Shown one piece after another: positions 1 to 64,000 of a DNA stretch of 64,000 nt. Source of the DNA: an uncultured Pelagibacteraceae bacterium (GTDB taxonomy: Bacteria; Pseudomonadota; Alphaproteobacteria; Pelagibacterales; Pelagibacteraceae); the NCBI GenBank assembly GCA_902595535.1, contig CACJQI010000003.1, positions 20,383 through 84,382 on the forward strand. Reading direction: 5' to 3'. The position numbers and the translations under genes were made by a program. Position 1 is the first letter of the stretch. Each line of letters starts with the position of its first letter. The notes beneath the pieces were generated by a model. That model worked only from the letters and a program-made list of their open reading frames with translations. It made no database searches and was not told the DNA's origin.

Positions 1-99
1 ATCATATTGTTCAAAATGAATTGATTTATATTCAATTGAATTAAGGTACTTTTCTATATGATTTTCAAACTTTTTTTCCGTAGGACTTAACTTATTCAT
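1..99 (-). CDS. hsdR: Type I restriction enzyme R subunit, N-terminal fragment (runs off window edge)
   Basis: Manual translation from the ATG at 99 gives MNKLSPTEKKFENHIEKYLNSIEYKSIHFEQYD, open to the edge. The E-x-x-F-E-x-x-I-E-x-x-L start is typical of HsdR, and it lies 1 nt after the hsdS stop. Confidence 0.7.
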   Translation of the reverse strand, partial: MNKLSPTEKKFENHIEKYLNSIEYKSIHFEQYD

Positions 100-100
100 A

Positions 101-1426
101 TTAAATTTTTTTAATTTTTAATTTACCAGTAACACCTAATGAAATTAAATTGTCTTTATATTCTTTAATTAAGTTTAATTTTTTAATTTTTTTTTTTATT
201 AAAAAATCAATCTTTTCTATTGCAGTATTTAAAAAAGTTACTATTTCTTTTTGTTCATCATTAGGTGGTAAGAAAACTATTAAATTATTTATTGTACCTA
301 ATGATATAAATGGTTGTCCTGTTTGATTTATTTCATTATTAATTATTCCTCTATATTTAAGCATTAACATCCAATAATGAATAAATTCATTGTTATGTCT
401 TTCAGATATTTTTAATTTACAACAATTTCCAGAGATAACAGACGGGTTATCTAGTTTAGGAAGGATTGCTGAGATTCCACAATCTCCAATTTTTGCAATA
501 ATTATATCATTTTCATTACACTCACTTCTTTTTATTTTTTTAAAATGATTTTTTGATATTTTTTTAAATTCTCTCTTTCTATTATTAAAATTACCCTCAT
601 AAAGAAAACCACTTTCTATGACAATAATTTCACCATTTTCATCATAATGTTCACTTTTTAAATCAGATCCGAATGGTCCATCAACAAGAGAATATTTATC
701 TTCAGATTTTATAAATTTAATTTTAGAAATTTTCCAATTTATGGGTATTTTTTTAATTAAATCTAAATTTGTATCTTTCAAATCTTTTTTATTTTCAAAA
801 CTTTTTGTGGTGTAATTAATTATAAGTGATTTTTTTTTCTCCTTTAGAAGGTCGATTTCTTTTTTTAGATTCAAAATTAATTTATTAATAATATTTACTT
901 TTTTATCAAGGTAGTTTGATATGAGTTTTTGATCATTATGTGGAGGAAATGGAAAGTTCATTGAACTCCACATATTCCATCTAAAGTCAGTAGTTCTTTC
1001 TCTAATACCTTTTGCAAGTGAGGTTATTTTTCCAGACTTGGACATGTGCTTAAGGAGGTAAAAAATATATTTCAGTTCAACTCCATCACTTGGTTCTATA
1101 ACAGTATATACTGGTGTGGACTTACCTTTTGAGTCAGAAATACCCATGGCACCTGCAAAACTATCCATTTCATGTATTACCAAATCACCAGGTCTTATTT
1201 GTTGATATCCATGTTCTTTTAAAGAATTTGTAAATCCGTCTTTTTTTTTGTTTTTTCTTAATGTTACAGTCCCATCTCTAAAGCAAGTTACAACTTCATC
1301 AACTTCATCAATTGCCCTTGTAACACGATTTAATTTAAATTTAGGTTTGGCAATTTCCCAATTATTTGGAACTACACCGATCCAATCGATGCCAGTTTCT
1401 TTATAATTTAAATTTTTTTTTACCAT
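101..1426 (-). CDS. hsdS: Type I RM specificity subunit
   Basis: Two TRD-plus-conserved-helix halves: YKETGIDWIGVVPNNW / LKDTNLDLIKKIPINW and FPPHNDQKLISNYLD / LPPNDEQKEIVTFLN. Ends GVTGKL. Overlaps hsdM. Confidence 0.93.
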   Translation of the reverse strand: MVKKNLNYKETGIDWIGVVPNNWEIAKPKFKLNRVTRAIDEVDEVVTCFRDGTVTLRKNKKKDGFTNSLKEHGYQQIRPGDLVIHEMDSFAGAMGISDSKGKSTPVYTVIEPSDGVELKYIFYLLKHMSKSGKITSLAKGIRERTTDFRWNMWSSMNFPFPPHNDQKLISNYLDKKVNIINKLILNLKKEIDLLKEKKKSLIINYTTKSFENKKDLKDTNLDLIKKIPINWKISKIKFIKSEDKYSLVDGPFGSDLKSEHYDENGEIIVIESGFLYEGNFNNRKREFKKISKNHFKKIKRSECNENDIIIAKIGDCGISAILPKLDNPSVISGNCCKLKISERHNNEFIHYWMLMLKYRGIINNEINQTGQPFISLGTINNLIVFLPPNDEQKEIVTFLNTAIEKIDFLIKKKIKKLNLIKEYKDNLISLGVTGKLKIKKI

Positions 1427-3123
1427 AATTCCTTAGACAACTTTTCCGACTCTTCGTCTATTTTTTTTAGTTCCGAAACAATTTCATCTAGATTTCTAAT
1501 TTTTGATAATTTAAAAAAGTATTTTTTAAAATTAATTTCATATCCTATTTTATTTTTTGAATTATCCATAAAAGCATCTGGTACATGTTCAAGTACTTCT
1601 TTTTTAAAAAATTCACTGATATCTTCTTCTAAAGGAATTCTCTCAATATCTCTTTTGGATATATCAGGTTTTATTTGTCCCTTTTTATCTTTTTTTACTT
1701 TTTGACCTTCATACATTGGTCTATCAACAATAACTTTTGTGTAACCAAATGAAATATTAGGTAAAATTTTTGATATTTCACTCTCTTCAAAATTTTTATA
1801 AATCTCAGATAATTCACTGATTTGATCATCGGAAATATAATAACCTTTTTCACCAAGATTTTTTGTTAATGATTTAAAAAAACTCTCACCATTGATTAAT
1901 TGGATTTTATTTTTTCTCAATTTCAATTTTTTATTACTTAAAATCCATATGTATGTAGAAATGCCTGTATTAAAAAACATTTTTTCAGGGAGGGATATAA
2001 TACACTCAAGTAGGTCTTTTTGAATTATCCATTTTCTTATTTCGGACTCACCACTTCCCGCGTCACCAATGAATAGGGGAGATCCATTAAAAATAATTCC
2101 CACCCTAGAACCTTTAGGTTCCATTTTACTGATTAAATGTTGTAAAAATAACAAAGAACCATCTGATGTTCTTGGTGTTCCTGCAAAAAATCTTCCTTCT
2201 GAATTTTTTGACTCATTTTTTACAAAATCTTCTTCTGCTTTCCAACTTACCCCAAATGGTGGATTGGTAACCATATAATCAAACTTTCTATCTTGATGAC
2301 CATCTTCAGATAATGATGAAAACGGACCTTTAATATTTTCAGGATTTTCATCTGCCATTAAAAAATCAGATTTACATATTGCATAAGTCACATCATTTAA
2401 TTCTTGTCCAAATAATTCCACTTTTAATCTTTTATTAATATTTTCATGTATCCATTCTTTTCCAATAGTTAACATTCCACCTGTTCCACAGCATGGATCA
2501 TAAATTGATCTAATTTTATCCTCACCTTTTAGATTTTCTTTATCTCCACCAAAGACGAGGGATACTAAAAGTTTAACAATATCTCTTGGTGTAAAATGAT
2601 CTCCACTTTCTTCATTAGACATCTCTGAGAATTTTCGTAAAAGTTCTTCATACAAAGAACCCATCTTGTGATTATCAACTTTATTAGGATGAAGATCAAA
2701 CTCTGTGAATTTGTCTATGAGAAGATAAAGTTTTTTATTTTTGTTTAATTTAGTTACCAAAGGATCTATTTGAAAATTCTCAATAATATCTAGTACATTT
2801 TTAGAGTAACCTTGAATATAATTGTTAAAATTTTTGTAAACATTGTTTGGGTCACTTTTAATTCTTAATAAATCAAATTTTGAGACATTAAAGAAAGGTA
2901 AGTTTAATTGACTTTGAATAACTTGATTAAAATCTTTTAATTTATTTTTATACTTTTCGTGTAATTCAAATGCCTTGTCTTTTTGAGGATCTAGTACACA
3001 GTCTAATCGTCTAAGAACAACAAATGGAAGAATAATTCGACCATACTCACTAGGTTTGAATAGACCTCTTAATATATCATCTGCCGTGTTCCAAATTAAG
3101 GATGAAAGGTTTTGTTTTTCCAT
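1420..3123 (-). CDS. hsdM: Type I RM N6-adenine methyltransferase subunit
   Basis: N-terminal LIWNTADDILRG..YGRIILPF, SAM motif YDPCCGTGGML, catalytic NPPF, and HFTPRDIV. Confidence 0.95.
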   Translation of the reverse strand: MEKQNLSSLIWNTADDILRGLFKPSEYGRIILPFVVLRRLDCVLDPQKDKAFELHEKYKNKLKDFNQVIQSQLNLPFFNVSKFDLLRIKSDPNNVYKNFNNYIQGYSKNVLDIIENFQIDPLVTKLNKNKKLYLLIDKFTEFDLHPNKVDNHKMGSLYEELLRKFSEMSNEESGDHFTPRDIVKLLVSLVFGGDKENLKGEDKIRSIYDPCCGTGGMLTIGKEWIHENINKRLKVELFGQELNDVTYAICKSDFLMADENPENIKGPFSSLSEDGHQDRKFDYMVTNPPFGVSWKAEEDFVKNESKNSEGRFFAGTPRTSDGSLLFLQHLISKMEPKGSRVGIIFNGSPLFIGDAGSGESEIRKWIIQKDLLECIISLPEKMFFNTGISTYIWILSNKKLKLRKNKIQLINGESFFKSLTKNLGEKGYYISDDQISELSEIYKNFEESEISKILPNISFGYTKVIVDRPMYEGQKVKKDKKGQIKPDISKRDIERIPLEEDISEFFKKEVLEHVPDAFMDNSKNKIGYEINFKKYFFKLSKIRNLDEIVSELKKIDEESEKLSKELW

Positions 3124-3205
3124 TAGTTCATGATAGCAAATTACTGAATAAAATTGAATTTAATCTGTTATTCTTGCAAATACAGTTATAAATATCTAAA
3201 TTTAA

Positions 3206-3538
3206 TTAATCGCTATTCCAAGTAAATAAATCAGCATCAAAAGGTATGTTTCTAAATTTAAGTAAGATTTTATATTTTTCTAATCTTTCCTCTTTCTTAA
3301 ATTTCCCTAAATAATTGAGTATTTGATCATAAGTCAAACTCTTTAAGTATTTCTTTTTAACGTCAACATACTCCTCATAATCCATGCCACATATAGAGAA
3401 TTTTTTTTTGGGATCTATATGTTCTGCATAACTTATCGTATCTTTATTTTCACTTAGAACATCATAAAAATGAGCGATTTGATTATCTCTTTCAAAAAGG
3501 ATATCTCTTCTGAAATCAAACAGTTCTAATTGTTGCAT
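3206..3538 (-). CDS. Hypothetical cytoplasmic protein (110 aa), last gene of the cassette array
   Basis: Clean ORF with no recognised family. Starts MQQLELF. Confidence 0.7.
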   Translation of the reverse strand: MQQLELFDFRRDILFERDNQIAHFYDVLSENKDTISYAEHIDPKKKFSICGMDYEEYVDVKKKYLKSLTYDQILNYLGKFKKEERLEKYKILLKFRNIPFDADLFTWNSD

Positions 3539-3636
3539 ATTTTGGAGTTAATTAAAGTTTTGGAAATAAACTTTAACAATTTTAAATATAACTCTAAATA
3601 GAGGCAATTTTTAGACTTCAAATAGTAGATTTATCT

Positions 3637-3684
3637 TTTGAATTGCTTTTGAATTGCTTTAAATAGTGATGAAGAGTGATGAAG
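3637..3684. repeat. Tandem short repeats TTTGAATTGCT x2 and AGTGATGAAG x2
   Basis: Read directly at 3637-3658 and 3665-3684. Confidence 0.85.
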
Positions 3685-3767
3685 GAATTTTCAAAATGCT
3701 AAGTAAATCAAGTATAATTAGAAACCAGTATGAGAATGTAATCCCCATTGTTCTCAAACAAAAATTC

Positions 3768-3799
3768 AAAAAGGGCAGTTTTTACTGCCCTTTTTTTTT
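3768..3799. terminator. Intrinsic terminator-like hairpin, type A
   Basis: GGGCAGT-TTTT-ACTGCCC (3773-3790), with A5 before and T9 after. Confidence 0.8.
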
Positions 3800-3815
3800 A
3801 CCCGAAACAAAAATC

Positions 3816-3850
3816 TGCAATGAACTTTGCAATGAATGTTCAATGAACTT
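3816..3850 (+). repeat. 12-bp direct repeat array TGCAATGAACTT (3 units, last one degenerate)
   Basis: TGCAATGAACTT TGCAATGAATGT TCAATGAACTT. Confidence 0.9.
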
Positions 3851-4110
3851 TTGAGGGTCGCAAACTAGGTTATAATTAAGTCACTACTTTAAGGGATCTG
3901 TTTGGTAATCTATAAATGCAATAAAGATACTTAAAACTAAGGTCGCATTTAAATCAATTCCTAGAGTATTTTTTCGCAGATACAACACTTACTACTAATT
4001 ATATAGTTTTATATAAATAAGCATACTCTATGACAGACGAACACATAGAATATTTTAACTTTGAGATCGCATTTCTGCGTCTAGGTGGTCGCAAGAGTCT
4101 GACAACTAAC

Positions 4111-4530
4111 TTATTTTTTTACAAACTTACAAGTAGATACAAATTTTTTTGCACGCTCATTAAATATACCATTTTTTTCATAAAGGTTTATATAAAGTTT
4201 CATTTCTTTAAAATCTACAAACATATCGTACGCTCTTGCATTATCCGCAACTAAAGAATATATGTGATATGTTTCTGAATTTACCAATTGAAAACCTGAA
4301 GGAAATTTTTCCCAGTCAGGGATTTGTACGCCATCTATTTCATAAAAATATGATTTTCCTAAATCATTAGTTCTATTGTAATCAATCTTAAAAACAAAAT
4401 TTTTCGGTTTAAACCAGTCTGGATCATGATCTTTTACATCGCAATATAAATATTTAACTCCTTGAATATCTGCTAATCCAATATTAAACCAAGATAAAAA
4501 TATAAAGATGTATAGAGATAGTTTCTTCAT
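4111..4530 (-). CDS. Hypothetical secreted protein (cassette cargo)
   Basis: Signal peptide MKKLSLYIFIFLSWFNIGLA, shared with the 6289-6882 gene. Mature part is unrelated to it and has 2 Cys. Confidence 0.8.
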   Translation of the reverse strand: MKKLSLYIFIFLSWFNIGLADIQGVKYLYCDVKDHDPDWFKPKNFVFKIDYNRTNDLGKSYFYEIDGVQIPDWEKFPSGFQLVNSETYHIYSLVADNARAYDMFVDFKEMKLYINLYEKNGIFNERAKKFVSTCKFVKK

Positions 4531-4606
4531 AGAACTATTTTAACCCAACTCCTCAATGAAGTCACCTTTCTACTTGCTTTCTATTTGAGGCGATTCTGCA
4601 ATGAAC
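4527..4606 (-). repeat. Conserved cassette leader, copy 1 (includes uORF 4527-4565 and a 12-mer at 4597)
   Basis: Plus-strand text aacccaactcctcaatgaagtcacctttctacttgctttctatttgaggcgattctgcaatgaac is homologous to the copies at 5695, 6883 and 7379. Confidence 0.9.
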
Positions 4607-4609
4607 TTC

Positions 4610-4653
4610 TTAAATAAGTGAGTATTGGCAAACTAGGAATGCGAATGTAATCG
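4610..4653 (+). promoter_or_regulatory. Conserved core box with putative sigma70 promoter TTGGCA-N17-TAATCG
   Basis: About 42 bp nearly identical in four copies (4610, 5787, 6185, 7475), with the 17-nt spacing kept in all four. Confidence 0.45.
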
Positions 4654-4674
4654 TTCCAACCCAAAACAAAATTC

Positions 4675-4704
4675 AAAAAGGCGAGTTTTTACTCGCCTTT
4701 TTTT
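4675..4704. terminator. Hairpin type A with compensatory changes
   Basis: GGCGAGT-TTTT-ACTCGCC (4680-4697) followed by T7. Two base pairs covary relative to GGGCAGT/ACTGCCC. Confidence 0.8.
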
Positions 4705-4722
4705 ATGCCTGTCATAAAAATT

Positions 4723-4752
4723 TGCAATGAAGTTTGCAATGAATGTTCAATG
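4723..4752 (+). repeat. 12-bp direct repeat array
   Basis: TGCAATGAAGTT TGCAATGAATGT TCAATG. Confidence 0.9.
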
Positions 4753-4787
4753 TCGGTTGCTTCGTTAATTAATTTAATTAATTTTTT

Positions 4788-4967
4788 TTAATATTTTGAT
4801 GTAATTAAGAAAAATTTGATAACAAGAAATATAAATATCAAACTACCAGCAACAAATATGCGTATACTATCTCCATTAGTACCTTTTTTTTTATAATAAT
4901 CATGAATTTTTCGATCTACTGAAACTCCAATAGCAATCATAACTATTAAAACTAACCAATTGTCCAT
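4788..4967 (-). CDS. Small two-TM membrane protein (59 aa), missing from the ORF track
   Basis: Manual translation: MDNWLVLIVMIAIGVSVDRKIHDYYKKKGTNGDSIRIFVAGSLIFIFLVIKFFLITSKY*. Has an upstream promoter-like sequence. Confidence 0.65.
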   Translation of the reverse strand: MDNWLVLIVMIAIGVSVDRKIHDYYKKKGTNGDSIRIFVAGSLIFIFLVIKFFLITSKY

Positions 4968-4997
4968 TATAAGTAATTAAAAATAAAATTTTTATAG

Positions 4998-5026
4998 AGT
5001 ATACAATATTATTATGTGTATGTGAA
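4998..5026 (-). promoter_or_regulatory. Putative sigma70 promoter for the 59-aa ORF
   Basis: Minus strand TTCACA (5026-5021), 17 nt, TATACT (5003-4998). Confidence 0.5.
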
Positions 5027-5098
5027 TGTAATCTCCTTCCAACAGTCTAATTACCTAGAAAAATTTAAACCCTCGAAATGAAAATTTTGGAGTTTTTT
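5024..5098 (+). repeat. ~75-bp direct repeat, copy 1 (with type B hairpin)
   Basis: gaatgtaatctccttccaacagtctaattacctagaaaaatttaaaccctcgaaatgaaaattttgg is identical to 5820 onward. Confidence 0.92.
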
Positions 5099-5104
5099 AT
5101 TTAA

Positions 5105-5695
5105 TTAATAATTGCGCAACCAATCATCCACTTCTTTTGTTGAAATTGTAACAGAAAGGGCGTCTGTCCAATTATTTTTAATTTTTAAACTTTTTTCATA
5201 TTCTGCACAAGAAACCGTAATTGTATATCCTAAATCAAAATTGAATTGGACATTATGAATATTACTTTTACCAGTAGAATCCCATGGAAATAAATGAGTT
5301 TCTTCACCTATTATATAGTTTTTATATAATTCAGAAAATTCTTTTACAATTTCTTTTTGTTGTGCATAACATTGTTTTATTTTATCGTCATATATAACTG
5401 ACCCTCTAATCGAATAAATTATATAATTTTTGTCGTTTGGTTTTACAAAAAAAGACAAGTCATCGTAAATTTTAAATTTATCATATAAATATACTTCCCC
5501 AAAATCTTCGGTTAGATAATTGTACGCGGGTTTGTTTTTTTCTATTTGAGTTATTATTTTTTCTTCGGACATATGTCGCAATAAAGTGTCTCCAATACTT
5601 ATCCCTTCAATTTCAAAATCTTGGACATCATCACCAAGAGATGGTGCTGAGAAACTAAAGAGAATTAAAAACAAGTAAGTAGATAGTTTTTTCAT
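5105..5695 (-). CDS. Hypothetical secreted protein, paralog of 6289-6882
   Basis: Likely start is the ATG at 5695 (MKKLSTYLFLILFSFSAPSLG). Mature domain DDVQDFEIEGISIGDTLL...SVTISTKEVDDWL aligns end to end with the paralog. Confidence 0.85.
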   Translation of the reverse strand: MKKLSTYLFLILFSFSAPSLGDDVQDFEIEGISIGDTLLRHMSEEKIITQIEKNKPAYNYLTEDFGEVYLYDKFKIYDDLSFFVKPNDKNYIIYSIRGSVIYDDKIKQCYAQQKEIVKEFSELYKNYIIGEETHLFPWDSTGKSNIHNVQFNFDLGYTITVSCAEYEKSLKIKNNWTDALSVTISTKEVDDWLRNY

Positions 5696-5785
5696 CAAAC
5701 CCATTTTATCCCACTCTTCAATGAAGTCACCTTTCTGTTTGCTTTCTATTTGGGGTGATTCTGCAATGAACTTTGCAATGAACTT
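5695..5785 (-). repeat. Conserved cassette leader, copy 2 (uORF 5695-5730; 12-mers at 5762 and 5774)
   Basis: Direct sequence homology to the other leader copies. Confidence 0.9.
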
Positions 5786-5786
5786 C

Positions 5787-5830
5787 TTAAATAAGTAAGT
5801 ATTGGCGTACTATGAATACGAATGTAATCT
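5787..5830 (+). promoter_or_regulatory. Core box, putative promoter TTGGCG-N17-TAATCT
   Basis: -35 at 5802-5807 and -10 at 5825-5830. Confidence 0.5.
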
Positions 5831-5897
5831 CCTTCCAACAGTCTAATTACCTAGAAAAATTTAAACCCTCGAAATGAAAATTTTGGGGGTTTTTTTT
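5820..5897 (+). repeat. ~75-bp direct repeat, copy 2, with type B hairpin/terminator
   Basis: AAACCCTCGAAAT-GAAA-ATTTTGGGGGTTT followed by a T-run. It pairs fully only on the plus strand (two G-U wobbles, GNRA loop). Confidence 0.9.
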
Positions 5898-5900
5898 AAC

Positions 5901-6128
5901 TTATTTTTTTTTTTCAATTGCTGCGATGATTCCGTACCCAGCAAAACAAATAGCAAAAATTACCCACCAAAGCATCGCTGAAACTTCATGTATTGAAGTT
6001 TTTGCTTCATCAAGAGTAAAAACTCCTCCTATAAAAGATAAAAATGATATTGCAGCAAGTATATACTTGAACATATTTCCTTTTATTTTTTCTAAACTAA
6101 CTCTAACCCAAATCAAAAACAAAGTCAT
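5901..6128 (-). CDS. Small two-TM membrane protein (cassette cargo)
   Basis: Start at ATG 6128 (MTLFLIWVRVSL, a diverged leader fused in frame) or ATG 6074 (MFKYILAAISFL, SD AAAGGA). Two hydrophobic helices and a KKK tail. Confidence 0.7.
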   Translation of the reverse strand: MTLFLIWVRVSLEKIKGNMFKYILAAISFLSFIGGVFTLDEAKTSIHEVSAMLWWVIFAICFAGYGIIAAIEKKK

Positions 6129-6159
6129 CTTCTCATACCCTTCTCGTTTCGTCTGATTC

Positions 6160-6228
6160 TGCAGTGAACTTTGCAATGAACTTCTTAAATAAGTGAGTAT
6201 TGGCGTACTATGAATGCGAATGTAATCC
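6160..6228 (+). repeat. 12-mer pair (6160, 6172) plus core box copy with TTGGCG-N17-TAATCC
   Basis: tgcagtgaactttgcaatgaacttcttaaataagtgagtattggcgtactatgaatgcgaatgtaatcc. Confidence 0.88.
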
Positions 6229-6252
6229 CGTTTATTTAGACCTAAAAATTAT

Positions 6253-6290
6253 AAAACCCCCGTTGTTAAACACTTCGGGGTTTTTTTTTT
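6253..6290. terminator. Hairpin type C
   Basis: AAAACCCCCG...CGGGGTTTT followed by a long T-run, abutting the stop codon of 6289-6882. Confidence 0.7.
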
Positions 6291-6882
6291 AATTAATGTG
6301 ATTTCTCAACCAATCCATTACTTCCTTTTTTGAAATTGAAACAGAGAGATTGTCTTGCCAATTATTTTGAATTTTTAGATTTTTTTCATATTCCGCACAA
6401 GAAACTGTAATTACATCACCTGAATTAAAAGTAAAAATGATATTTAGAACATGACTTTTACCAGTAGGATCCCATGGAAACACAAATTTGTCTTCTTCTT
6501 TTCTAGTATTCTTATACAATAAAGAAAATTCTTCTACGATTTCTTTTTGCTTTGCATAACATTTTTCAATGTTATCATCATAAAAAACTGCTCCTCTTAC
6601 ATCGTAGATCATATAATTTTTGTCATTTGATTTTACAAAAAATGATAAAACTTCATAAATTTTAAAATTACCCCTTAAATATACTTCTCCAAATTCATCA
6701 GTTAAATAATTGTATGCAGATTTGTTCACTGCTATTTCATTTGCTATTTCTTCCTTGGACAGATGGTCTAATAAACTATCGCCTATACTAATTCCCTCAA
6801 TCTGATATTCGGATATTTCATCAGCAAAACCAAAATTGCACCACATCAAAACCAAAAAGATGTATAGAGGTAGTTTTTTCAC
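6289..6882 (-). CDS. Hypothetical secreted protein, paralog of 5105-5695
   Basis: GTG at 6882 gives (V)KKLPLYIFLVLMWCNFGFA-DEISEYQIEGISIGDSLL. The frame is open back to 6918 through the fused leader uORF. Confidence 0.85.
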   Translation of the reverse strand: MKKLPLYIFLVLMWCNFGFADEISEYQIEGISIGDSLLDHLSKEEIANEIAVNKSAYNYLTDEFGEVYLRGNFKIYEVLSFFVKSNDKNYMIYDVRGAVFYDDNIEKCYAKQKEIVEEFSLLYKNTRKEEDKFVFPWDPTGKSHVLNIIFTFNSGDVITVSCAEYEKNLKIQNNWQDNLSVSISKKEVMDWLRNHIN

Positions 6883-6950
6883 GAAACTCAGTTTAACCCC
6901 GCTCTTCAATGATGTCACCTTTCTATTTGGGGTGATTCTGCAGTGAAGTT
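6883..6950 (-). repeat. Conserved cassette leader, copy 3 (11-nt deletion; 12-mer at 6939)
   Basis: Lacks gtttgctttct between the two ctttct direct repeats present in copy 2. Confidence 0.88.
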
Positions 6951-7028
6951 TTTAAAAAGATTAGTGTTTATGCGACCAGTATGCGAATGTAGTGAGAATA
7001 TAATCGTTCGTACTCATTTAAAAATTCT

Positions 7029-7083
7029 AAAAGGGCAGTTTTTACTGCCCTTTTTTTTACCCGAAACAAAAATCTGCAATGAA
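7029..7083 (+). repeat. Type A hairpin plus acccgaaacaaaaatcTGCAATGAA, a near-exact repeat of 3769-3824
   Basis: Differs only in T-run length. GGGCAGT (7033-7039) / ACTGCCC (7044-7050). Confidence 0.9.
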
Positions 7084-7133
7084 GTTTTAAGATAGTTAGA
7101 ACACATCGATAACAATAACAAGATCAACTTGTA

Positions 7134-7379
7134 CTATTGTCCATTATTACATTTATATCCATATTGATTGCATAGAGTCACTCTATAAACTTCATTACTA
7201 TACGCCTCTGCTTTGGAAAATAGTCCTTGACCTGTCATTGGAAGTGCGTGCAATAAGACACCCACTGCAAATACACCAAGAATTATTTTAACAGATCTTT
7301 CTAATTTAATCTCGTATTTAACGGTTTTCATATTTCTTCCTTTCAAACTTTGGTCAATTATATTGTAAAGTTTTTTCAT
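7134..7379 (-). CDS. Small single-TM/secreted protein (cassette cargo)
   Basis: ATG 7379 (MKKLYN, a degenerate shared start) or internal ATG 7331 with SD GAAAGGAAG (MKTVKYEIKLERSVKIILGVFAVGVLLHALP). C-terminal CNQYGYKC. Confidence 0.7.
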   Translation of the reverse strand: MKKLYNIIDQSLKGRNMKTVKYEIKLERSVKIILGVFAVGVLLHALPMTGQGLFSKAEAYSNEVYRVTLCNQYGYKCNNGQ

Positions 7380-7518
7380 CAAACCATTTTAACCCCACTC
7401 CTCAACGAAGTCATCTTTCTACTTGCTTTCTAATTGAACAGTTTTATCAATGAACTTTGCAATGAACTTCTTACTTAAATAAGTGAGTATTGGCGTACTA
7501 GGAATACGAATGTAACCG
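7379..7518 (-). repeat. Conserved leader copy 4, 12-mers (7447, 7458) and core box (TTGGCG-N17-TAACCG on plus strand)
   Basis: Direct homology to copies 1-3. Confidence 0.88.
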
Positions 7519-7542
7519 TTCTTACTCAAAACAAAATTCTAT

Positions 7543-7569
7543 AAGGGCAGTTTTTACTGCCCATTTTTT
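7543..7569. terminator. Hairpin type A
   Basis: GGGCAGT-TTTT-ACTGCCC (7545-7562) followed by ATTTTTT. Confidence 0.75.
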
Positions 7570-7604
7570 ATGTATAATCTTTTCAAAATATCTTAAAAAA
7601 AATT

Positions 7605-8195
7605 GTGAAAAAAAAATTAATTATTTTTTTAATATCATTATTAACTTTTCCACTACCTACACTTGCACATGATATTATGGGCAAAGTTGGATTTTATGAT
7701 GGTCTTTTTCATCCAGTTTTAGGATTAGATCATCTCCTGGCCATGATAAGTGTTGGTATAATATCTGTTCAGATCGGTGGTAGAGCTATTTGGACTGTAC
7801 CCTCCATTTTTGTGATCTTAATGACAATTGGTGGTTTGTTTGGATTTTTATTAATTGTTCAAGAATTTTATTTTGTAGAAATTGGAATTGTTTTTTCAGT
7901 AATACTTTTAGGAATTGGAATTAGTATTGAAAATAAAATACCTACCAAATTAATAATGATATTTGTAGCAATTTTCGGTTTGTTTCATGGCATTGCTCAT
8001 GGATTAGAGGTGCCGGCAGCAGCAAATCCTATTTTATTTGTTTTTGGTTTCATCATTGGCACAACCACTTTACACTTATTAGGGGTCGTAATTGGACACG
8101 TATCAATAAAAAATAATATATCTTTAATTTTGTTACGATTAACAGGAGTATCTTTCGCTGTTTATGGAATATATTTGCTAAATCAAATTTTTTAA
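7605..8195 (+). CDS. hupE: HupE/UreJ family Ni/Co transporter
   Basis: Signal peptide then AH. GLFHPVLGLDHLLAM and GLFHGIAHGLE motifs; TTTLHLLG. Confidence 0.9.
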   Translation: MKKKLIIFLISLLTFPLPTLAHDIMGKVGFYDGLFHPVLGLDHLLAMISVGIISVQIGGRAIWTVPSIFVILMTIGGLFGFLLIVQEFYFVEIGIVFSVILLGIGISIENKIPTKLIMIFVAIFGLFHGIAHGLEVPAAANPILFVFGFIIGTTTLHLLGVVIGHVSIKNNISLILLRLTGVSFAVYGIYLLNQIF

Positions 8196-8237
8196 AAAAA
8201 TACAGGATTATTTTTTAAAGAATGGTAAAATAATTAG

Positions 8238-8351
8238 ATGTCAAAAAGATATAGTGGAAAATCATTTAAAGACTCAAGCGTTAGTAAAAAACCAAAATTG
8301 AGTCTTAAAGAAAAAAGAAAAATAAAAAAAGAAAAAGCTAAAAAATCTTAA
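8238..8351 (+). CDS. Putative small basic protein (37 aa), missing from the ORF track
   Basis: Manual translation MSKRYSGKSFKDSSVSKKPKLSLKEKRKIKKEKAKKS*. Fills the gap between hupE and the convergent helicase. Confidence 0.45.
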   Translation: MSKRYSGKSFKDSSVSKKPKLSLKEKRKIKKEKAKKS

Positions 8352-8353
8352 AA

Positions 8354-9832
8354 TTATCTTCTTTTTTTATTGTGTTTTTTAAATGTAAAGTTTTTTGGTC
8401 TACTGTTTCTGCTATTAAACTTTTTCTTACCTTTAAAATTAAATTTTTTTCTTTCTCCATCTGATGATAAATTTTCTGAGTTTTGTTTTTCAAGATACTT
8501 CGGGTTATTTGTAAAACCAGCTGGTTTTGTTAACTTTTTTTTAAAAAATTTTTTCTTACTCTTAAAATTATAATCTTTTTTTTCTGTCTCCCTTAATGGT
8601 TTTTCAGATTTTCCTTTTCCAAAAGATTTTCTTTTTTCTTTAAAATTCAATTTTCTTTTTTCTCTTAATTTTCTTTTTTTATTATTAGGTCCCTTGCCTC
8701 TTCTTTTAGTTTTCGAATTTCTTCTTAAATTACTAGGGACCGACTTAAAATTTGGATCAATAAATTTATTTATTGAATTCCACATTAATCTATCTTCAGG
8801 TGTCAAAAAAGTTAGAGCAGATCCATCAGATCCAGCTCTAGCTGTCCTTCCGATTCTATGAACATAATCTTCTGGAACTTGTGGAAGGTCGTAATTAATT
8901 ACATGTTGAATTAAAGGAATATCAAGACCTCTAGCAGCTACATCAGTTGCAATTAAAATTCTTTTTAAACCTTTTCTAAAAGAATTTATAACACGATCTC
9001 TTTTACTTTGACGTAAATCACCATGTATTCCATCTGCAGAATGACCTTCATACTTTAGACGTTTTACCATTTTATCCGCACTTCTCTTTGTTTTTACAAA
9101 AACTAAAATTGATCCTTTTCTTGCTAAAAATTGATCTATTAATTTATCGTATTTATTCTCTTTAAAGACTTGAAGTGTTTCTTGTTTAATTTTAGCAATA
9201 GGAACTGAGGTTGCTCCAGTAGAAATTCTTTCAGGTTTATTTAAATATCTCTCAGAAATTCTTAAAATATTTTGAGGCAAAGTCGCAGAAAATAGTAAAG
9301 TTTGATGATCTTTAGGTACAAATTTTAAAACCATTTCAATTTGCGGAGTAAAGCCCATATCCAACATTCTATCTGTCTCATCTAAAACTAAATATTTTGT
9401 TGCTGATAAATTAAGGCTTTTTCTTTTTAAATGGTCATTAATTCTTCCAGGAGTACCAACTATTATTCTTGATCTATTTCCTAATTGTCTAAGCTGTTTT
9501 TGCATAGACTCACCACCGATAAGTAGAGCTGTTTTAATATTTATCTTATCACTAATAATACTTTTAATTGCCTCCATTACCTGAGTGGCCAACTCTCTCG
9601 TTGGACACATGACCAGTGCAAATGCATTTTTATCTAAAATTAATTTGTTAATTAATGGAATACTAAAGGCTAATGTTTTTCCTGTGCCTGTTTGTGCAGT
9701 TCCAAGTATATCTTTCCCCTCCAACGCAGTTGGTATCGCCATACATTGAATGGGGGTAGGCTTGATAAAATTCATTTTATTTAATGAATTTTTCAAAGAG
9801 TCTTCAATTTTTAATAATTTAAAATTTTCCAT
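8354..9832 (-). CDS. DEAD/DEAH-box RNA helicase
   Basis: Q motif PTPIQ, AQTGTGKT, PTRELA, DETD, SAT, HRIGRTARAG, and a basic C-terminal tail. Confidence 0.93.
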   Translation of the reverse strand: MENFKLLKIEDSLKNSLNKMNFIKPTPIQCMAIPTALEGKDILGTAQTGTGKTLAFSIPLINKLILDKNAFALVMCPTRELATQVMEAIKSIISDKINIKTALLIGGESMQKQLRQLGNRSRIIVGTPGRINDHLKRKSLNLSATKYLVLDETDRMLDMGFTPQIEMVLKFVPKDHQTLLFSATLPQNILRISERYLNKPERISTGATSVPIAKIKQETLQVFKENKYDKLIDQFLARKGSILVFVKTKRSADKMVKRLKYEGHSADGIHGDLRQSKRDRVINSFRKGLKRILIATDVAARGLDIPLIQHVINYDLPQVPEDYVHRIGRTARAGSDGSALTFLTPEDRLMWNSINKFIDPNFKSVPSNLRRNSKTKRRGKGPNNKKRKLREKRKLNFKEKRKSFGKGKSEKPLRETEKKDYNFKSKKKFFKKKLTKPAGFTNNPKYLEKQNSENLSSDGERKKFNFKGKKKFNSRNSRPKNFTFKKHNKKRR

Positions 9833-10009
9833 TTAATGATTAAAGGGTCAGGATATTGATTCTTTATTACGTCTAATTTTAATGGGATATCTATATGTTT
9901 TTAAAACAATCACAAGCAATGAATTTTTAGTTTGAGCTAATTTATCCAGTAAATACTGAATTTTTTTAAGTTTTCAAATCAAAGAATTAATGTATAAGAG
10001 CCAGGATTT

Positions 10010-11836
10010 ATGAACAACAATATCAAAAACATCACCATCATTGCCCATGTTGATCATGGCAAAACCACTCTCATTGATAATTTAATGAAACAAAGTGGAT
10101 CGTTTAGAGAAAACGAGGTTGTTGATGAAAGATTAATGGACTCAGGAGAACTTGAAAAAGAAAGAGGAATCACAATTTTAGCAAAACCTGCTTCAATAAA
10201 TTGGAAAAACTCTAGGGTTAATATCATAGATACACCAGGACACAGGGACTTTGCTGCAGAAGTTGAAAGAGTTTTAAGTATGGCTGATGGCGCATTATTG
10301 CTTATAGACTCAGCTGAAGGTGTAATGCCTCAGACAAAATTTGTACTATCAAAAGCGTTAAAACAGGGTTTAAAACCAATTGTAGTAATTAACAAATTGG
10401 ATAAAGCAGATCAAAGAGCTAATGAAGTTTTAGATGAAACTTTTGATTTATTTGTGAGTTTAGATGCAAATGAAGAACAATTAGATTTTCCTGTATTATA
10501 TGCAAGTGGTAGATCAGGATGGGCTGATACCGAGGTCGATGGGCCAAGAGCAAATTTAAATCCCCTTTTAGATTTAATTGTAGAACATGTGAAGCCAGCT
10601 GAACTTGATAAGACAAAACCTTTTGCAATGCTTTCAACACTTCTTTATGCTGATAGTTTTTTGGGAAGAAGCTTAGTTGGTAAGATTACACAAGGAACTG
10701 CAAAAGCAAATCAATTAATTAAAGCAATTAATCTTAATGGTGAGAAAGTTGATGAAGGAAAATTAACTAAAATTTTTAGGTACGAGGGCACTAAAAAGGT
10801 TCCAATTGAAGTTGGTGAAGCTGGAGATATTGTAGTTGTAGCTGGATTAGAAAAAGCAAATGTAGCTGATACTATTTGTGATCCTGAGGTAATTGAACCA
10901 ATAACTGCAACACCTATAGATCCACCAACAATTTCAATTACTATAACTGTAAATACTTCTCCTCTTGCAGGAACTGAAGGTAAGAAATTAACTAGCACTC
11001 AAATAAGAGATAGATTGCTACAGGAAGCTCAAAACAACGTTGGTATTACTTTCTCAGAAAATGATGGTAACGACTCTTTTGTTTTAAGTGGACGTGGCGA
11101 ACTTATGTTGGAAATCTTACTTACTCAAATGAGAAGAGAAGGATTTGAAATGACCGTAAGTCCTCCTAAAGTATTGTATAAAACTGATGAAAATGGAAAT
11201 AAACTTGAGCCAATTGAAGAAATAACAATGGATTTAGACGAGGAACATTCTTCAAAAGTTATAGATTCAATGAATAGAAGAAAAGGTAAACTTATTGATT
11301 TAAAAGATACTGGTAAAAATAAGAAAAGATTAATATTCCACGCACCAACTAGAGGATTAATGGGATACACAAGTAGATTTCTAACTCTTACAAAAGGAAA
11401 TGGTGTAATTAATAGAATATTCCATAATTATGGCCCTTTTGAAGGAGATATGGAAGGAAGAAGGAACGGCGCTTTAATATCAATGGAAAAAGGTAAAGCA
11501 GTTGCTTTTGCTATTTTTAATTTACAGGCTAGAGGAGAGATGTTCGTAACTCATAATGATCCTGTTTATCCTGGTATGATAGTTGGTCTGTCTCCAAAAC
11601 CCGGTGATATGATCATCAATGTTATGAAAGGTAAAAAACTAACAAACATGAGAACACAAGGAACAGATGACAATGTTGTGTTAACCCCAGTTAGAAAAAT
11701 GTCTATAGCAGAACAATTGAGTATGCTAAATATTGATGAAGCATTAGAAATAACGCCAGATTCGTGTCGATTAAGAAAAGCGATTTTAGATCCTCATGAA
11801 AGAAAAAAAAGTGAAAAAACTGGCGCTGCAGCCTAA
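10010..11836 (+). CDS. typA: Translational GTPase TypA/BipA
   Basis: AHVDHGKTT, ERGITIL, DTPGH, NKLD, GRGELMLEIL. Confidence 0.97.
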   Translation: MNNNIKNITIIAHVDHGKTTLIDNLMKQSGSFRENEVVDERLMDSGELEKERGITILAKPASINWKNSRVNIIDTPGHRDFAAEVERVLSMADGALLLIDSAEGVMPQTKFVLSKALKQGLKPIVVINKLDKADQRANEVLDETFDLFVSLDANEEQLDFPVLYASGRSGWADTEVDGPRANLNPLLDLIVEHVKPAELDKTKPFAMLSTLLYADSFLGRSLVGKITQGTAKANQLIKAINLNGEKVDEGKLTKIFRYEGTKKVPIEVGEAGDIVVVAGLEKANVADTICDPEVIEPITATPIDPPTISITITVNTSPLAGTEGKKLTSTQIRDRLLQEAQNNVGITFSENDGNDSFVLSGRGELMLEILLTQMRREGFEMTVSPPKVLYKTDENGNKLEPIEEITMDLDEEHSSKVIDSMNRRKGKLIDLKDTGKNKKRLIFHAPTRGLMGYTSRFLTLTKGNGVINRIFHNYGPFEGDMEGRRNGALISMEKGKAVAFAIFNLQARGEMFVTHNDPVYPGMIVGLSPKPGDMIINVMKGKKLTNMRTQGTDDNVVLTPVRKMSIAEQLSMLNIDEALEITPDSCRLRKAILDPHERKKSEKTGAAA

Positions 11837-12480
11837 TTATAAATTTTATTAACTAAATATAAACCTAAAGCAACACAGGGGCCTATTCCAAAAGCAAATA
11901 ATAAAGTTCCAAATCCAACTGTGCCTCCTAAGTACCATCCAATTGACATAACCGTTATTTCAAGAGCTGCTCTTACTGATGCAATTGGAAAGTTAGTTTT
12001 TTTTTGAAGACCTATCATTAAACCATCTCTTGGTCCTGCTCCTAAATTAGCGACTAGATATATTCCACCTCCTATACCTACAGTTAGCACTGCAAAAGCT
12101 CCAAGTAATATTTGTGAAATGAAATTTTCTGGTGTTGGAACATATCTAATGCAAACATCAATCATTAATCCTATTATTAAAGCATTTAAAATAGTACCAA
12201 TTCCAGGTTTTTGTTTTAAGGGAAACCAAAGCAACAAAACCATAATACTTATTAAAATAGTCATGAGGCCGATGGAGAAACCTATGTTTAAGTATAAACC
12301 TTGAGCAAATACACTCCAAGGTGATGCTCCAGATGCTGAGACAATTAATAAACCTTCACCTAAACCAAATAAGGTCAAACCAAAACAGAGAAAAAAGAAT
12401 GTTGAAATTTTTGGTTTTAAATTTAGTGGTTTTTCAGAACTCCATGAAACCTTTGGTATATTTTTAATTTGTAAAAACAT
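11833..12480 (-). CDS. YczE/YyaS/YitT-like membrane protein
   Basis: GASPWSVFAQG, PGIGTILN, GAGPRDGLM, GGTVGFGT. Confidence 0.8.
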   Translation of the reverse strand: MFLQIKNIPKVSWSSEKPLNLKPKISTFFFLCFGLTLFGLGEGLLIVSASGASPWSVFAQGLYLNIGFSIGLMTILISIMVLLLWFPLKQKPGIGTILNALIIGLMIDVCIRYVPTPENFISQILLGAFAVLTVGIGGGIYLVANLGAGPRDGLMIGLQKKTNFPIASVRAALEITVMSIGWYLGGTVGFGTLLFAFGIGPCVALGLYLVNKIYN

Positions 12481-12527
12481 TTTAATAAAATACTTCTTTT
12501 ATTATCAAAGTCTATTAAACTAATATT

Positions 12528-13211
12528 TTGATGAAAAAATTTTTATTATTAATATTTTTCTTTTTATACTCTTTCAATAGTACAGCTCATATGGCTCACT
12601 ATAATAAGTATAATAAGATTGAAATGGAAATTTTAAAAGATGGAAAAGTTATTGGATATAATTATTATTTTTTTAAAAAAAATAATAATGAAACAATAGT
12701 CACAAATCAAATAAAGCTTACTGTAAAATTATTAGGTGCAACTTTATTTGAAATAGAAGGTTATGGAGAGGAAAAATATTTAAAAGATAAACTAATTTCA
12801 TTTAACTCAAAAACCCGTCAAAATAAGAAAGAAAAATTTGTAAATCTCAAATTAAATAAAGATACTAATAAATTTGAAATAAAAGGATCATCATACTCAG
12901 GGAAAGCATCAACAGATAATATAGTGGGAAATTGGTGGAACCATAAAATACTTCAATCAAGTAGTCAAATAAGCCCAATATCTGGAAGTATTAAAGAACA
13001 AGTGGTCACATTTATAGGTAAAGAAAAACTAGATCTTTACGGAAAATCTTATGATGTTGAACATTTTAAATTAACATCCAAAGATATGTCTATTCCAAAA
13101 AATAAAAGATTAAATTTTGATATCTGGTTTGATAAAAAAAATGCTTTAATTATGAAAGTTACATATTCTAGAATGGGTGATTGGGAATATAGAGTTAAAA
13201 ATTTTGAGTAG
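12528..13211 (+). CDS. Conserved secreted protein (DUF6134-like)
   Basis: Signal peptide and a beta-rich domain with GNWWNH. Family recalled from memory, not searched. Confidence 0.6.
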   Translation: MMKKFLLLIFFFLYSFNSTAHMAHYNKYNKIEMEILKDGKVIGYNYYFFKKNNNETIVTNQIKLTVKLLGATLFEIEGYGEEKYLKDKLISFNSKTRQNKKEKFVNLKLNKDTNKFEIKGSSYSGKASTDNIVGNWWNHKILQSSSQISPISGSIKEQVVTFIGKEKLDLYGKSYDVEHFKLTSKDMSIPKNKRLNFDIWFDKKNALIMKVTYSRMGDWEYRVKNFE

Positions 13212-13213
13212 AA

Positions 13214-14185
13214 TTATTTAATTATTTTTTTATAAAGATCATTAGCACTTAACCAACCTGCCTCTAGTCTAGGTCCTATAAACCAGTCTGCACAAACACC
13301 TAAATTTATTGACGGATCCCAAAAACTCTTCATTTTTAATGGATTTGAATTTGAAGAATATTTCCATCCATGATTAAGTGAATGTAATATTTTTGTTTTT
13401 TTTATACCAGTAAGTTTAAAGAAATGATTAATTAAAATTTGTGAATTTAAATCTTTGTTTTCCTTATTTTTATTAATTTTTTTGTTTGCCCAATTGTATG
13501 TACTTTGCAAAGTCCATAGATCAAAATTACTTTTAAATCTTTTTTTACTATTTTCTTTAGCAGCCCAACCTAAAATTTTATTATCAAAAAAATAACTACT
13601 AAAATTATTTTTTGTTTTTTTAATTACAATCATTACAGTGATATTTGCATCCATTTTAACTCTTGATTTGATAAATGGATTTTTTATAAATTTTTTAGAT
13701 AATTTATATAATTGCTCAAATGGGCAAGTTAAAATTAGCTTATTATAAATTTTTTTCTCCCCATTAGAAAAAGTTAAAAACCATTTTTTTTGTTTATAAT
13801 CAATTTTTTTAAGCTCATATAAATAATTACATTTTATATTTTTTAAAAGATATTTGCTGATATCATTATTACCTTTGCAACCAATTATTTTTTTATGATT
13901 TTTAATTTCTTTTTTAATTTTATTTAAAAATAAATGTTTGCCCCTCCAGTTTTTTAAAACCTTTTTTTTTATTAATTTTTCTAAGAATCTTTTAAATGCT
14001 AAAGTTTTAGGTGAGATATATTGAGTCCCATGATCAAATCCTTTTGTTTCATCAAGCCTTTTAAAAGATGCTCTACCACCAGGACCTCTAGCTTTATCAA
14101 AAAGATCGACCGAATTTTTTTTGCTTAAAAGATTTGCAATTGTTGCTCCTGAAATTCCTGAGCCAATTACACAAAAATTACTCAT
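13214..14185 (-). CDS. NAD(P)/FAD-dependent oxidoreductase (renalase-like)
   Basis: GSGISG, DKARGPGGRAS, FDHGTQY, HGWKYS, CADW. Confidence 0.82.
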   Translation of the reverse strand: MSNFCVIGSGISGATIANLLSKKNSVDLFDKARGPGGRASFKRLDETKGFDHGTQYISPKTLAFKRFLEKLIKKKVLKNWRGKHLFLNKIKKEIKNHKKIIGCKGNNDISKYLLKNIKCNYLYELKKIDYKQKKWFLTFSNGEKKIYNKLILTCPFEQLYKLSKKFIKNPFIKSRVKMDANITVMIVIKKTKNNFSSYFFDNKILGWAAKENSKKRFKSNFDLWTLQSTYNWANKKINKNKENKDLNSQILINHFFKLTGIKKTKILHSLNHGWKYSSNSNPLKMKSFWDPSINLGVCADWFIGPRLEAGWLSANDLYKKIIK

Positions 14186-15498
14186 TTTCCAGCAACAGTC
14201 ATGCCTTCAATCATTATAGTAGGTGAGTTAACTGAATATTTAAACTCTAAATCATTCGCTAATGTTATATTTTTAAACATGTCATTAAAATTTCCAGCTA
14301 TTGTTATCTCATTTACAGGATGTTTAAATTCTCCATTTTCAATTAAGAAACCTGTAGCACCTACAGAATAGTCGCCAGTTACTAAATTTGTTCCATGACC
14401 GATTGTTTCTGTAATATATAAATTTTTAGAATTGATTTTTAATAATTCATCAAAACTCATTTTACCATTTTCTAAATAAAGATTAGTGCTACCACCACTT
14501 CTACCGTTTGATTTTAATTCTAGTTTTCTACCATTATAAGTATCCACAAGATATTCTTTAAGAAATCCCTTTTCTACTAACTTTAGAGTTTCTGATTTAA
14601 CGCCCTCTGAGTCAAAATATTGTGAGCCCAATCCTTTAACCAAGTCTGGTTTATCAAATATATTAATTGTGTCAGAAAAAATCTGTTGGTCAATTTTATC
14701 TTTTAAAAAGGAAGTACCTCTTGCAATAGCTGATGAGGATATCGCACTTGCAAAAGAACTCAGCAACCCTTTTGCAATTCTCTTATCAAAAATTAAACTT
14801 ATTTTATCACTTCCAATTTTTTTTGGACTAAGCTTTTTTATTGTTTGTTCAGCAGCAATATTTCCTAAATTTTTTGGCTTTATAATATCGTTTAAATGAC
14901 ATCTGCTTGTAAATTCATAATCTCTTTCCATGCTGTTTTCATCTTTAGCGACTGTCACACACGATGCGGTAAATGACGAAGATTTATAACCATTACAAAA
15001 CCCATCAGTATTTGCTAAAATAAAATTTCCTCTATTTTCCGAAAAACTAGATTCTGTATTTATAATTTTTTCATCTTTTGATGCTGTGTCTTCTAATTCT
15101 CTTAAATAATCTATTTTCTTATCATTATCTAAATGTGTTTCATCGTATAAATCTAATTCTTTAATTTCTTTTGCTAACAAATCTTGATCGGGTAAGGAAT
15201 TAAATTTATCCTCAGGTGTAATTTTTGTTGTTTCAATACATTTTTCAATCAAAGTTTTTAAATTTTCATCTAATAAATTTGATGAAGATATTGAAGATTT
15301 TTTTTTGCCTACAAATGTTTGGATACTTATAGCTAGACTGTCAGATCTATTAGACTCATCTAAAGCCTTATTTCTAAAATTCACAGTCTCTGATATAGAA
15401 TTTCCAACAGTTACACTTACATCAGTTGCACCTAATTTTTTTGCTAAATCTAGGCAAAACGATGCTTTGGACTTCAAATATTCTTGACCTTTAATCAT
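14182..15498 (-). CDS. pmbA: TldD/PmbA family protein PmbA (TldE)
   Basis: FDSEGV, GHGTNLVTGDYSVGATG, EITIAGN. Adjacent to tldD. Confidence 0.92.
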   Translation of the reverse strand: MIKGQEYLKSKASFCLDLAKKLGATDVSVTVGNSISETVNFRNKALDESNRSDSLAISIQTFVGKKKSSISSSNLLDENLKTLIEKCIETTKITPEDKFNSLPDQDLLAKEIKELDLYDETHLDNDKKIDYLRELEDTASKDEKIINTESSFSENRGNFILANTDGFCNGYKSSSFTASCVTVAKDENSMERDYEFTSRCHLNDIIKPKNLGNIAAEQTIKKLSPKKIGSDKISLIFDKRIAKGLLSSFASAISSSAIARGTSFLKDKIDQQIFSDTINIFDKPDLVKGLGSQYFDSEGVKSETLKLVEKGFLKEYLVDTYNGRKLELKSNGRSGGSTNLYLENGKMSFDELLKINSKNLYITETIGHGTNLVTGDYSVGATGFLIENGEFKHPVNEITIAGNFNDMFKNITLANDLEFKYSVNSPTIMIEGMTVAGK

Positions 15499-15501
15499 TT
15501 T

Positions 15502-16926
15502 CTAAAGTTTAGTTCCGCCGACAGTCATTTTATCAATTAAAATTGAGGGCTGCGCTACTCCTACCGGAACACCTTGACCAGCTTTTCCACAAGTTCCAAT
15601 TCCAGGATCCATCATCATATCATTTCCAACCATTGATACTTCTTTTAAAATTGATGGGCCATCTCCTATTAAAGTTGCACCTTTGATCGGTGAACCAATT
15701 TTACCATTATTAATTTCGTATGCCTCAGTGCAGTTAAAAACAAATTTACCAGAAGTGATGTCAACCTGACCTCCCCCAAAACTTACTGCAAAAATTCCCC
15801 TATTAACTGATTTGATCATCTCATCTTGGGTATGTTGACCATTCATCATCATAGTATTTCTCATTCTTGGTAGAACTATATGTTTATAATTTTCTCTTCT
15901 TCCACTTCCTGTTGATTTGGTATTCATCAGTCTTGCATTTAATCTATCTTGCATGAAATTTTTTAAAATTCCGTTCTCAATTAACACTGTTTTTTCTGTA
16001 GGTGTTCCTTCATCATCAATTGTTAAACTTCCTCTTCTTTTTCCAATAGTTCCATCATCAACAATAGTAACACCCTCGCTAGCAACCTTTTGACCCATTA
16101 AATTATGAAAAGCAGAGGTTTTTTTTCGATTAAAGTCTCCCTCCAGGCCATGACCTATGGCTTCATGAATTAAAATTGCTGGCCATCCAGGGCCTAACAC
16201 TACTTTCATTTCACCTGCTGGTGCTGGTTTGCTATCCAAGTTTACTGAAGCAATTCTTAATGCTTCTTCACAAACATTTTTCCAATTATCATTTTTTAAA
16301 TATTCATCATAAGATTGTCTTCCGCCAATACCATAAACGCCAGTTTCTTTTCTTCCATTTTTTTCAAGCATCACAGAAACATTAAATCTTATTAATGGTC
16401 TAACATCTGTTAAGGCTTCACCACCTGAACGTATAATTTCAATTGATTTTTGTTCTCCACTAAAACTTGCTGTAACCTGTTTCACTGAAGAGTCTTTTTT
16501 ACGTAAATAATCATTAACTTTATTTAAAACCTCAAGTTTTGAGTCCAGTGATTTTTGTTCTATTGGGTTAATATCTTCATAAAATTTATTGTTAGTTTTT
16601 GGGATCTCATGATTATAAGTTCCTTTGCTTGACTTAAGAGTTGATTTAAGGTTTTGTGAAGAATTTTTTAATGACTCTTTTGAAATTTCATTGGAATGAG
16701 AGTACGCAACCACTTCATTTGAAATGGCCCTAAATCCAAAACCTAAATCAGAACTATAATTTGAACTTTTAATTTTATTATCATCCAATAATATTGACTC
16801 TGATTTTGTGTCCTCTAAATACAATTCGCCATCATCACAATTTTTAAGTGTATCAGAGACAATCTCATCTACATCCTTTCTGTTTAAATCTGATTTATCT
16901 AGAAAATTATTCATGATAAAATACAT
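15502..16926 (-). CDS. tldD: Metalloprotease TldD
   Basis: LIHEAIGHGLEGD, PRMRNT, CGKAGQGVPVG. Confidence 0.95.
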   Translation of the reverse strand: MYFIMNNFLDKSDLNRKDVDEIVSDTLKNCDDGELYLEDTKSESILLDDNKIKSSNYSSDLGFGFRAISNEVVAYSHSNEISKESLKNSSQNLKSTLKSSKGTYNHEIPKTNNKFYEDINPIEQKSLDSKLEVLNKVNDYLRKKDSSVKQVTASFSGEQKSIEIIRSGGEALTDVRPLIRFNVSVMLEKNGRKETGVYGIGGRQSYDEYLKNDNWKNVCEEALRIASVNLDSKPAPAGEMKVVLGPGWPAILIHEAIGHGLEGDFNRKKTSAFHNLMGQKVASEGVTIVDDGTIGKRRGSLTIDDEGTPTEKTVLIENGILKNFMQDRLNARLMNTKSTGSGRRENYKHIVLPRMRNTMMMNGQHTQDEMIKSVNRGIFAVSFGGGQVDITSGKFVFNCTEAYEINNGKIGSPIKGATLIGDGPSILKEVSMVGNDMMMDPGIGTCGKAGQGVPVGVAQPSILIDKMTVGGTKL

Positions 16927-16998
16927 AGTTATTTAAATATTATTTTCAATGGATGATTTTACGCATTTACAAAATAATCTTTATAGTTACTTAAATAA

Positions 16999-17349
16999 AT
17001 GATGAAAGTTTACTTCAATAATTCTTGTAAAATTTGTAGGGCAGAAATTAATTTATACAAGAAAGAAAATATAAAAGAAATTGATTGGGTTGATATCACT
17101 AATAATTTAACTGCAGAAAAAGAAACACTTAAAAATGATAAAGATCTTTTAAGAAGATTGCATGTTAAAGAAGGTAAAAAAATAATTGAAGGAGCAGAAG
17201 CTTTTCTTTTTGTGTGGAAAAAAATTCCAAAATATAAATTTTTATATAAATTTTTTAAACTTCCAATAATTTTTACTTTATTTAAATACGGATATGAAAT
17301 TATTGCTTTTTTTTTATATCTAAAAAATAAACATCAACTTAAAAGCTAA
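16999..17349 (+). CDS. DCC/DUF393 thiol-disulfide oxidoreductase-like protein
   Basis: YFNNSCKIC N-terminus; GAEAFLFVW. Confidence 0.8.
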   Translation: MMKVYFNNSCKICRAEINLYKKENIKEIDWVDITNNLTAEKETLKNDKDLLRRLHVKEGKKIIEGAEAFLFVWKKIPKYKFLYKFFKLPIIFTLFKYGYEIIAFFLYLKNKHQLKS

Positions 17350-17638
17350 TTAATAAAAAATAACATATATTTACTTAGCAAAGACATAGAAGCAATAAAC
17401 ATAATCATTACTATGGAATACATAAATGTAATTATTTAATTTTTTTTCTTCTTAGCCTAATAAAAGATTTATCATCTAAATCAGAAATATCTCTTTTGCC
17501 GACTACTTGATAATCATAACTCCATCTCCAAGTTGAGTCTCCAAGTCTAATATCTAAATTATTAAAATACCTTATCCATACAAGAGTGTATTGTAGTATT
17601 AAATACAAAATTACCATTAATAGAGTTCCAAAAAACAT
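17346..17638 (-). pseudogene. Small membrane protein with an apparent 1-nt frameshift near 17435 (or a sequencing error)
   Basis: The ORF stops at RRKKIK*. One extra A in AAATAATT continues it as IITFMYSIVMIMFIASMSLLSKYMLFFIN* (a second TM helix) to the TAG at 17346. Confidence 0.55.
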
Positions 17639-17669
17639 CTTGAAATAATACTTAATTAATTAAAAAATT

Positions 17670-18866
17670 CTAATTGGTATTTTTAGCTCTTTTTCTGGCA
17701 ATTAATTGGGTTAAAGAATCAACCATTGTGTCTGAAGCCTTAAAAATTTCATTATTTTTAAATTCGTGAGAAATATTTTTTTCTGGATTTGTTTTATCCT
17801 CAATAACTATTCCTTCATCAGGTGAATTATTTTTTATATAAATTAATAATAACCATTCGTCATCGACTGACTCATCCCACTTTATAAAGATCTCTCCTGT
17901 CTCAAATCTTCTATCAATGCATCTAAAAATAGACATATGTCTTGTAATGTGTCTTTTGTTTAATTGGAAAACTAAACTACTGGCACTCCTAAAAAAACTT
18001 TCGAGAGCAAATTCAATTTTTTGTCTTGCTAAAGTATATTCTTTTTCTTTTTTTAATAATGTTTCTCTATCTTCATCGCCTTGAATTTTAACACCTAAAG
18101 CCTCAACTCTTTCTCTTATCTTTTGATCTCTTATTATTCGGTACTTTTCTTTTAATTGTTCTATTCTTTTTTGTAGACCGGCATAGTCGTCTCTTTTTTC
18201 TTTTAGAGATATTTTCTCAAGTTTTTCTAATTCCTTAACTTCTCTTACTCTAAATTTGTCAATCTGTTTTTCTAATCTTAATTGTTTTAAAAATTGTTTT
18301 TGTTTTTCTGCTTGTTCAATTCTTAATATAGCCTGCTCTTTTCTAAGAAAGAGCTTTATGTCCTTAGCTCTTTGCTTTTCTAGTTTAACCTCATCCTTTA
18401 AAGCTTGCTCTTTTAATTTAATTTTTAATTCTTGTTCTTTTTGCCTTTCTTTTGCAATTTCAATTTTTTCCTGTCTTTCTCTTTCTTGTTTTTCTAATTT
18501 TAATCTTCTCTCTTCATCTTTTTTGAGAATTTTGTACTGAGAAATCGTTGATGCTATTTTATCGAAAAATGCTTGAATATATTTTTCAAAACTAAAATTT
18601 ATTTTAAAATTTATCTCAGGTTTTAGAAAATTTTGAAAATTAATTACTTTTAAAATGAAATTTTGTTTTTTTAGAACTTTAGGTTTTACTAATTTTTTTT
18701 TTTTTCTTTTATTATTTTTTTTTAATCCTGATTTAATTTTTTTTACTTTCCTACTTTTAGATTTTATCTTTTTATAAGTTTTGTTTTTTACTCGATTTTT
18801 TGATGTTTTTATTTTTTTTGATTTTTTTTTCTTTTTTTTCATTTTCAAGAAAGCTAGTTCTATCAA
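17670..18866 (-). CDS. Conserved hypothetical Lys-rich coiled-coil protein
   Basis: Likely start 18842 (MKKKKKKSKK). K-rich N-terminus, E/K/R/Q coiled coil, globular C-terminus. Confidence 0.75.
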   Translation of the reverse strand: MIELAFLKMKKKKKKSKKIKTSKNRVKNKTYKKIKSKSRKVKKIKSGLKKNNKRKKKKLVKPKVLKKQNFILKVINFQNFLKPEINFKINFSFEKYIQAFFDKIASTISQYKILKKDEERRLKLEKQERERQEKIEIAKERQKEQELKIKLKEQALKDEVKLEKQRAKDIKLFLRKEQAILRIEQAEKQKQFLKQLRLEKQIDKFRVREVKELEKLEKISLKEKRDDYAGLQKRIEQLKEKYRIIRDQKIRERVEALGVKIQGDEDRETLLKKEKEYTLARQKIEFALESFFRSASSLVFQLNKRHITRHMSIFRCIDRRFETGEIFIKWDESVDDEWLLLIYIKNNSPDEGIVIEDKTNPEKNISHEFKNNEIFKASDTMVDSLTQLIARKRAKNTN

Positions 18867-18870
18867 TAAA

Positions 18871-20061
18871 TTATTGATAAATATAGTCTCTTGTGACTGG
18901 TGTTGATGTATAATTTTTTGTTAGTTGAAATTGATATACAACCTGATCTCCCCATTTGAATGCCATTTCACATCCTGCTAAATAAAATTCCCACATTCTA
19001 AAAAATTTTTCATCAAACATTTGAATAATTTTTTCTTTGTTATTCATACAATTTTCTTTCCAATGTCTAAGTGTATGAGAATAATGAAGTCTTAATACTT
19101 CAATATCAGCTATTACTAACCCTGCTTTTTCAATAGGTGTAGTTACTTCACTCAAGCTTGGAGTATAACCACCAGGAAATATATATTTTGTTATCCATGG
19201 ATGAGGATCTCTTGGGGGATTAACAGATCCAATAGTATGAATTAAAGAAATTCCATCTTCACTAAGCAATTTATCAATTTGTTTAAAAAATTTTTTATAA
19301 AACTTTCTGCCAACATGCTCAAACATTCCAACGCTAACTATTCTATCAAATTTTTCATTAAGTTCTCTATAGTCTATTAATTTAAAGTTTAACTGATTTT
19401 CTAAATTAAGTTCTTTTGCTTTTTTCTTACAATAGTTTAATTGATTTTCAGACAATGTGATTCCTGTAACCTCACAATTTGCACTTTTGGCAATATCAAT
19501 TGCCAAGGACCCCCAACCACAACCAATATCTAAAACTTTTTGATTAGTTTTAATGTTAAGTTTTTTTATTATATGTTGAATCTTATTATTCTGAGCTTCC
19601 TCAAGTGTGTCAGTTTCTTTTCTAAAATATGCACAAGAATACTGTCTTTTAGGATCTAAAAATAAATCATAAAGATCATCTGAAATATCATAATGATGTG
19701 AAACATTCATTTTAGATTTCTTAATGAAATTAAAATTGGTTAAATATCTATATGAACCTCTTAATCTATTTATCAAATAACTAAAAAAGTTGAGTTCATT
19801 CCTTCCAAAATTCATTAACGCCAAATCTAAGAATTCACTTAAACTTCCATTTTCAATTATAATATCGCCATTTGTATAGGCTTCTCCAAAATATAAATCC
19901 GGATGTAATAATAGTTTGTAATGAAGTTTTTTATTTAAAATTTTAACTTTGATTGGTTTATCATTCTTTGGTGATCCTATAATATAATTTTTAGAATTTG
20001 CGTCGACTAAAATAAAACCATCGTTCTTAAAAACACTATTTAAGAATCTTGCCAGTTGCAT
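18871..20061 (-). CDS. cfa: Cyclopropane-fatty-acyl-phospholipid synthase family SAM methyltransferase
   Basis: HHYDISDDLY, LDIGCGWG, SVGMFEHVG, YIFPGG, WEFYL. Confidence 0.9.
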   Translation of the reverse strand: MQLARFLNSVFKNDGFILVDANSKNYIIGSPKNDKPIKVKILNKKLHYKLLLHPDLYFGEAYTNGDIIIENGSLSEFLDLALMNFGRNELNFFSYLINRLRGSYRYLTNFNFIKKSKMNVSHHYDISDDLYDLFLDPKRQYSCAYFRKETDTLEEAQNNKIQHIIKKLNIKTNQKVLDIGCGWGSLAIDIAKSANCEVTGITLSENQLNYCKKKAKELNLENQLNFKLIDYRELNEKFDRIVSVGMFEHVGRKFYKKFFKQIDKLLSEDGISLIHTIGSVNPPRDPHPWITKYIFPGGYTPSLSEVTTPIEKAGLVIADIEVLRLHYSHTLRHWKENCMNNKEKIIQMFDEKFFRMWEFYLAGCEMAFKWGDQVVYQFQLTKNYTSTPVTRDYIYQ

Positions 20062-20062
20062 T

Positions 20063-20947
20063 TTACGCTGCCATTAATGATTTAATTGAAAAGTTTAATT
20101 TATCTAAGTTCTTTATCAATTCATTTTCATCTTGGGAATTTAAAGTATTTAGAGGTGGCAACACATTTAAATAAGATTGGTTGTATTTTCCAAAGTAAGT
20201 ATGAAGTCCTGAAATTAAATTATATTTTTCAAATGAACTTCTTACATCACATAATTTTTGATTATCAGTTTGCTCATTTTGAGCAATAAAATCATCATAA
20301 ACTTTTCTTGCTAATTCAGCGGTAGCATTACAAGTTGCAGTTATAATTCCAGAACACCCTAAATCAAGACCTTTTAATAATTTTGACTCAGAGCCAGGTA
20401 AAATTGAAAAATTTTCTAATTTTAAATTTTCAAAAAGATTATATGAACTATCTTTTACTCCAACAATTTGATCAGGAAATCTTTTAACTAATTTTTCAAC
20501 ACATTCTAAACTAAATTTATAACCACATAATTTTTCAAAATTGTATAGAATTATTTCGCTTTCAGGAATTGACTCAACTATTTTTGAATAAAAATTTATG
20601 ACATCATTATCATCATATTTATAATATGCTGGTGGCATAATTAAAAATCTTTTAAAATCTAAAGATTTAGCAATATTCATTAAATTAATTGTTTCACCTA
20701 ACGAATTTAAGCCAGTACCAATTATATATTTTTCTCTAAACTTACTTATGGATAGCTCATTTAATAAATTAATTTTTTCTGCAACAGGTATTAATTGAGC
20801 TTGCCCCGTACTACCAAAAACTGCCACACCATGACATCCTTGATCAATAACCATTTCAGCATGGTTAATTGTTTCTTTAACGTTCAATGTCAGATTTTTA
20901 TTAATTACTGACATCGAAGCAGCATATATACCCTTAATCTTACTCAT
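20063..20947 (-). CDS. Dihydrodipicolinate synthase family protein
   Basis: GSTGQ, MPPAYY, LYNF, GVKDSS. Substrate uncertain. Confidence 0.85.
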   Translation of the reverse strand: MSKIKGIYAASMSVINKNLTLNVKETINHAEMVIDQGCHGVAVFGSTGQAQLIPVAEKINLLNELSISKFREKYIIGTGLNSLGETINLMNIAKSLDFKRFLIMPPAYYKYDDNDVINFYSKIVESIPESEIILYNFEKLCGYKFSLECVEKLVKRFPDQIVGVKDSSYNLFENLKLENFSILPGSESKLLKGLDLGCSGIITATCNATAELARKVYDDFIAQNEQTDNQKLCDVRSSFEKYNLISGLHTYFGKYNQSYLNVLPPLNTLNSQDENELIKNLDKLNFSIKSLMAA

Positions 20948-20992
20948 AAATAAAATTAATCTAAAAAAAAAATTTAGTAAAGATTAAATAAT

Positions 20993-21496
20993 TTAAGATA
21001 AATCTTTTAGAACTACTTCTTTTGCTTCATTTACTATTGCTGAAAGTCTTGCAGTTTCTGGAGAAATATCGGGATGAATTTTCTTTTGTATATTGACATA
21101 AGCTTTATTTACCATTTCTTTAGTTAAATTTTTTGAAGGTTCTAAATTAAGTATTTTATAAGCTTCTAAAGTTGTCATTGAGGAAGCGTTTGAACTACTT
21201 TTGTTGTTAAATGAAAATCTTCCAGAATTTCTTAAAGTTTGTATCAGTCTATATAATGAAATTAATTGAAATAAAGATAGACCCTTTAATTTCAGCAAGG
21301 CCAAACTTGCAATTGTTAATGGTAGTGTTAATAAAAATTTCCCTGCAATAGCAAATAAAACTGCAAAGATAATTAATCCTAAAAATAGTAATATTCTGAG
21401 ACTTTTAGATATTTTTTTTGAGTTAATGCTGGCAAAAAATCTTAGGAAAAAATATAAAATAGTCAAAATTAACACTGTATAAATAATGATATTCAT
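20993..21496 (-). CDS. Membrane-anchored DnaJ-domain protein
   Basis: N-terminal TM helices; C-terminal J domain with EAYKILNL and HPD. Confidence 0.85.
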   Translation of the reverse strand: MNIIIYTVLILTILYFFLRFFASINSKKISKSLRILLFLGLIIFAVLFAIAGKFLLTLPLTIASLALLKLKGLSLFQLISLYRLIQTLRNSGRFSFNNKSSSNASSMTTLEAYKILNLEPSKNLTKEMVNKAYVNIQKKIHPDISPETARLSAIVNEAKEVVLKDLS

Positions 21497-21511
21497 ATAA
21501 TTCCTTATTTC

Positions 21512-23587
21512 ATGAAAATACCATATCTAAGAAAAAAACCAGAATTAAAATCTTGTCATAATGTTACATGGGAAGACAATTATAGCTGGATACATCAAGA
21601 AAATATCTTAGAGGTTTTAAGAGATAAAGATAAACTTTTACCAGAAGTAAGAGAATATTTAGAAAAAGAGAATGAATACACCGATCATCATTTAAACAAT
21701 ACAAAAAATTTACAAAAAGATCTGTTTAATGAAATTAAAGGTAGAATTAAACTAGATGATGAGTCTCTTCCATATAAAGATCACACTTATGAATATTGGA
21801 CAAAAACTACTGAAACTGGAAATTATTCAATTAAACTGCGTAAAAAAATTGGAAGTGATTTGGTTGAAGAAATTTGGAATGGAGATAATGAAAAAGAAAA
21901 ACTAGGTGTTGAATATTTTGGTGTTGGAGATTTAGAGGTTAGTAATAATGACAAATATCTGGGGTATTCTTTAGATACAAAAGGCTCAGAATATTACACA
22001 ATTTTTATAAGAGAAATTAAAACTAATAATATTATTACAAAAGAAATTTGTGAAACATCAGGAGGTATTACTTTTAGTTTAGATGATAAATACATTTTTT
22101 ATTCTAAGCTTGATGAAAATCATAGAGCAAGAAAAATCTTTAGACATGAAATTGGAAAATTTAATGATGAAGATGAATTAATTTTTGAGGAAAAAAGTGA
22201 GGCGTTTACCGTTGGTATTGGTTTAAGTTCTGATGAAAAATATTACTTTATAAATACTTCAGATCATAATACCTCAGAACAATATTATTTTGGGGTTGAT
22301 GAAGAAAAACCTTCACCTAAATTGATAATGCAAAGAGAAAAAGGGGTAATTTATTCAGTAAGTTCTTGGGATAACAAGTTTTACAATCATACTAATAAAA
22401 ATGCAGAAGATTTTAAAATCGATGTAACAGATAGTTTATTAGATCAAAAATGGGAAACATTCATTCCAGCTAGAAATGAAGTTTTAATAGGAGGATGTAC
22501 TTTTTTAAAAAATTGGATTATTCGATCTGAAACTTCTAATGCATTAGATAAACTGTTTGTAAGAAACATCTCATCTGGCATCGAAGAGGAGCTAAAATTT
22601 TCAGATGAAAATATTTATGTCCCTGGTATTTCTTTAACTCAAAAAGATAGGGATACAGATGAAGTACATCTTGGATATTCATCTCCAAAAACTCCTTCTA
22701 GAGTTTATAAATATAATTTATCTAATAAATCAAAAAAACTTGTAAAAGAACAAGAAATTCCCTCAGGGCATAATCCTGAAGATTATATAGTTGAAAGAAT
22801 AGAGTACGAATCTCACGATGGTAGATTGGTTCCGCTTACAATAACCCGGCATAAAGATACCAAAACTGATGGTTCGGCAAATTTATTACTTTATGGATAC
22901 GGTTCATATGGAAATTCAATGAGTCCTGGTTTTTCTTCAACCAGATTAAGTTTAATCAATAGAAATATTATATGGGCCACAGCACATATTAGAGGTGGTA
23001 TGGAAAAAGGAATGAAATGGTGGAAAGAAGGAAAACTTACAAATAAAAAAAATACTTTTGAAGATTACATCTACGCAGCAAAATATTTGATAAAAAATAA
23101 TTACTCATCTAAAGGAAAGATAATCGGTATGGGTGGGTCAGCTGGTGGATTATTAATGGGTGCAGTTGTAAATAAAGTGCCAGAGTTATTTTTAGGAATT
23201 ATTATGGCGGTACCATTTGTAGACTCATTAACAACAAATCTTGATCATTCTTTACCTTTAACAGTAGGCGAATTTGATGAATTTGGTAATGCAAAAGATA
23301 ACAAAGAGCACTTTGACTACATATTTTCTTATGCTCCATACAACAATATAAAAAAAATGGATTATCCACATATGCTAATTACTACAAGCTTAAGTGATAA
23401 TAGAGTTTTGTTTGATGAGCCTGCAAAATTTACAGCTAAATTGAGAGAATATAAAACTGACAATAATTTACTTTTATTAAAAACTGAAATGAATGCTGGT
23501 CATGGTGGAAAATCTGGAAGAGATGGCGCCATTGAAGAAATTGCTATTGATTATGCATTTGCATTAAAAATTGCTGAAAAAATTTAA
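21512..23587 (+). CDS. ptrB: Oligopeptidase B (S9 family)
   Basis: YGYGSYG, HIRGG, GGSAGG nucleophile motif, AGHGG. Confidence 0.92.
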   Translation: MKIPYLRKKPELKSCHNVTWEDNYSWIHQENILEVLRDKDKLLPEVREYLEKENEYTDHHLNNTKNLQKDLFNEIKGRIKLDDESLPYKDHTYEYWTKTTETGNYSIKLRKKIGSDLVEEIWNGDNEKEKLGVEYFGVGDLEVSNNDKYLGYSLDTKGSEYYTIFIREIKTNNIITKEICETSGGITFSLDDKYIFYSKLDENHRARKIFRHEIGKFNDEDELIFEEKSEAFTVGIGLSSDEKYYFINTSDHNTSEQYYFGVDEEKPSPKLIMQREKGVIYSVSSWDNKFYNHTNKNAEDFKIDVTDSLLDQKWETFIPARNEVLIGGCTFLKNWIIRSETSNALDKLFVRNISSGIEEELKFSDENIYVPGISLTQKDRDTDEVHLGYSSPKTPSRVYKYNLSNKSKKLVKEQEIPSGHNPEDYIVERIEYESHDGRLVPLTITRHKDTKTDGSANLLLYGYGSYGNSMSPGFSSTRLSLINRNIIWATAHIRGGMEKGMKWWKEGKLTNKKNTFEDYIYAAKYLIKNNYSSKGKIIGMGGSAGGLLMGAVVNKVPELFLGIIMAVPFVDSLTTNLDHSLPLTVGEFDEFGNAKDNKEHFDYIFSYAPYNNIKKMDYPHMLITTSLSDNRVLFDEPAKFTAKLREYKTDNNLLLLKTEMNAGHGGKSGRDGAIEEIAIDYAFALKIAEKI

Positions 23588-23598
23588 TTTTTTTCAAT

Positions 23599-23628
23599 CT
23601 TGAAATTTTTAAAATAATTACCATATAT
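23599..23628 (+). promoter_or_regulatory. RpoH (sigma32)-type heat-shock promoter
   Basis: CTTGAA (23599) ... CCATATAT (23621-23628) upstream of hsp20, matching the alphaproteobacterial RpoH consensus. Confidence 0.7.
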
Positions 23629-23633
23629 CTTTT

Positions 23634-23692
23634 GTAAGTCGCCTAATGGGGCTTACGTAAAATAAACTTGCTTAACAAAGGAGAATATTATG
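23634..23692 (+). ncRNA. ROSE-like RNA thermometer in the hsp20 5' UTR
   Basis: 5' hairpin GTAAGTCGCC-TAAT-GGGGCTTAC. 3' hairpin CTTGCTT-AACA-AAGGAG has the UUGCU motif with a bulged G pairing to the SD AGGA. Confidence 0.65.
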
Positions 23693-24136
23693 ACAAGTAA
23701 GGATCTATCTATCTTTAACTCACTAAGACCTTTTTCAATTGGTTTTGATGACATGTTTGATCAGTTTGAAAATATGTTAGGAAATGGGAATTTGACAATG
23801 CAGTCAAATTATCCTCCTTACAACATTAGAAAAACTGGTAAAGATAATTATGCCATTGAAGTAGCATTAGCTGGCTTTAACAAAAATGATGTTGAAGTAG
23901 AGTTTGAAGATAATTTATTAACCGTAAGAACTAAACAAGTTAATAAATCAGAAGAAAGTAATGTTGATGGAGAAATTATACATAAAGGTATCTCTCAAAG
24001 ACAATTTGCAAGATCATTTACAATCGCTGATGATGTGAAAGTAAATGGTGCTGCATTAAAAGATGGTCTTTTAACAATATCTTGTGAAAGAATAATTCCA
24101 GAACATAAAAAGAAAAAACTTATTGAAATCAAATAA
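23690..24136 (+). CDS. ibpA: Small heat shock protein Hsp20 (IbpA-like)
   Basis: YPPYNI, ALAGF, IHKGISQRQFARSF, LKDGLL. Confidence 0.93.
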   Translation: MTSKDLSIFNSLRPFSIGFDDMFDQFENMLGNGNLTMQSNYPPYNIRKTGKDNYAIEVALAGFNKNDVEVEFEDNLLTVRTKQVNKSEESNVDGEIIHKGISQRQFARSFTIADDVKVNGAALKDGLLTISCERIIPEHKKKKLIEIK

Positions 24137-24147
24137 GTTAAACCTTG

Positions 24148-24171
24148 CTTGCGGGGATTTTTCCTCGCAAG
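24148..24171. terminator. Terminator hairpin between hsp20 and a convergent gene
   Basis: CTTGCGGGGA-TTTT-TCCTCGCAAG. Confidence 0.75.
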
Positions 24172-24179
24172 TAATATTT

Positions 24180-24485
24180 TTAAAAACAACCGTTAGATAC
24201 AAACCCAATAACAATATTATCTGGATTTATTTCAAATCTTCTCTCGCAAGGGATTCCATATTTTTTAGTATTATAAATTAATTCAAAATTTCCTTTTGCA
24301 TTTTTAAAATCCTCATCAGGTTTTCCTAGTTCCATTTGTAAAACACTTGCGGGCTTACTTATATATTTGCTAAGTTTTTCATTTTCTTTTTCAACAATTG
24401 CATCTGTTTTATCTTTGATTGTTTGACAACCAGTAATCATCAAAAGCATTAAAAATGAAAATAAAATAAATTTTAAGTTTTGCAT
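24180..24485 (-). CDS. Hypothetical lipoprotein
   Basis: Lipobox LMITG-C. Confidence 0.75.
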   Translation of the reverse strand: MQNLKFILFSFLMLLMITGCQTIKDKTDAIVEKENEKLSKYISKPASVLQMELGKPDEDFKNAKGNFELIYNTKKYGIPCERRFEINPDNIVIGFVSNGCF

Positions 24486-24611
24486 AAATAGATAATAACA
24501 ACCTAATTATGGCATAATTATAAACTTCACAGTTGTAATTTGTGAATAAACAATAGTTTTAAAGGGTATTTATTAACAGAATCGCATACTTAACTCATAT
24601 TAGGAGGAAAA

Positions 24612-25922
24612 ATGCTTGATAATTATTTCAATTATAAAAAACACAATACAGATTTCAAAACAGAGGTAATAGCTGGAACAACTACGTTCTTAACCATGGC
24701 TTATATAATGTTTTTAAATCCATTTATCTTATCGGGAGAATTTGCCGGACCCGAAAAAGGTTTCTTTGATTTCGGCGCAGTGTATACCGCAACAATATTA
24801 GCAACGGCATTAGCATGTTTTATAATGGCTTTTTATGGAAAAACTTGGCCAATTGGACTTGCACCTGGTATGGGAATTAACGCATTTGTTGCTTTTGGAG
24901 TTTGTGCAGGAATGGGTTACACACCCCAGGAAGCTTTAGGCGCAGTGTTAGTTGCCGGTGTATTATTTTTAATTATATCTCTTACACCTATTAGAGCTTG
25001 GCTAATTAACTCAATTCCTAAAAGTCTTAAATTAGGTATTGGAGCTGGAATTGGATTGTTCTTAGCAATAATTGGTCTTCAAATAATGGAAGTTGTTGTA
25101 GATAATCCAGTAACATTAGTTCAACTAGGAGACTTAAGTAACCCTCTAGTCTTATTAGGTTGTGCAACTTTCATTGCAATTATCGTATTAGAAAAAATGA
25201 ATGTAAAGGGAAATATTATTATAGGAATTTTAGTATTTAGTATCATTGCGTGGGCAACAGGTCTTGCTAAATTTAATGGTATAGCAAGTTCGCCACCACC
25301 AATGACATATTTATTTGAGTTTGACTTATCAGCTGCAATGACTGCTGGAATGTCTACTGTAATATTTACTTTATTGTTCATTGACTTTTTTGACACAGCT
25401 GGAACGTTAACTTCAGTTGCAAACGTTGCAGGTAAAGTTGACAAACAGGGAAAAGTTCAAGACATCAATAAAGCTATGTTGTCTGATAGTGTTGGAACAG
25501 TTGCGGGTGCAATGATGGGAACTACAACTGTTACAAGTTATGTTGAGTCTGGAGCTGGTGTTAAAGCTGGTGGAAAAACTGGGATGACATCTCTTGTAAT
25601 TGGTTTGCTATTTTTAGCGTGTATATTTTTTGCTCCTTTAGCAACAAGTTTACCAAAACAAATTGATGGTGCTGCCTTACTTTTTGTTTCAGTTCTATTT
25701 ATAAGAAATATTACTGACATTGAGTGGAATGACATATCTGAGTCTGCTCCTGCTATACTTGCAATGATTGCAATGCCTTTAACTTACAGTATTAGTAATG
25801 GTATTGCCTTAGCTTTTGTATCTTATGCTTTAATCAAATTATTTACTGGAAAGTTTTCAAGCACTTCGCCAGCAATTTGGGTTATAGCGATACTAAGTGT
25901 TGTAAGTTTTGCGGTTGCTTAA
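24612..25922 (+). CDS. NCS2/AzgA family purine permease
   Basis: AGTTTFLTMAYI, LAPGMGINAF, DFFDTAGT, SYVESGAGV. Confidence 0.92.
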   Translation: MLDNYFNYKKHNTDFKTEVIAGTTTFLTMAYIMFLNPFILSGEFAGPEKGFFDFGAVYTATILATALACFIMAFYGKTWPIGLAPGMGINAFVAFGVCAGMGYTPQEALGAVLVAGVLFLIISLTPIRAWLINSIPKSLKLGIGAGIGLFLAIIGLQIMEVVVDNPVTLVQLGDLSNPLVLLGCATFIAIIVLEKMNVKGNIIIGILVFSIIAWATGLAKFNGIASSPPPMTYLFEFDLSAAMTAGMSTVIFTLLFIDFFDTAGTLTSVANVAGKVDKQGKVQDINKAMLSDSVGTVAGAMMGTTTVTSYVESGAGVKAGGKTGMTSLVIGLLFLACIFFAPLATSLPKQIDGAALLFVSVLFIRNITDIEWNDISESAPAILAMIAMPLTYSISNGIALAFVSYALIKLFTGKFSSTSPAIWVIAILSVVSFAVA

Positions 25923-25930
25923 AAAATAAT

Positions 25931-25962
25931 TTAATAGGGCTAGTTTCTTCTAGCCCTATTAA
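25931..25962. terminator. Bidirectional terminator
   Basis: Perfect 13-bp stem TTAATAGGGCTAG-TTTCTT-CTAGCCCTATTAA between convergent genes. Confidence 0.85.
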
Positions 25963-26496
25963 TTAATTCTTTTTAATAATTTCCTCAATAGATAATTCCT
26001 CATAATGTTCAGTTGGCTGAACAATCCATGGGTCTCCATCTAATTTTACAGGACAAAAATCTGGCTCAAATGTAGATGATTTTTTTTTCCATAAACAAGC
26101 TGTTTTAACTTCTTTAATGTAATCTTTTGTTGGGGCATAATTTTTTAACCACTCTATACTTTTGTTAAGCGTTAAACCCGTGTCTGAAAGATCATCAATC
26201 AAAAGAACTTTATTGTAATCTTTATTCTCAGCCAAAGAGCTAATTTCCCTAGCAAACATTAATTGACCTTGTTTGTCCTCCATCCCTTCTCCTGAGTAAC
26301 TTTGAATAACAATATATGCGATGGGTAATTTTAAAATTCTAGATAAGATATCAAGTATTGGTGCTGCACCTCTCATGATACCAACAAGAACTGTTGGCTT
26401 ATAATCTTTGTGGATTTGTATTGCTAATTTCTCAACAATTTTAGTATATTCATCAAAGTTAATTATTAATTTCTCTGCCATGAAATTTATTAACAT
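25963..26496 (-). CDS. Purine-type phosphoribosyltransferase
   Basis: VGIMRGA and PRPP loop VLLIDDLSDTGLT. Likely start 26481. Confidence 0.88.
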   Translation of the reverse strand: MLINFMAEKLIINFDEYTKIVEKLAIQIHKDYKPTVLVGIMRGAAPILDILSRILKLPIAYIVIQSYSGEGMEDKQGQLMFAREISSLAENKDYNKVLLIDDLSDTGLTLNKSIEWLKNYAPTKDYIKEVKTACLWKKKSSTFEPDFCPVKLDGDPWIVQPTEHYEELSIEEIIKKN

Positions 26497-26523
26497 AATT
26501 AAATAATTTTAAAAGGAGATATC

Positions 26524-26820
26524 GTGAAAGGATATTGGATAGCACTTTACACAAAAATCGAAAATGTGAATAATTTAAAAAAGTATGCTGAAGCAGCAAC
26601 TCCAGTGATTAAAAAATATGGTGGAATACCTTTGGTAAGAGGAGGTAAGTATAAAGTTCTATCTGGTGATGAATTTCCAAGAACTGTAATTTGGGAGTTT
26701 CCAAGCTTTGAAAAAGCTATCGAATGTTATAATTGTAAAGAGTACCTTGATGGTTGGGCATTAGCAAAAGATACTACTGTTAGAAATTTACAAATAGTAG
26801 AAGGGTTTAGTACTGAATAG
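26524..26820 (+). CDS. DUF1330 domain protein
   Basis: KGYWI...KKYGG.PLVRGG...EFPSFEKA. Confidence 0.85.
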   Translation: MKGYWIALYTKIENVNNLKKYAEAATPVIKKYGGIPLVRGGKYKVLSGDEFPRTVIWEFPSFEKAIECYNCKEYLDGWALAKDTTVRNLQIVEGFSTE

Positions 26821-27442
26821 GTTCAGGATCTATACTTCTCCATAAATACCAAGTTGCAACAGAACAATATGGAGAAAATCTTTTGTATAATAAATTCACA
26901 TATTTTTCTGGTGGTAAATATTCTTTTTTATAATTTTTAGAAATTGCTCTCAATAAACCAATATCTTGTATAGGCCAAATATTTGATCGATTGTACGTAA
27001 ATAATAAAATCATTTCAGCAGACCATCTTCCAATTTGTCTAAGTTTAGATAAATATATTATTGCCTCTTCATCTGACATTTTTGGAATAAGTTTTGAGTC
27101 AAATGTTTTATTCAATGTTTGTTTGGCTAAGCTTTTAATTCCTTTTACTTTTTGTCTACTTAATCCACAACTTTTTAATTGAGTAACTGTTAACTTATAA
27201 ACTGTTTTAGCATTAATTTTATTTTTACATTTTTTTTTAAATTTAGAAAATACAGAGTTAGCAGCAGCCACACTAATCTGTTGACCAATAATGCTTTTGC
27301 ATAATGAATAGAAAATATCTTTTCTTGAAGTAAGTGTAACTTCAGATGGTTCAGAATATTTTTGAATTAAATATTTCATAACTTTATCTTTTCTAGATAA
27401 ATATTTTTTTGCCGAACTCCAGTATTTTGGTACTTTACTCAT
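26807..27442 (-). CDS. alkA: DNA-3-methyladenine glycosylase II (AlkA family)
   Basis: IIGQQISVAAA, HhH motif IGRWSAEM, D.GL, RFSPYCS. Confidence 0.88.
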   Translation of the reverse strand: MSKVPKYWSSAKKYLSRKDKVMKYLIQKYSEPSEVTLTSRKDIFYSLCKSIIGQQISVAAANSVFSKFKKKCKNKINAKTVYKLTVTQLKSCGLSRQKVKGIKSLAKQTLNKTFDSKLIPKMSDEEAIIYLSKLRQIGRWSAEMILLFTYNRSNIWPIQDIGLLRAISKNYKKEYLPPEKYVNLLYKRFSPYCSVATWYLWRSIDPEPIQY

Positions 27443-28319
27443 GTCTAGTTGTTGATGGAATTTTTTCTTTATAATGTATTTCTCTTCTCAAGATAATTAA
27501 TGAAGAAAAAACTACTAACATGGCTCCTAACAAAGTTTTTATAGTTGGAACTTCATCCCAAATGAAGTAACCAAAAATTATTCCAAAAACTAATGCTAAG
27601 TATTTAAGTGGAGACACAAGCGAAACTTCAGATAACTTAAATGACTGTCCAAGCCATAAGTTTGCAAAACCTCCTAAAAAACCAATCATACAAAGTAGTA
27701 TTAAATCTTTAATATTTGGCATTACCCAGCCAAATGGTATTGTGAAAAGGCTAGCCAAAGTAATAGCAGCAGAAAAATATAGAGAGATAAGCCAGACTGG
27801 CTCTGTTGTTGACAATTGCCTTATCGCAATGGCAACATAGGATAAACCTAAACAAAAAATTATTGGATATATGTAGTATATATTTAAAGAATCAAAACCT
27901 GGTTCTGTAATTATTATAATACCAATAAAACCAATTAACACTGCTAACCATCTGTAAAAACCTACTTTTTCACTTAAAAAAAAAATTGAAAAAATCGTTG
28001 TAAAAATTGGAGCTGCAAAAGAAATACTTACAACTGTAGCTAATGGTAAATTTCGTAAAGCAATAAATATGGCAATTAAAGCTATTAGTCCAAAAAAACA
28101 TCTTAAAAAATGTAAACCAATTCTTTTAGTTTGATAAAAATTTTTTATTCTTTCTCTTGGCATTATGAAAAAATATATAATTACTCCAAAAAAACCTCGA
28201 AAAAATAAAACTTGCCCTAATGGATAATTTTCAGACCATTTTACAATTAAATCCATGACTGAAAATGCACATACAGACATAAACATGTACAAAAAGCCTA
28301 ATTGATTTTTAGAGAGCAT
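27435..28319 (-). CDS. DMT/EamA family transporter
   Basis: Two EamA repeats; LSEKVGFYRW and IWDEVP. Confidence 0.88.
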   Translation of the reverse strand: MLSKNQLGFLYMFMSVCAFSVMDLIVKWSENYPLGQVLFFRGFFGVIIYFFIMPRERIKNFYQTKRIGLHFLRCFFGLIALIAIFIALRNLPLATVVSISFAAPIFTTIFSIFFLSEKVGFYRWLAVLIGFIGIIIITEPGFDSLNIYYIYPIIFCLGLSYVAIAIRQLSTTEPVWLISLYFSAAITLASLFTIPFGWVMPNIKDLILLCMIGFLGGFANLWLGQSFKLSEVSLVSPLKYLALVFGIIFGYFIWDEVPTIKTLLGAMLVVFSSLIILRREIHYKEKIPSTTRHE

Positions 28320-28353
28320 AGAATAACTTATAGATTAATTTATATAATAATAA

Positions 28354-28797
28354 ATGGAAATAGCAGTTTTAGGATTGGGATGTTTTTGGGGTCCAGAAAT
28401 AAAGTTTAGTAAACTTGATGGAGTTATTAAAACTGAAGTAGGATATTGTGGTGGTAACAGCGCTCAAACTAGTTACAAAGAAGTTTGTACGGGTGAAACA
28501 AATCATGCTGAAGTAGTAAAGTTAGATTTTGATCCTGAAATAATATCTTATGAAAAAATTATAAAATATTTTTTTGAATTTCACGATCCAACAACTTTAA
28601 ACTCTCAAGGTCCAGATTTTGGGACACAATATAGAAGTGAAATTTTTTACTTAAACGATAAACAGAAAATAATGGCAGAAAAAATATTAAATGAAGAAAA
28701 TAAAAAATTATCTGGAAAAGTTGTAACTAAAATTTCTGTGCTAAAAAACTATTGTCCTGCTGAAGAATATCACCAAAAATATTTAGAAAAAAGATAA
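28354..28797 (+). CDS. msrA: Peptide-methionine (S)-S-oxide reductase
   Basis: GCFWG, QGPDFGTQYRS, AEEYHQKY. Confidence 0.95.
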   Translation: MEIAVLGLGCFWGPEIKFSKLDGVIKTEVGYCGGNSAQTSYKEVCTGETNHAEVVKLDFDPEIISYEKIIKYFFEFHDPTTLNSQGPDFGTQYRSEIFYLNDKQKIMAEKILNEENKKLSGKVVTKISVLKNYCPAEEYHQKYLEKR

Positions 28798-28798
28798 G

Positions 28799-29611
28799 AT
28801 GTCCTTAGTCAGTTCAGATTGGTTAGAGAAGAATATTCATAATGTAAAAATAATAGATTGCTCGTGGCACATGCCACAAGCTCAAAGAAATGGTTTTGAG
28901 GAATATAAGAAAGACCACATACCCAATGCAATTTTTTTTGATTTAGATAAAAATTCAAAGATAGATACAGATTTACCACATATGATGACCGACTCTAGAT
29001 CATGGGAAAAAATAATGAGCAATATGGGGATTAGTAATACTGATCAAATAGTAATTTATGATAACTCTGATGTAATAAGTTCCTGCAGATGTTGGTATAA
29101 TTTAATTTATTTTGGTCATGATCCCAAACTTGTTCATGTTCTTGACGGGGGACTTAAGAAATGGAAAAAAGAAAATAAAATCACAAATGATAAAGAGCCA
29201 ATTATCAAAACCTCTGTATATACATGTGAAGAAAATAAAGAACTTGTTAAAAATAAAAAACAGATTGATGAAAACATTGATACAAAAGTTTTTAATGTTA
29301 TTGATGCAAGAAGCAAAGAAAGATTTGAGGGTAAAGTTTTAGAGCCTAGAAAAGGTTTAAGAAGTGGATCAATAAAAAATTCTTTTTGTTTACCTTTTTC
29401 CGAATTAATAAATGATGATCATACTTTTTTAAGTAAAGACAAAATTAAAACCCAATTTGAGTTATTAAAATTAAATCAAGATAAAAATTTAGTATTTTCC
29501 TGTGGTTCAGGAGTGACCGCAAGTGTATTGGCACTAGCTTATTCCTTAATAAATGATAAATATATGCCGACAATTTACGACGGTTCATGGTCTGAGTATG
29601 GAAGAGATTAA
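28799..29611 (+). CDS. sseA: 3-mercaptopyruvate sulfurtransferase (rhodanese)
   Basis: HIPNAIFFD, LDGG, CGSGVTA, YDGSWSEY. Confidence 0.92.
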   Translation: MSLVSSDWLEKNIHNVKIIDCSWHMPQAQRNGFEEYKKDHIPNAIFFDLDKNSKIDTDLPHMMTDSRSWEKIMSNMGISNTDQIVIYDNSDVISSCRCWYNLIYFGHDPKLVHVLDGGLKKWKKENKITNDKEPIIKTSVYTCEENKELVKNKKQIDENIDTKVFNVIDARSKERFEGKVLEPRKGLRSGSIKNSFCLPFSELINDDHTFLSKDKIKTQFELLKLNQDKNLVFSCGSGVTASVLALAYSLINDKYMPTIYDGSWSEYGRD

Positions 29612-29614
29612 AAT

Positions 29615-30610
29615 ATGAAAAGATCAACAAAAATTATTTCAATAGTATTATTATTCTTTTTTATCATTGCAGCAGTAATAATTGCCAGAACAATGATTGG
29701 TAATCATTTTAAAAAAAAATTTAGTAAAAGACCTCCTCCAGGAATAATTGTAAAAGTTGTTGAACAAAAAATGTTTCAAAATACAATTGAAACCTTTGGA
29801 ACTGCAGTTCCAGCACAAATTAAATCGTTCAATATTGAAAAATATGAAATTTTAGAGCCTATAAAATACAACACAAAAGTTAAGGCTGGAGACATAATTG
29901 CTAAACTCAAGAATAGAAATATAACCACTCCTTTCGATGGCATTATTGGTAAGAGAGATTTTTCCAACGATATTGATGTATCAAAAAGTTCTATTATAGT
30001 AAATCTAGAGGATACATCTATTCTTTTTGTTGATGTAGATATACCTGAAACATTCGCACCGTATGTAAAAAAAGGTCAGAACGTAGATATAAAATTTTCT
30101 GGAAATGCTCTTAAAAATTATCCTGGAATTGTAGAGTCAACTGCAAGCAGAATTGATACAAACAAAAGATCGCTTCCAGTAAGAATTAAACTTGATAACC
30201 CTAATAACGAACTTTTATCAGGGTCACTATTAGAAGTATCTATTAATTATAATCAGAGAAATTCATTAAGTATTCTTGATACCAGTCTAATAATGGAAGG
30301 TGATAATGTTTATGTATACAAAGTAGATAAAGAAAATACTGTAAAAAAAGTACCAGTAGAAATTGGACTAAGAAAAAAAGGGATTGTAGAAATCAAAACT
30401 GGCCTAGAAGATGGTGATACAGTAGTTGCTGAAGGCCTTAAAAAAACAAGGCCTAATGGAAAAATTAAACCAATTAAGTATGGTACAAAACAAAAAACTT
30501 CAAGTTGGAAAAAAAAGGGTGAGCCAGCTAAAAATGAAACAAAAAAAAATAAGTTTGATTGGTTAAAAAAATTAAACCCATTTAAAAAATCTGAGACTGA
30601 GAAAAAATAA
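29615..30610 (+). CDS. RND efflux periplasmic adaptor
   Basis: N-terminal TM helix and adaptor folds, directly upstream of an AcrB-type gene. Lacks a long helical hairpin. Confidence 0.88.
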   Translation: MKRSTKIISIVLLFFFIIAAVIIARTMIGNHFKKKFSKRPPPGIIVKVVEQKMFQNTIETFGTAVPAQIKSFNIEKYEILEPIKYNTKVKAGDIIAKLKNRNITTPFDGIIGKRDFSNDIDVSKSSIIVNLEDTSILFVDVDIPETFAPYVKKGQNVDIKFSGNALKNYPGIVESTASRIDTNKRSLPVRIKLDNPNNELLSGSLLEVSINYNQRNSLSILDTSLIMEGDNVYVYKVDKENTVKKVPVEIGLRKKGIVEIKTGLEDGDTVVAEGLKKTRPNGKIKPIKYGTKQKTSSWKKKGEPAKNETKKNKFDWLKKLNPFKKSETEKK

Positions 30611-30614
30611 ATAG

Positions 30615-33600
30615 ATGTACATCACTGAAGTAAGCATAAAACGACCTGTTGTAGCATGGGTTATGTCTTTAATTCTGATTGTATTTGGTTTATTTGTTTA
30701 CTCTGAACTGCCAGTTAGAGAGTTACCAGATGGTTTGCAACCACCTGTAGTCCAAGTCAAAGTTGATTATAAGTCTGCATCAGCTCCAATTATCGATCAA
30801 GAAATAACTCAAGTAATTGAGGATGTTATAGGAGGTGCTGAAGGGATTAAGAATATCGACTCTAAATCTGAAAATGGAAGAAGTAGTATTAAAATAGAGT
30901 TTGATACAGATATTGAACTTGATGATGCTGCAAATGATATAAGAGAGAGAATAGCAAGAATAGTAGATGCTCTTCCCTCAGAAGCAGATGCCCCACAAAT
31001 ATTAAAACAAGCCGCTGGTTTCACTACAACAATGTGGCTTTCAGTTTCTTCATTAACATGGTCTGATTTAGAACTTGGTGATTATGCAGATAGATATTTA
31101 GTGGATGCTTTTTCAAGTGTAAAAGGTGTTGGAAGAATTCTACTAGGAGGACTTAGAGAATTAAGTGTAAGAGTTTGGATTGATCCTATCAAATTAGCTG
31201 CAAATGATATGACTATTCAAGAAGTCGAAAATGCACTAAGAAATGAGAATATAAGCTTGCCTGCAGGCACTTTAGAAGCAGATAATGTAGATTTAACAAT
31301 TAATTTAGATAAATCTTATACAAATATTGATGAATTAAAATTTTTACCAATTAAAAAAACAAAAGATAAAATTGTAAGATTATCAGATGTTGCAAATGTA
31401 GAATTGGGTCCTGTTTCTGAAAAAACATTATTTAAATCTCAAAGTAAAAATAATTTGAATCAAAAAACAATTGGCATAGGAATATACGCAAAAAGTGGTG
31501 CCTCAACAGTTGAACTATCAAATGAAATTCAAAAAAAAATTAAAGAAGTTAGAAAAACTTTACCTGATAGTTTAAAACTAGATGTTTCATTTAATAGAGC
31601 GACATATGTTAAAACAGCTATAGATGAAGTTTATAAAACTTTAGCGATTGCGTTTGTTTTAGTTGTAATAATAATTTATTTATTTTTGGGTAATATAAAA
31701 GCAGTGATTGTTCCTGCTGTGGCGCTACCGGTGAGCTTAATAGCATCATTTTTAGGTATTTATCTATTTGATTTATCAATAAATATTTTTGTACTTCTTA
31801 GTTTTATACTTGCAATTGGAATTATCACTGATGACTCTGTTATTATGACTGATGCAATATATAGAAGAATAGAAAATGGAGAAAGTCCATTGATTGCTGC
31901 ATATAATGGATCTAAACAAATTACCTTTGCGATAATTGCAACAACTTTAATTTTACTTGCTGTTTTCATTCCATTAATTTTTATAAAAGGAATATCTGGA
32001 ACTTTATTTAGAGAAACTGCTATAGCTTTATCTTTTTCTATAGTTGTCTCATCATTTGTTGCATTAACGCTTTCACCAATGCTAGGAAGCAAGTTTCTTA
32101 ATAAAAAAACAAGCTCTGGTTTTTTTGTTAGAAAATTTAATGTTTTTTTTCAAGGTTTTTCTAATTTTTATAGAGAAACATTAGATTATTGGTTAAATAA
32201 AAAGAAAACGATAATAACCTTCATTATTTTAATTATTGCAGGATCTGTTGCTTTATTCATGTACACAACCAAAGAACTTCTTCCAAAAGAAGATAGGGGT
32301 GTTTATTTGGTTATTGGATTTACTGATGAAGGAAGTTCTTTTGATTACACACAAGAAAAAGCTCAGGTAGTAGAAAAGAGATTGCTACCATTGCTTCAAG
32401 CTGAGAATAGTCCTTATGAAAAATTTATAATGAGAGTTCCAGGATTTGGAAGCTCTGCAAATTCATTTAATAGTTTTATTATTATTGCTTTACTTGAAGA
32501 CTGGAAAAAACGGGAAAAGGATGCAATGACAATAATGCGAGAGGCTATAGGTAAAATCGTAACTGTGCCTCAAACTTTAGCATTTCCAATTTCACCCCAA
32601 TCCATAAGGGTATCTAATTATAATAAACCAGTTCAAATGGTAATTATGGGAAGTACATATGAAGAACTAGAAAGTATTCAAAATGAAGTAATTAGTAAAC
32701 TTAGAAGAAATAGAGGACTATCTAGAATTGAGTCAGACTATAATAGAAACAAACCAGAAGTAAAATTAGTTATCAATAAAAATAAAGCTAAAGATTTAGG
32801 AATATCAACTAAATCTATTGGCCAAACATTAGAGACACTATATGGTGGTAAAAAAGTTACTACGTTCAATAAATTGGGTAAAGAATATCCGATTATTCTT
32901 CAACAATATTTATTTGATAGAAAAGATAAAGATAGTTTAAGTAAACTTTTTGTAAGATCTAACATAACTGGAAAATTAATCTCATTATCAAACTTAGTTG
33001 ACCTAAGAGAAGAAGGCTCAGCAAAAGTATTAGCAAGATATGACCGACAAAGAGCTGTAACAATTTCTGCAAATATAAATGAAAATTATTCTTTATTTGA
33101 GGCGATTGAATATATGGAAAATATAATGGCAGAAGTAGCACCTACTAATCAAATTACATGGAAAGGTGAGTCTGAGGAAGTTAAAGAAACAACAAATGAA
33201 CTTTATATAATTTTTGCCCTTGGTTTACTAACTGCTTATTTGGTAATGGCTGCTACGTTTAACTCATTTATTCATCCATTTATAATTATGCTAACTGTAC
33301 CATTAGCTGTTTTTGGAGGACTGGTATTTATTTTATTCTTAAATAGTTCAATAAATATATTTTCTCAAATTGCTTTGGTAATTCTGATAGGTATCTCAAC
33401 AAAAAACAGTATTTTGATAGTTGATTATGCAAATCAAATAAGAACCACTGGAAAAAAAATAGAAGACTCAATTAAAGAGGCTTGTGAATTAAGATTTAGA
33501 CCCATTATGATGACATCTATAAGTACCATGATAGCAATGTTGCCTTTGGTAATAGGAAATATTGGACCAGGTGCTGGTGAAGCTTCTAGATTGGCTGTAG

Positions 33601-33743
33601 GAGCAACTATACTTGGGGGGATGATAATTTCTACTTTCTTTACACTCTATGTAACTCCAACAATGTATTTAACACTCGCTAAAAATACAAAAAGAATAGA
33701 CTCGGTTGATTTAGAGTTAAAAAAAGAATTATCTAAAAAATAA
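30615..33743 (+). CDS. RND efflux permease (AcrB/AcrD/AcrF family)
   Basis: SIKRPV, AIGIITDDSV, KNSILIV, RFRPIMMTS. Confidence 0.95.
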   Translation: MYITEVSIKRPVVAWVMSLILIVFGLFVYSELPVRELPDGLQPPVVQVKVDYKSASAPIIDQEITQVIEDVIGGAEGIKNIDSKSENGRSSIKIEFDTDIELDDAANDIRERIARIVDALPSEADAPQILKQAAGFTTTMWLSVSSLTWSDLELGDYADRYLVDAFSSVKGVGRILLGGLRELSVRVWIDPIKLAANDMTIQEVENALRNENISLPAGTLEADNVDLTINLDKSYTNIDELKFLPIKKTKDKIVRLSDVANVELGPVSEKTLFKSQSKNNLNQKTIGIGIYAKSGASTVELSNEIQKKIKEVRKTLPDSLKLDVSFNRATYVKTAIDEVYKTLAIAFVLVVIIIYLFLGNIKAVIVPAVALPVSLIASFLGIYLFDLSINIFVLLSFILAIGIITDDSVIMTDAIYRRIENGESPLIAAYNGSKQITFAIIATTLILLAVFIPLIFIKGISGTLFRETAIALSFSIVVSSFVALTLSPMLGSKFLNKKTSSGFFVRKFNVFFQGFSNFYRETLDYWLNKKKTIITFIILIIAGSVALFMYTTKELLPKEDRGVYLVIGFTDEGSSFDYTQEKAQVVEKRLLPLLQAENSPYEKFIMRVPGFGSSANSFNSFIIIALLEDWKKREKDAMTIMREAIGKIVTVPQTLAFPISPQSIRVSNYNKPVQMVIMGSTYEELESIQNEVISKLRRNRGLSRIESDYNRNKPEVKLVINKNKAKDLGISTKSIGQTLETLYGGKKVTTFNKLGKEYPIILQQYLFDRKDKDSLSKLFVRSNITGKLISLSNLVDLREEGSAKVLARYDRQRAVTISANINENYSLFEAIEYMENIMAEVAPTNQITWKGESEEVKETTNELYIIFALGLLTAYLVMAATFNSFIHPFIIMLTVPLAVFGGLVFILFLNSSINIFSQIALVILIGISTKNSILIVDYANQIRTTGKKIEDSIKEACELRFRPIMMTSISTMIAMLPLVIGNIGPGAGEASRLAVGATILGGMIISTFFTLYVTPTMYLTLAKNTKRIDSVDLELKKELSKK

Positions 33744-34332
33744 TATATTTATTTGTACTTAACGAGCTACTACATTCTTTTAGTTGATTTTTATAAATAT
33801 TAGATTGTTTCTCAACTCTTTTTGCTAGATTAATAATCTTTTTATTTTTTTTGTAATGTTTAAAATTTCCCCATCCTTCATGATAAGCAACATACTGTTT
33901 AAAAGCATCAGTTTTAGAAATTTTTAAAATAGAGCTTGATTTATTAGTATACCATCCAATGAAATCAACACTGTCTTTAAACCTAGTTCTCACTGCAAGC
34001 TTATTTCCTGTTTCTTTTTTATATTGTTCCCAGGTGCCATTAACTGCTTGAGAATAACCAAATGAACTTGAGGGTCTTTTATAAGGAATTACTTTAAAAA
34101 GTTTTTGTCTAGGAGGTTTAGCAAGCCAATCAAAGTCTGACTCCATTTTAATGATAGCGAGCTGTAAATAAACAGGGGTTCCCCATTTTTTTTCTGATTT
34201 ATTGGCATGTTTAAACCATAAATACCTTTCATTAAATATTGAACAACTGTTTGATGTGTTTGATGGTACCGAGGAACAAGCTGAAATGAAAAACAATATT
34301 ATTAAAAATAAGTTAATTTTAAAAATTTTCAT
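33733..34332 (-). CDS. SLT-like lytic transglycosylase lipoprotein
   Basis: Lipobox ISAC; IKMESDF, SSFGYSQA, AYHEG. Confidence 0.82.
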   Translation of the reverse strand: MKIFKINLFLIILFFISACSSVPSNTSNSCSIFNERYLWFKHANKSEKKWGTPVYLQLAIIKMESDFDWLAKPPRQKLFKVIPYKRPSSSFGYSQAVNGTWEQYKKETGNKLAVRTRFKDSVDFIGWYTNKSSSILKISKTDAFKQYVAYHEGWGNFKHYKKNKKIINLAKRVEKQSNIYKNQLKECSSSLSTNKYIIF

Positions 34333-34382
34333 ATAATCTTATTAGTAGTTATAATTTATAAATTAAATTAAAAGATTAACAA

Positions 34383-35096
34383 ATGAGTTATTTAATTTTA
34401 GTAAGACACGGCCAAAGTATATGGAATCTTGAAAAAAAATTCACAGGCTGGGTTGATGTAGACTTGACCGAAAATGGAAAATCTGAAGCTATAAAAGCCG
34501 GTGAACTGATAAAAGCGAAAAATATAAATATTGATATTTATTATTCATCTTTTCAATTAAGAGCAAAAAACACCTTAAAATTAATAAAACAAACATTGCA
34601 AGATACAAAAGTTTCAAAAAAATCTTGGCAATTAAATGAACGACACTATGGATCCCTGACAGGTTTAAATAAAGATGAAATGAAATTAAAACTTGGTGAA
34701 AAAAAAGTTTATCAATTTAGACGGTCATGGGATTTACGACCAGACCCATTAGATAAAAAAAATCCTTACCATCCTATCAATATTGATACCTATAAAGAAA
34801 TACCAATTGATAAAATTCCAGACACAGAGTCTCTTAAAGATACTTATGAAAGAGTATTAGAATTTTATAAACAAGAAATCGAAAATGAAATTTCAAAAAA
34901 TAATATTTTAATTTCTGCACACGGAAATTCTATTAGAGCATTATGCAAATACTTATTTGAATTAGATGAAAATCAAATATCTAAATTAGAGATTCCAACT
35001 GGAAATCCACTTTTAATAAATTTAGATAAAGAAAATAAAATTACAGATTGCAAATACTTAGACAAAGAAAGAGCTAAAGACCTTGTAGTTTTCTAA
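34383..35096 (+). CDS. gpmA: 2,3-BPG-dependent phosphoglycerate mutase
   Basis: LVRHGQS, LNERHYG, AHGNS. Confidence 0.95.
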   Translation: MSYLILVRHGQSIWNLEKKFTGWVDVDLTENGKSEAIKAGELIKAKNINIDIYYSSFQLRAKNTLKLIKQTLQDTKVSKKSWQLNERHYGSLTGLNKDEMKLKLGEKKVYQFRRSWDLRPDPLDKKNPYHPINIDTYKEIPIDKIPDTESLKDTYERVLEFYKQEIENEISKNNILISAHGNSIRALCKYLFELDENQISKLEIPTGNPLLINLDKENKITDCKYLDKERAKDLVVF

Positions 35097-35763
35097 AAGT
35101 TTCAAGATCAGTTAAATGATAAAAATTATTATTTGTCTCAAAGCCAAATAATTCTTTTTTTTCAATTAGATCATTCCATACATGTGTTATGGAAAATTTT
35201 TTTTCTTTATATTTAGAAAGTAGTTTTTTATTCATAATTTGGCATCCTGTATAAATAAATTTACTCTCATTATTTTTTATAATCAAATTTTCTTTAAGAT
35301 CAAAATCACCATTCAAATTTTTATCAAAACTTAATTCCTTTTTTACTAATAAAAGTATATTTTGAAGTTTTTTTGAAAAATATATATCTTCCATTTCAAT
35401 AATTTCATTGGAATAATTTTTTTCCCATATTGTGTCTGGATTAAATATTAAAATATTTTCTTCATTCGTATGTTTCATCATATTGCTAATGCCACCTCCA
35501 GTATCAAGAATATTCTCTCCATCATCAATAATCGTGATTTTAGAATTAAATTTTTTATGATTTAAAAAGTCATGAATTTGATCTTTTAAATAAAAAGTAT
35601 TTAGAATAATTTGTTGTATACCTAAATTTTCAATTAGATTAATACAAGTTTCAAGTACTGTAATATTGTTTAATTTGATTAAAGGTTTAGGGGTTTCTAG
35701 TGTTAACGGATTTAATCTTTTCCCATATCCTGCACATAAAATAAAAGCTGTATTAATTCTCAT
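35074..35763 (-). CDS. murU: MurNAc-alpha-1-P uridylyltransferase-like nucleotidyltransferase
   Basis: LCAGYGKRL.PLT..PKPL, LDTGGG. Downstream of an amgK-like gene. Confidence 0.8.
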   Translation of the reverse strand: MRINTAFILCAGYGKRLNPLTLETPKPLIKLNNITVLETCINLIENLGIQQIILNTFYLKDQIHDFLNHKKFNSKITIIDDGENILDTGGGISNMMKHTNEENILIFNPDTIWEKNYSNEIIEMEDIYFSKKLQNILLLVKKELSFDKNLNGDFDLKENLIIKNNESKFIYTGCQIMNKKLLSKYKEKKFSITHVWNDLIEKKELFGFETNNNFYHLTDLETFRKLQGL

Positions 35764-35764
35764 T

Positions 35765-36715
35765 TTACCTGGTAATAAATTTAGGAAAATTTGATGCTAA
35801 TAACAACTTCAAATTATTTAAGTTTTTATTTTTACTTAACCTGTTATCAATCATCTTCCAGGCATATGGAATAAGCTTTAAATATTTTCTTTTTTTATCT
35901 CTTTCTGCCAATCTCATGAATATTCCTATAATCTTTAGATTTCTAAGAACTGATAAAATATCAAAATCATTCTTGAATTTATCTGCATCAATTTGTTTAT
36001 TAGTATTTAAATAATATTTGTACACTCTGTCTTTTAATGAATTAGGTGTTTTGTATCTAACATCATCAATTAAAGAGGCTAAATCATAGGCTTTGTTACC
36101 AAAAAGAGCATCTTGATTGTCAATTAATCCAATTTGATTTTTAAAGTTTATGATGAGGTTTGAAACATGAAAATCTCTATGAACAAAAGTATTATTTTTA
36201 AATTTTAAATTTGATAATAATAGCTTTATTTCTTTATTAAATTTGTTATTAAAAATCTTAATTTTTTTTTTATTTAATCTTTTTGGAACATACCAATAAC
36301 TAAATAACTTTGCCTCATCTAATAAAATCTTACTTTTGTAATCTTTAATTAGGTAAAATTTATTTCTGAAATTTTTGATTTTTTTATCTTTAATTAATTG
36401 AATTTTATTTAAAGCATTTATTGCTTTTTTAAATATTATATATTGATTTTTTTTATTTTTTAAAAATATTTGATAAATAGTTTTTTTTCCTAAATCCTGT
36501 ATTTCAATATAATTTTTTTTATAATTTTGACTTATTAGTTTTGGAGCTATTATGTTATTTTTGATTAAGATTTTATTAATGGAGTCATAAATTAATAAAT
36601 TTTTAAATTTTTCTCTCTTTGCAAATACTATAATTGAATTTTTTTTGGTGTTTCTGTAAAATTTTCTAAAAGAAGCATCTCCTTCAATTTCCTTAAATTC
36701 TTTTAAAAGTTTCAT
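35765..36715 (-). CDS. amgK: AmgK-like aminosugar phosphotransferase
   Basis: GDASFRKFYR, HRDFHVSNL, YDLASL, IIGIF.RL..RD.K. Context tsaE-amgK-murU. Confidence 0.82.
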   Translation of the reverse strand: MKLLKEFKEIEGDASFRKFYRNTKKNSIIVFAKREKFKNLLIYDSINKILIKNNIIAPKLISQNYKKNYIEIQDLGKKTIYQIFLKNKKNQYIIFKKAINALNKIQLIKDKKIKNFRNKFYLIKDYKSKILLDEAKLFSYWYVPKRLNKKKIKIFNNKFNKEIKLLLSNLKFKNNTFVHRDFHVSNLIINFKNQIGLIDNQDALFGNKAYDLASLIDDVRYKTPNSLKDRVYKYYLNTNKQIDADKFKNDFDILSVLRNLKIIGIFMRLAERDKKRKYLKLIPYAWKMIDNRLSKNKNLNNLKLLLASNFPKFITR

Positions 36716-36724
36716 ATTAAAGAA

Positions 36725-37180
36725 TCAGTCTAAACCATCAATTTTTACAGATCTATTATTTAATTCATTTTCATAATTAAATATTAAATTTATAGTCTTC
36801 TCAAAATTTCCTTTACTAATTAACTCAGGCCATTCAATAAGTGTTATTGTTTTTTGATTTTTATCAAATAGATCTAAATTTTTAACTTCAGATTCATCTT
36901 TTAATCTAAATAAATCATAATGTTTAATAATTAAATCATCTGCCTCATACTCATTAAGTAAGTTAAAAGTTGGACTTGTTACTTCTGTAGTTTGTAATCT
37001 TTTTTTCATTTGAAATTGATTAATTAAATATTTTACAAAAGTAGTTTTACCCACCCCCATTTCTCCATATAAAAAAATGACTTCTCCACCTTTAAGATAA
37101 TTAGAAAAACTTTTCGCTAATTCTTTGGTCGTCTCTTCTGAGGATATATCTATTAAGCTATTTTTAATAGCGATAGGCAT
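36725..37180 (-). CDS. tsaE: tRNA threonylcarbamoyladenosine biosynthesis ATPase
   Basis: [26 protein letters not shown]. Likely start ATG 37180. Confidence 0.92.
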
Positions 37181-38450
37181 CTGGCTTGAAAGGACCTTCT
37201 GTCCCGACACTTATATAGTCGGCTTGTTCTTTAGATAATTTAGTAAGTTTAGCCCCAACTTTTTTTAAATGAAGCGTTGCAACTTTTTCATCCAAATGTT
37301 TAGGAAGAACATAAACTTTGTTTTCATAGTTTTTATGATTATTCCAAAGCTCTATTTGTGCAATTACTTGATTTGTAAATGAAGCACTCATTACAAAACT
37401 TGGGTGCCCGGTAGCGCAACCCAAATTTACCAATCTTCCCTCTGCTAATAAAATAATTCTTTTTTTGCTTGGCAATTCTATTTCATGAACTTGTGGTTTA
37501 ACCTCTGTCCATTTATAATTTTTTAATGCCTCAACTTGTATTTCATTATCGAAATGACCTATGTTACATAAAATTGCTCTATCTTTCATATCTCTCATAT
37601 GATCGGCTGTAACTATATCTTTATTACCAGTAGCAGTCACAACAATATCTGCTCGACTAATAGCTTCTTCCATTAAAACAACTTCATAACCTTCCATTGC
37701 AGCTTGAAGAGCACAAATTGGATCAGCCTCTGTTACTAAAACTCTTGCCCCACTTTGTCTTAATGATGCAGCACTACCCTTTCCTACGTCACCAAAGCCT
37801 GCGACAATAGCGATTTTTCCTGACATCATAACATCCGTAGCTCTTCTAATTCCATCAACTAAACTTTCTCTACAACCATATAAATTATCAAATTTTGATT
37901 TTGTTACAGAGTCATTTACATTGATTGCTGGCACTAAAAGTGAGTTATCTTTTTCCATTTTATTTAAAGCTTTGATTCCAGTCGTAGTTTCTTCGGAAAC
38001 ACCTTTAATATCTTTCATTAGATCTTGATATTCATTGTGCATAATTGCAGTTAAATCACCACCGTCATCTAAGAGCATATTTGGTTTCCAATCTGGCTTT
38101 CCAATTATAGTTTGTTTAATACACCATAAATATTCTTCTTCAGTTTCACCTTTCCAAGCAAAAACTGGTATACCAGCTTTAGCAATTGCTGCAGCTGCAT
38201 GATCTTGTGTTGAAAATATATTGCAAGAAGACCATCTAACATCAGCTCCTAAAGCAACTAGTGTTTCAATTAGTACTGCAGTTTGGATAGTCATGTGTAA
38301 GCAACCAATAATTCTTGCTCCATTTAAAGGTTTAGACTTTGAATATTCCTCTCGTAATGCCATTAAACCTGGCATTTCACTTTCTGCAATTGAAATTTCT
38401 TTTCTACCAAATTCAGCAGACGATATATCTTTTACCTTAAAATCTTCCAT
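37164..38450 (-). CDS. ahcY: Adenosylhomocysteinase
   Basis: [39 protein letters not shown]. Confidence 0.98.
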
Positions 38451-38492
38451 GAGAAAACTTATATAATGAAGTATTAATTAATCAATAAGAGA

Positions 38493-40034
38493 TTACGAGG
38501 TTGGAAAACTAATTTCCATAATTGCACCATCACCATCAAGACGGTTTGATGCTACAATTTTACCATCATGCAAATCAACTAAATTTTTAACAATATTTAA
38601 GCCCAGGCCTGAGTGCTCTCCAAATTTATCTGGTCTGTTACTGTAAAATCTATTAAATATTTTTGACGTATCTTTCTCTTTAAATCCTTGACCTTCATCA
38701 ATAATTTTAACTGTGATTTTATTATCAGTCGATATAGAGACATCTACTAAAATCTCCCCTCCTTTTTTGGTAAAAGAGATGGAATTATCTAATAAATTTG
38801 CAATTATTTGTTCTATTCTATTTTCTATACCATTAATTAAATACTCTTTTTTACCATCATTTTTAAATTTTATATTTATACCTTTCTTGACATTATAAAT
38901 ACTATTGAAATCGTCTACGACAGATTGAATTATTGGTTCAATATTAATTTTCTTAATCTTTTCATTACTTAAAGCTACTTCATCTTTTAACATTTGAGAA
39001 TAATCTGTAATTAATCTTTCAATTCTAAGAACATCATGACTAAGAATATTCAATAATTTTAATCTTTGATCTGAGCTATTAGTATCTTTTAAAATTTCAG
39101 AAGCACTTTTCAATGATGCTAGAGGATTTCTAATTTCGTGCACAAGATCTGTTGAAAAATTTTCTGCGTGAGCTACTCTTTTTTGAAGTTCAGTTGTCAT
39201 ATCTTCTAAAGAATTAGATAGAAGTCCCAATTCATCATTTCTATTTTTTAAGTTATCAATACTAAATTTTTCATGGCTTTTTTCTTTAATAATTTTTGTA
39301 TAACTTACTAAATTTTGTATTGGTTTAATAAAATATCTACTTAAAACAAAAGAAAAAATTAAGATTACGAAACCCACTGAAATTACTGTTCTAATTACAA
39401 ATGCTTTTCGTTCGTCTATTGCAACTTTAATATCATTTGCATTTTCAGTAATTAAAACGTAACCAATATTTAAATCTTCCTTTGTTACATTTTTTATAGT
39501 TGTTAATTTAAACTGATTAAAATTTTCTTGCACAAAAGTAAAAGGGGTACCATATTCATCTGAGCTTATATATTTTTTTAAAATTAATTCAAAAGATAAA
39601 AATTTTTTCTCATCATTATTTTTTTTTATATTTTTATTTTCTTTATTAATTTTTTTTTCGTTCAAGCTTTCAAATTCAATATCATTTAATCTTGTTGAAA
39701 AAGCTCTTGGGTCAAGATCTAATGTATCTGTGTCACCAATAAGATTAAGCTCATTATCAAAAAAAATTACTCTATCTAAATTTTGAAAAATAAATCTTGT
39801 TGAAAATAAAAATTTTCTAATATCTTCAGTGACGAACTTTACCTCTAATCTAAGTAAATTATCAATAGTGTTATTAATAATATTTATATGATTGATTGAT
39901 TTTTTTTTTATTAAATTTGGCTGAATATTATGTAAATATATAATTGTAAATAATCCAATAATTGTAAAAATGATAAAATTTATGAATAAAAATTTTTTTA
40001 AAATTGATAAACTTTTTAAGTATTTACTAAACAT
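38493..40034 (-). CDS. chvG: Sensor histidine kinase ChvG
   Basis: HAMP domain; HEIRNPL, NLLDNS, GLGL. Downstream of chvI. Confidence 0.88.
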   Translation of the reverse strand: MFSKYLKSLSILKKFLFINFIIFTIIGLFTIIYLHNIQPNLIKKKSINHINIINNTIDNLLRLEVKFVTEDIRKFLFSTRFIFQNLDRVIFFDNELNLIGDTDTLDLDPRAFSTRLNDIEFESLNEKKINKENKNIKKNNDEKKFLSFELILKKYISSDEYGTPFTFVQENFNQFKLTTIKNVTKEDLNIGYVLITENANDIKVAIDERKAFVIRTVISVGFVILIFSFVLSRYFIKPIQNLVSYTKIIKEKSHEKFSIDNLKNRNDELGLLSNSLEDMTTELQKRVAHAENFSTDLVHEIRNPLASLKSASEILKDTNSSDQRLKLLNILSHDVLRIERLITDYSQMLKDEVALSNEKIKKINIEPIIQSVVDDFNSIYNVKKGINIKFKNDGKKEYLINGIENRIEQIIANLLDNSISFTKKGGEILVDVSISTDNKITVKIIDEGQGFKEKDTSKIFNRFYSNRPDKFGEHSGLGLNIVKNLVDLHDGKIVASNRLDGDGAIMEISFPTS

Positions 40035-40741
40035 TAGCTAACATTCCATCTATATCCACTACCATATCTAGTTTCAATAGCTGAAAAATCAGGGTCAACT
40101 TTTTTAAATTTTTTTCGTATTCTTTTAACATGACTATCTATAGTTCTATCCTCAATATCAGTGTCTTCTCTATAAGCAATATCCATTAACTGAGCTCTTT
40201 CTTTAATAATTCCAGGTCTTTTAGCTAGTTCTTTTACAATTAAAAATTCAGTAGTAGTTAATTTATCTGGTAATTGTTTATCATTCCATTCACATTCGAG
40301 CTGGGAAGGATCTAATTTCAATCGCCCATGTGCAATCAAACTTTTGTTTTCCTCTAGTGTATTGTTGCTATCTTTTTTTCTTAACTGAACTCTAATTCTT
40401 TCAATCAAAACTTTAATTGAAAAACCTCCGGATTTTTTTACAAAATCGTCAGCTCCTAATTTTAAACCTAACAACTCATCAATTTCATCATCTTTTGATG
40501 TTAAAAAAATTACTGGTAATGAGGTTTTTTTTCTAAGTTTTTTTAGAAGTTCCTCTCCATCCATTTTAGGCATCTTAATATCAATTACAGCTAAATCAGG
40601 AGGAGTTCTAGTAAGACCAATCAAAGCACTTTCACCATCTATATACGTTTGTACTTTAAAGCCTTCTTTTTCAAGAGCTATACTTAAACTTGTTAAAATA
40701 TTTCTATCATCATCAATTAAAGCTATAGTTTGTTTATTCAT
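40034..40741 (-). CDS. chvI: Response regulator ChvI
   Basis: DDDRNILTS, DIKMPKMDG, RTIDSHVKR.RKKF, IETRYG.GY. Confidence 0.92.
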   Translation of the reverse strand: MNKQTIALIDDDRNILTSLSIALEKEGFKVQTYIDGESALIGLTRTPPDLAVIDIKMPKMDGEELLKKLRKKTSLPVIFLTSKDDEIDELLGLKLGADDFVKKSGGFSIKVLIERIRVQLRKKDSNNTLEENKSLIAHGRLKLDPSQLECEWNDKQLPDKLTTTEFLIVKELAKRPGIIKERAQLMDIAYREDTDIEDRTIDSHVKRIRKKFKKVDPDFSAIETRYGSGYRWNVS

Positions 40742-40794
40742 TATTCTTTAATATAAAAATACTAAATTGTTCTAATTTGGGCAATCTTATAAAA

Positions 40795-43569
40795 TTAATG
40801 AAGCATACCCCAATTATCACCAACATTTATATCAACTGTTAATGGTATTGAAAATGAATGATAATCACTTTTGGTAACACTAGCCATTTCATCTTTAATT
40901 AATTTAACTATTGATTTTTCATTATTTTTTGGAACTTCAAATATTAATTCATCATGTATCTGTAATAACATTTTAGATTGAATATTTTTTTTATCAGATA
41001 ATTTTTTATTTAATCTGATCATTGCTAGACGCATAATTTCTGAAGCAGATCCTTGTATTGGAGCATTAATTGCTGCTCGTTCCTGAAAATTTCTTACATT
41101 AAAATTTTTATCATTAATTCCATTAAAGTGAGATCTACGGCCAAAAATGTTATTTACATATCCACTTTTTCTACAAAATTTAATTGTATCATCCATATAA
41201 ATTTTAATCTCAGGAAATTTTGTAAAATATGCATCTAAAAATTCTTCAGCTTCATAATTAGAAACATTAATTTGCTTTGCTAAACCATATTGTGAAATCC
41301 CATAAATAATCCCAAAATTTATAGCTTTAGCTTTTCTCCTTTGGTCCTGATCTACTTTTTTAATATCAACATTAAAAATCTGACTAGCTGTCAAAGAATG
41401 AATATCTTCATCGTTCTTAAAAGCTTTTTTTAATTCTTTAACATCAGCTAAATCAGCTAATATTCTCATCTCTATTTGATTGTAATCTGCCGAAATTAAC
41501 AAATGATTTTTTCGTGACGTGAAAGCTTTTCGAATATCTCTACCATCTTCTGATTTAATTGGAATATTTTGTAAATTAGGATCACTCGATGCAAGCCTAC
41601 CCGTTGTTGTTGCTGCTAATAAAAAAGAAGTGTGAACTCTTTTAGTATTAGGATTTATATGTTCTGGAAGAGAATCAGAATATGTATTTTTCAGTTTTGA
41701 AACCTGTCTCCAATCTAATACTAATTTAGGAAATTTATGACCTTTAAATGCCAAATCTTCTAAAACACTTGCACTTGTTGCAAAACTTCCTTTTTTAGTT
41801 TTTTTTAAACCTGCAATTTTAAGATCATTATAAATTATTTCACCTAATTGTTTGGGTGATGCGATATTAAAATCCTTTTTTGATATTTTAAAAATTTCTT
41901 TTTCTAAATTTTTAATTTTTTTTTCAAATTTAAAAGAAAGTGTTTTTAAAAATTTATTATCTACTTCAACTCCTTCCATCTCCATGAAAGCAAGAATTTT
42001 TATTAGTGGCTTTTCAAAAATTTCGTAAATATTAATCATTTTTTCTAATTTCAAATTTTTTAAAAATTTTTTATATAATCTAAAAGTGATGTCAGCATCC
42101 TCTGCTGCATAATCTTTAGCCCTTTCAATTTCTACCTCACTGAAATTTATTTCCTTTTTTCCAGTACCTACTATTTCTTTAAAAGAAATTGTTTTATGGC
42201 CTAAATGAATTTCAGATAGTGTATCCATATTGTGTCGGTTTTTGCCAGCATCTAAGACATATGACATCAACATAGTATCTTCCATTGATGTCATCTCTAT
42301 GCCTTGTTTAAATAAAACAATGAAATCAAATTTTATATTTTGACCAATCTTTTTTACACTTGGATCTTCTAATAAAGGTTTTAATTTTTTAATTACATCA
42401 TTTTTATTAATACATTTTGAGGACTTATGGCCAATAGGAATATAGCAAGCCTTACCAACTTTTGATGACAAAGAAATTCCTACTAAATCTGCTTGATGAG
42501 GATCTAGCGAGTTTGTTTCTGTATCCACTGCTAACTCACCTGTTTCCTCTGCTTCTTTAATCCATTCATCTATTTGTTTTATATCAGCGATTAAAAAATA
42601 ATTTTTGTTAGTAATTGGTTTTTGCTTTTCTATCAACCTGTCTTCAACTGTTTCTCTTGATAATTTTGGCTCACCATAAGCTGATATCGCAGAACTCAAT
42701 AATCTATTAAACTCCATTTCCCTTAAAAATTTATATAGTTTATCCTTATCTATTTCTTTTAATTTAAATTCACTTAGGTCTCTATTGACAGGAGAGTCTT
42801 GTTTTAATGTTACAAGTTGTTTGCTAATTATAGCCTTGTCTTTATTTTCAATTAGAGTTTCTCTTCTTTTATTTTGCTTTATCTCGTTAGCAGACTTTAA
42901 AAGTTTTTCTAAAGTTCCATATTTATTAATTAGCTCGGCAGCAGTTTTTACTCCTATACCAGGAACACCTGGGACGTTATCACTACTATCGCCTGCAAGA
43001 GACTGAACATCTATTACTTTTGATGCGTCAACTCCAAATTTATTAATTATATCTTCCTCAGAAATAAATTTATTTTTCATCGGATCAAATATACGAACAC
43101 CTTTTTTATACAATTGCATCAAATCTTTGTCAGATGAAACAATAGTAACTTTAGCTCCTTTTTTTAATATTTTTTCCACATAAGTGGCTATTAGATCATC
43201 TGCTTCATAATTAGGAAGATCAACTGAAGGTAAATTAAAAGCTAATACTGATCTTCTAATATATTCAAATTGAGGAGCAAGATCATCTGGTGCTTCAGAT
43301 CTATTTGACTTGTAATCACTATAAATTTCATTTCTAAATGTCTTTCTAGCTGAGTCAAAAATTACTGCAAAATGTGTTGGTTTTTGCAAATTTTGGTCTG
43401 ATTTAGAATCTTCTAGAAGTTTGAATAACATGCTACAAAAACCATTAACTGCACCAGTTGGAAGTCCATCGCTCTTTCTAGTTAAAGGTGGCAATGCATA
43501 GTATGCCCTAAAAATATATCCAGAACCGTCAATTAAATAAAAGTGATCTGTTTTTTGAATTTTACTCAT
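40795..43569 (-). CDS. polA: DNA polymerase I
   Basis: LIDGSGYIFRAYY, DTET, ADYNQIEMR, KAINFGIIYG, QIHDEL. Confidence 0.98.
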   Translation of the reverse strand: MSKIQKTDHFYLIDGSGYIFRAYYALPPLTRKSDGLPTGAVNGFCSMLFKLLEDSKSDQNLQKPTHFAVIFDSARKTFRNEIYSDYKSNRSEAPDDLAPQFEYIRRSVLAFNLPSVDLPNYEADDLIATYVEKILKKGAKVTIVSSDKDLMQLYKKGVRIFDPMKNKFISEEDIINKFGVDASKVIDVQSLAGDSSDNVPGVPGIGVKTAAELINKYGTLEKLLKSANEIKQNKRRETLIENKDKAIISKQLVTLKQDSPVNRDLSEFKLKEIDKDKLYKFLREMEFNRLLSSAISAYGEPKLSRETVEDRLIEKQKPITNKNYFLIADIKQIDEWIKEAEETGELAVDTETNSLDPHQADLVGISLSSKVGKACYIPIGHKSSKCINKNDVIKKLKPLLEDPSVKKIGQNIKFDFIVLFKQGIEMTSMEDTMLMSYVLDAGKNRHNMDTLSEIHLGHKTISFKEIVGTGKKEINFSEVEIERAKDYAAEDADITFRLYKKFLKNLKLEKMINIYEIFEKPLIKILAFMEMEGVEVDNKFLKTLSFKFEKKIKNLEKEIFKISKKDFNIASPKQLGEIIYNDLKIAGLKKTKKGSFATSASVLEDLAFKGHKFPKLVLDWRQVSKLKNTYSDSLPEHINPNTKRVHTSFLLAATTTGRLASSDPNLQNIPIKSEDGRDIRKAFTSRKNHLLISADYNQIEMRILADLADVKELKKAFKNDEDIHSLTASQIFNVDIKKVDQDQRRKAKAINFGIIYGISQYGLAKQINVSNYEAEEFLDAYFTKFPEIKIYMDDTIKFCRKSGYVNNIFGRRSHFNGINDKNFNVRNFQERAAINAPIQGSASEIMRLAMIRLNKKLSDKKNIQSKMLLQIHDELIFEVPKNNEKSIVKLIKDEMASVTKSDYHSFSIPLTVDINVGDNWGMLH

Positions 43570-43682
43570 TAAATTTTTGTAATTATTACAAGCCTAATAA
43601 AATCTGTATACAAAAAAATGTAAATTTAATTTATTACTAATTTATAACTAGATTATTAACAATTTTAAGAGTATTGTAGTTT

Positions 43683-44234
43683 ATGGAAGTTAGTAAAAAT
43701 ATTTCTTTTAATTCAAAATCAATAAAGTCATCAATAGTTGTTATATGTGGTTCACTATTGCTTGCAATTTCCGCAAAAATTCAAACCCCTTTCACTTTAG
43801 TACCTGCAACAATGCAAACTTTTGTTGTCTTATTTCTTGGTATGGTATTAGGGTATAAATTGGCAGCTATCACAGTAATTCTATACTTATTTGAAGGATC
43901 TATAGGACTTCCATTCTTTGCCAAAGGAAGTGGTGTTGGGTATTTAATGGGTCCAACAGGAGGATATTTAATTGGGTTTATTTTTACAGCTTATTTTGCG
44001 GGTAGAATTAAAATAAAAAATGATCCAATAATTATATTTAGTTATCTAATATTTGCAGTCAGCATATCCTATGTTTTAGGTTTATTTGGACTTTGGAATT
44101 ATATGGGATTTGATAAAAGTTTTAATGAGGTGTTCCATGCAGGTGCACAACCATTTTTAATCATTGAAATATATAAGATTCTAATTTTAACAGTTTTATC
44201 AAATCAAATATTAAAGATTAAAAAATTTATCTAG
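43683..44234 (+). CDS. bioY: Biotin transporter BioY
   Basis: VPATMQT, GLPFFA, GPTGGYLIGF. Confidence 0.9.
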   Translation: MEVSKNISFNSKSIKSSIVVICGSLLLAISAKIQTPFTLVPATMQTFVVLFLGMVLGYKLAAITVILYLFEGSIGLPFFAKGSGVGYLMGPTGGYLIGFIFTAYFAGRIKIKNDPIIIFSYLIFAVSISYVLGLFGLWNYMGFDKSFNEVFHAGAQPFLIIEIYKILILTVLSNQILKIKKFI

Positions 44235-44790
44235 GGGATCTCTTAGAAAGAATTCTTTGAAGAGTTCTTCTGTGCATTTTTAGTCTTCTTGCTGTCTCAG
44301 AAACATTCCTGTTACATAGTTCAAAAACTCTATGAATGTGTTCCCACTTTACTCTATCTGCAGACATTGGATTTTCTGGTGGAGCAGCTTTCTTATCAGG
44401 ATCTGCTAATAAGGCTCTCTCAACATCTTCAGCATCAGCTGGTTTAGCAAGATAGTCTATTGCGCCTTCTTTAATTGCAGCAACAGCAGTTGGAATATTC
44501 CCATACCCAGTTAACATAATTATTCTGCTGTCATTATTTGTCAGCTGGATTTGTTTTACTACTTCTAATCCATTACCATCACCTAATCTTAAGTCTACTA
44601 CAGCAAAACCTGGTTTTTTTGCTTTTACTGAATCTACACCTTTTTGTACACTCTCAGCTTGAAAAACTTCAAATCCCTTTTTTTCCATGGCTCTAGCCAA
44701 TCTTTCTCTAAACGGATTGTCGTCGTCAACTATTAGGAGAGATTTATTATCAAAATCACTAAGGTTTTTTAGGGCAATCTGTTCTTTCAT
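44227..44790 (-). CDS. regA: RegA/PrrA/ActR response regulator
   Basis: LTGYGNIPTAV, RVKWEHIHRV, NVSETARRL.MHRRTLQRIL.KR.PR. Confidence 0.95.
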   Translation of the reverse strand: MKEQIALKNLSDFDNKSLLIVDDDNPFRERLARAMEKKGFEVFQAESVQKGVDSVKAKKPGFAVVDLRLGDGNGLEVVKQIQLTNNDSRIIMLTGYGNIPTAVAAIKEGAIDYLAKPADAEDVERALLADPDKKAAPPENPMSADRVKWEHIHRVFELCNRNVSETARRLKMHRRTLQRILSKRSPR

Positions 44791-44936
44791 GACATTTATA
44801 TGGCTACTAACTTCTAAAATTCAATACCTATTATTTGCTTTACTTTGTTTACCTATGGGCTTATTAGGAGGAAATTTTAAAGTTTTTTATAAGTAAAAGA
44901 CTTTTTTTTGTTAAATTTTTTTTGGAGGCATTAATA

Positions 44937-46121
44937 ATGCAAAAATTTAAATCAGTTGAAGAGTTAGTAAATCAACTGAAACCTGAAAAACCTGTATACT
45001 GTATCAGAAAGAATTCTATTCAATCTGCAACTAAATTTTTCAAAGATAATTTCCCAGGTAAAATATTGTATGCGGTAAAAACTAATCCTCATCCAGTAGT
45101 TATCAAGCAGATAATTGAAAGTGGAGTAGATCAATTTGACGTTGCATCTATTCAAGAAATCAAAGCTATCAGAAAATTTAGTCAAACTGCCAAATGCTCC
45201 TACATGCATACTGTTAAAAGTAGAGAAAGTATTAAAGAAGCTTACTTTAAATATGGAATTAAAACTTTTTCACTAGACACTAAAGATGAATTAACAAAAA
45301 TTATTGAAAGTACAAATAATGCTAAAGACTTAGAATTATTTGTAAGAGTAGCAGTTTCCAATGAACATGCTGAAATAGATTTATCTAAGAAATTTGGTGC
45401 TTTGAGTTCTGAGGCTACAGGATTGTTAAGACTTGTTAAACAATATTCTAAAAAGATTGGTTTAAGTTTTCATGTTGGGTCTCAATGCATGCATCCAATT
45501 TCTTACGCTAAAGGAATTAGTGATATAGGAAATATAATAAAAAAAACAAAAATTATTCCAGACTATATTAATGTTGGTGGTGGATTCCCAACTATTTATC
45601 CAGACTTAATTCCCCAATCTATGGAAAATTATTTTAATGAAATTAAAAAAAGTTTAGATGATTTAAAACTTGAAAATTTACCAGAAATTATTTGTGAACC
45701 AGGAAGGGCTTTGGTGGCTGAAAGTGGTTCTACTATTGTAAAGGTAAATTTACGAAAAAAACAAAAGCTTTATATAAACGATGGAACCTATGGAACATTG
45801 TTTGATGCTGGTACACCAAACATTGTATTTCCATCTAAGATGATTAAAGAAAATACAAATAAAATAATTTCTAAAAAGCTTACAGCTTTTGATTTCTTTG
45901 GACCAACATGTGATAGTATGGATTATATGAAGGGTCCTTTTTTGTTACCTAACAATATAAAAGAAAACGATTATATCGAACTTGGTCAACTTGGTGCTTA
46001 TGGATTAACATTTAGAACTCAGTTCAATGGTTATTATTCTGATGAAATATATGAAGTGGAAGATCAACCTATTTTAACAATGTACGATAAAGACAGTAAC
46101 AAAGCTACTTTGGTTGCTTAA
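44937..46121 (+). CDS. Alanine-racemase-fold PLP basic amino acid decarboxylase (ornithine/lysine/arginine)
   Basis: YAVKTN, FDVAS, HVGSQ, EPGR, GPTCDSMD, GAY. ATG at 44937 follows SD GGAGG. Confidence 0.9.
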   Translation: MQKFKSVEELVNQLKPEKPVYCIRKNSIQSATKFFKDNFPGKILYAVKTNPHPVVIKQIIESGVDQFDVASIQEIKAIRKFSQTAKCSYMHTVKSRESIKEAYFKYGIKTFSLDTKDELTKIIESTNNAKDLELFVRVAVSNEHAEIDLSKKFGALSSEATGLLRLVKQYSKKIGLSFHVGSQCMHPISYAKGISDIGNIIKKTKIIPDYINVGGGFPTIYPDLIPQSMENYFNEIKKSLDDLKLENLPEIICEPGRALVAESGSTIVKVNLRKKQKLYINDGTYGTLFDAGTPNIVFPSKMIKENTNKIISKKLTAFDFFGPTCDSMDYMKGPFLLPNNIKENDYIELGQLGAYGLTFRTQFNGYYSDEIYEVEDQPILTMYDKDSNKATLVA

Positions 46122-47164
46122 TGTCTGATAATAAAAATCTAGGTCATAATAGTAAAAAAGACTTTTTAAAAAATCCAATTGAACATATCGATATTACTTC
46201 TTTCGATGCTAGGAAGATAATTTCCTCAATGGAAAAAATGTCTTTTGTTTCAAGAGAAACGGCCAATGCTGCAAATATTTATAACGAAATGCTAAAAGAT
46301 AAAGATTGCACTATATTTTTAACATTAGCAGGATCTACATCTGCTGCGGGTTGTATGAATATTTATAAAGATTTAGTTAAATACAACATGGTAGATGCAA
46401 TAGTTGCAACTGGAGCTTCTATTGTTGATATGGATTTTTTTGAAGCACTTGGATTTAAACATTACCAAGGTTCTCAATTTCAGGATGATACCGAATTAAG
46501 AAATAATTATATTGATAGGATTTATGACACTTATATTGATGAAGAAGAGTTACAAATGTGTGATAAAATTATTTGTGAGATTGCAAATACATTAGAACCA
46601 AAAAGTTACACATCTAGAGAATTTATATTTGAAATGGGCAAATATTTAAAAAAAAATTCTAAGAAAAAAGACTCTTTAATTGAAACAGCTTACGATAATA
46701 ATGTTCCAATTTTTTGTCCTGCTTTTACAGACTCTAGTGCTGGATTTGGTTTAGTAATACATCAAGAAAAAAACCCTAAAAAACATATGACAATCGATTC
46801 TATTAGAGAATTTAGAGAGCTTACAGAAATCAAAATTCAATCTAAAGGCTCAGGATTATTTATGATTGGAGGAGGTGTTCCAAAAAATTTTATTCAAGAC
46901 ACTGTAATATGCGCTGAACTTTTAGGTAAAGAAGTTGATATGCATAAATATGCTGTTCAAATTACAGTTGCTGATAGCAGAGATGGTGCGTGTAGCAGTT
47001 CAACTTTAAAAGAAGCAAGTTCTTGGGGTAAAGTAGATATTACTAAAGAACAAATGGTATTTGCTGAAGCAACAAGTGTTTTACCATTAATAGCTAGTGA
47101 CGCTTACCACAAAGGTGAATGGAAAAGCAGAGATAGAAAAAACTTTACAAAAATATTTAGATAA
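46121..47164 (+). CDS. Deoxyhypusine-synthase-like protein
   Basis: LAGSTSAAG, RIYDTYI, PAFTDSS, GGGVPKNF, DGACSS...EA.SWGK. Confidence 0.88.
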   Translation: MSDNKNLGHNSKKDFLKNPIEHIDITSFDARKIISSMEKMSFVSRETANAANIYNEMLKDKDCTIFLTLAGSTSAAGCMNIYKDLVKYNMVDAIVATGASIVDMDFFEALGFKHYQGSQFQDDTELRNNYIDRIYDTYIDEEELQMCDKIICEIANTLEPKSYTSREFIFEMGKYLKKNSKKKDSLIETAYDNNVPIFCPAFTDSSAGFGLVIHQEKNPKKHMTIDSIREFRELTEIKIQSKGSGLFMIGGGVPKNFIQDTVICAELLGKEVDMHKYAVQITVADSRDGACSSSTLKEASSWGKVDITKEQMVFAEATSVLPLIASDAYHKGEWKSRDRKNFTKIFR

Positions 47165-47166
47165 AA

Positions 47167-48042
47167 TTGAAATATCTTTCTAATAAAAATGGATTTCTAG
47201 GAATTGATAACAAGGTCAATTTTAAAGAGAAAGTAGTCGTTGTTCCATTTGGCCTTGAAAAAACTGTCAGTTATGGTGGTGGAACTAAAAATGGACCAAA
47301 AGAAATTATTAAAGCATCACATCAAGTTGAGCTTTATGATGAAGAGTTTAACTGTGAACCTTACAAAAAAATTGGAATTAAAACTTTAAAACCATTTAAA
47401 ATTGATAAAAATATCAAAAAAGCTCTAAATAAAATGTCCAAAATTAATCAAGAAATATTGGATAAAAACCTTTTTCCAATTACTTTTGGTGGTGAACACT
47501 CAATTACCCCAGGATGTATTGATCCTTTTACTAAAAAATTTAAAGATATTTGTCTTTTACACTTTGATGCTCATGCAGATTTGCGTGAAAGTTATAATGG
47601 GGAAAAATTTTCGCACGCTTCCGCTATTAGAAGGTGTTTGGATTATTCAAATGTTTCAGTAATTTCATTTGGAATAAGAAATATTTCACAAAGTGAAATT
47701 CCTTTTTTAAAAAAAAATTCCTCTAGAATAGATATATTTTGGGCAAAGGATAAAAGTAAATGGAATTTAAATAAATTTAAAAAATTAATTAAAAATAAAA
47801 CAGTTTATCTTACTTTTGATGTTGATGGATTAGACTCGAGTATTATGCCAGCAACTGGTACCCCTGAACCAGGTGGATTACTATGGGATGAAACTTTAAA
47901 TGTTATTAAAATAGCCGCTAAAAATTCAAAAATTGTTGGAGCAGATATTAATGAACTAGCGCCAATAAAAGGCTTTAATTCATATAATTTTCTTGTAGCT
48001 AAGTTAGCTTATAAAATCTTATCGTATAAATTTTTATACTAG
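47167..48042 (+). CDS. speB: Agmatinase / ureohydrolase
   Basis: GGEHS, DAHAD, SHAS, DVDGLD, GTPEPGG. Confidence 0.9.
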   Translation: MKYLSNKNGFLGIDNKVNFKEKVVVVPFGLEKTVSYGGGTKNGPKEIIKASHQVELYDEEFNCEPYKKIGIKTLKPFKIDKNIKKALNKMSKINQEILDKNLFPITFGGEHSITPGCIDPFTKKFKDICLLHFDAHADLRESYNGEKFSHASAIRRCLDYSNVSVISFGIRNISQSEIPFLKKNSSRIDIFWAKDKSKWNLNKFKKLIKNKTVYLTFDVDGLDSSIMPATGTPEPGGLLWDETLNVIKIAAKNSKIVGADINELAPIKGFNSYNFLVAKLAYKILSYKFLY

Positions 48043-48593
48043 GCTTTAGCAGTTTTAAAAGTGCCTAATAGTAATCTGAAAGGTATCAGCATTACTAGAG
48101 CTACAAATATTTTAACCATTAAATCACCTAGAGATAATGTGATCCATGGAATTCCTGTTCCATAAAAAGATATAGAAAAAAATAAAAAAGTATCAACTGT
48201 TGATCCAATAAATGATGAAGTGAGTGGTGCAACAAACCAACTTTTTTTTCTTAATTTATCAAAGATTTGTACATCTATTAATTGTGCAACTAAAAAGGCT
48301 GTTCCAGATCCAATTGCAATTCTTACAGAAATTAAATCTGTAAAATTAGTTGAAAATAAAAGAGTAAAACTAACACCTATCGCAAAACCTATATAAACAA
48401 TTTTTCTAGCTATAAATTTTCCATAAGATCTATTTGCTAGATCAGTAATTAAAAATGCAATTGGATAAGTGAAAGCACCATAGGTTAATATTTCTTCAAG
48501 ACCATAATATTTAATTGGAAACTGAACTAAATAATTAGAAGATAAAACAACTACTCCCATAAAAAATGAGAGCAATAAAAACAGTTTGTTCAT
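48039..48593 (-). CDS. yhhQ: Queuosine precursor transporter (YhhQ/VUT family)
   Basis: GAFTYP..FL.TD, S..AFLVAQL.D, S..GS.VDT. Confidence 0.85.
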   Translation of the reverse strand: MNKLFLLLSFFMGVVVLSSNYLVQFPIKYYGLEEILTYGAFTYPIAFLITDLANRSYGKFIARKIVYIGFAIGVSFTLLFSTNFTDLISVRIAIGSGTAFLVAQLIDVQIFDKLRKKSWFVAPLTSSFIGSTVDTFLFFSISFYGTGIPWITLSLGDLMVKIFVALVMLIPFRLLLGTFKTAKA

Positions 48594-48904
48594 TATGCAG
48601 TTTTAGCTACTGGCTTTTTCTTATATGGTGATTTAATTAAAATCCCTTTTTTTAATTTTTTAAGTCTTGGGGATAAGTTTTTATTTTTAACTACTTTAAG
48701 ATACTCATCAAAACTACCTTTTTTATCAACTGATCTTACACCTGCATTGCTGACTGTTAGCTTTAAGCTTCTTTTCATTAACTCACTTGTAAATTTAACT
48801 TTTTTTAGATTAGGTAGAAATCTTCTTTTAGTCTTATTGTTAGCATGACTAACATTATGACCCTTCATTGGGATTTTTCCCGTTAATTCACATTTTTTTG
48901 ACAT
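48593..48904 (-). CDS. rpmB: 50S ribosomal protein L28
   Basis: [23 protein letters not shown]. Confidence 0.97.
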
Positions 48905-48956
48905 AATAACAATGCCTATATAAGGTGAGATATTGAATGCGTCAAGTTTAATAGAT

Positions 48957-50009
48957 TTAAGATATGGTTTTATTTCCTATAATTTCTGTGAAATTCTTGA
49001 CCCCATCTCTCAATAACAAATCTTTTAGATCTTTCTTTATAATACCAGCAATATTTGGACCTTTGAAAACCATTCCGGTGTATAGCTGAATAAGATCTGC
49101 ACCAGCAATAAATTTATCATATGCTGCCTGTCCAGAGTCAACACCACCTACTCCTATAATTTTTATCTCACCTTTCAATAATCTGTAAAATTTATTAATT
49201 AAAATATTTGATTTAGTCTCAATAGGTTTTCCAGATAATCCTCCCTTTTGATGCCTTTGAATATTGCTAAGTATATCTCTAGAAGCTTCCGATGTATTAG
49301 AAATAATAATAGCATCTATTTTATTTTCCAAAAGAATTTCTGAAATTAAGTTAATTTGGCTTTCATCTATATCTGGTGAAATTTTTACTGCTACTGGAAT
49401 GTCTGAATTTAAATCATTTTTTTCTTTTAGAATTAATTTTAGTAATTCCTGTAATTTATTTTCTTTGTGAAAATTTCTTAAATTTTCTGTATTTGGAGAT
49501 GAAATATTAACTGTTACATAATCTGCAACTTCATGAAAAGTTTTTAAACCAATTAAATAGTCATTCAATCTATCATTTGAATCTTTGTTGGGTCCTATAT
49601 TAACACCAAGTAATCCCGATTTATCTTTTGATTTTATACGATCATAAATAATTTTTGCTCCATGATTATTAAATCCTAATCTATTAATTAAAGCTTCATC
49701 TTCTACAAGTCTAAAAACTCTTGGTTTAGGATTTCCATACTGTTTTAAAGGAGTGATGGTGCCAACTTCTACAAAACCAAAACCTAATCTAAATAAGGCA
49801 TTATAAACTTCAGCATTTTTATCAAAACCAGCTGCCATTCCTATCGGATTATCTAACTCTTTATTAAATATTTTAGTTTTAAAAAGTGGATCATTTTTAT
49901 TCTCATCAAATATATTTGAAACTAAATTTAATTTTAATGATTTAATTGCTAAAGTGTGTGCTTTTTCAGGATCTATTTTAAATATTAAAGATCTAATCTT
50001 TGAGAACAT
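48957..50009 (-). CDS. pyrD: Quinone-dependent dihydroorotate dehydrogenase
   Basis: [31 protein letters not shown]. Confidence 0.96.
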
Positions 50010-51571
50010 TATTTAAGTTTATTTATTAACAGCTCTTTAGTTTCTTTAACACCAAAAAAACTAATAAAAAATCCCATACGAGGTCCGTTTTCATCTCCAA
50101 AAACTACCTCATAAATCAATTTAAACCAATCTCTTAAATTTTTAGCATAACCATTTTCTTTTCCTGTTGAATAAATCAGAGTTTGTATGTCTTCTGGAGA
50201 CATTTCATCTGTACATTTTTCTAAAGTTTTTACTAAGGCCTGCAAAGCCAATTTTTCATTTTCACTTGGAGATTTATATTTTTTTTGAGCTTTAATTACG
50301 TCATTAAAATACTTAATTGCATATCCAACAAGTCCGTCAAAAATTGGAAATTTTTTTTCATCAATATCTGGTTTATATTTTTTAACAAATTTCCATAGTA
50401 ATTCTTTGCTATCAGCATTACTGGTTTCAACTAAGTTTAGTAGCATTGAAAATGTCATGATTATATCTTCATTTGGAATATTTCCATTATGCACGTGCCA
50501 TACGGGATTCATTAATAACTGTAGTTCATTTTGTTTTATTGATTTTTCAATGCAATCTAAATAATCATCAACTGCCTTAGGCACTATTTCATTGTAAAGT
50601 TTTTTAGCTCTTTTCGGATTTTGATACATATACAAAGATAAACTTTCTGGAGAAGCATAATTTAACCATTGATCAATAGTAATACCATTGCCTTTTGATT
50701 TAGAAATTTTCTCCCCTTTTTCATCCAAAAATAACTCATAAGCAAATCCAGATGGATTTTTCTTACCAATTAAATTTATAATTTTTGTTGATAAAATTGC
50801 ACTTTCAATTAAATCTTTGCCATACATTTCAAAATCTATATCAAGCGCGTACCACCTCATTGCCCAATCGACTTTCCATTGAAGTTTACATTTTCCATCT
50901 AAGATACTAGCTTCTAATTTTTTTCCTTTATTATCAAAAATAATTCTAGATTTTTCTTTATCAATTTCTAATAAAGGTATTTCTAAAACATGCCCTGTAT
51001 CAGGGCATATTGGTAGAAATGGGCAATAAGTTTGCTGACGTTCTTTGCCTAAAGTGGGAATTATAATATTCATAATTCCCTCATAATTATCTAAAATAAT
51101 CTTTAACGTTGGATTAAAGAAACCACTTTTATAAAGAGCTGTAGAACTTTGAAAATTATATTTAAATTTAAAACTATCTAAAAAATTTTTTAACATTTGA
51201 TTATTATGCTCTCCAAAACTATTAAATTTTTCAAAAGGATCTGGGACTTGGGTTAATGGTTTATGAAGATTATGATTTAGTAGTTTTTGATTAGGAACGT
51301 TTTCTGGAACTTTTCTTAATCCATCCATATCATCCGAAAATGTTATTATTTCAGTTGGTAAATCTGTTAATTGATTTAAGGCGTTAACCATCATTGATGT
51401 ACGTGCAACTTCTCCAAATGTCCCTATGTGAGGAAGTCCACTTGGACCATAACCTGTTTGGAGTGTGATCTTACCTTTTTTTTCAATAAAAGACTTTCTT
51501 TCACGAAGCATTTTTTTTGCTTCCACAAAAGGCCATGCACTTGTTTTATCTAAATTTTCTTTTTTAATCAT
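50009..51571 (-). CDS. lysS: Lysine-tRNA ligase, class I
   Basis: PSGLPHIG, KLQWKVDW, KISKSKGN, GPRMG. Confidence 0.96.
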   Translation of the reverse strand: MIKKENLDKTSAWPFVEAKKMLRERKSFIEKKGKITLQTGYGPSGLPHIGTFGEVARTSMMVNALNQLTDLPTEIITFSDDMDGLRKVPENVPNQKLLNHNLHKPLTQVPDPFEKFNSFGEHNNQMLKNFLDSFKFKYNFQSSTALYKSGFFNPTLKIILDNYEGIMNIIIPTLGKERQQTYCPFLPICPDTGHVLEIPLLEIDKEKSRIIFDNKGKKLEASILDGKCKLQWKVDWAMRWYALDIDFEMYGKDLIESAILSTKIINLIGKKNPSGFAYELFLDEKGEKISKSKGNGITIDQWLNYASPESLSLYMYQNPKRAKKLYNEIVPKAVDDYLDCIEKSIKQNELQLLMNPVWHVHNGNIPNEDIIMTFSMLLNLVETSNADSKELLWKFVKKYKPDIDEKKFPIFDGLVGYAIKYFNDVIKAQKKYKSPSENEKLALQALVKTLEKCTDEMSPEDIQTLIYSTGKENGYAKNLRDWFKLIYEVVFGDENGPRMGFFISFFGVKETKELLINKLK

Positions 51572-51661
51572 GAATAATTCTTATAAAAAATCTTAAATTA
51601 GCGATTTTATTAATTCTTATAGAGTTGAAATTTATTTACCATAAAATAATGTTCTTTCAAA

Positions 51662-53101
51662 ATGTCTAATTACAAAACTGTTTTTTTTACACTTGGAATT
51701 TTGCAAATAATTCTTGGCGTTTCAATGTTCATACCTATAATAGCTCAGTTTGTTTATTCTGAAGTGGACTCCTCATTCTTTGGTGCCTCAATAATAACAA
51801 TTGTATTTGGAACTTTATTTTTTTTATCAAATCTAGATCATGAAAGAAAATTAAATTTACAACAGGCTTTTTTATTAACAGCTCTATCGTGGTTAAATAT
51901 AGCAATTTTCGGATCACTTCCTTTTATATTTTCAACTATTGAACTTACAATTACTGATGCTTTTTTTGAGAGTATGTCAGGTATTACTACCACTGGTTCT
52001 ACAATTATTTCTAATTTAGAAAATACACCAAAAGGAATTTTATTATGGAGAGCTATCCTTCAATGGCTAGGCGGTATTGGTATAATTGTTATGGCAATTA
52101 CACTTATGCCAATAATGAATGTTGGTGGCATGCAATTATTTAAAATATCAAGCAATGACTCTTCTGAAAAGATACTTCCAAAGTCTAAAGAAATAGCATT
52201 AAGATTAATTTATATCTATTCCGGTTTAACAGTACTTTGTGCCTTTACCTATTGGATATTTGGAATGGGAAAATTTGATAGTTTAACCCACTCTATGACT
52301 ACAATAGCAACTGGCGGTTTTTCAAATTACAACCAATCTATAGGTTATTTTAATAGTATTCCCATAGAGCTATCATCAATGATATTTATCATTTTAGGAA
52401 GTTTACCTTTCATTGCCTATATTAAATTTCTAAGTGGTGATAAAAAAATTTTTTTAAGAGATATTCAAATAAAAACTTTTATTAAAATTATTATTATAAC
52501 TATTTTTATACTTTCAATTTACCTATTAATAACTAACGGCAACGAATTTAGTTTAAGATCAATTTCTTTTAACACAATTTCAATTTTAACTGGAACGGGT
52601 TACGTGAGTGCTGAATTTGATGGATGGGGAAGCTTTCCTTTGACACTATTTTTTGCTTTAATGTTTATAGGTGGATGTGCAGGATCAACTACTTGTGGAG
52701 TTAAAATTTTTAGAGTTCAAATTTTATATTTATTTATAACTAATCAACTAAAAAAAATTATCTATCCCAGGGGAGTTTTTGTAATTAAATACGATCAAAA
52801 TTCTGTTGATGATAAATTTATTGCATCAATAATTTCATTTATATATTTTTATTTTGTAATTTTTTTTATACTTGCCGCTATATTATCATTAACAGGACTT
52901 GATTTTATCACAGCAATCTCTGGGGCAGCTACTTCAATTTCAAATGTTGGTCCTGGTTTAGGGCCTATAATTGGTCCAAATGGAGATTTTTCATCATTAC
53001 CAGATATGTCTAAATGGGTTTTAACGGTGGGAATGATTTTAGGTAGACTTGAATTATTTGCAATATTAGTATTGTTTCTACCATCATTTTGGAGAAATTA
53101 A
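51662..53101 (+). CDS. trkH: TrkH potassium uptake protein
   Basis: FESMSGITTTG, WLGGIG, TIATGGF, GGCAGST, GPGLG, GRLE. Confidence 0.94.
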   Translation: MSNYKTVFFTLGILQIILGVSMFIPIIAQFVYSEVDSSFFGASIITIVFGTLFFLSNLDHERKLNLQQAFLLTALSWLNIAIFGSLPFIFSTIELTITDAFFESMSGITTTGSTIISNLENTPKGILLWRAILQWLGGIGIIVMAITLMPIMNVGGMQLFKISSNDSSEKILPKSKEIALRLIYIYSGLTVLCAFTYWIFGMGKFDSLTHSMTTIATGGFSNYNQSIGYFNSIPIELSSMIFIILGSLPFIAYIKFLSGDKKIFLRDIQIKTFIKIIIITIFILSIYLLITNGNEFSLRSISFNTISILTGTGYVSAEFDGWGSFPLTLFFALMFIGGCAGSTTCGVKIFRVQILYLFITNQLKKIIYPRGVFVIKYDQNSVDDKFIASIISFIYFYFVIFFILAAILSLTGLDFITAISGAATSISNVGPGLGPIIGPNGDFSSLPDMSKWVLTVGMILGRLELFAILVLFLPSFWRN

Positions 53102-53103
53102 TT

Positions 53104-54513
53104 ATGATAGAAATAGAAATAAAAAAACAATCTTTATTGAAAACACTATCTCTTTATTTTGAAAAAAGAATGTCTAGAATTTTGTTATTAGGAATTATTC
53201 AAGGTTTTCCTTTTGTACTAATTTATACCGCACTTAATCTTTGGTTAAGAGATAATGATTTCACTAGAACTCAAGTAGGCTTTATATCTTTAATTGGTAT
53301 AACTTATGGGTTTAATTGGTTGTGGGCTCCACTTGTTGACCGAATTCGTATTCCTTGGTTAACTAATAAGATTGGCCATCGTCGAGGATGGGTTGTTACT
53401 ATGCAGTCTATTATTTTAATTAGTTTAGTCTTATGGGGTCTTAATAATCCAAAAGAAAATATATGGATAATTGGATTAGTAGGTTTAATAATAGCTATTG
53501 CTTCAGCAACTCAAGATATTGCTTTAGATGCATTAAGAATTGAACAAGTTGGAAAAACTGAGCAAGCTTCAATGTCTGCAGGTGCAGGAGTAATGGTAAT
53601 AGGTTGGTTTACTGGGTATAAGGTTGGAGGAATTATAACCTTGTTTATTGCTGATTATCTTGAAAAATTAGGAGTTCAAAATTTTTGGCAAGTAACTTTT
53701 CTGTTTCTCACAATTATAATAATTGCATGCAACATTGCTTTAATGTTTTTTCCAGAGGAACACTCTACAGAAAGACAAGATCAACAAAAAGAATCAGATC
53801 AATTGATAGCAAATAAATTAGGATCTTCTAAATCAATAAATAATATACTTGCTTGGATTATAGGAACTATTACAGGACCTTTTATTAGTTTCTTTAAAAG
53901 TAAAGGATTTAAAATAGGAATATATATTATTACTTTTTTATTTCTTTTTAAAATTGGTGAGGCATTCCTAGGGAAAATGTCCGTAATTTTTTATGATGAT
54001 ATGGGATTTTCAAAAAAAGATATTGCAATTTATTCAAAAGGATATGGATACCTCGTTACAATAATATTTACTATGGTCGGTAGTTTTTTTGCAATACGTT
54101 CAGGTTTAGTAAAAGCTATGATTATTGCTGGAATTCTTATGGCTTCTACAAATCTACTATTTTCAGCCCTAGCTTTATATGGAAAATCAGAATTACTTTT
54201 TGCAACAGCAGTAATTCTTGATGAAATTACTTCTGCTGTTTCGACAGTTATTTTTGTAGCTTTTATTTCAATTTTAGTTGATAGAACTTATACAGCTACT
54301 CATTATGCTTTAATGGCTTCACTAGCAACATTTGGAAAAAATGTTTTTTCAGCATTTTCTGGATTTGTAGTTGATAAACTTGAATTTTTAAATAGTGCTG
54401 AAAATTTACATAATGATTGGGCGGTATTTTTTGTAATTACTTCTTTAATGGTGGTTCCATCATTAATTTTTTTATGGGTGATAAAAGATAAGCTAGGAAT
54501 TAGTGAAAGATAA
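53104..54513 (+). CDS. ampG: AmpG-like MFS muropeptide permease
   Basis: WLWAPLVD, GHRRGW, SATQDIALDA. Likely start 53104. Confidence 0.85.
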   Translation: MIEIEIKKQSLLKTLSLYFEKRMSRILLLGIIQGFPFVLIYTALNLWLRDNDFTRTQVGFISLIGITYGFNWLWAPLVDRIRIPWLTNKIGHRRGWVVTMQSIILISLVLWGLNNPKENIWIIGLVGLIIAIASATQDIALDALRIEQVGKTEQASMSAGAGVMVIGWFTGYKVGGIITLFIADYLEKLGVQNFWQVTFLFLTIIIIACNIALMFFPEEHSTERQDQQKESDQLIANKLGSSKSINNILAWIIGTITGPFISFFKSKGFKIGIYIITFLFLFKIGEAFLGKMSVIFYDDMGFSKKDIAIYSKGYGYLVTIIFTMVGSFFAIRSGLVKAMIIAGILMASTNLLFSALALYGKSELLFATAVILDEITSAVSTVIFVAFISILVDRTYTATHYALMASLATFGKNVFSAFSGFVVDKLEFLNSAENLHNDWAVFFVITSLMVVPSLIFLWVIKDKLGISER

Positions 54514-55249
54514 TTTTTTTTGTAAGAAACCATTTATAAATCTTTACGAGCGACCATCTGATAACTCAGAAATAGCTTCACAAATAATTTATGGAGAAAA
54601 ATTTAAAGTTTTATCAAAAAATAAAAAATGGATTAAGATAAAAAATTTATTCGATAATTATGTTGGTTATATTAAAAATGATAATTTTAAAGAAAAACAC
54701 AGACCAACACACAAAATTTGTAATTTAAAATCAAATATTTTCAAAAAGCCAAATACTAGAACTAAAAATTTTTTACCATTTGGATCAAAAATTTTAATAA
54801 TTTGTCAAAATAAAAAATTTGTAGAATTTGAAAAGAATAAATGGATAAAAAAAACAGATATTAAAAAATTAAACTATAAAGAAAAAAATTATACCAAAAT
54901 ATTTAAAAAATTTTTACAAGTTAAATATATTTGGGGTGGAAAAACATTTCGAGGTATTGATTGTTCAGCCTTATTACAAATATTTTATCATTATAATAAC
55001 TTATTTTATCCAAGAGATACAAAGGACCAAATCAAATATTCAAAAGGTAAATTAAAAAAGAGAAAATATAAAAAAGGTGATATCATATTTTGGAAAGGTC
55101 ACGTTGCTATTTGTTTAAATTCAAAAAAACTAATTCATGCTTATGGACCTGAAAAAAAAGTTTTAATTATGCCAATAATCAAAACAATAAATAGAATTAA
55201 AAAAACAGCAAATTTAGAAGTAAAAAAAGTAGCTAGAATTAAATATTAA
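54503..55249 (+). CDS. SH3 + NlpC/P60 (C40) peptidase
   Basis: YIWGGKT..GIDCSAL, KGHVAI, IHA. Confidence 0.88.
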   Translation: MKDNFFCKKPFINLYERPSDNSEIASQIIYGEKFKVLSKNKKWIKIKNLFDNYVGYIKNDNFKEKHRPTHKICNLKSNIFKKPNTRTKNFLPFGSKILIICQNKKFVEFEKNKWIKKTDIKKLNYKEKNYTKIFKKFLQVKYIWGGKTFRGIDCSALLQIFYHYNNLFYPRDTKDQIKYSKGKLKKRKYKKGDIIFWKGHVAICLNSKKLIHAYGPEKKVLIMPIIKTINRIKKTANLEVKKVARIKY

Positions 55250-56142
55250 TTTCTACCAAAATCTGGTTTATCAATATCTTGTTTTAATTTAATAATTTTT
55301 GATCTTACTTTTTTAGTTTGAACAAGTTTTTTTAAAATAGACTTATTATTTTTAGCATTAATATCTTTCTTGAATGCGCTTAAATTTTTTATAAATAAAT
55401 CAATTGCTTTTGAAATATTTTTTTTATTGTTAAAAAATATATCTCTCCACATAATTTCATTTGAAGCAGCTATTCTGGAAAAATCTCTTAAACCACCAGC
55501 GCTATATTTGATTAGTCCAAAGTTTTGTTTTTTTTCAAAATCTTGTGCTGACTTAACTAAATTATATGCAATCAAATGAGGAAGATGGCTAGTTATTGAA
55601 AAAATTTTATCATGTTTTTCTGGTGTCATCACAACTACTTTAGAGCCGATTTTTTTCCAGAATTTGCTTAACAAATTCAAATGAATTTTTTTAGTATTTT
55701 GATCTTTTATTAATACACACCATTTATCAACGAAAATATTTTCTTTACCATATTCTGGGCCACTTACCTCAGAACCTGCTATTGGGTGACTTTGTATCCA
55801 ATTCAAATCTTTCCTCAAAGATTTTTTAATAATTTTTGTTGTTTCAATTTTAGAAGAACCAACATCTGTGATTAATGTGTTCGGTTTTATAAATTTATTA
55901 ATTTTGATTATAAGTCTCTTATATTCGCTCATTGGAGTACAAAAAATTATAAGATCAGAATTAATTATCCCTTCTCTAAGTTTTTTTACAATTACTCCAG
56001 GTAGCTTAAGTTTTTTTATTTTAGCAATATTTGTTATCGATTTTTCATAAACAAATATTTTTTTTGCTAACTTTTTTTTATGAATACGTCTCAATAATGA
56101 AGAGCCTAATAATCCACACCCAATAATCAAAATATTTTTCAT
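55246..56142 (-). CDS. tyrA: Prephenate/arogenate (cyclohexadienyl) dehydrogenase
   Basis: GCGLLG, DVGSSK, HPIAGSE.SG, SHLPHL, GGLRDFSRIA. Confidence 0.92.
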   Translation of the reverse strand: MKNILIIGCGLLGSSLLRRIHKKKLAKKIFVYEKSITNIAKIKKLKLPGVIVKKLREGIINSDLIIFCTPMSEYKRLIIKINKFIKPNTLITDVGSSKIETTKIIKKSLRKDLNWIQSHPIAGSEVSGPEYGKENIFVDKWCVLIKDQNTKKIHLNLLSKFWKKIGSKVVVMTPEKHDKIFSITSHLPHLIAYNLVKSAQDFEKKQNFGLIKYSAGGLRDFSRIAASNEIMWRDIFFNNKKNISKAIDLFIKNLSAFKKDINAKNNKSILKKLVQTKKVRSKIIKLKQDIDKPDFGRN

Positions 56143-57224
56143 TAGTTTAATACCTCTTTTGCAACACTTAAGAACTTTAAATTTTCTTTTTTAGACCCAA
56201 TAGTTAATCTTAATTTATTATTAATATGATATCCGTCTCGGGTTGATCTTAAAATTATCCCTTTATTTTTTAATTTTTCATATAAATATTTTGCTGAATA
56301 TTTGCACTTTTCAAAATCAAGAAACAAAAAATTTGCAGAAACAGGATTGGAATAAATTTTATAATCCTCTAAAAATTTTTTAATCTTTTTTGCATATAAT
56401 AAATTGTGCTTAATTGATCTATTTATAAATTTTTTATCCTTTAGAGACTCAGCTGCAGCTAATTGAGCTATTCCATTAATATTGAAAGGTGGTTTAATTA
56501 CATTTAAAGCATTAATTATTTTTTTTGAACCATATCCCCATCCTACTCGTAAAGAAGCTAAACCAAACATTTTTGAAAAAGTTCTTAGAATGAAAACATT
56601 TTCTTTATTTTTAAATAAATCTAAACCTGAAGCATAGTCTGAATTTCTCATATATTCAGCGTAAGCATCGTCAATTACTAATAATATATTTTTATTTAAC
56701 TTTTTTCGTAATTCTATGACCTCCTTTTTTGTCAAATAAGTCCCTGTTGGATTATTGGGATTTGCAATAAAGACGATCTTTGTTTTTTTAGTAATTTTTT
56801 TTAAGATTTCTTTAGTTGAAATTTTAAAATTTTTTTCTTTAGCAAATACAACTTTTGCACCAACTATTTTTGCGTAAATCCTATACATTAAAAAACTAAA
56901 TTCTGGAAGTACCACTTCATCTTTTGGATTTAAAAATAATTGACAAATCATCTGTATAACCTCATCTGATCCTGCTCCACAAATGATTTTGTCTTTATTG
57001 CACTTATAAGCTTTAGATATAGCTTTTTTTAAAATCTCAGATTTTCCATCTGGATATTTGTCTAAAGATAATTTCTTATTTGATATGAATTTTTTGACTC
57101 TAGGGCTCATGCCTAAGGCAGACTCATTTGCTGATAATTTTATTACTTTTTTTAGTTTTCTTATTTTTGACTTACCAGGCTTATAAACTTCAATATTAAA
57201 TTTTTTAAACTTTGGAGTGTTCAT
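56142..57224 (-). CDS. hisC: Histidinol-phosphate aminotransferase
   Basis: LSANE, GAGSDE, NPNNPTG, DDAY, RTFSK..GLA.LRVGW. Confidence 0.93.
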   Translation of the reverse strand: MNTPKFKKFNIEVYKPGKSKIRKLKKVIKLSANESALGMSPRVKKFISNKKLSLDKYPDGKSEILKKAISKAYKCNKDKIICGAGSDEVIQMICQLFLNPKDEVVLPEFSFLMYRIYAKIVGAKVVFAKEKNFKISTKEILKKITKKTKIVFIANPNNPTGTYLTKKEVIELRKKLNKNILLVIDDAYAEYMRNSDYASGLDLFKNKENVFILRTFSKMFGLASLRVGWGYGSKKIINALNVIKPPFNINGIAQLAAAESLKDKKFINRSIKHNLLYAKKIKKFLEDYKIYSNPVSANFLFLDFEKCKYSAKYLYEKLKNKGIILRSTRDGYHINNKLRLTIGSKKENLKFLSVAKEVLN

Positions 57225-57297
57225 TTTTTTATTTTTATGAGCTCTTTATAGATAAAATTACAAATTTTTATATAGAATAAGAGAATATTTTAAAAAA

Positions 57298-57326
57298 TTG
57301 ACATAATTATCAAGTTCTTGTAAAAA
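57298..57326 (+). promoter_or_regulatory. Putative sigma70 promoter of metXW
   Basis: TTGACA (57298), 17 nt, TAAAAA. The predicted start falls at the 5' end of the riboswitch. Confidence 0.55.
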
Positions 57327-57330
57327 AATT

Positions 57331-57381
57331 ATGCGCTGATTTAACTGAATTGCGAGCGCTTAAAAAAAACCGCTAAAATAG
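57331..57381 (+). ncRNA. SAM-II riboswitch
   Basis: GCGCTGATTTAACTGAATTGCGAGCGC...CCGCTAAA matches the SAM-II consensus. P1 is GCGCT (57333-57337) / AGCGC (57355-57359). Directly upstream of metX. Confidence 0.9.
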
Positions 57382-57415
57382 TTTTTTTTTCTCTCAATTC
57401 AAATAAATCTTTATT

Positions 57416-58534
57416 ATGAATATTAAAACGAATTTAAAAACATTAATTGTTAAAAACCCACTTAAGTTAGACTGTGGAAAAACAATTAAAGATTTTCCAA
57501 TTGCCTACGAAACTTATGGTTCTCTTAATTCACAAAAAGATAATGCAATATTAGTATTTCATGCATTAACAGGTGATCAATATGTATCTGGTACAAATCC
57601 TGTAACAAAAAAAGATGGTTGGTGGAGTTACGCCGTAGGTCCGGGTAAAGCTATAGATACAAATAAATATTTTGTTATTTGTTCAAATGTAATTGGAGGA
57701 TGTATGGGCTCCTTCGGACCTAGTGATATAGATCCTAAAAGCGGTAACATTCAAGGAACAAATTTTCCTGTCATTACTATTAACGATATGGTCAACGCTC
57801 AGTATAATCTACTTGATCATTTTGGGATTGATAAATTATTTTCTGTAGCAGGTGGCTCTATGGGAGGAATGCAAGTTCTACAATTTATAAGTAACTTTCC
57901 AGATAAATCTAGAACCGTAATACCGATTGCAACAACTTCAAGTCACTCAGCTCAAAATATAGCTTTTAATGAATTAGGAAGACAAGCAATCATGGCTGAC
58001 AGTAATTGGAAAGAAGGAGATTATAGTTCTAATAATTCAAATCCAGGTAAAGGGTTAGCTGTTGCGAGAATGGCAGCACATATTACATATTTATCAAAAA
58101 AAGGTTTGCAGGAAAAATTTGGCAGAAAATTACAAGAAAGAGAAGATTTAAAATTTGGTTTTGATGCAGATTTTCAGATTGAAAGCTATCTAAGATATCA
58201 AGGCTCAGTCTTTGTTGATAGATTTGATGCAAATAGTTATCTTTATATAACTAGAGCTATGGATTATTTTGACCTAGCTAAACAATTTAATGGGAATCTG
58301 TCTGATGCATTTAAATTAACAAAAGCTAAATTTTTTATAATTTCTTTTACCTCAGATTGGCTTTACCCAACTCAAGAAAATAAAGATATTGTTATAGCTC
58401 TAAATTCTATCGGGGCTGATGTGGGATTTGTTGAAATAGAGTCGGATAAAGGACATGATTCATTCTTGTTAGATGTCCCAGATTTTTTAAATGCACTTAA
58501 AAACTTTTTGGATAAGTCATATGAAGAAAATTAA
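57416..58534 (+). CDS. metX: Homoserine O-acyltransferase
   Basis: HALTGD, NVIGGC, GGSMGG, GHDSFLL. Confidence 0.95.
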   Translation: MNIKTNLKTLIVKNPLKLDCGKTIKDFPIAYETYGSLNSQKDNAILVFHALTGDQYVSGTNPVTKKDGWWSYAVGPGKAIDTNKYFVICSNVIGGCMGSFGPSDIDPKSGNIQGTNFPVITINDMVNAQYNLLDHFGIDKLFSVAGGSMGGMQVLQFISNFPDKSRTVIPIATTSSHSAQNIAFNELGRQAIMADSNWKEGDYSSNNSNPGKGLAVARMAAHITYLSKKGLQEKFGRKLQEREDLKFGFDADFQIESYLRYQGSVFVDRFDANSYLYITRAMDYFDLAKQFNGNLSDAFKLTKAKFFIISFTSDWLYPTQENKDIVIALNSIGADVGFVEIESDKGHDSFLLDVPDFLNALKNFLDKSYEEN

Positions 58535-58536
58535 AT

Positions 58537-59133
58537 ATGAAAAATGAATTTAAAGTAATAGCTGATTTAATTGAAAAAGACAAAAAAGTTTTAGATGTTG
58601 GTTGTGCTGATGGAATTCTGATGAAATTTCTAAAAGATAACAAAAATGCAAATATAAGAGGATTGGAGATCTCAAAAGAAAAGGTTCAAGAATGTATTGC
58701 TAAGGGTTTAACTGTAATAGAAGGAAATGCTGAAAAAGACTTAAAGCAATTTCCAGATAAGTCATTTGATTATGTTATTTTAAGCCAAACACTTCAAGCT
58801 TTTTTAAATCCTGAGTTAGTTTTAAATGAACTTTTAAGAGTTGGTAAAAAAGCAATTATTACAATTCCTAATTTTGGTTACTGGAAAGTGAGACTTCACT
58901 TACTGCTTAAAGGTACAATGCCAATTACCAAAACATTGCCTGATGAATGGTACAACACACCAAACTTACATATGTGCACCATTAAAGATTTTGTTTATTT
59001 TGTTAAATCTAGAAATATAAAAATTTTTAAGTCAATAGCACTAAATAAACTAAATGCGTCATTAATAAACGAAAGAAACTTGGGAATTAAAAATTTATCT
59101 GCAGATCTAGGAATATTTTTAATAGAAAAATAA
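58537..59133 (+). CDS. metW: Methionine biosynthesis protein MetW
   Basis: LDVGCADG, LSQTLQA, PNFGYW, WYNTPN.H.CTI.DF. Confidence 0.95.
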   Translation: MKNEFKVIADLIEKDKKVLDVGCADGILMKFLKDNKNANIRGLEISKEKVQECIAKGLTVIEGNAEKDLKQFPDKSFDYVILSQTLQAFLNPELVLNELLRVGKKAIITIPNFGYWKVRLHLLLKGTMPITKTLPDEWYNTPNLHMCTIKDFVYFVKSRNIKIFKSIALNKLNASLINERNLGIKNLSADLGIFLIEK

Positions 59134-59134
59134 T

Positions 59135-59854
59135 ATGCGAGTTGAAATCATACCGTGTCTAAAAGACAATTATAGTTATTTAATTATTGATGATAGTAAC
59201 AAATCTGCCTGTGTAGTGGATCCAAGTGAAGCTATGCCAATTATAAATTATTTAAAAAACAAAGACATTGATTTAAAATATATTCTTAACACACATCATC
59301 ATTTTGATCATATTGGTGGTAATGATGATTTAAAAAAAAAATTTAGTTCTATTGTAGTTGGTTTTAAAAAAGATTCAGAAAGAATTCCTGGTATAGATAT
59401 TTTTTTAGAAGATGACCAAATATGGGAAGCTGAAAATTTTAAAGCTAAAATAATTCATGTTCCAGGACATACCACAGGTCATATATGTTTTAATTTTTTT
59501 CAAGAAAAGTTAGCTTTTACTGGAGACACTCTTTTTTCTCTTGGTTGTGGAAGGATATTTGAGGGAACTTATGAACAAATGTATGAGTCTCTTAATAAGA
59601 TAAAATCTTTGCCTAAAGAAACTAAAATTTATTGTGGTCATGAATACACTCTCAGCAATTCAAAATTTTGTATAAAAAATGATCCTAATAACCAAAATTT
59701 ACAAAAAAGAATTGAACTAATAAAAAAATTGATCTCTAATGGTCTACCCACAATCCCAACTACAATAAAAGAGGAATTAGATTGCAACATATTTTTAAGA
59801 GCAAAAAACCTGGAATCTTTCTCAAAATTGCGCGATTTAAAGGATAATTTTTAG
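59135..59854 (+). CDS. gloB: Hydroxyacylglutathione hydrolase
   Basis: THHHFDH, PGHT.GH, GDTLFSLGCGR, CGHEYT. Confidence 0.95.
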   Translation: MRVEIIPCLKDNYSYLIIDDSNKSACVVDPSEAMPIINYLKNKDIDLKYILNTHHHFDHIGGNDDLKKKFSSIVVGFKKDSERIPGIDIFLEDDQIWEAENFKAKIIHVPGHTTGHICFNFFQEKLAFTGDTLFSLGCGRIFEGTYEQMYESLNKIKSLPKETKIYCGHEYTLSNSKFCIKNDPNNQNLQKRIELIKKLISNGLPTIPTTIKEELDCNIFLRAKNLESFSKLRDLKDNF

Positions 59855-59919
59855 TTAATTCAACTTGACTAAAAACTTGCTAGAACTATATTGCGATAAC
59901 TTAAATATAAATTCATACT

Positions 59920-60333
59920 ATGTCTTACGCAGTAATAAAAACAGGTGGTAAACAGTACAAAGTTAAAGCTGGTGAAATTTTAAAAATTGAGAAATTACCA
60001 GATTCAAAACCTGATTCTAAAATAGAATTTAATGAGATACTTGCATATGGTGATGATAAAACTATAGAAATAGGTTCTCCAAATGTTGAAGGTGCAAAAG
60101 TAGAAGCTGATTTAATAAAAAATGGTAAAGATAGAACCATATTAATCTTCAAAAAAAGAAGAAGACACAATTCAAGAAGAAAAAATGGTCATAGACAAGA
60201 ACATACAATGATAAGAATTAATAAAATTTTTTCTAAAGATGGTAAAGTTTTATCTGAAGCAGAAAAAATAATTAAACCAACTAAAAAGGTTGAGGCTGAA
60301 GCAAAACCAAAAATTGAAGCTACGAGTAAATAA
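59920..60333 (+). CDS. rplU: 50S ribosomal protein L21
   Basis: YAVIKTGGKQYKV, GHRQ. Confidence 0.96.
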   Translation: MSYAVIKTGGKQYKVKAGEILKIEKLPDSKPDSKIEFNEILAYGDDKTIEIGSPNVEGAKVEADLIKNGKDRTILIFKKRRRHNSRRKNGHRQEHTMIRINKIFSKDGKVLSEAEKIIKPTKKVEAEAKPKIEATSK

Positions 60334-60345
60334 ATTAGGTAAATT

Positions 60346-60600
60346 ATGGCAACAAAAAAAGCAGGTGGATCATCGAGAAACGGACGAGATAGTGCTGGGC
60401 GAAGACTTGGTGTTAAAAAATACGGTGGTGAAGCAGTAATACCTGGAAATATAATTGTAAGACAAAGAGGAACTAAAATTTTTCCTGGTGAAAATGTAGG
60501 GATGGGTAAAGATCATTCAATTTTTTCAGTTGTAAAGGGCAAAGTTGTATTTAAAAAATCTAAAGCAGATAGAACTTTCGTATCAGTAAAACCCAATTAA
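60346..60600 (+). CDS. rpmA: 50S ribosomal protein L27
   Basis: [20 protein letters not shown]. Confidence 0.98.
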
Positions 60601-60603
60601 TAG

Positions 60604-62707
<2,104 letters not shown>

Positions 62708-62708
62708 A

Positions 62709-63959
62709 ATGAATAAATTTATGAATTTAATTGGAGTGAAGGCTAGAAAAGCTTCTGAGATAAAAATAGATACTAAAACCAAGAATAAAGTTTTAAACGA
62801 CTATGCTTTGTTACTTGATAAAGAAAAAAAAAATATTCTAATTCAAAACAAAAAAGATGTTAATCTTGCAAAGAAAAATAAGATTAAAGAAAATTTGATA
62901 AATAGATTAAGTATCGACCCAATTAAATTGAAAGGTATCAAAGACTCAATTAAAAAAATTTCAAAATTAAAAGATCCAGTTAATGCAACTTTAGAAAAAT
63001 GGAGTAGGCCTAATGGATTAAATATAAAGAGAGTATCAGTTCCAATAGGTGTGATTGGAGTTATTTATGAAAGTAGACCAAATGTTACGTCAGATGTAGC
63101 TGGTCTATGTTTTAAATCTGGAAATCCAGTAATTCTTAAAGGTGGATCTGAGGCTATAAATACTAATAGAATTTTAGCAAATCTATTTCGTAAAGCTCTA
63201 AAGAAAAATAAAGTAAATGAAAATTATATTCAATTTATTGACTCCAAAGATAGAAAAATGGTCGACATAATGCTTTCTAAAATGGATAAATTTATTGATG
63301 TAATAATTCCTAGGGGAGGAAAAAATTTAGTTAAAAGAGTTCAAGATTTTTCTAAAGTTCCTATTATCGGTCATTTGGAAGGTTTATGTCATACATATAT
63401 TGATAAAGATGCAGAATTAAAAATGGCTATTAATATTGTTTATAATGCGAAATTAAGAAATACAAGTATTTGTGGTGCAACAGAAACAATTCTAATGCAT
63501 GAAAAGATTGTTAAAAAATTTTGTAATCCAATATTAAAAAAACTTGAGGATAACAATTGTAAAATTTATGGAGATAATTTTATAAAAAAATATTACTCAG
63601 GAACTTTATATCCAGCTAAAGAAAAAAACTGGTCTACTGAATATTTAACTGCAGCCGTATCTGTTAAGGTTGTTAAAAATTTAAAACAAGCAATTAACCA
63701 TATAAATCGATATGGGACTATGCACACAGATTCTATTGTTACAAAAAATAAAAAAACTGCTGCACAATTTATGAAAAATATTAAAAGTTCTATCGCAATG
63801 CATAATACTTCTACTCAATTTGCTGATGGCGGTGAATTTGGTTTTGGAGGTGAGGTTGGTATATCAACAAATACTTTACCACCAAGAGGTCCTGTTGGCT
63901 TAGAACAATTAGTTTCTTATAAATATGAAATTTCAAGTCAGGGAAAGATAAGAGATTAG
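62709..63959 (+). CDS. proA: Gamma-glutamyl phosphate reductase
   Basis: ESRPNV, LKGGSE, HLEGLCH, CGATET, FADGGEFG.G.EVGIST. Likely start 62709. Confidence 0.96.
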   Translation: MNKFMNLIGVKARKASEIKIDTKTKNKVLNDYALLLDKEKKNILIQNKKDVNLAKKNKIKENLINRLSIDPIKLKGIKDSIKKISKLKDPVNATLEKWSRPNGLNIKRVSVPIGVIGVIYESRPNVTSDVAGLCFKSGNPVILKGGSEAINTNRILANLFRKALKKNKVNENYIQFIDSKDRKMVDIMLSKMDKFIDVIIPRGGKNLVKRVQDFSKVPIIGHLEGLCHTYIDKDAELKMAINIVYNAKLRNTSICGATETILMHEKIVKKFCNPILKKLEDNNCKIYGDNFIKKYYSGTLYPAKEKNWSTEYLTAAVSVKVVKNLKQAINHINRYGTMHTDSIVTKNKKTAAQFMKNIKSSIAMHNTSTQFADGGEFGFGGEVGISTNTLPPRGPVGLEQLVSYKYEISSQGKIRD

Positions 63960-63960
63960 A

Positions 63961-64000
63961 TTGAAAAAAAAAGTTAAAATTGGGATTTTGGGTGGATCTT
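63961..64000 (+). CDS. nadD: Nicotinate-nucleotide adenylyltransferase, N-terminal fragment
   Basis: TTG start gives MKKKVKIGILGGS(F), the beginning of the GGSFDP motif. The proB-proA-nadD order is typical of alphaproteobacteria. Confidence 0.75.
   Translation, partial: MKKKVKIGILGGS

Follow-up and report, generated by a model that had tools for sequence, protein, structure and literature searches.

A probable string of small, integrase-less cassettes at a groEL-derived attachment site in a SAR11 flexible island

Seven small genes and the module that separates them

Seven co-oriented ORFs lie on the minus strand of this Pelagibacteraceae chromosome between 3206 and 7382, and they are separated by mosaic copies of a single module that is absent from the other ~59 kb of the window, the 64-kb stretch of DNA analysed here. 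What is this module, and how did such small genes come to be strung between copies of it? An earlier note had described a modular array of unrelated small genes, each with a portable terminator/promoter module in mosaic copies, and this description was borne out. All seven ORFs lie where it had placed them, with likely true starts that are internal in three cases (ATG 7331, GTG 6882 and ATG 6074), and the repeat matches it reported are real: 5017-5107 matches 5813-5903 at 91%, and 3755-3845 matches 4662-4752 at 85% and 7014-7104 at 63%. The 44-nt core GATTACATTCGCATTCNTAGTACGCCAATACTCACTTATTTAAG is present in four copies at ≤2 mismatches and the 32-nt leader block also in four, versus 0 expected for each, and of the 11 occurrences of the 12-mer TTCATTGCA in the window (1.35 expected), 10 fall within 3816-7466.

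On the minus strand, the module starts with T′ (CATTGMA 12-mers, 1-3 copies), an A-rich linker (U), a hairpin terminator (H) and a spacer (S), and continues with X (TTACATTCNCATTCC), R, T (two 12-mers), a second tandem pair of 11-mers, a third 12-mer site (T3) and a -10-like box. A -35-like GTGACT overlaps T3, and the -10-like TAAAAT or TAAACT lies 5-7 nt 5′ of the start codon; in 40 of 50 module copies a -10-like box is placed 4-7 nt (mostly 5-7) from it. Hairpin, core, 12-mers and leader had been recognized in the earlier note, with the 12-mers downstream only. Tandem 12-mers instead lie on both sides of the hairpin and core (T′ at 3816-3847, 4723-4752 and 7075-7083), copy E is reduced to hairpin and core, and copy G has a variant arm. 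Measured from X, CATTGMA 12-mers are found at 30-55 nt (P′) and 60-90 nt (P), both in the window and in all of the integrase-linked sites described below; in this respect the module was compared with heterobivalent (lambda-Int-like) att sites, to which it may correspond.

All modules and cargo genes are on the minus strand, and their hairpins are of three types: H1 in modules A, B, F and G, H2 in D and E, and H3 in C. Module A (7383-7562), which is colinear with attP, contains H1 (7545-7562), S (7516-7544), X (7501-7515; a pseudo groEL stop with the last codons), R (7474-7500), T 12-mers (7446-7466), tandem TAGAAAG (7415-7432), T3 (7402-7412) and the -10-like TAAAAT (7386-7391). It precedes cargo 1 (7134-7382), a membrane protein of 65 aa from ATG 7331; codons 7332-7382 (MKKLYNIIDQSLKGRN) are an in-frame fused remnant of the module's signal-peptide start, and a 92% identical copy with the same leader is present in L152. 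Module B (6883-7133) comprises T′ (7075-7083), U (7051-7074), H1 (7033-7050), S (7004-7032), X (6992-7003), a degenerate R, T (6939-6947), T3 (6906-6916) and the -10-like TAAACT (6890-6895), and is followed by cargo 2 (6289-6882), a secreted protein of 197 aa in the EGISIGD family. Module C (6075-6288; H3 6257-6280, X 6214-6225, R 6184-6199, T 6160-6180) has a divergent leader and precedes cargo 3 (5901-6074), a two-TM protein of 57 aa. Module D (5696-5900), with H2 (5866-5889), spacer (5828-5865), X (5816-5827), R (5786-5801), two T 12-mers (5762-5782), T3 (5718-5728) and the -10-like TAAAAT (5703-5708), leads into cargo 4 (5105-5695), a secreted EGISIGD-family protein of 196 aa which has >1200 homologues in metagenomes, no Pfam match and no fold match in PDB. 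Cargo 2 and cargo 4 are paralogues, with 62% aa identity and 77% nt identity over 300 nt.

Module E (4968-5104) is truncated to hairpin and core (H2 5070-5092, X 5020-5031). R, T and L are missing, and it has its own promoter-like TTCACA-17-TATACT (5026-4998) ahead of cargo 5 (4788-4967), a two-TM protein of 59 aa. The most complete copy, module F (4531-4787), contains T′ (4723-4752), U (4698-4722), the H1 variant GGCGAG..CTCGCC (4680-4697), S (4651-4679), X (4639-4650), R (4609-4624), T (4597-4605), two copies of TAGAAAG (4566-4583), T3 (4553-4563) and the -10-like TAAAAT (4537-4542). Its cargo 6 (4111-4530) is a secreted protein of 139 aa that has only the signal peptide in common with the family, its MKKLSLY start being shared with the remnant in front of cargo 1, and it is followed by a non-coding tail of 255 nt (3855-4110). 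Module G (3539-3854) has three T′ copies (3816-3847), H1 (3773-3790) and X (3730-3741), and in its variant arm two tandem copies each of CTTCATCACT (3665-3684) and AAAGCAATTCA (3639-3660); it is 80% identical over 168 nt to the L196 att remnant that adjoins the tiny basic ORF. Cargo 7 (3206-3538), a cytoplasmic ORF of 110 aa, continues into hsdM (1420-3123) and hsdS (101-1426). Together with these type I RM genes it probably forms one larger cassette, and it occurs without hsdM in metagenome X4.

The groEL end, the island and its integrase-bearing relatives

The hairpin and "core" of the module are displaced versions of the groEL terminator and of the final codons of groEL with its stop (TTACATTCGCATTCC), X being the reverse complement of '...G M R M stop'. 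The seven X copies in the window (TTA[CT]ATTC...) are homologous to real groEL stops, and the cassette boundaries are direct repeats of the groEL end. Genuine groEL ends of other Pelagibacteraceae carry the same strings: in L088, L105, L116 and L126, T′-U-H1-S leads directly to the true stop and GGM tail of groEL, as does H2-S2 in L004/L134, L160 and L165. H2 of module D shares 87.5% identity with the genuine L004 groEL terminator, and module G equals L126 up to TTACATTC, the two differing only after it. Judged from sequence, the module appears to be an attachment site, in which a pseudo-copy of groEL's stop and terminator is combined with tandem repeats of arm type, and not the mere promoter plus stem-loop of the earlier note.

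Neither groEL nor any tRNA or tmRNA was found in the window. On the module-bearing contigs of relatives, the island is bounded by the tiny basic ORF/DEAD helicase on one side and groEL on the other; in L196 the order is groES-groEL, island, basic ORF, DEAD, typA, DUF6198, DUF6134 and PmbA/TldD, and the lengths of its flank ORFs (215, 226, 323, 438 and 470 aa) match those of window ORFs at 11833-16926. The right flank of the window agrees with that of the groEL/DEAD island in a Pelagibacter genome: a tiny conserved basic ORF of 37 aa on the plus strand (8239-8351; MSKRYSGKSFKD...) comes first, then DEAD helicase and typA. groEL should therefore lie just left of the window. This adjacency is a prediction, since the window ends inside the island, in hsdS, with the left border beyond it. 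The earlier note had named the locus for hsdM and hupE; it is the groEL/DEAD-helicase island, and both the RM genes and hupE belong to the flexible cargo. The hupE/ureJ gene (7605-8195, plus strand), between the outermost att remnant and the island border, has a depth near 0 in 3 of 4 metagenomes, with a deletion joint at 7620->8305, and a copy at 81% aa identity is present in L128.

An integrase family that is probably cognate to the module, with 412 homologues, is found in Pelagibacter genomes at exactly this site. It matches Phage_int_SAM_5 and phrog_1, with no Pfam arm-domain match, and its model has a 4-strand sheet and a helix at the N-terminus, together with a helical core-binding domain and a catalytic one; a fold search gave weak matches to tyrosine recombinases (E 0.012-0.05). 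In L195, three copies of CATTGAA come after the integrase stop, and then U, hairpin, S, X and finally groEL in convergent orientation. L196 contains an 8.4-kb tyrosine-integrase element between direct repeats GGAATGGGAATGTAA (groEL) and ATGCGAATGTAA (X′), with TTCAATGTACT three times on one arm and twice on the other, and L099 has the same arrangement. The interior of the L196 element is inverted with respect to L195 and L199. In L199-L206, a complete attP-like site (T′x5-U-H-S-X-R-Tx2-tandem repeat-T3) lies directly behind int and joins both element ends; the L199 junction could be a tandem dimer instead of a circle. These integrase-linked sites align colinearly with the window modules at 72-78% identity (blastn). 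An integrase gene sits beside one att site in L099, L195, L196 and L199, and not in the 64-kb window, where tblastn detected no relatives of the integrases and resolvase from related loci (best E 0.24) and island ORFs contain no integrase-type Pfam domain. The 'no integrase' of the earlier note is correct for the window only; beyond it, a probably cognate family occupies this very site.

We consider it probable that the array consists of stacked small cassettes, att-flanked and promoter-bearing but lacking an integrase, in a SAR11 flexible island that starts at the groEL 3′ end. If the module is the attachment site of a groEL-end family of SAR11 mobile elements, the stretch becomes a string of integrase-less cassettes stacked there. 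In the order of events that we infer, a three-domain tyrosine integrase would be supplied in trans by 8-9 kb elements of the same family, its N-terminal arm-binding domain would bind the 12-mers, and X would be recombined with the groEL stop or with any displaced X. Every insertion would supply a replacement groEL end and terminator and displace the older copy outwards, so that the array grows, and the module between cassettes would be equivalent to attP, combining attR of one unit and attL of the next around one common core. A proposed outward promoter on the P′ arm would allow each cargo gene to be transcribed and expressed on arrival, probably from a leaderless or near-leaderless mRNA, with the hairpin acting as terminator. 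Modules C, D and E lack T′, and E the whole P′ arm; not all units would therefore be competent substrates. The highly similar modules would then provide portable homology for deletion, swapping and mosaicism by homologous recombination. Such accretion suggests a route for gene gain by the ocean's most abundant bacterium.

Population variants and alternative explanations

Metagenome searches showed that the module is not confined to the window. It is present on >120 contigs, and the 86 module-linked ORFs fall into 49 clusters, giving at least 49 unrelated cargo families behind it. Word depth is 10^3 to 3x10^4 for the module versus 0-100 for cargo. The suggestion in the earlier note that the cargo is specifically envelope proteins did not hold, as only 32 of the 86 ORFs have a signal-peptide or TM-like N-terminus. 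Its proposal of a shuffled cassette system is borne out in part, the population containing presence/absence variants whose breakpoints lie inside the module; metagenome X4, for example, contains a form without 3794-7563 with its joint inside the hairpin. Contig joints, taken from de Bruijn unitigs, occur at many module positions, a pattern that suits homologous as well as site-specific recombination. 'Empty' modules, resulting from deletions between T and T′, were seen; neither excised circles nor empty sites specific to the window cassettes were.

Could the array result only from shuffling like that of PeSL cassettes, with the module as a portable terminator plus promoter, RecA-dependent exchange between copies or with incoming DNA, and no site-specific recombinase today? 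Mosaic copies with interleaved hairpin types and T′ present or absent, the scattered joints, the T-to-T′ deletions and a window without integrase all speak for it, and the exchange of one- and two-gene islands in SAR11 has been ascribed to homologous recombination, with 'no canonical mobile elements' reported (PMC11796062). However, the displaced groEL stop and terminator in every unit is left unaccounted for, as is the colinear site that lies beside an integrase gene and occurs as direct repeats around an integrase element. We regard this as an unlikely complete explanation; homologous shuffling is probably a real secondary process and not the origin of the array.

A shared cis-regulatory region is far less plausible. 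The conserved 165 nt would be the promoter, operator or structured 5′ leader of one regulon, spread with gene duplications, and the 12-mers would be transcription-factor operators. Conservation up to the start codon, the regular placement of the -10-like box, the -35-like hexamer over T3 and the near-palindrome TTCATTGAA fit such a region, but 12-mers are also found downstream of cargo, past the stop codon, in its upstream half the module consists of groEL terminator and stop instead of regulatory sequence of the cargo, and the 49 cargo clusters are unrelated. The consensus fold of 50 module sequences is only -3.7 kcal/mol (alifold), with one-sided changes and no covariation, and no Rfam family reached its gathering score; a structured cis-regulatory RNA or sRNA was rejected on these grounds. 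A further alternative, in which a single secreted-protein gene was long ago duplicated in tandem along with its upstream region and the copies then diverged and decayed, could explain the cargo 2/cargo 4 paralogy and the shared MKKLSLY start, but is highly improbable given that the remaining cargo genes are unrelated, that module copies carry different lineage-specific groEL terminators, that dozens of unrelated genes follow the module elsewhere, both at different loci and in further genomes, and that a variant without six cassettes exists.

Comparison with known systems

The earlier note had drawn analogies to PeSL cassettes and integrons, which capture how the array behaves and do not extend to membership of either family. 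As in the PeSL cassettes of T4-type phages, a terminator hairpin and a promoter, here a putative one, lie between ORFans and offer portable homology for shuffling. Unlike them, the array is cellular, on a Pelagibacteraceae chromosome, and its module, which was not found in IMG/VR viral contigs, also contains a pseudo-end of the target gene as well as integrase-linked arm-type repeats; PeSL membership was rejected for its chromosomal context and absence from IMG/VR. Integrons share with the array co-oriented, mostly promoter-proximal single-gene cassettes of undefined function, huge cargo diversity in the population and, if the proposed parallel is right, capture by a tyrosine recombinase. In contrast to integrons, the array has no intI/attI/Pc platform, its integrase would be encoded elsewhere, its sites are double-stranded and attP-like with arm repeats, and each cassette has its own putative promoter. 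An integron was rejected, with no integrase relative in the 64-kb window and, in agreement with the earlier note, no attC-type inverted repeats; inverted repeats between cassettes are limited to simple G+C terminator hairpins with a T run behind them.

Tyrosine-integrase islands at tRNA/tmRNA 3′ ends, tandem arrays included, are known (Islander database, PMC4383910), and SAR11 islands with partial tRNA repeats have been described (PMC11796062). There, as here, insertions are marked by a displaced fragment of the target 3′ end, the target is restored, and repetition yields tandem arrays; direct repeats of the target end surround each unit in the window. SAR11 relatives show exactly this accretion at ssrA, with up to 7 displaced tmRNA 3′ ends beside the gene, and a matched-flank test of such arrays gave 4 clear cases out of 18 (p = 0.10, weak). 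The array differs in its target, a protein-coding gene (groEL stop and terminator), and in its units, which are only 0.3-1.2 kb, usually carry one gene and no integrase, and have their own putative outward promoter. Dedication to a single protein-coding gene, with the island supplying a replacement gene end, is known for dusA-specific integrases (PMC4482086). Those integrases target the 5′ end of dusA and form no mini-cassette arrays, whereas the target here is the 3′ end of groEL.

CIMEs (cis-mobilisable elements), found with ICESt1/ICESt3 of Streptococcus thermophilus, are integrase-less, bounded by functional att sites of the type used by an integrase-bearing relative, and accumulate by site-specific tandem accretion. 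The array resembles them by analogy: its units have no recombinase of their own, are bounded by att sites like those of a related integrase-bearing element, and have accumulated in tandem. Unlike CIMEs it is not conjugative, and its cassettes, smaller by an order of magnitude, reach much higher numbers and diversity at the population level. The array in the window does not qualify as an integron and is best read as a variant of site-specific island accretion.

The repeated module and the groEL end

The region from 3206 to 7382 in the window holds seven minus-strand ORFs, all in one direction, with copies of one composite non-coding module between them. The co-orientation and shared module claimed in the earlier note were both found by our ORF list and repeat comparison, and every pairwise module match it had listed was recovered. 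In the window a 44-nt core is present four times at no more than 2 mismatches (0 expected), and a 32-nt leader block is also present in four copies. TTCATTGCA occurs 10 times within the array region and once in the remaining 59 kb (1.35 expected). These copy numbers show that the repetition is not due to chance. The repeats of the proposed layout were confirmed, but copies B, F and G have 12-mers on the upstream side of the hairpin too, and the single GC hairpin proved to be hairpins of three different types across copies. At the T sites (e.g. 5717-5725 and 3839-3847) the 12-mer core TTCATTGAA forms a nearly perfect palindrome, TTCA-T-TGAA, which accounts for the weak pairing between T and T3 when the RNA is folded; a DNA-binding protein acting as a dimer would fit such a sequence. 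A tRNA/tmRNA scan of the window found none, and Rfam, at gathering and E-value thresholds, gave only sub-threshold matches there, all on terminator hairpins.

Thirteen Pelagibacteraceae loci were fetched via the 196-aa cargo family. In several of them, genes are separated by another repeat, AAGGGGCGTTCTGTTGCCAGGTGCCCC, in up to 7 copies of one orientation. The permuted tmRNA gene bordering those islands has this repeat as its 3′ end. Such displaced tmRNA 3′ ends are the classic footprint of serial site-specific insertion, and they prompted us to ask which gene end the core in the window copies. At one locus (L004), a single cassette with a window-type module lies directly at the groEL stop codon. 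When sought outside the window in a metagenome scan with a 27-nt pattern, the module was present on at least 120 contigs, and on those reaching groEL the 12-mer(s), A-rich linker, hairpin and TTTTTGAATTTT-spacer continue directly into TTACATTCCCATTCCGCCCAT, which is the GroEL ...GGMGGM-stop tail in reverse complement. Because this string is joined to the true groEL tail, we read the window hairpins as groEL terminators, types H1 and H2 each being a genuine terminator in different lineages, and the 15 nt that open the core (TTACATTCGCATTCC, G-M-R-M-stop when the opposite strand is read) as a displaced pseudo-copy of the groEL end. Mean identity is 84% for the module and 63% for the groEL 3′ end, a gap inflated because copies were fetched with an exact 27-mer, which biases the module sample.

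Linked integrases and the position of the island

A set of 25 long module-bearing contigs yielded three integrases. On L099, the end of an integrase gene (Phage_int_SAM_5) adjoins the reverse complement of three 12-mers (T′), the linker (U), hairpin (H), spacer (S) and pseudo-groEL end (X). Its 12-mers (TTGCAATGTAG) are homologous to those of the window, and the integrase has 412 homologues, several from named Pelagibacter assemblies. On L195 the integrase is convergent with groEL, from which it is separated only by CATTGAA in three copies, a linker, a hairpin, a spacer and the groEL stop. Locus L196 of a Pelagibacter genome carries an 8.4-kb element with integrase, serine resolvase and small ORFs, bounded by the true groEL end on one side and by ATGCGAATGTAA followed by an H2 terminator on the other; TTCAATGTACT is present three times on one arm and twice on the other. 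In L199-L206, an integrase and a 62-aa ORF are followed by five T′ repeats, U, H, S, X, R, two T repeats, a tandem pair of CACAAGTCTAAAGG and T3, and then by the element's other end. This complete site, which would be either attP or the junction of tandem copies, is colinear with window modules F and G in our module alignment, with blastn identity of 72-78%.

The integrase model has an N-terminus of a four-strand sheet and a helix (pLDDT 81-89), consistent with an arm-binding domain, followed by a helical core-binding domain and a catalytic domain. The best matches in a fold search were Cre, TelA and Tn1549 Int, all weak, and a PDB sequence search with the integrase profile gave no match. No relative of these integrases or of the resolvase is encoded in the 64-kb window. 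A likeness seen by eye between 3855-4110 and the interior of the integrase elements was dropped when blastn did not recover it.

A serine resolvase/invertase (PF00239, phrog_125) is present in all elements compared (L195, L196 and L199). Compared with L195 and L199, the element interior in L196 (2470-10895) is inverted relative to its att arms, and its integrase adjoins T-R-X′ in the same direction as groEL. On L198 (3117-21233), groEL is followed by two tandem integrase-bearing elements, in both of which the integrase is convergent with a DOPA-dioxygenase-like gene; the arrangement may reflect duplication of the att region or a second target among protein genes.

Oriented by the module, contigs have a tiny basic ORF and a DEAD helicase at one side of the island and groEL/groES at the other, and the island ranges from about 1.6 kb (L116, an 'empty' module) to more than 8 kb (L185). 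The order in L196 is groES-groEL, island, basic ORF, DEAD helicase, typA, DUF6198, DUF6134, oxidase and two PmbA/TldD genes, and window ORFs 8239-16926 match it in gene order and lengths. From this synteny, the window begins inside the groEL/DEAD island, which is distinct from HVR1-4. groEL is absent from the 64-kb window and is predicted to its left, beyond the type I RM genes. A lysine-rich 37-aa ORF (MSKRYSGKSFKDSSVSKKPKLSLKEKRKIKKEKAKKS; 8239-8351, plus strand) falls below the ORF-list cut-off and has high coverage in all four metagenomes. L116, L128, L185 and L196 all conserve it at the border of the island, and it probably represents a genuine core gene missed by annotation. The flexible island includes hupE/ureJ (7605-8195) and the type I RM genes hsdM and hsdS (1-3123). 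An 82-nt gap separates ORF 3206-3538 from hsdM, with which it may be co-transcribed.

Cargo diversity and parallel arrays

The seven cargo proteins have no significant Pfam, PHROG or PADLOC assignment, and exact-protein look-ups of window proteins returned no record. The 196-aa family has more than 1200 metagenome homologues, and its fold has no PDB match at E ≤ 1e-3. Across the metagenomes, 86 module-linked ORFs fell into 49 clusters, 38 of them singletons, with a signal-peptide or TM-like start in only 32 of the 86. Metagenome depth is low for hupE and every cargo gene, whereas it reaches 10^3 to 3x10^4 in module bins, and conserved sequence resumes from 8238; over hupE it is near zero in three of the four metagenomes, and there is a joint left by a deletion, 7620->8305. 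One metagenome (X4) holds a variant without 3794-7563, in which a G-type module remnant abuts hupE, and in L196 the same remnant adjoins the basic ORF. On this evidence the six cassettes in 3794-7563 resemble a block inserted at a displaced X. The signal-peptide start of the module (MKKLY...) occupies 7332-7382, where it is joined in frame to the front of an unrelated membrane ORF of 65 aa that has its own RBS and ATG at 7331. The same fusion recurs on a metagenome contig, L152 (92% aa), and resembles a scar left when cargo was replaced within the module.

Beside ssrA/thyX in other SAR11 genomes, small-ORFan cassette arrays were found at L001 5064-11318, L005 7072-10183, L008 376-5848 and L009 7493-12191, with as many as seven displaced tmRNA 3′ ends between the cassettes. 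Some of their cassettes have matched tandem 9-mers (GTGCGGA, GTGTATGCT, TGAGTCC) at both sides; as a general rule for ssrA arrays, matched subterminal repeats were rejected (4 of 18 clear, p = 0.10). Scanning viral contigs for the tmRNA core yielded tmRNA genes in myophage-like contigs, with no integrase and no attP. IMG/VR contigs L016-L019, L022, L023, L025 and L028 are myophage-like (NrdB, PAAR and baseplate genes) and carry a permuted alpha-type tmRNA whose 3′ end is identical over at least 25 nt to the SAR11 ssrA end (att core). The same scan with the 12-mer pair gave 46 matches, all unrelated coding repeats. In SAG AG-464-P07 (L002, L006 and L007), paralogues of the secreted 196-aa family follow tRNA-Gly(gcc), tRNA-Leu(caa) and tRNA-Leu(tag) at a distance of about 100 nt, with tandem 11-mers TTGTCACACAC, GGCACACACTC and CTCATACACG around them; thus a single cargo family uses several att loci within this one genome. 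L192 has a P4-type integrase element (Arm-DNA-bind_3 domain) near tRNA-Val/Asp, ending in three tandem copies of ACGGGAATCAGGT and two of CTTACTCA (3140-3175, 3500-3525), an independent case of arm-like tandem repeats in SAR11 islands.

A model for cassette accretion and its relation to known systems

We propose that one window unit comprises a P′ arm, cargo and a P arm, with X separating units. The P′ arm would consist of R, two 12-mers, a second tandem repeat and T3, and the P arm of an optional T′, linker, terminator and spacer. Such units are what would remain after serial integration either at the groEL stop or at an X displaced earlier, with every incoming one bringing a new groEL end and terminator. 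Since the window cassettes lack an integrase, any movement would have to rely on one supplied in trans. A -35-like GTGACT/ATGACT lies at the end of the P′ arm, overlapping T3, and a TAAAAT/TAAACT box precedes the start codon by 4-7 nt (mostly 5-7) in 40 of 50 independent module copies; no Shine-Dalgarno sequence at a usable distance was found in module copies. From these motifs, the P′ arm may be an outward promoter for leaderless or near-leaderless mRNA.

Module copies are mosaic, and some are truncated at T3 or cargo-free, so homologous recombination between modules is clearly a second layer. As the primary mechanism, purely homologous shuffling like that of PeSL cassettes would account for the mosaicism and agrees with published views of SAR11, which ascribe the flexible genome to homologous recombination taking place at conserved positions and see 'no canonical mobile genetic elements' (PMC11796062). 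It leaves the groEL pseudo-ends and the integrase linkage unexplained, however, and we consider it unlikely in that role while retaining it as a process that runs concurrently. The two paralogues are all that simple tandem duplication explains. A regulon or structured leader fails, as there is no covariation and 12-mers also lie downstream of cargo.

Beyond serial integration at groEL, we tentatively entertain, at less than even odds, a SAR11 'distributed integron', in which hundreds of different circulating single-gene mini-cassettes, each provided with its own promoter and a full attP-like site, would be captured in trans by a few integrase-bearing elements of 8-9 kb at groEL, ssrA and tRNA 3′ ends. 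If true, this would be one of the main ways in which flexible genes are gained by a lineage where canonical mobile elements are said to be absent.

SAR11 is the ocean's most abundant bacterial lineage. Added here are an integrase family apparently dedicated to the groEL stop, a conserved and very abundant putative att/promoter module, and arrays of tiny cassettes reusing the groEL site. Together they offer a concrete, testable mechanism by which streamlined genomes sample new genes singly, and they explain short-read assembly breaks at such islands. Metagenomes can be mined for cassette cargo with the module as a ready probe, and for SAR11 genetics the P′ arm is a candidate native expression signal. 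The literature searched, which covered few subscription journals, held no earlier account of a groEL-stop target or of a conserved att/promoter module, and no description of the cognate integrase family or of multi-cassette arrays of 0.3-1.2 kb units.

In four SAR11 islands, partial tRNA repeats have been read as 'insertion of a gene cassette' (PMC11796062), and Wilhelm et al. did not find attC sites (PMC2217521). The array is a real feature and, on our reading, belongs to a known class, that of tyrosine-integrase islands which duplicate the 3′ end of their target gene, accrete in tandem and give rise to integrase-less derivatives resembling cis-mobilisable elements (CIMEs).

Follow-up and report, generated by a model that had tools for sequence, protein, structure and literature searches.

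The window analysed here, a stretch of 64,000 nucleotides from an uncultured Pelagibacteraceae bacterium, carries a Pelagibacter (SAR11) island of head-to-tail cassettes next to groEL (Table 1). In the junctions, a terminator hairpin is followed by 16 nt left over from the last groEL codons, then by a 5' tandem array of 12-mer units, a promoter and the gene of a small secreted protein; at some junctions only, a second array of 1-4 units stands directly before the hairpin. Read along the minus strand, on which the window genes lie, an element starts with the groEL-end remnant, followed after about 30 nt by the 5' array (1-2 units) and, about 45 nt further, by the promoter. Then come the cargo gene or genes, an optional 3' array (1-4 units), about 20 nt, the terminator hairpin and a spacer of about 25 nt. 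The window contains seven such elements, none of which has an integrase.

Table 1. Features of the cassette island, by element (window coordinates).
Element	Feature	Positions	Strand
Border	Hairpin HP1 (GGGCAG-TAAAAA-CTGCCC) at the distal island border, adjoining hupE; no preceding 3-unit array; B-O-P' type junction	7541..7566	-
1	groEL-end remnant GGTTACATTCGTATTC, proposed att core copy	7502..7517	-
1	P1L, preceding the 5' array	7474-7493	-
1	5' arm array, 2 units, AAGTTCATTGCA AAGTTCATTGAT	7446..7469	-
1	Promoter-like ATGACT-N17-TAAAAT with motif-like -35 unit	7414-7386	-
1	Cargo ORF, 81 aa	7379-7134	-
1	3' arm array, 1 unit, about 20 nt before HP1	7075..7086	-
1	HP1	7029-7054	-
2	groEL-end remnant, duplicated and degenerate (GATTATATTCTC + ACTACATTCGCATAC)	6979..7006	-
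2	5' arm array, 1 unit, AACTTCACTGCA	6939..6950	-
2	Cargo ORF, 197 aa, secreted type, ending at HP2	6882-6289	-
2	Hairpin HP2	6256-6280	-
3	Remnant	6212-6227	-
3	P1L	6184-6203	-
3	5' array, 2 units	6160-6183	-
3	Cargo, small membrane ORF	6128-5901	-
3	Hairpin HP2	5863-5892	-
4	Remnant	5814-5829	-
4	P1L	5786-5805	-
4	5' array, 2 perfect units	5762-5785	-
4	-35 unit	5719-5730	-
4	Cargo ORF, 196 aa, paralogue of ORF 6882-6289	5695-5105	-
5	Remnant, without 5' array	5018-5033	-
5	Own promoter-like TTCACA-N17-TATACT		-
5	ORF, 59 aa	4967-4788	-
5	3' arm array, 2 full units and a truncated one	4723..4757	-
5	HP1 variant (GGCGAG..CTCGCC), after the 3' array	4675-4702	-
6	Remnant	4637-4652	-
6	P1L	4609-4628	-
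6	5' array, 1 unit	4597-4608	-
6	-35 unit	4554-4565	-
6	Cargo ORF, 139 aa	4530-4111	-
6	3' arm array, 3 units (periods 11 and 12)	3816..3850	-
6	HP1	3768-3795	-
7	Remnant	3728-3743	-
7	Variant 5' array, CTTCATCACT x2	3665-3684	-
7	Cargo ORF, 110 aa	3538-3206	-
7	Cargo, hsdM and hsdS; runs off the window	3123-101	-
	Motif-like promoter-side unit CAATGAAG	4554, 5719, 6907	
	Motif-like promoter-side unit CAACGAAG	7403	

The 12-mer unit reads AAGTTCATTGCA on the minus strand. The preliminary description had placed the motif TGCARTGAA at 3816, 3828, 4597, 4723, 4735, 5762, 5774, 6160, 6172, 6939, 7075 and 7458, with TCAATG variants at 3840, 4747 and 7447. All of these positions are correct, the twelve TGCARTGAA matches lie on the plus strand, and the variant at 4747 is a truncated unit. 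We also confirmed that the units are spaced 11-12 bp apart, that they bracket hairpin and core (4597/4723 and 6939/7075) and that the 64-kb window holds no comparable cluster past 7.5 kb. Altogether, TGCARTGAA occurs 13 times in the window, 12 of them at 3816-7466; the thirteenth, at 25170 on the minus strand, is unrelated to the cluster. Shuffled versions of the window gave 1.95 +/- 1.34 matches, and none of 100 shuffles reached 13. The motif, expected about twice by chance, is thus strongly non-random, and it is confined to the island. Two features had been overlooked: a motif-like unit about 45 nt to the promoter side of each array, and a variant array at 3665-3684 (AGTGATGAAG x2). Beyond the window, the tandem motif was found in about 45 Pelagibacteraceae genomes. 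Within SAR11 it occurs in only three contexts (P1, T1 and P2), and matches in other taxa are single chance matches.

The remnant sequence, GATTACATTC(G/C)CATTC, is the reverse complement of ...GGA ATG GGA ATG TAA, the end of groEL, and the identity of GroEL was confirmed by Pfam. It comprises the groEL stop codon and 4-5 codons, is repeated at every junction and is each time preceded by a hairpin that is like the groEL terminator in type. The junction beside the intact groEL has a 3' array and hairpin only, the distal junction has a remnant and 5' array only, and internal junctions have both. This series of B-O-P', P-O-P' and P-O-B' junctions is the pattern expected from repeated site-specific integration. 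Moreover, a second SAR11 island has the same layout with remnants of the 3' end of ssrA (tmRNA). Its units are also head-to-tail, each with an ssrA 3'-end copy, a 155-nt leader with 2+1 units and one ORF; conservation is highest at the 12-mer units and drops abruptly right at the ssrA copy. In both islands a block of identity shared with the target is duplicated at the element borders. Repeats stand on both sides of this core, within about 150 bp, at 3816-3850/3665-3684, 4723-4757/4597-4608 and 7075-7086/6939-6950, and many other loci are alike.

Because the remnant is the duplicated identity block, the crossover is best read as falling within the groEL-end (or ssrA-end) remnant, about 45-75 nt from the arrays, rather than in the 12-mer. 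The preliminary description had proposed that cassette homology switches at the 12-mers. This view found little support, since the identity block lies in the remnant. The sequences flanking an array are tightly linked: across SAR11 loci, left and right flanks pair as P1L-P1R in 24 cases, P2L-P2R in at least 26 and variable-T1R in 13. The tabulation yielded one chimera, and two further solo junctions of that kind came from a metagenome sample. These solo junctions (remnant-P1L-array-T1R-hairpin-groEL; L030, L191 and L296) are three among about 190 junctions inspected, which indicates that array-by-array recombination occurs, though rarely. The related claim that similarity ends at the 12-mers held in part: homology breaks off sharply at the left edge of the 3-unit module, whereas the copy at 6155 remains weakly similar beyond its array. 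Gene-specific sequence begins beside the arrays because no part of the attachment region further out is conserved.

In a sample of loci chosen by the hairpin alone, at least seven array sequence variants occupy the same positions. Within an element, the 5' array agrees with the 3' array in 18 of 22 cases (permutation mean 9.1, p<5e-5; the 22 pairs are not phylogenetically independent). In contrast, arrays that face each other across a junction, some 130 nt apart and from neighbouring elements, agree in 8 of 22 (5.4 expected, p=0.12), which is not above chance. One locus (L077) combines a standard 5' array with a variant 3' array. About 57% of hairpins have no 3' array before them, and almost all ssrA cassettes lack one too; thus, the P-arm array is not obligatory.

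No integrase was found in the 64-kb window, nor in the first 45 loci when these were scanned by motif. In larger relatives of the elements, the same module adjoins the gene for a tyrosine integrase of about 400 aa. This gene is convergent to the remnant/array module and usually less than 150 nt away. The match to the Pfam catalytic-domain model is weak to borderline (E=4.9e-6, 26.9 vs 27.1 bits), and the SAM-like core-binding model is matched by some of the integrases, above threshold only for that of L256. The fold matches lambda Int and Tn1549 Int, and the structural model shows four beta-strands and one helix as an additional domain at the N-terminus. For this domain Pfam gave no significant match, and that it aligns with the arm-binding domain of lambda is deduced solely from alignment length. 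An HU/IHF-like protein is encoded in one element and an HTH protein between int and arm in another; both are plausible candidates for accessory factors.

Integrase lineages mostly keep their own array variant. Group B (P0270/P0275) goes with TTCATCAC, group C (P0303/P0306/P0334) with TTCATTAC, group D (P0360) with GTACATCT, group E (P0351) with GTTCATCT and group F (L256) with TTCACTGCA; these five lineages are a small sample, with 1-4 loci each. In L306 and L307, a 9-10 kb integrase element adjoining groEL is bounded by TTCATTAC x2 and TTCATTAC x3, and a 1.3-kb integrase-less element in L098 has the same arms. The arm type of element 7 in the window abuts group-B integrases in L313 and L325. 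Group A is an exception: the integrases of L276 and L310 are 91% identical, with nearly identical N-terminal domains, and their nearest 5' arrays differ (TTCATTGA vs TTCATCAC).

With moderate confidence, we interpret the 12-mers as arm-type recombinase-binding repeats of lambda-like attachment regions, belonging to Pelagibacter integrative elements that stack at the last codons of groEL. Recombinase or accessory-factor arms had been among the initial suggestions, and we favour this reading because the arrays flank the groEL-end core on both sides, co-vary within an element and are adjoined by a tyrosine integrase. Integrative elements would insert one after another at the last groEL codons, and an element in circular form would have one array on each side of the core, in the manner of the P and P' arms of lambda attP. 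The seven integrase-less cassettes of the window may be non-autonomous derivatives that have retained their arms, which integrase-bearing relatives would move in trans. The units would be bound by the N-terminal domain of the integrase, or by an accessory protein encoded in the element, and the cassettes may still move.

A different partner for the units, which we consider unlikely, is an element-encoded accessory protein in place of the integrase, for instance a small HTH protein, a Cox/Apl-like regulator or an excisionase/recombination directionality factor. It might determine the form of the intasome and, in addition, regulate the cassette promoter nearby. Tandem direct repeats with a period of 10-12 bp, next to an att core as well as a promoter, are reminiscent of the Cox boxes of P2 and the Apl sites of 186. 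The HTH gene between int and the 3' arm in L315 and the array types that differ between group A integrase contexts also fit. However, a gene for such a protein is absent from the small cassettes, the integrase lineages have no conserved small DNA-binding gene common to all of them, and the conserved three-domain integrase already supplies a candidate binding domain.

The match between arrays within an element could also mean that sequence identity, rather than recognition by a protein, is what counts. The arrays would then be short homology tracts whose 5'/3' recombination (by RecA, slippage or a recombinase) deletes or circularises the cargo. The solo junctions do look like cargo deletions between arrays, and the unit number varies from 1 to 4. 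We nevertheless give this explanation little credence: more than half of the elements lack a 3' array, ssrA cassettes have a 5' array only, solo junctions are rare, and both the repeated groEL and ssrA remnants and the integrase beside the module are left unexplained.

The position of the units before cassette promoters raises the possibility, in our view a slight one, that they are operator or activator sites of a host transcription factor, e.g. a response regulator of the OmpR/TorR type that binds direct repeats. In the P1 and P2 modules, two distal units and one overlapping the -35 stand at a fixed 28-31 nt from the ATG. This layout is similar to the tor-box arrangement. Yet operators of the OmpR/PhoB/TorR type, with one consensus for the whole regulon, do not account for distal arrays in at least seven variants beside a constant -35 element (GATGACTT), for which SAR11 would need many factors. 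In addition, 3' arrays occur before terminators and by convergent groEL, where there is no promoter, and they match the 5' array of their own cassette and not the one at the promoter of the cassette that follows downstream. Internal promoters, for their part, have the -35 unit without distal arrays. A role in RNA, as UUCAUUG motifs of 5'/3' untranslated regions that a small RNA or an RNA-binding protein recognises, is scarcely credible: the motif does lie on the coding strand upstream of ORFs and just before terminators, but with a promoter-like -35/-10 pair immediately ahead of the ATG the mRNAs are predicted to be leaderless, so that the 5' array would fall outside the transcript, no Rfam family matched, and the array variants speak against a common RNA-binding partner. 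Finally, the proposal of iteron-like sites is not supported because rep gene and origin features are absent from the window and the loci, and helical phasing is a weak claim for a period of 10-12 bp.

If the 12-mers do mark integrase arms, they show how one SAR11 variable genome island is built. More tentatively, SAR11 may possess an undescribed integron-like, mechanistically lambda-like system. Promoter-bearing, integrase-less cassettes of single secreted-protein genes would carry lineage-specific integrase arm repeats, and at the groEL and ssrA 3' ends, possibly also inside the O-antigen island, rare integrase-bearing helpers would take up these cassettes, stack them and exchange them in trans. 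If true, this would be a major site-specific route by which the most abundant marine bacterium turns over its flexible genes, whose exchange is currently credited mostly to homologous recombination.

In lambda attP, the arm-type sites P1, P2 and P'1-P'3 are bound by the N-terminal domain of Int, and Tn916/Tn1549 and mycobacteriophage L5 likewise have arm sites. The SAR11 modules resemble attP in their short tandem direct repeats, placed to either side of a core at up to about +/-100 bp, and in a core that is an identity block common to element and chromosomal target. As modelled, the SAR11 integrase also has an extra N-terminal domain, a candidate for arm binding, besides core-binding and catalytic domains, its gene adjoins the attachment site in related loci, and an HU/IHF-like gene is present in one element. 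Unlike in lambda, insertion is at the 3' end of groEL, a protein gene, or at that of ssrA, and most elements are single-gene cassettes of 0.5-1.5 kb without int. Moreover, the P-arm repeats are optional, all repeats share one orientation, and the repeat sequence varies between element lineages around a common core.

CALINs are attC arrays without an integrase. Like these and other integron cassettes, the SAR11 units are head-to-tail, mostly single-gene cassettes, each with a conserved recombination module and often with no integrase nearby. Nonetheless, they are not integrons: the module consists of direct repeats and a simple terminator hairpin, without an attC-type imperfect palindrome (R/L boxes), and intI, attI and Pc are absent. 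Each cassette has its own promoter-like -35/-10, the module lies at the 5' end of the gene, and the integrase is a three-domain, putatively arm-binding enzyme of the lambda/P4 type. Wilhelm et al. did not find attC in SAR11 hypervariable regions (PMC2217521). In a study on SAR11 flexible genomic islands, partial tRNA repeats are read as cassette insertions, exchange is ascribed mainly to homologous recombination and almost no integrases are reported; groEL-end remnants, 12-mer arrays and a conserved junction module are not described in the text searched (PMC11796062). The islands presented there resemble ours in organism group, conserved positions (one of them tmRNA-linked), one- or two-gene units and an excess of signal-peptide proteins.

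Tycheposons of Prochlorococcus are tyrosine-recombinase elements that integrate repeatedly at one site, including tmRNA; their islands are additive, each integration pushing older elements inward and leaving partial target copies between them (bioRxiv 10.1101/2020.12.28.424599). The SAR11 islands differ in host, probably in integrase family and in the use of the groEL 3' end as target, as well as in their very regular junction module of 150-250 nt with tandem repeats and promoter and in their arrays of single secreted-protein genes. What they share with tycheposon islands is a streamlined marine host, serial integration of tyrosine-recombinase elements at one site, partial target copies and degraded, integrase-less remnants. 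The additive pattern is seen for ssrA and, by analogy, for groEL.

We found 13 copies of TGCARTGAA in the 64-kb window, 12 of them within 3816-7466, these twelve all on the plus strand, against an expectation of 1.95 +/- 1.34 from dinucleotide-preserving shuffles (n=100; 0/100 reach 13). On the minus strand, the strand of the genes, the unit reads AAGTTCATTGCA. Arrays in the window consist of 1-3 units with a period of 11-12 bp. Re-scanning confirmed the motif coordinates of the preliminary description, and a scan with the full 12-mer allowing 2 mismatches returned the identical cluster together with the TCAATG variants reported there. It had not listed an extra motif-like unit about 45 nt off each promoter-side array, nor a variant array of another unit (see table).

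All genes at 101-7379 lie on the minus strand. The island ORFs are small and without a Pfam family, and most start with a signal-peptide-like MKKLSLYIFLVLMW... sequence. To the left lie a conserved 110-aa hypothetical protein and the type I restriction-modification pair hsdM/hsdS; hupE, a DEAD-box helicase gene and typA lie on the right. Alignment of seven intergenic regions yielded a common modular plan: hairpin, about 25 nt, GATTACATTCGCATTC, a stretch of about 30 nt (P1L, CCAATACTCACTTATTTAAG), a 5' array of 1-2 units, a purine-rich spacer of about 45 nt (P1R), GGTGACTTCATTGAGGAGTGGGGTTAAAAT, 6 nt and ATG. The hairpin, a terminator, is either HP1 (GGGCAG-TAAAAA-CTGCCC) or of the C5/G5 type (HP2). 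Other arrays precede HP1 hairpins and mark the 3' ends of upstream cassettes. By consensus matching, the stretch before ATG resembles a GTGACT-N17-TAAAAT promoter whose end is 5-7 nt from the start codon, and leaderless mRNAs are predicted on that basis for the cassette genes. More than 40 cassettes of related SAR11 loci (L-numbers) have the same layout: the distance from a TAAAAT-like -10 to the start codon is always 5-7 nt, and GTGACT/TTACAC precedes the -10 by 17 nt. The array-promoter spacer has an 11-nt tandem repeat of its own (TAGAAAGCAAG / CAGAAAGCAAA), with one copy in module B, two in modules A, D and F and four in L256, so that the array-to-promoter distance shifts by steps of one helical turn.

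Scanning 185,579 species genomes for tandem units returned 106 stretches, about 45 of them in single-cell or metagenome genomes of Pelagibacteraceae; the remainder were single chance matches in unrelated taxa. In SAR11 the tandem always occupies one of three contexts, namely the window-type module (P1), three units followed by HP1 and GATTACATTC... (T1), or a distinct 155-nt leader with a P1-like plan of two units, about 50 nt and a third unit 28-29 nt before ATG (P2). The island position of the window, beside typA or yitT-like homologues, is common to many genomes. Past the hairpin, T1 runs on as GATTACATTCCCATTCCACCCATTCC..., the reverse complement of ...GGMGGMGM-stop, the GroEL C-terminus, and the adjoining ORF is Cpn60 according to Pfam. 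Because of this correspondence, GATTACATTCGCATTC, found in every window module, reads as a remnant of the last 4-5 groEL codons plus stop, with one mismatch. Each remnant is preceded by a copy of the groEL-type terminator, the real one being HP1 or HP2 depending on lineage. The window ends short of groEL, and exact-protein look-ups with its HsdM and its 199-aa protein did not yield a contig reaching toward that gene. In one metatranscriptome contig the GGM repeat of groEL is joined to the window's hairpin; the others were uninformative on the region, and a search for RNA runs covering it came back empty.

The opening sequence of P2 modules, GGGGCGTTCTGTTGCC(C/A)GG, corresponds in reverse complement to the 3' terminus of the alphaproteobacterial tmRNA gene; that gene is found 0.6-4 kb off, in convergent orientation. 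In the ssrA island, units made up of an ssrA-end copy, a P2 leader and one ORF follow one another head to tail, with at most eight ssrA-end copies per locus. Across 22 aligned P2 modules, conservation collapses immediately left of the ssrA copy; its maxima coincide with that copy, the tandem units and the third one. In such islands (L011, L020, L021, L060, L104), cassettes are each bounded by a direct copy of the final ~20 nt of the tmRNA gene, with the P2 leader in some and a longer tmRNA-end copy in others. In an indel comparison between ssrA loci, breakpoints were mixed, some of them away from the ssrA copy. The TTCATTAC-arm integrase lineage also sits, in L308 and L309, inside a glycosyltransferase island of O-antigen type, with the remnant-like core ATACATTCTCATTC, which suggests a third insertion site; a passage of PMC2217521 places an integrase, SAR11_0551 of HTCC1062, in that type of island.

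Several features of the cargo were also observed. In the window and in L011, L020, L231, L240 and L269, the cassette proteins start with a common, conserved signal peptide (MKKLSLYIFLVLMWCNVGFA...) and diverge completely beyond it. The 196- and 197-aa window ORFs are paralogues; they have over 1200 homologues and match no Pfam domain. A stretch beginning at 3860 has no ORF, yet is ~91% conserved in L004 and repeats GGTCGCA four times; it could represent a gene in decay or a small RNA. A perfect TATAAT on the opposite strand abuts the 3-unit array, and the corresponding promoter in L016 drives a reverse-oriented secreted-protein gene. DNA of an extremely basic 37-aa ORF (MSKRYSGKSFKDSSVSKKPKLSLKEKRKIKKEKAKKS) beside the island border is conserved in L010, L078 and L087. 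The last window element carries hsdS (Methylase_S) and hsdM (N6_Mtase, HsdM_N) as cargo, and a comparable R-M set lies inside an integrase-bearing stretch of the groEL island in L256. The 110-aa protein has 805 homologues at 72-95% identity; it belongs to the groEL island in the window, but L011, L022, L027, L071, L088 and L100 have it in the ssrA island, with its relative orientation reversed. It was dropped as a candidate unit binder, having no Pfam domain, an AlphaFold pLDDT of 69 and no fold match.

Features of the window and related loci (window positions unless a locus is named) and integrase groups (P-numbers, integrase homologues)
Feature	Position or members	Identity to L276 integrase	Detail
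3' array (1-3 units)	3816-3850		~20 nt before HP1
3' array (1-3 units)	4723-4757		~20 nt before HP1
3' array (1-3 units)	7075-7086		~20 nt before HP1
Variant array	3665-3684		AGTGATGAAG x2
Extra motif-like unit	4554, 5719, 6907, 7403		
Module A	7566-7379		distal border
-10/start-codon layout	4537-4565, 5703-5730, 6890-6918, 7386-7414		
11-nt spacer repeat	4566-4596, 5731-5761, 6919-6938, 7415-7445; L256 (flipped) 180-235		
Signal-peptide cassette ORFs	4530-4111, 5695-5105, 6882-6289		
Conserved stretch without ORF	3860-4110		
TATAAT promoter	3872-3877		plus strand
Stretch joined to the GGM repeat in metatranscriptome contig	3730-3777		
110-aa protein	3206-3538		minus strand
hsdS and hsdM	101-3123		
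37-aa basic ORF	8238-8351		
ssrA-end copies	L011 1799-6243		
Glycosyltransferase-island site	L308 3460-3720		
Integrase-element backbone	L306 6134-9209, L310 3802-7221, L313 3492-7209, L315 782-6610		
Integrase group B	P0270, P0275	66-67%	array TTCATCAC
Integrase group C	P0303, P0306, P0334	62-63%	array TTCATTAC
Integrase group D	P0360	58%	array GTACATCT
Integrase group E	P0351	58%	array GTTCATCT
Integrase group F	L256	41%	array TTCACTGCA

Three types of junction were found. Beside intact groEL the order is cargo, 3' array, hairpin and groEL; at the distal border it is flank, hairpin, remnant, P1L and 5' array (module A, L016, L325); internal junctions contain both the 3' and the 5' halves. 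This is the B-O-P', P-O-P', P-O-B' pattern that arises from repeated integration, at one chromosomal core, of circular elements that have a single attachment region. Interpreted in this way, the window contains seven elements, and the newest element would be the one that adjoins groEL and provides its terminator.

The proposal that homology between module copies switches at the 12-mer holds only in part. Pairwise HSP endpoints fall within a few bases of array edges for 28% of left and 52% of right ends, a pile-up that we discount as breakpoint evidence since it arises largely because the array is the sole sequence common to the P1, P2 and T1 families. The array flanks are tightly linked (P1L-P1R 24, P2L-P2R 26 or more, variable-T1R 13), with one chimera, L030. 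This locus and L191/L296 from the metagenome sample read remnant-P1L-array-T1R-hairpin-groEL, the form expected if cargo was lost between the 5' and 3' array. Array-by-array recombination therefore occurs, but it is rare. The duplicated identity block marking the main crossover is the groEL/ssrA remnant, 45-75 nt from the arrays; gene-specific sequence begins beside the arrays because conservation of the attachment region ends with them.

Array variation was assessed in 120 loci from metagenome contigs sampled by the HP1 hairpin alone, a sample unbiased as to units. A 5' array followed the remnant in 32 of the 39 assessable cases, and a 3' array preceded the hairpin in ~43%. At least seven unit variants exist (TTCATTG, TTCATC, TTCACTG, ACATTG, TACATC, TTCATTAC, TTCATA and others), and units of one array are nearly identical among themselves. 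The 5' and 3' arrays of one element carry the same variant in 18/22 pairs (permutation mean 9.1; 0/20,000 permutations reach 18), a p-value that overstates the evidence because the pairs are not phylogenetically independent. Arrays of neighbouring elements, the 3' of one and the 5' of the next, lie only ~130 nt apart and match in 8/22 pairs (expected 5.4, p=0.12). Matching arrays are exemplified by L072 (GACATTGCA), L098 (TTCATTACT x2 and x4) and the ssrA-type three-gene element of L104 (TTCAATGTA); L077 is a counter-example.

ORF clustering of all loci brought up an L276 protein of 406 aa, a relative of 398 aa in L256 that is 41% identical to it, and a fragment in L264. The L276-type protein is a borderline Phage_integrase match in Pfam (E=4.9e-6; 26.9 bits vs a cut-off of 27.1), and SAM-like core-binding matches were mostly sub-threshold, exceeding the cut-off only in L256. 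Its AlphaFold model (pLDDT 82) predicts, before the core-binding and catalytic domains, an extra N-terminal domain at residues 4-70 with four beta-strands and a helix, and the best Foldseek matches are the Tn1549 integrase and full-length lambda integrase. Of the 221 homologues, those named are from Pelagibacter; none was found in the 64-kb window.

Contexts were mapped for nine homologues. Where the module is visible (L256, L308/L309, L313/L314, L322/L323, L325), int is convergent with the block of P1R, 5' array, P1L and remnant, and its stop codon lies ~30-400 nt from that block. The group D integrase is co-directional and near the 3' array beside groEL, and in group A a cargo gene separates int from the module. 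L306 and L307, from two NCBI Pelagibacter genomes, each hold a 9-10 kb element bounded by the remnant and TTCATTAC x2 on one side and by TTCATTAC x3, hairpin and groEL on the other; an integrase-less, two-gene element of 1.3 kb in L098 has the same arms and place. The array variants seen with integrase groups B-F differ from group to group (table), in a sample of integrase-array pairings that is small and partly redundant. The exception is group A: the L276 and L310 integrases share 91% identity and have almost the same N-terminal domain, but the arrays closest to them are of different types (TTCATTGA vs TTCATCAC). The arm of window element 7 (CTTCATCACT x2, then AAAGCAATTCAAAAGCAATTCAAAAG) is of the type found beside group-B integrases. 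Integrase elements also share a conserved backbone. In it, a serine recombinase (Resolvase) is transcribed away from an operon made up of two unknown ORFs (about 206-246 and 216-232 aa), after which comes the tyrosine integrase; L315/L316 have several more small ORFs between the resolvase and the int-adjacent ORF. Their cargo includes Cas4/helicase-like, HNH, DruA, DUF2779, MORN and type I R-M genes, which look like defence genes.

Taken as a whole, an arm-type-site mechanism for the arrays is in our judgement moderately probable. The N-terminal domain of the integrase, or an accessory protein, would bind the units as arm-type sites, which would bridge to the core 45-75 nt off and build the recombination complex. 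The groEL stop region or the ssrA 3' end would serve as the integration target of the elements. The small cassettes may be non-autonomous derivatives, with a leaderless promoter and a secreted-protein gene in place of int, mobilised only if a helper of matching arm type is present. An HU/IHF-like protein is encoded in one element and an HTH protein lies between int and arm in another. We consider an accessory-factor version of this mechanism unlikely. Binding of the arrays by a host transcription factor is argued against by their variation, by the matching within elements, by a -35 motif-like unit that does not track the distal arrays (GATGACTT is constant where arrays are TTCATC-type) and by internal promoters that have the -35 unit without any array. 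The same facts argue against 3' arrays as upstream sites for the next promoter. Alphaproteobacterial LexA (GTTC-N7-GTTC), the Pho box, sigma-54 promoters, dif/Xer sites, IS91 or IS200/IS605 ends, DNA uptake sequences and Chi were ruled out as motif identities by sequence, spacing or distribution.

An Rfam scan of the window and 36 loci revealed no RNA family at the modules; matches elsewhere were tmRNA, one tRNA and a SAM-V riboswitch. Among viral contigs, the tandem motif gave nothing but chance matches, in contigs of high GC. By blastn, the T1 module had no match in phage records; the ssrA core retrieved only tmRNAs of other lineages (phage- or host-borne) and no SAR11 attP.

SAR11 bacteria are known for having no obvious mobile elements, yet possess a huge flexible gene pool. 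If the arrays are arm sites, they would provide a simple sequence handle for cassette borders, cassettes could be assigned to helper integrase lineages, and insertions could be dated, the newest lying beside groEL. With them it could also be tested directly whether the turnover of islands in natural populations is driven by site-specific recombination, and the system would offer a compact natural landing site with arms and promoter for SAR11 genetics, where tools are still absent.

The groEL-end target, the 12-mer arrays and the regular junction module went unmentioned in the passages of SAR11 literature searched, and the exact motif string as a query retrieved nothing relevant. The passages seen describe partial tRNA repeats, one tmRNA-linked island and almost no integrases (PMC11796062), an integrase in HVR2 and no attC signatures (PMC2217521), tyrosine-recombinase regions in Pelagibacter particle DNA (PMC11876622) and a two-ended tRNA-anchored hypervariable region (bioRxiv 10.64898/2026.04.03.716430). 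Exchange of one- or two-gene SAR11 units is put down there mainly to homologous recombination, with no integron signatures (PMC11796062, PMC2217521). Integron cassette arrays are the nearest system in appearance, but the features that define integrons are absent here. The nearest mechanisms are the arm-type sites of lambda, Tn916/Tn1549 and L5, and the nearest island-building process is the accretion of tycheposons, which in Prochlorococcus follows the same serial-integration logic (bioRxiv 10.1101/2020.12.28.424599).
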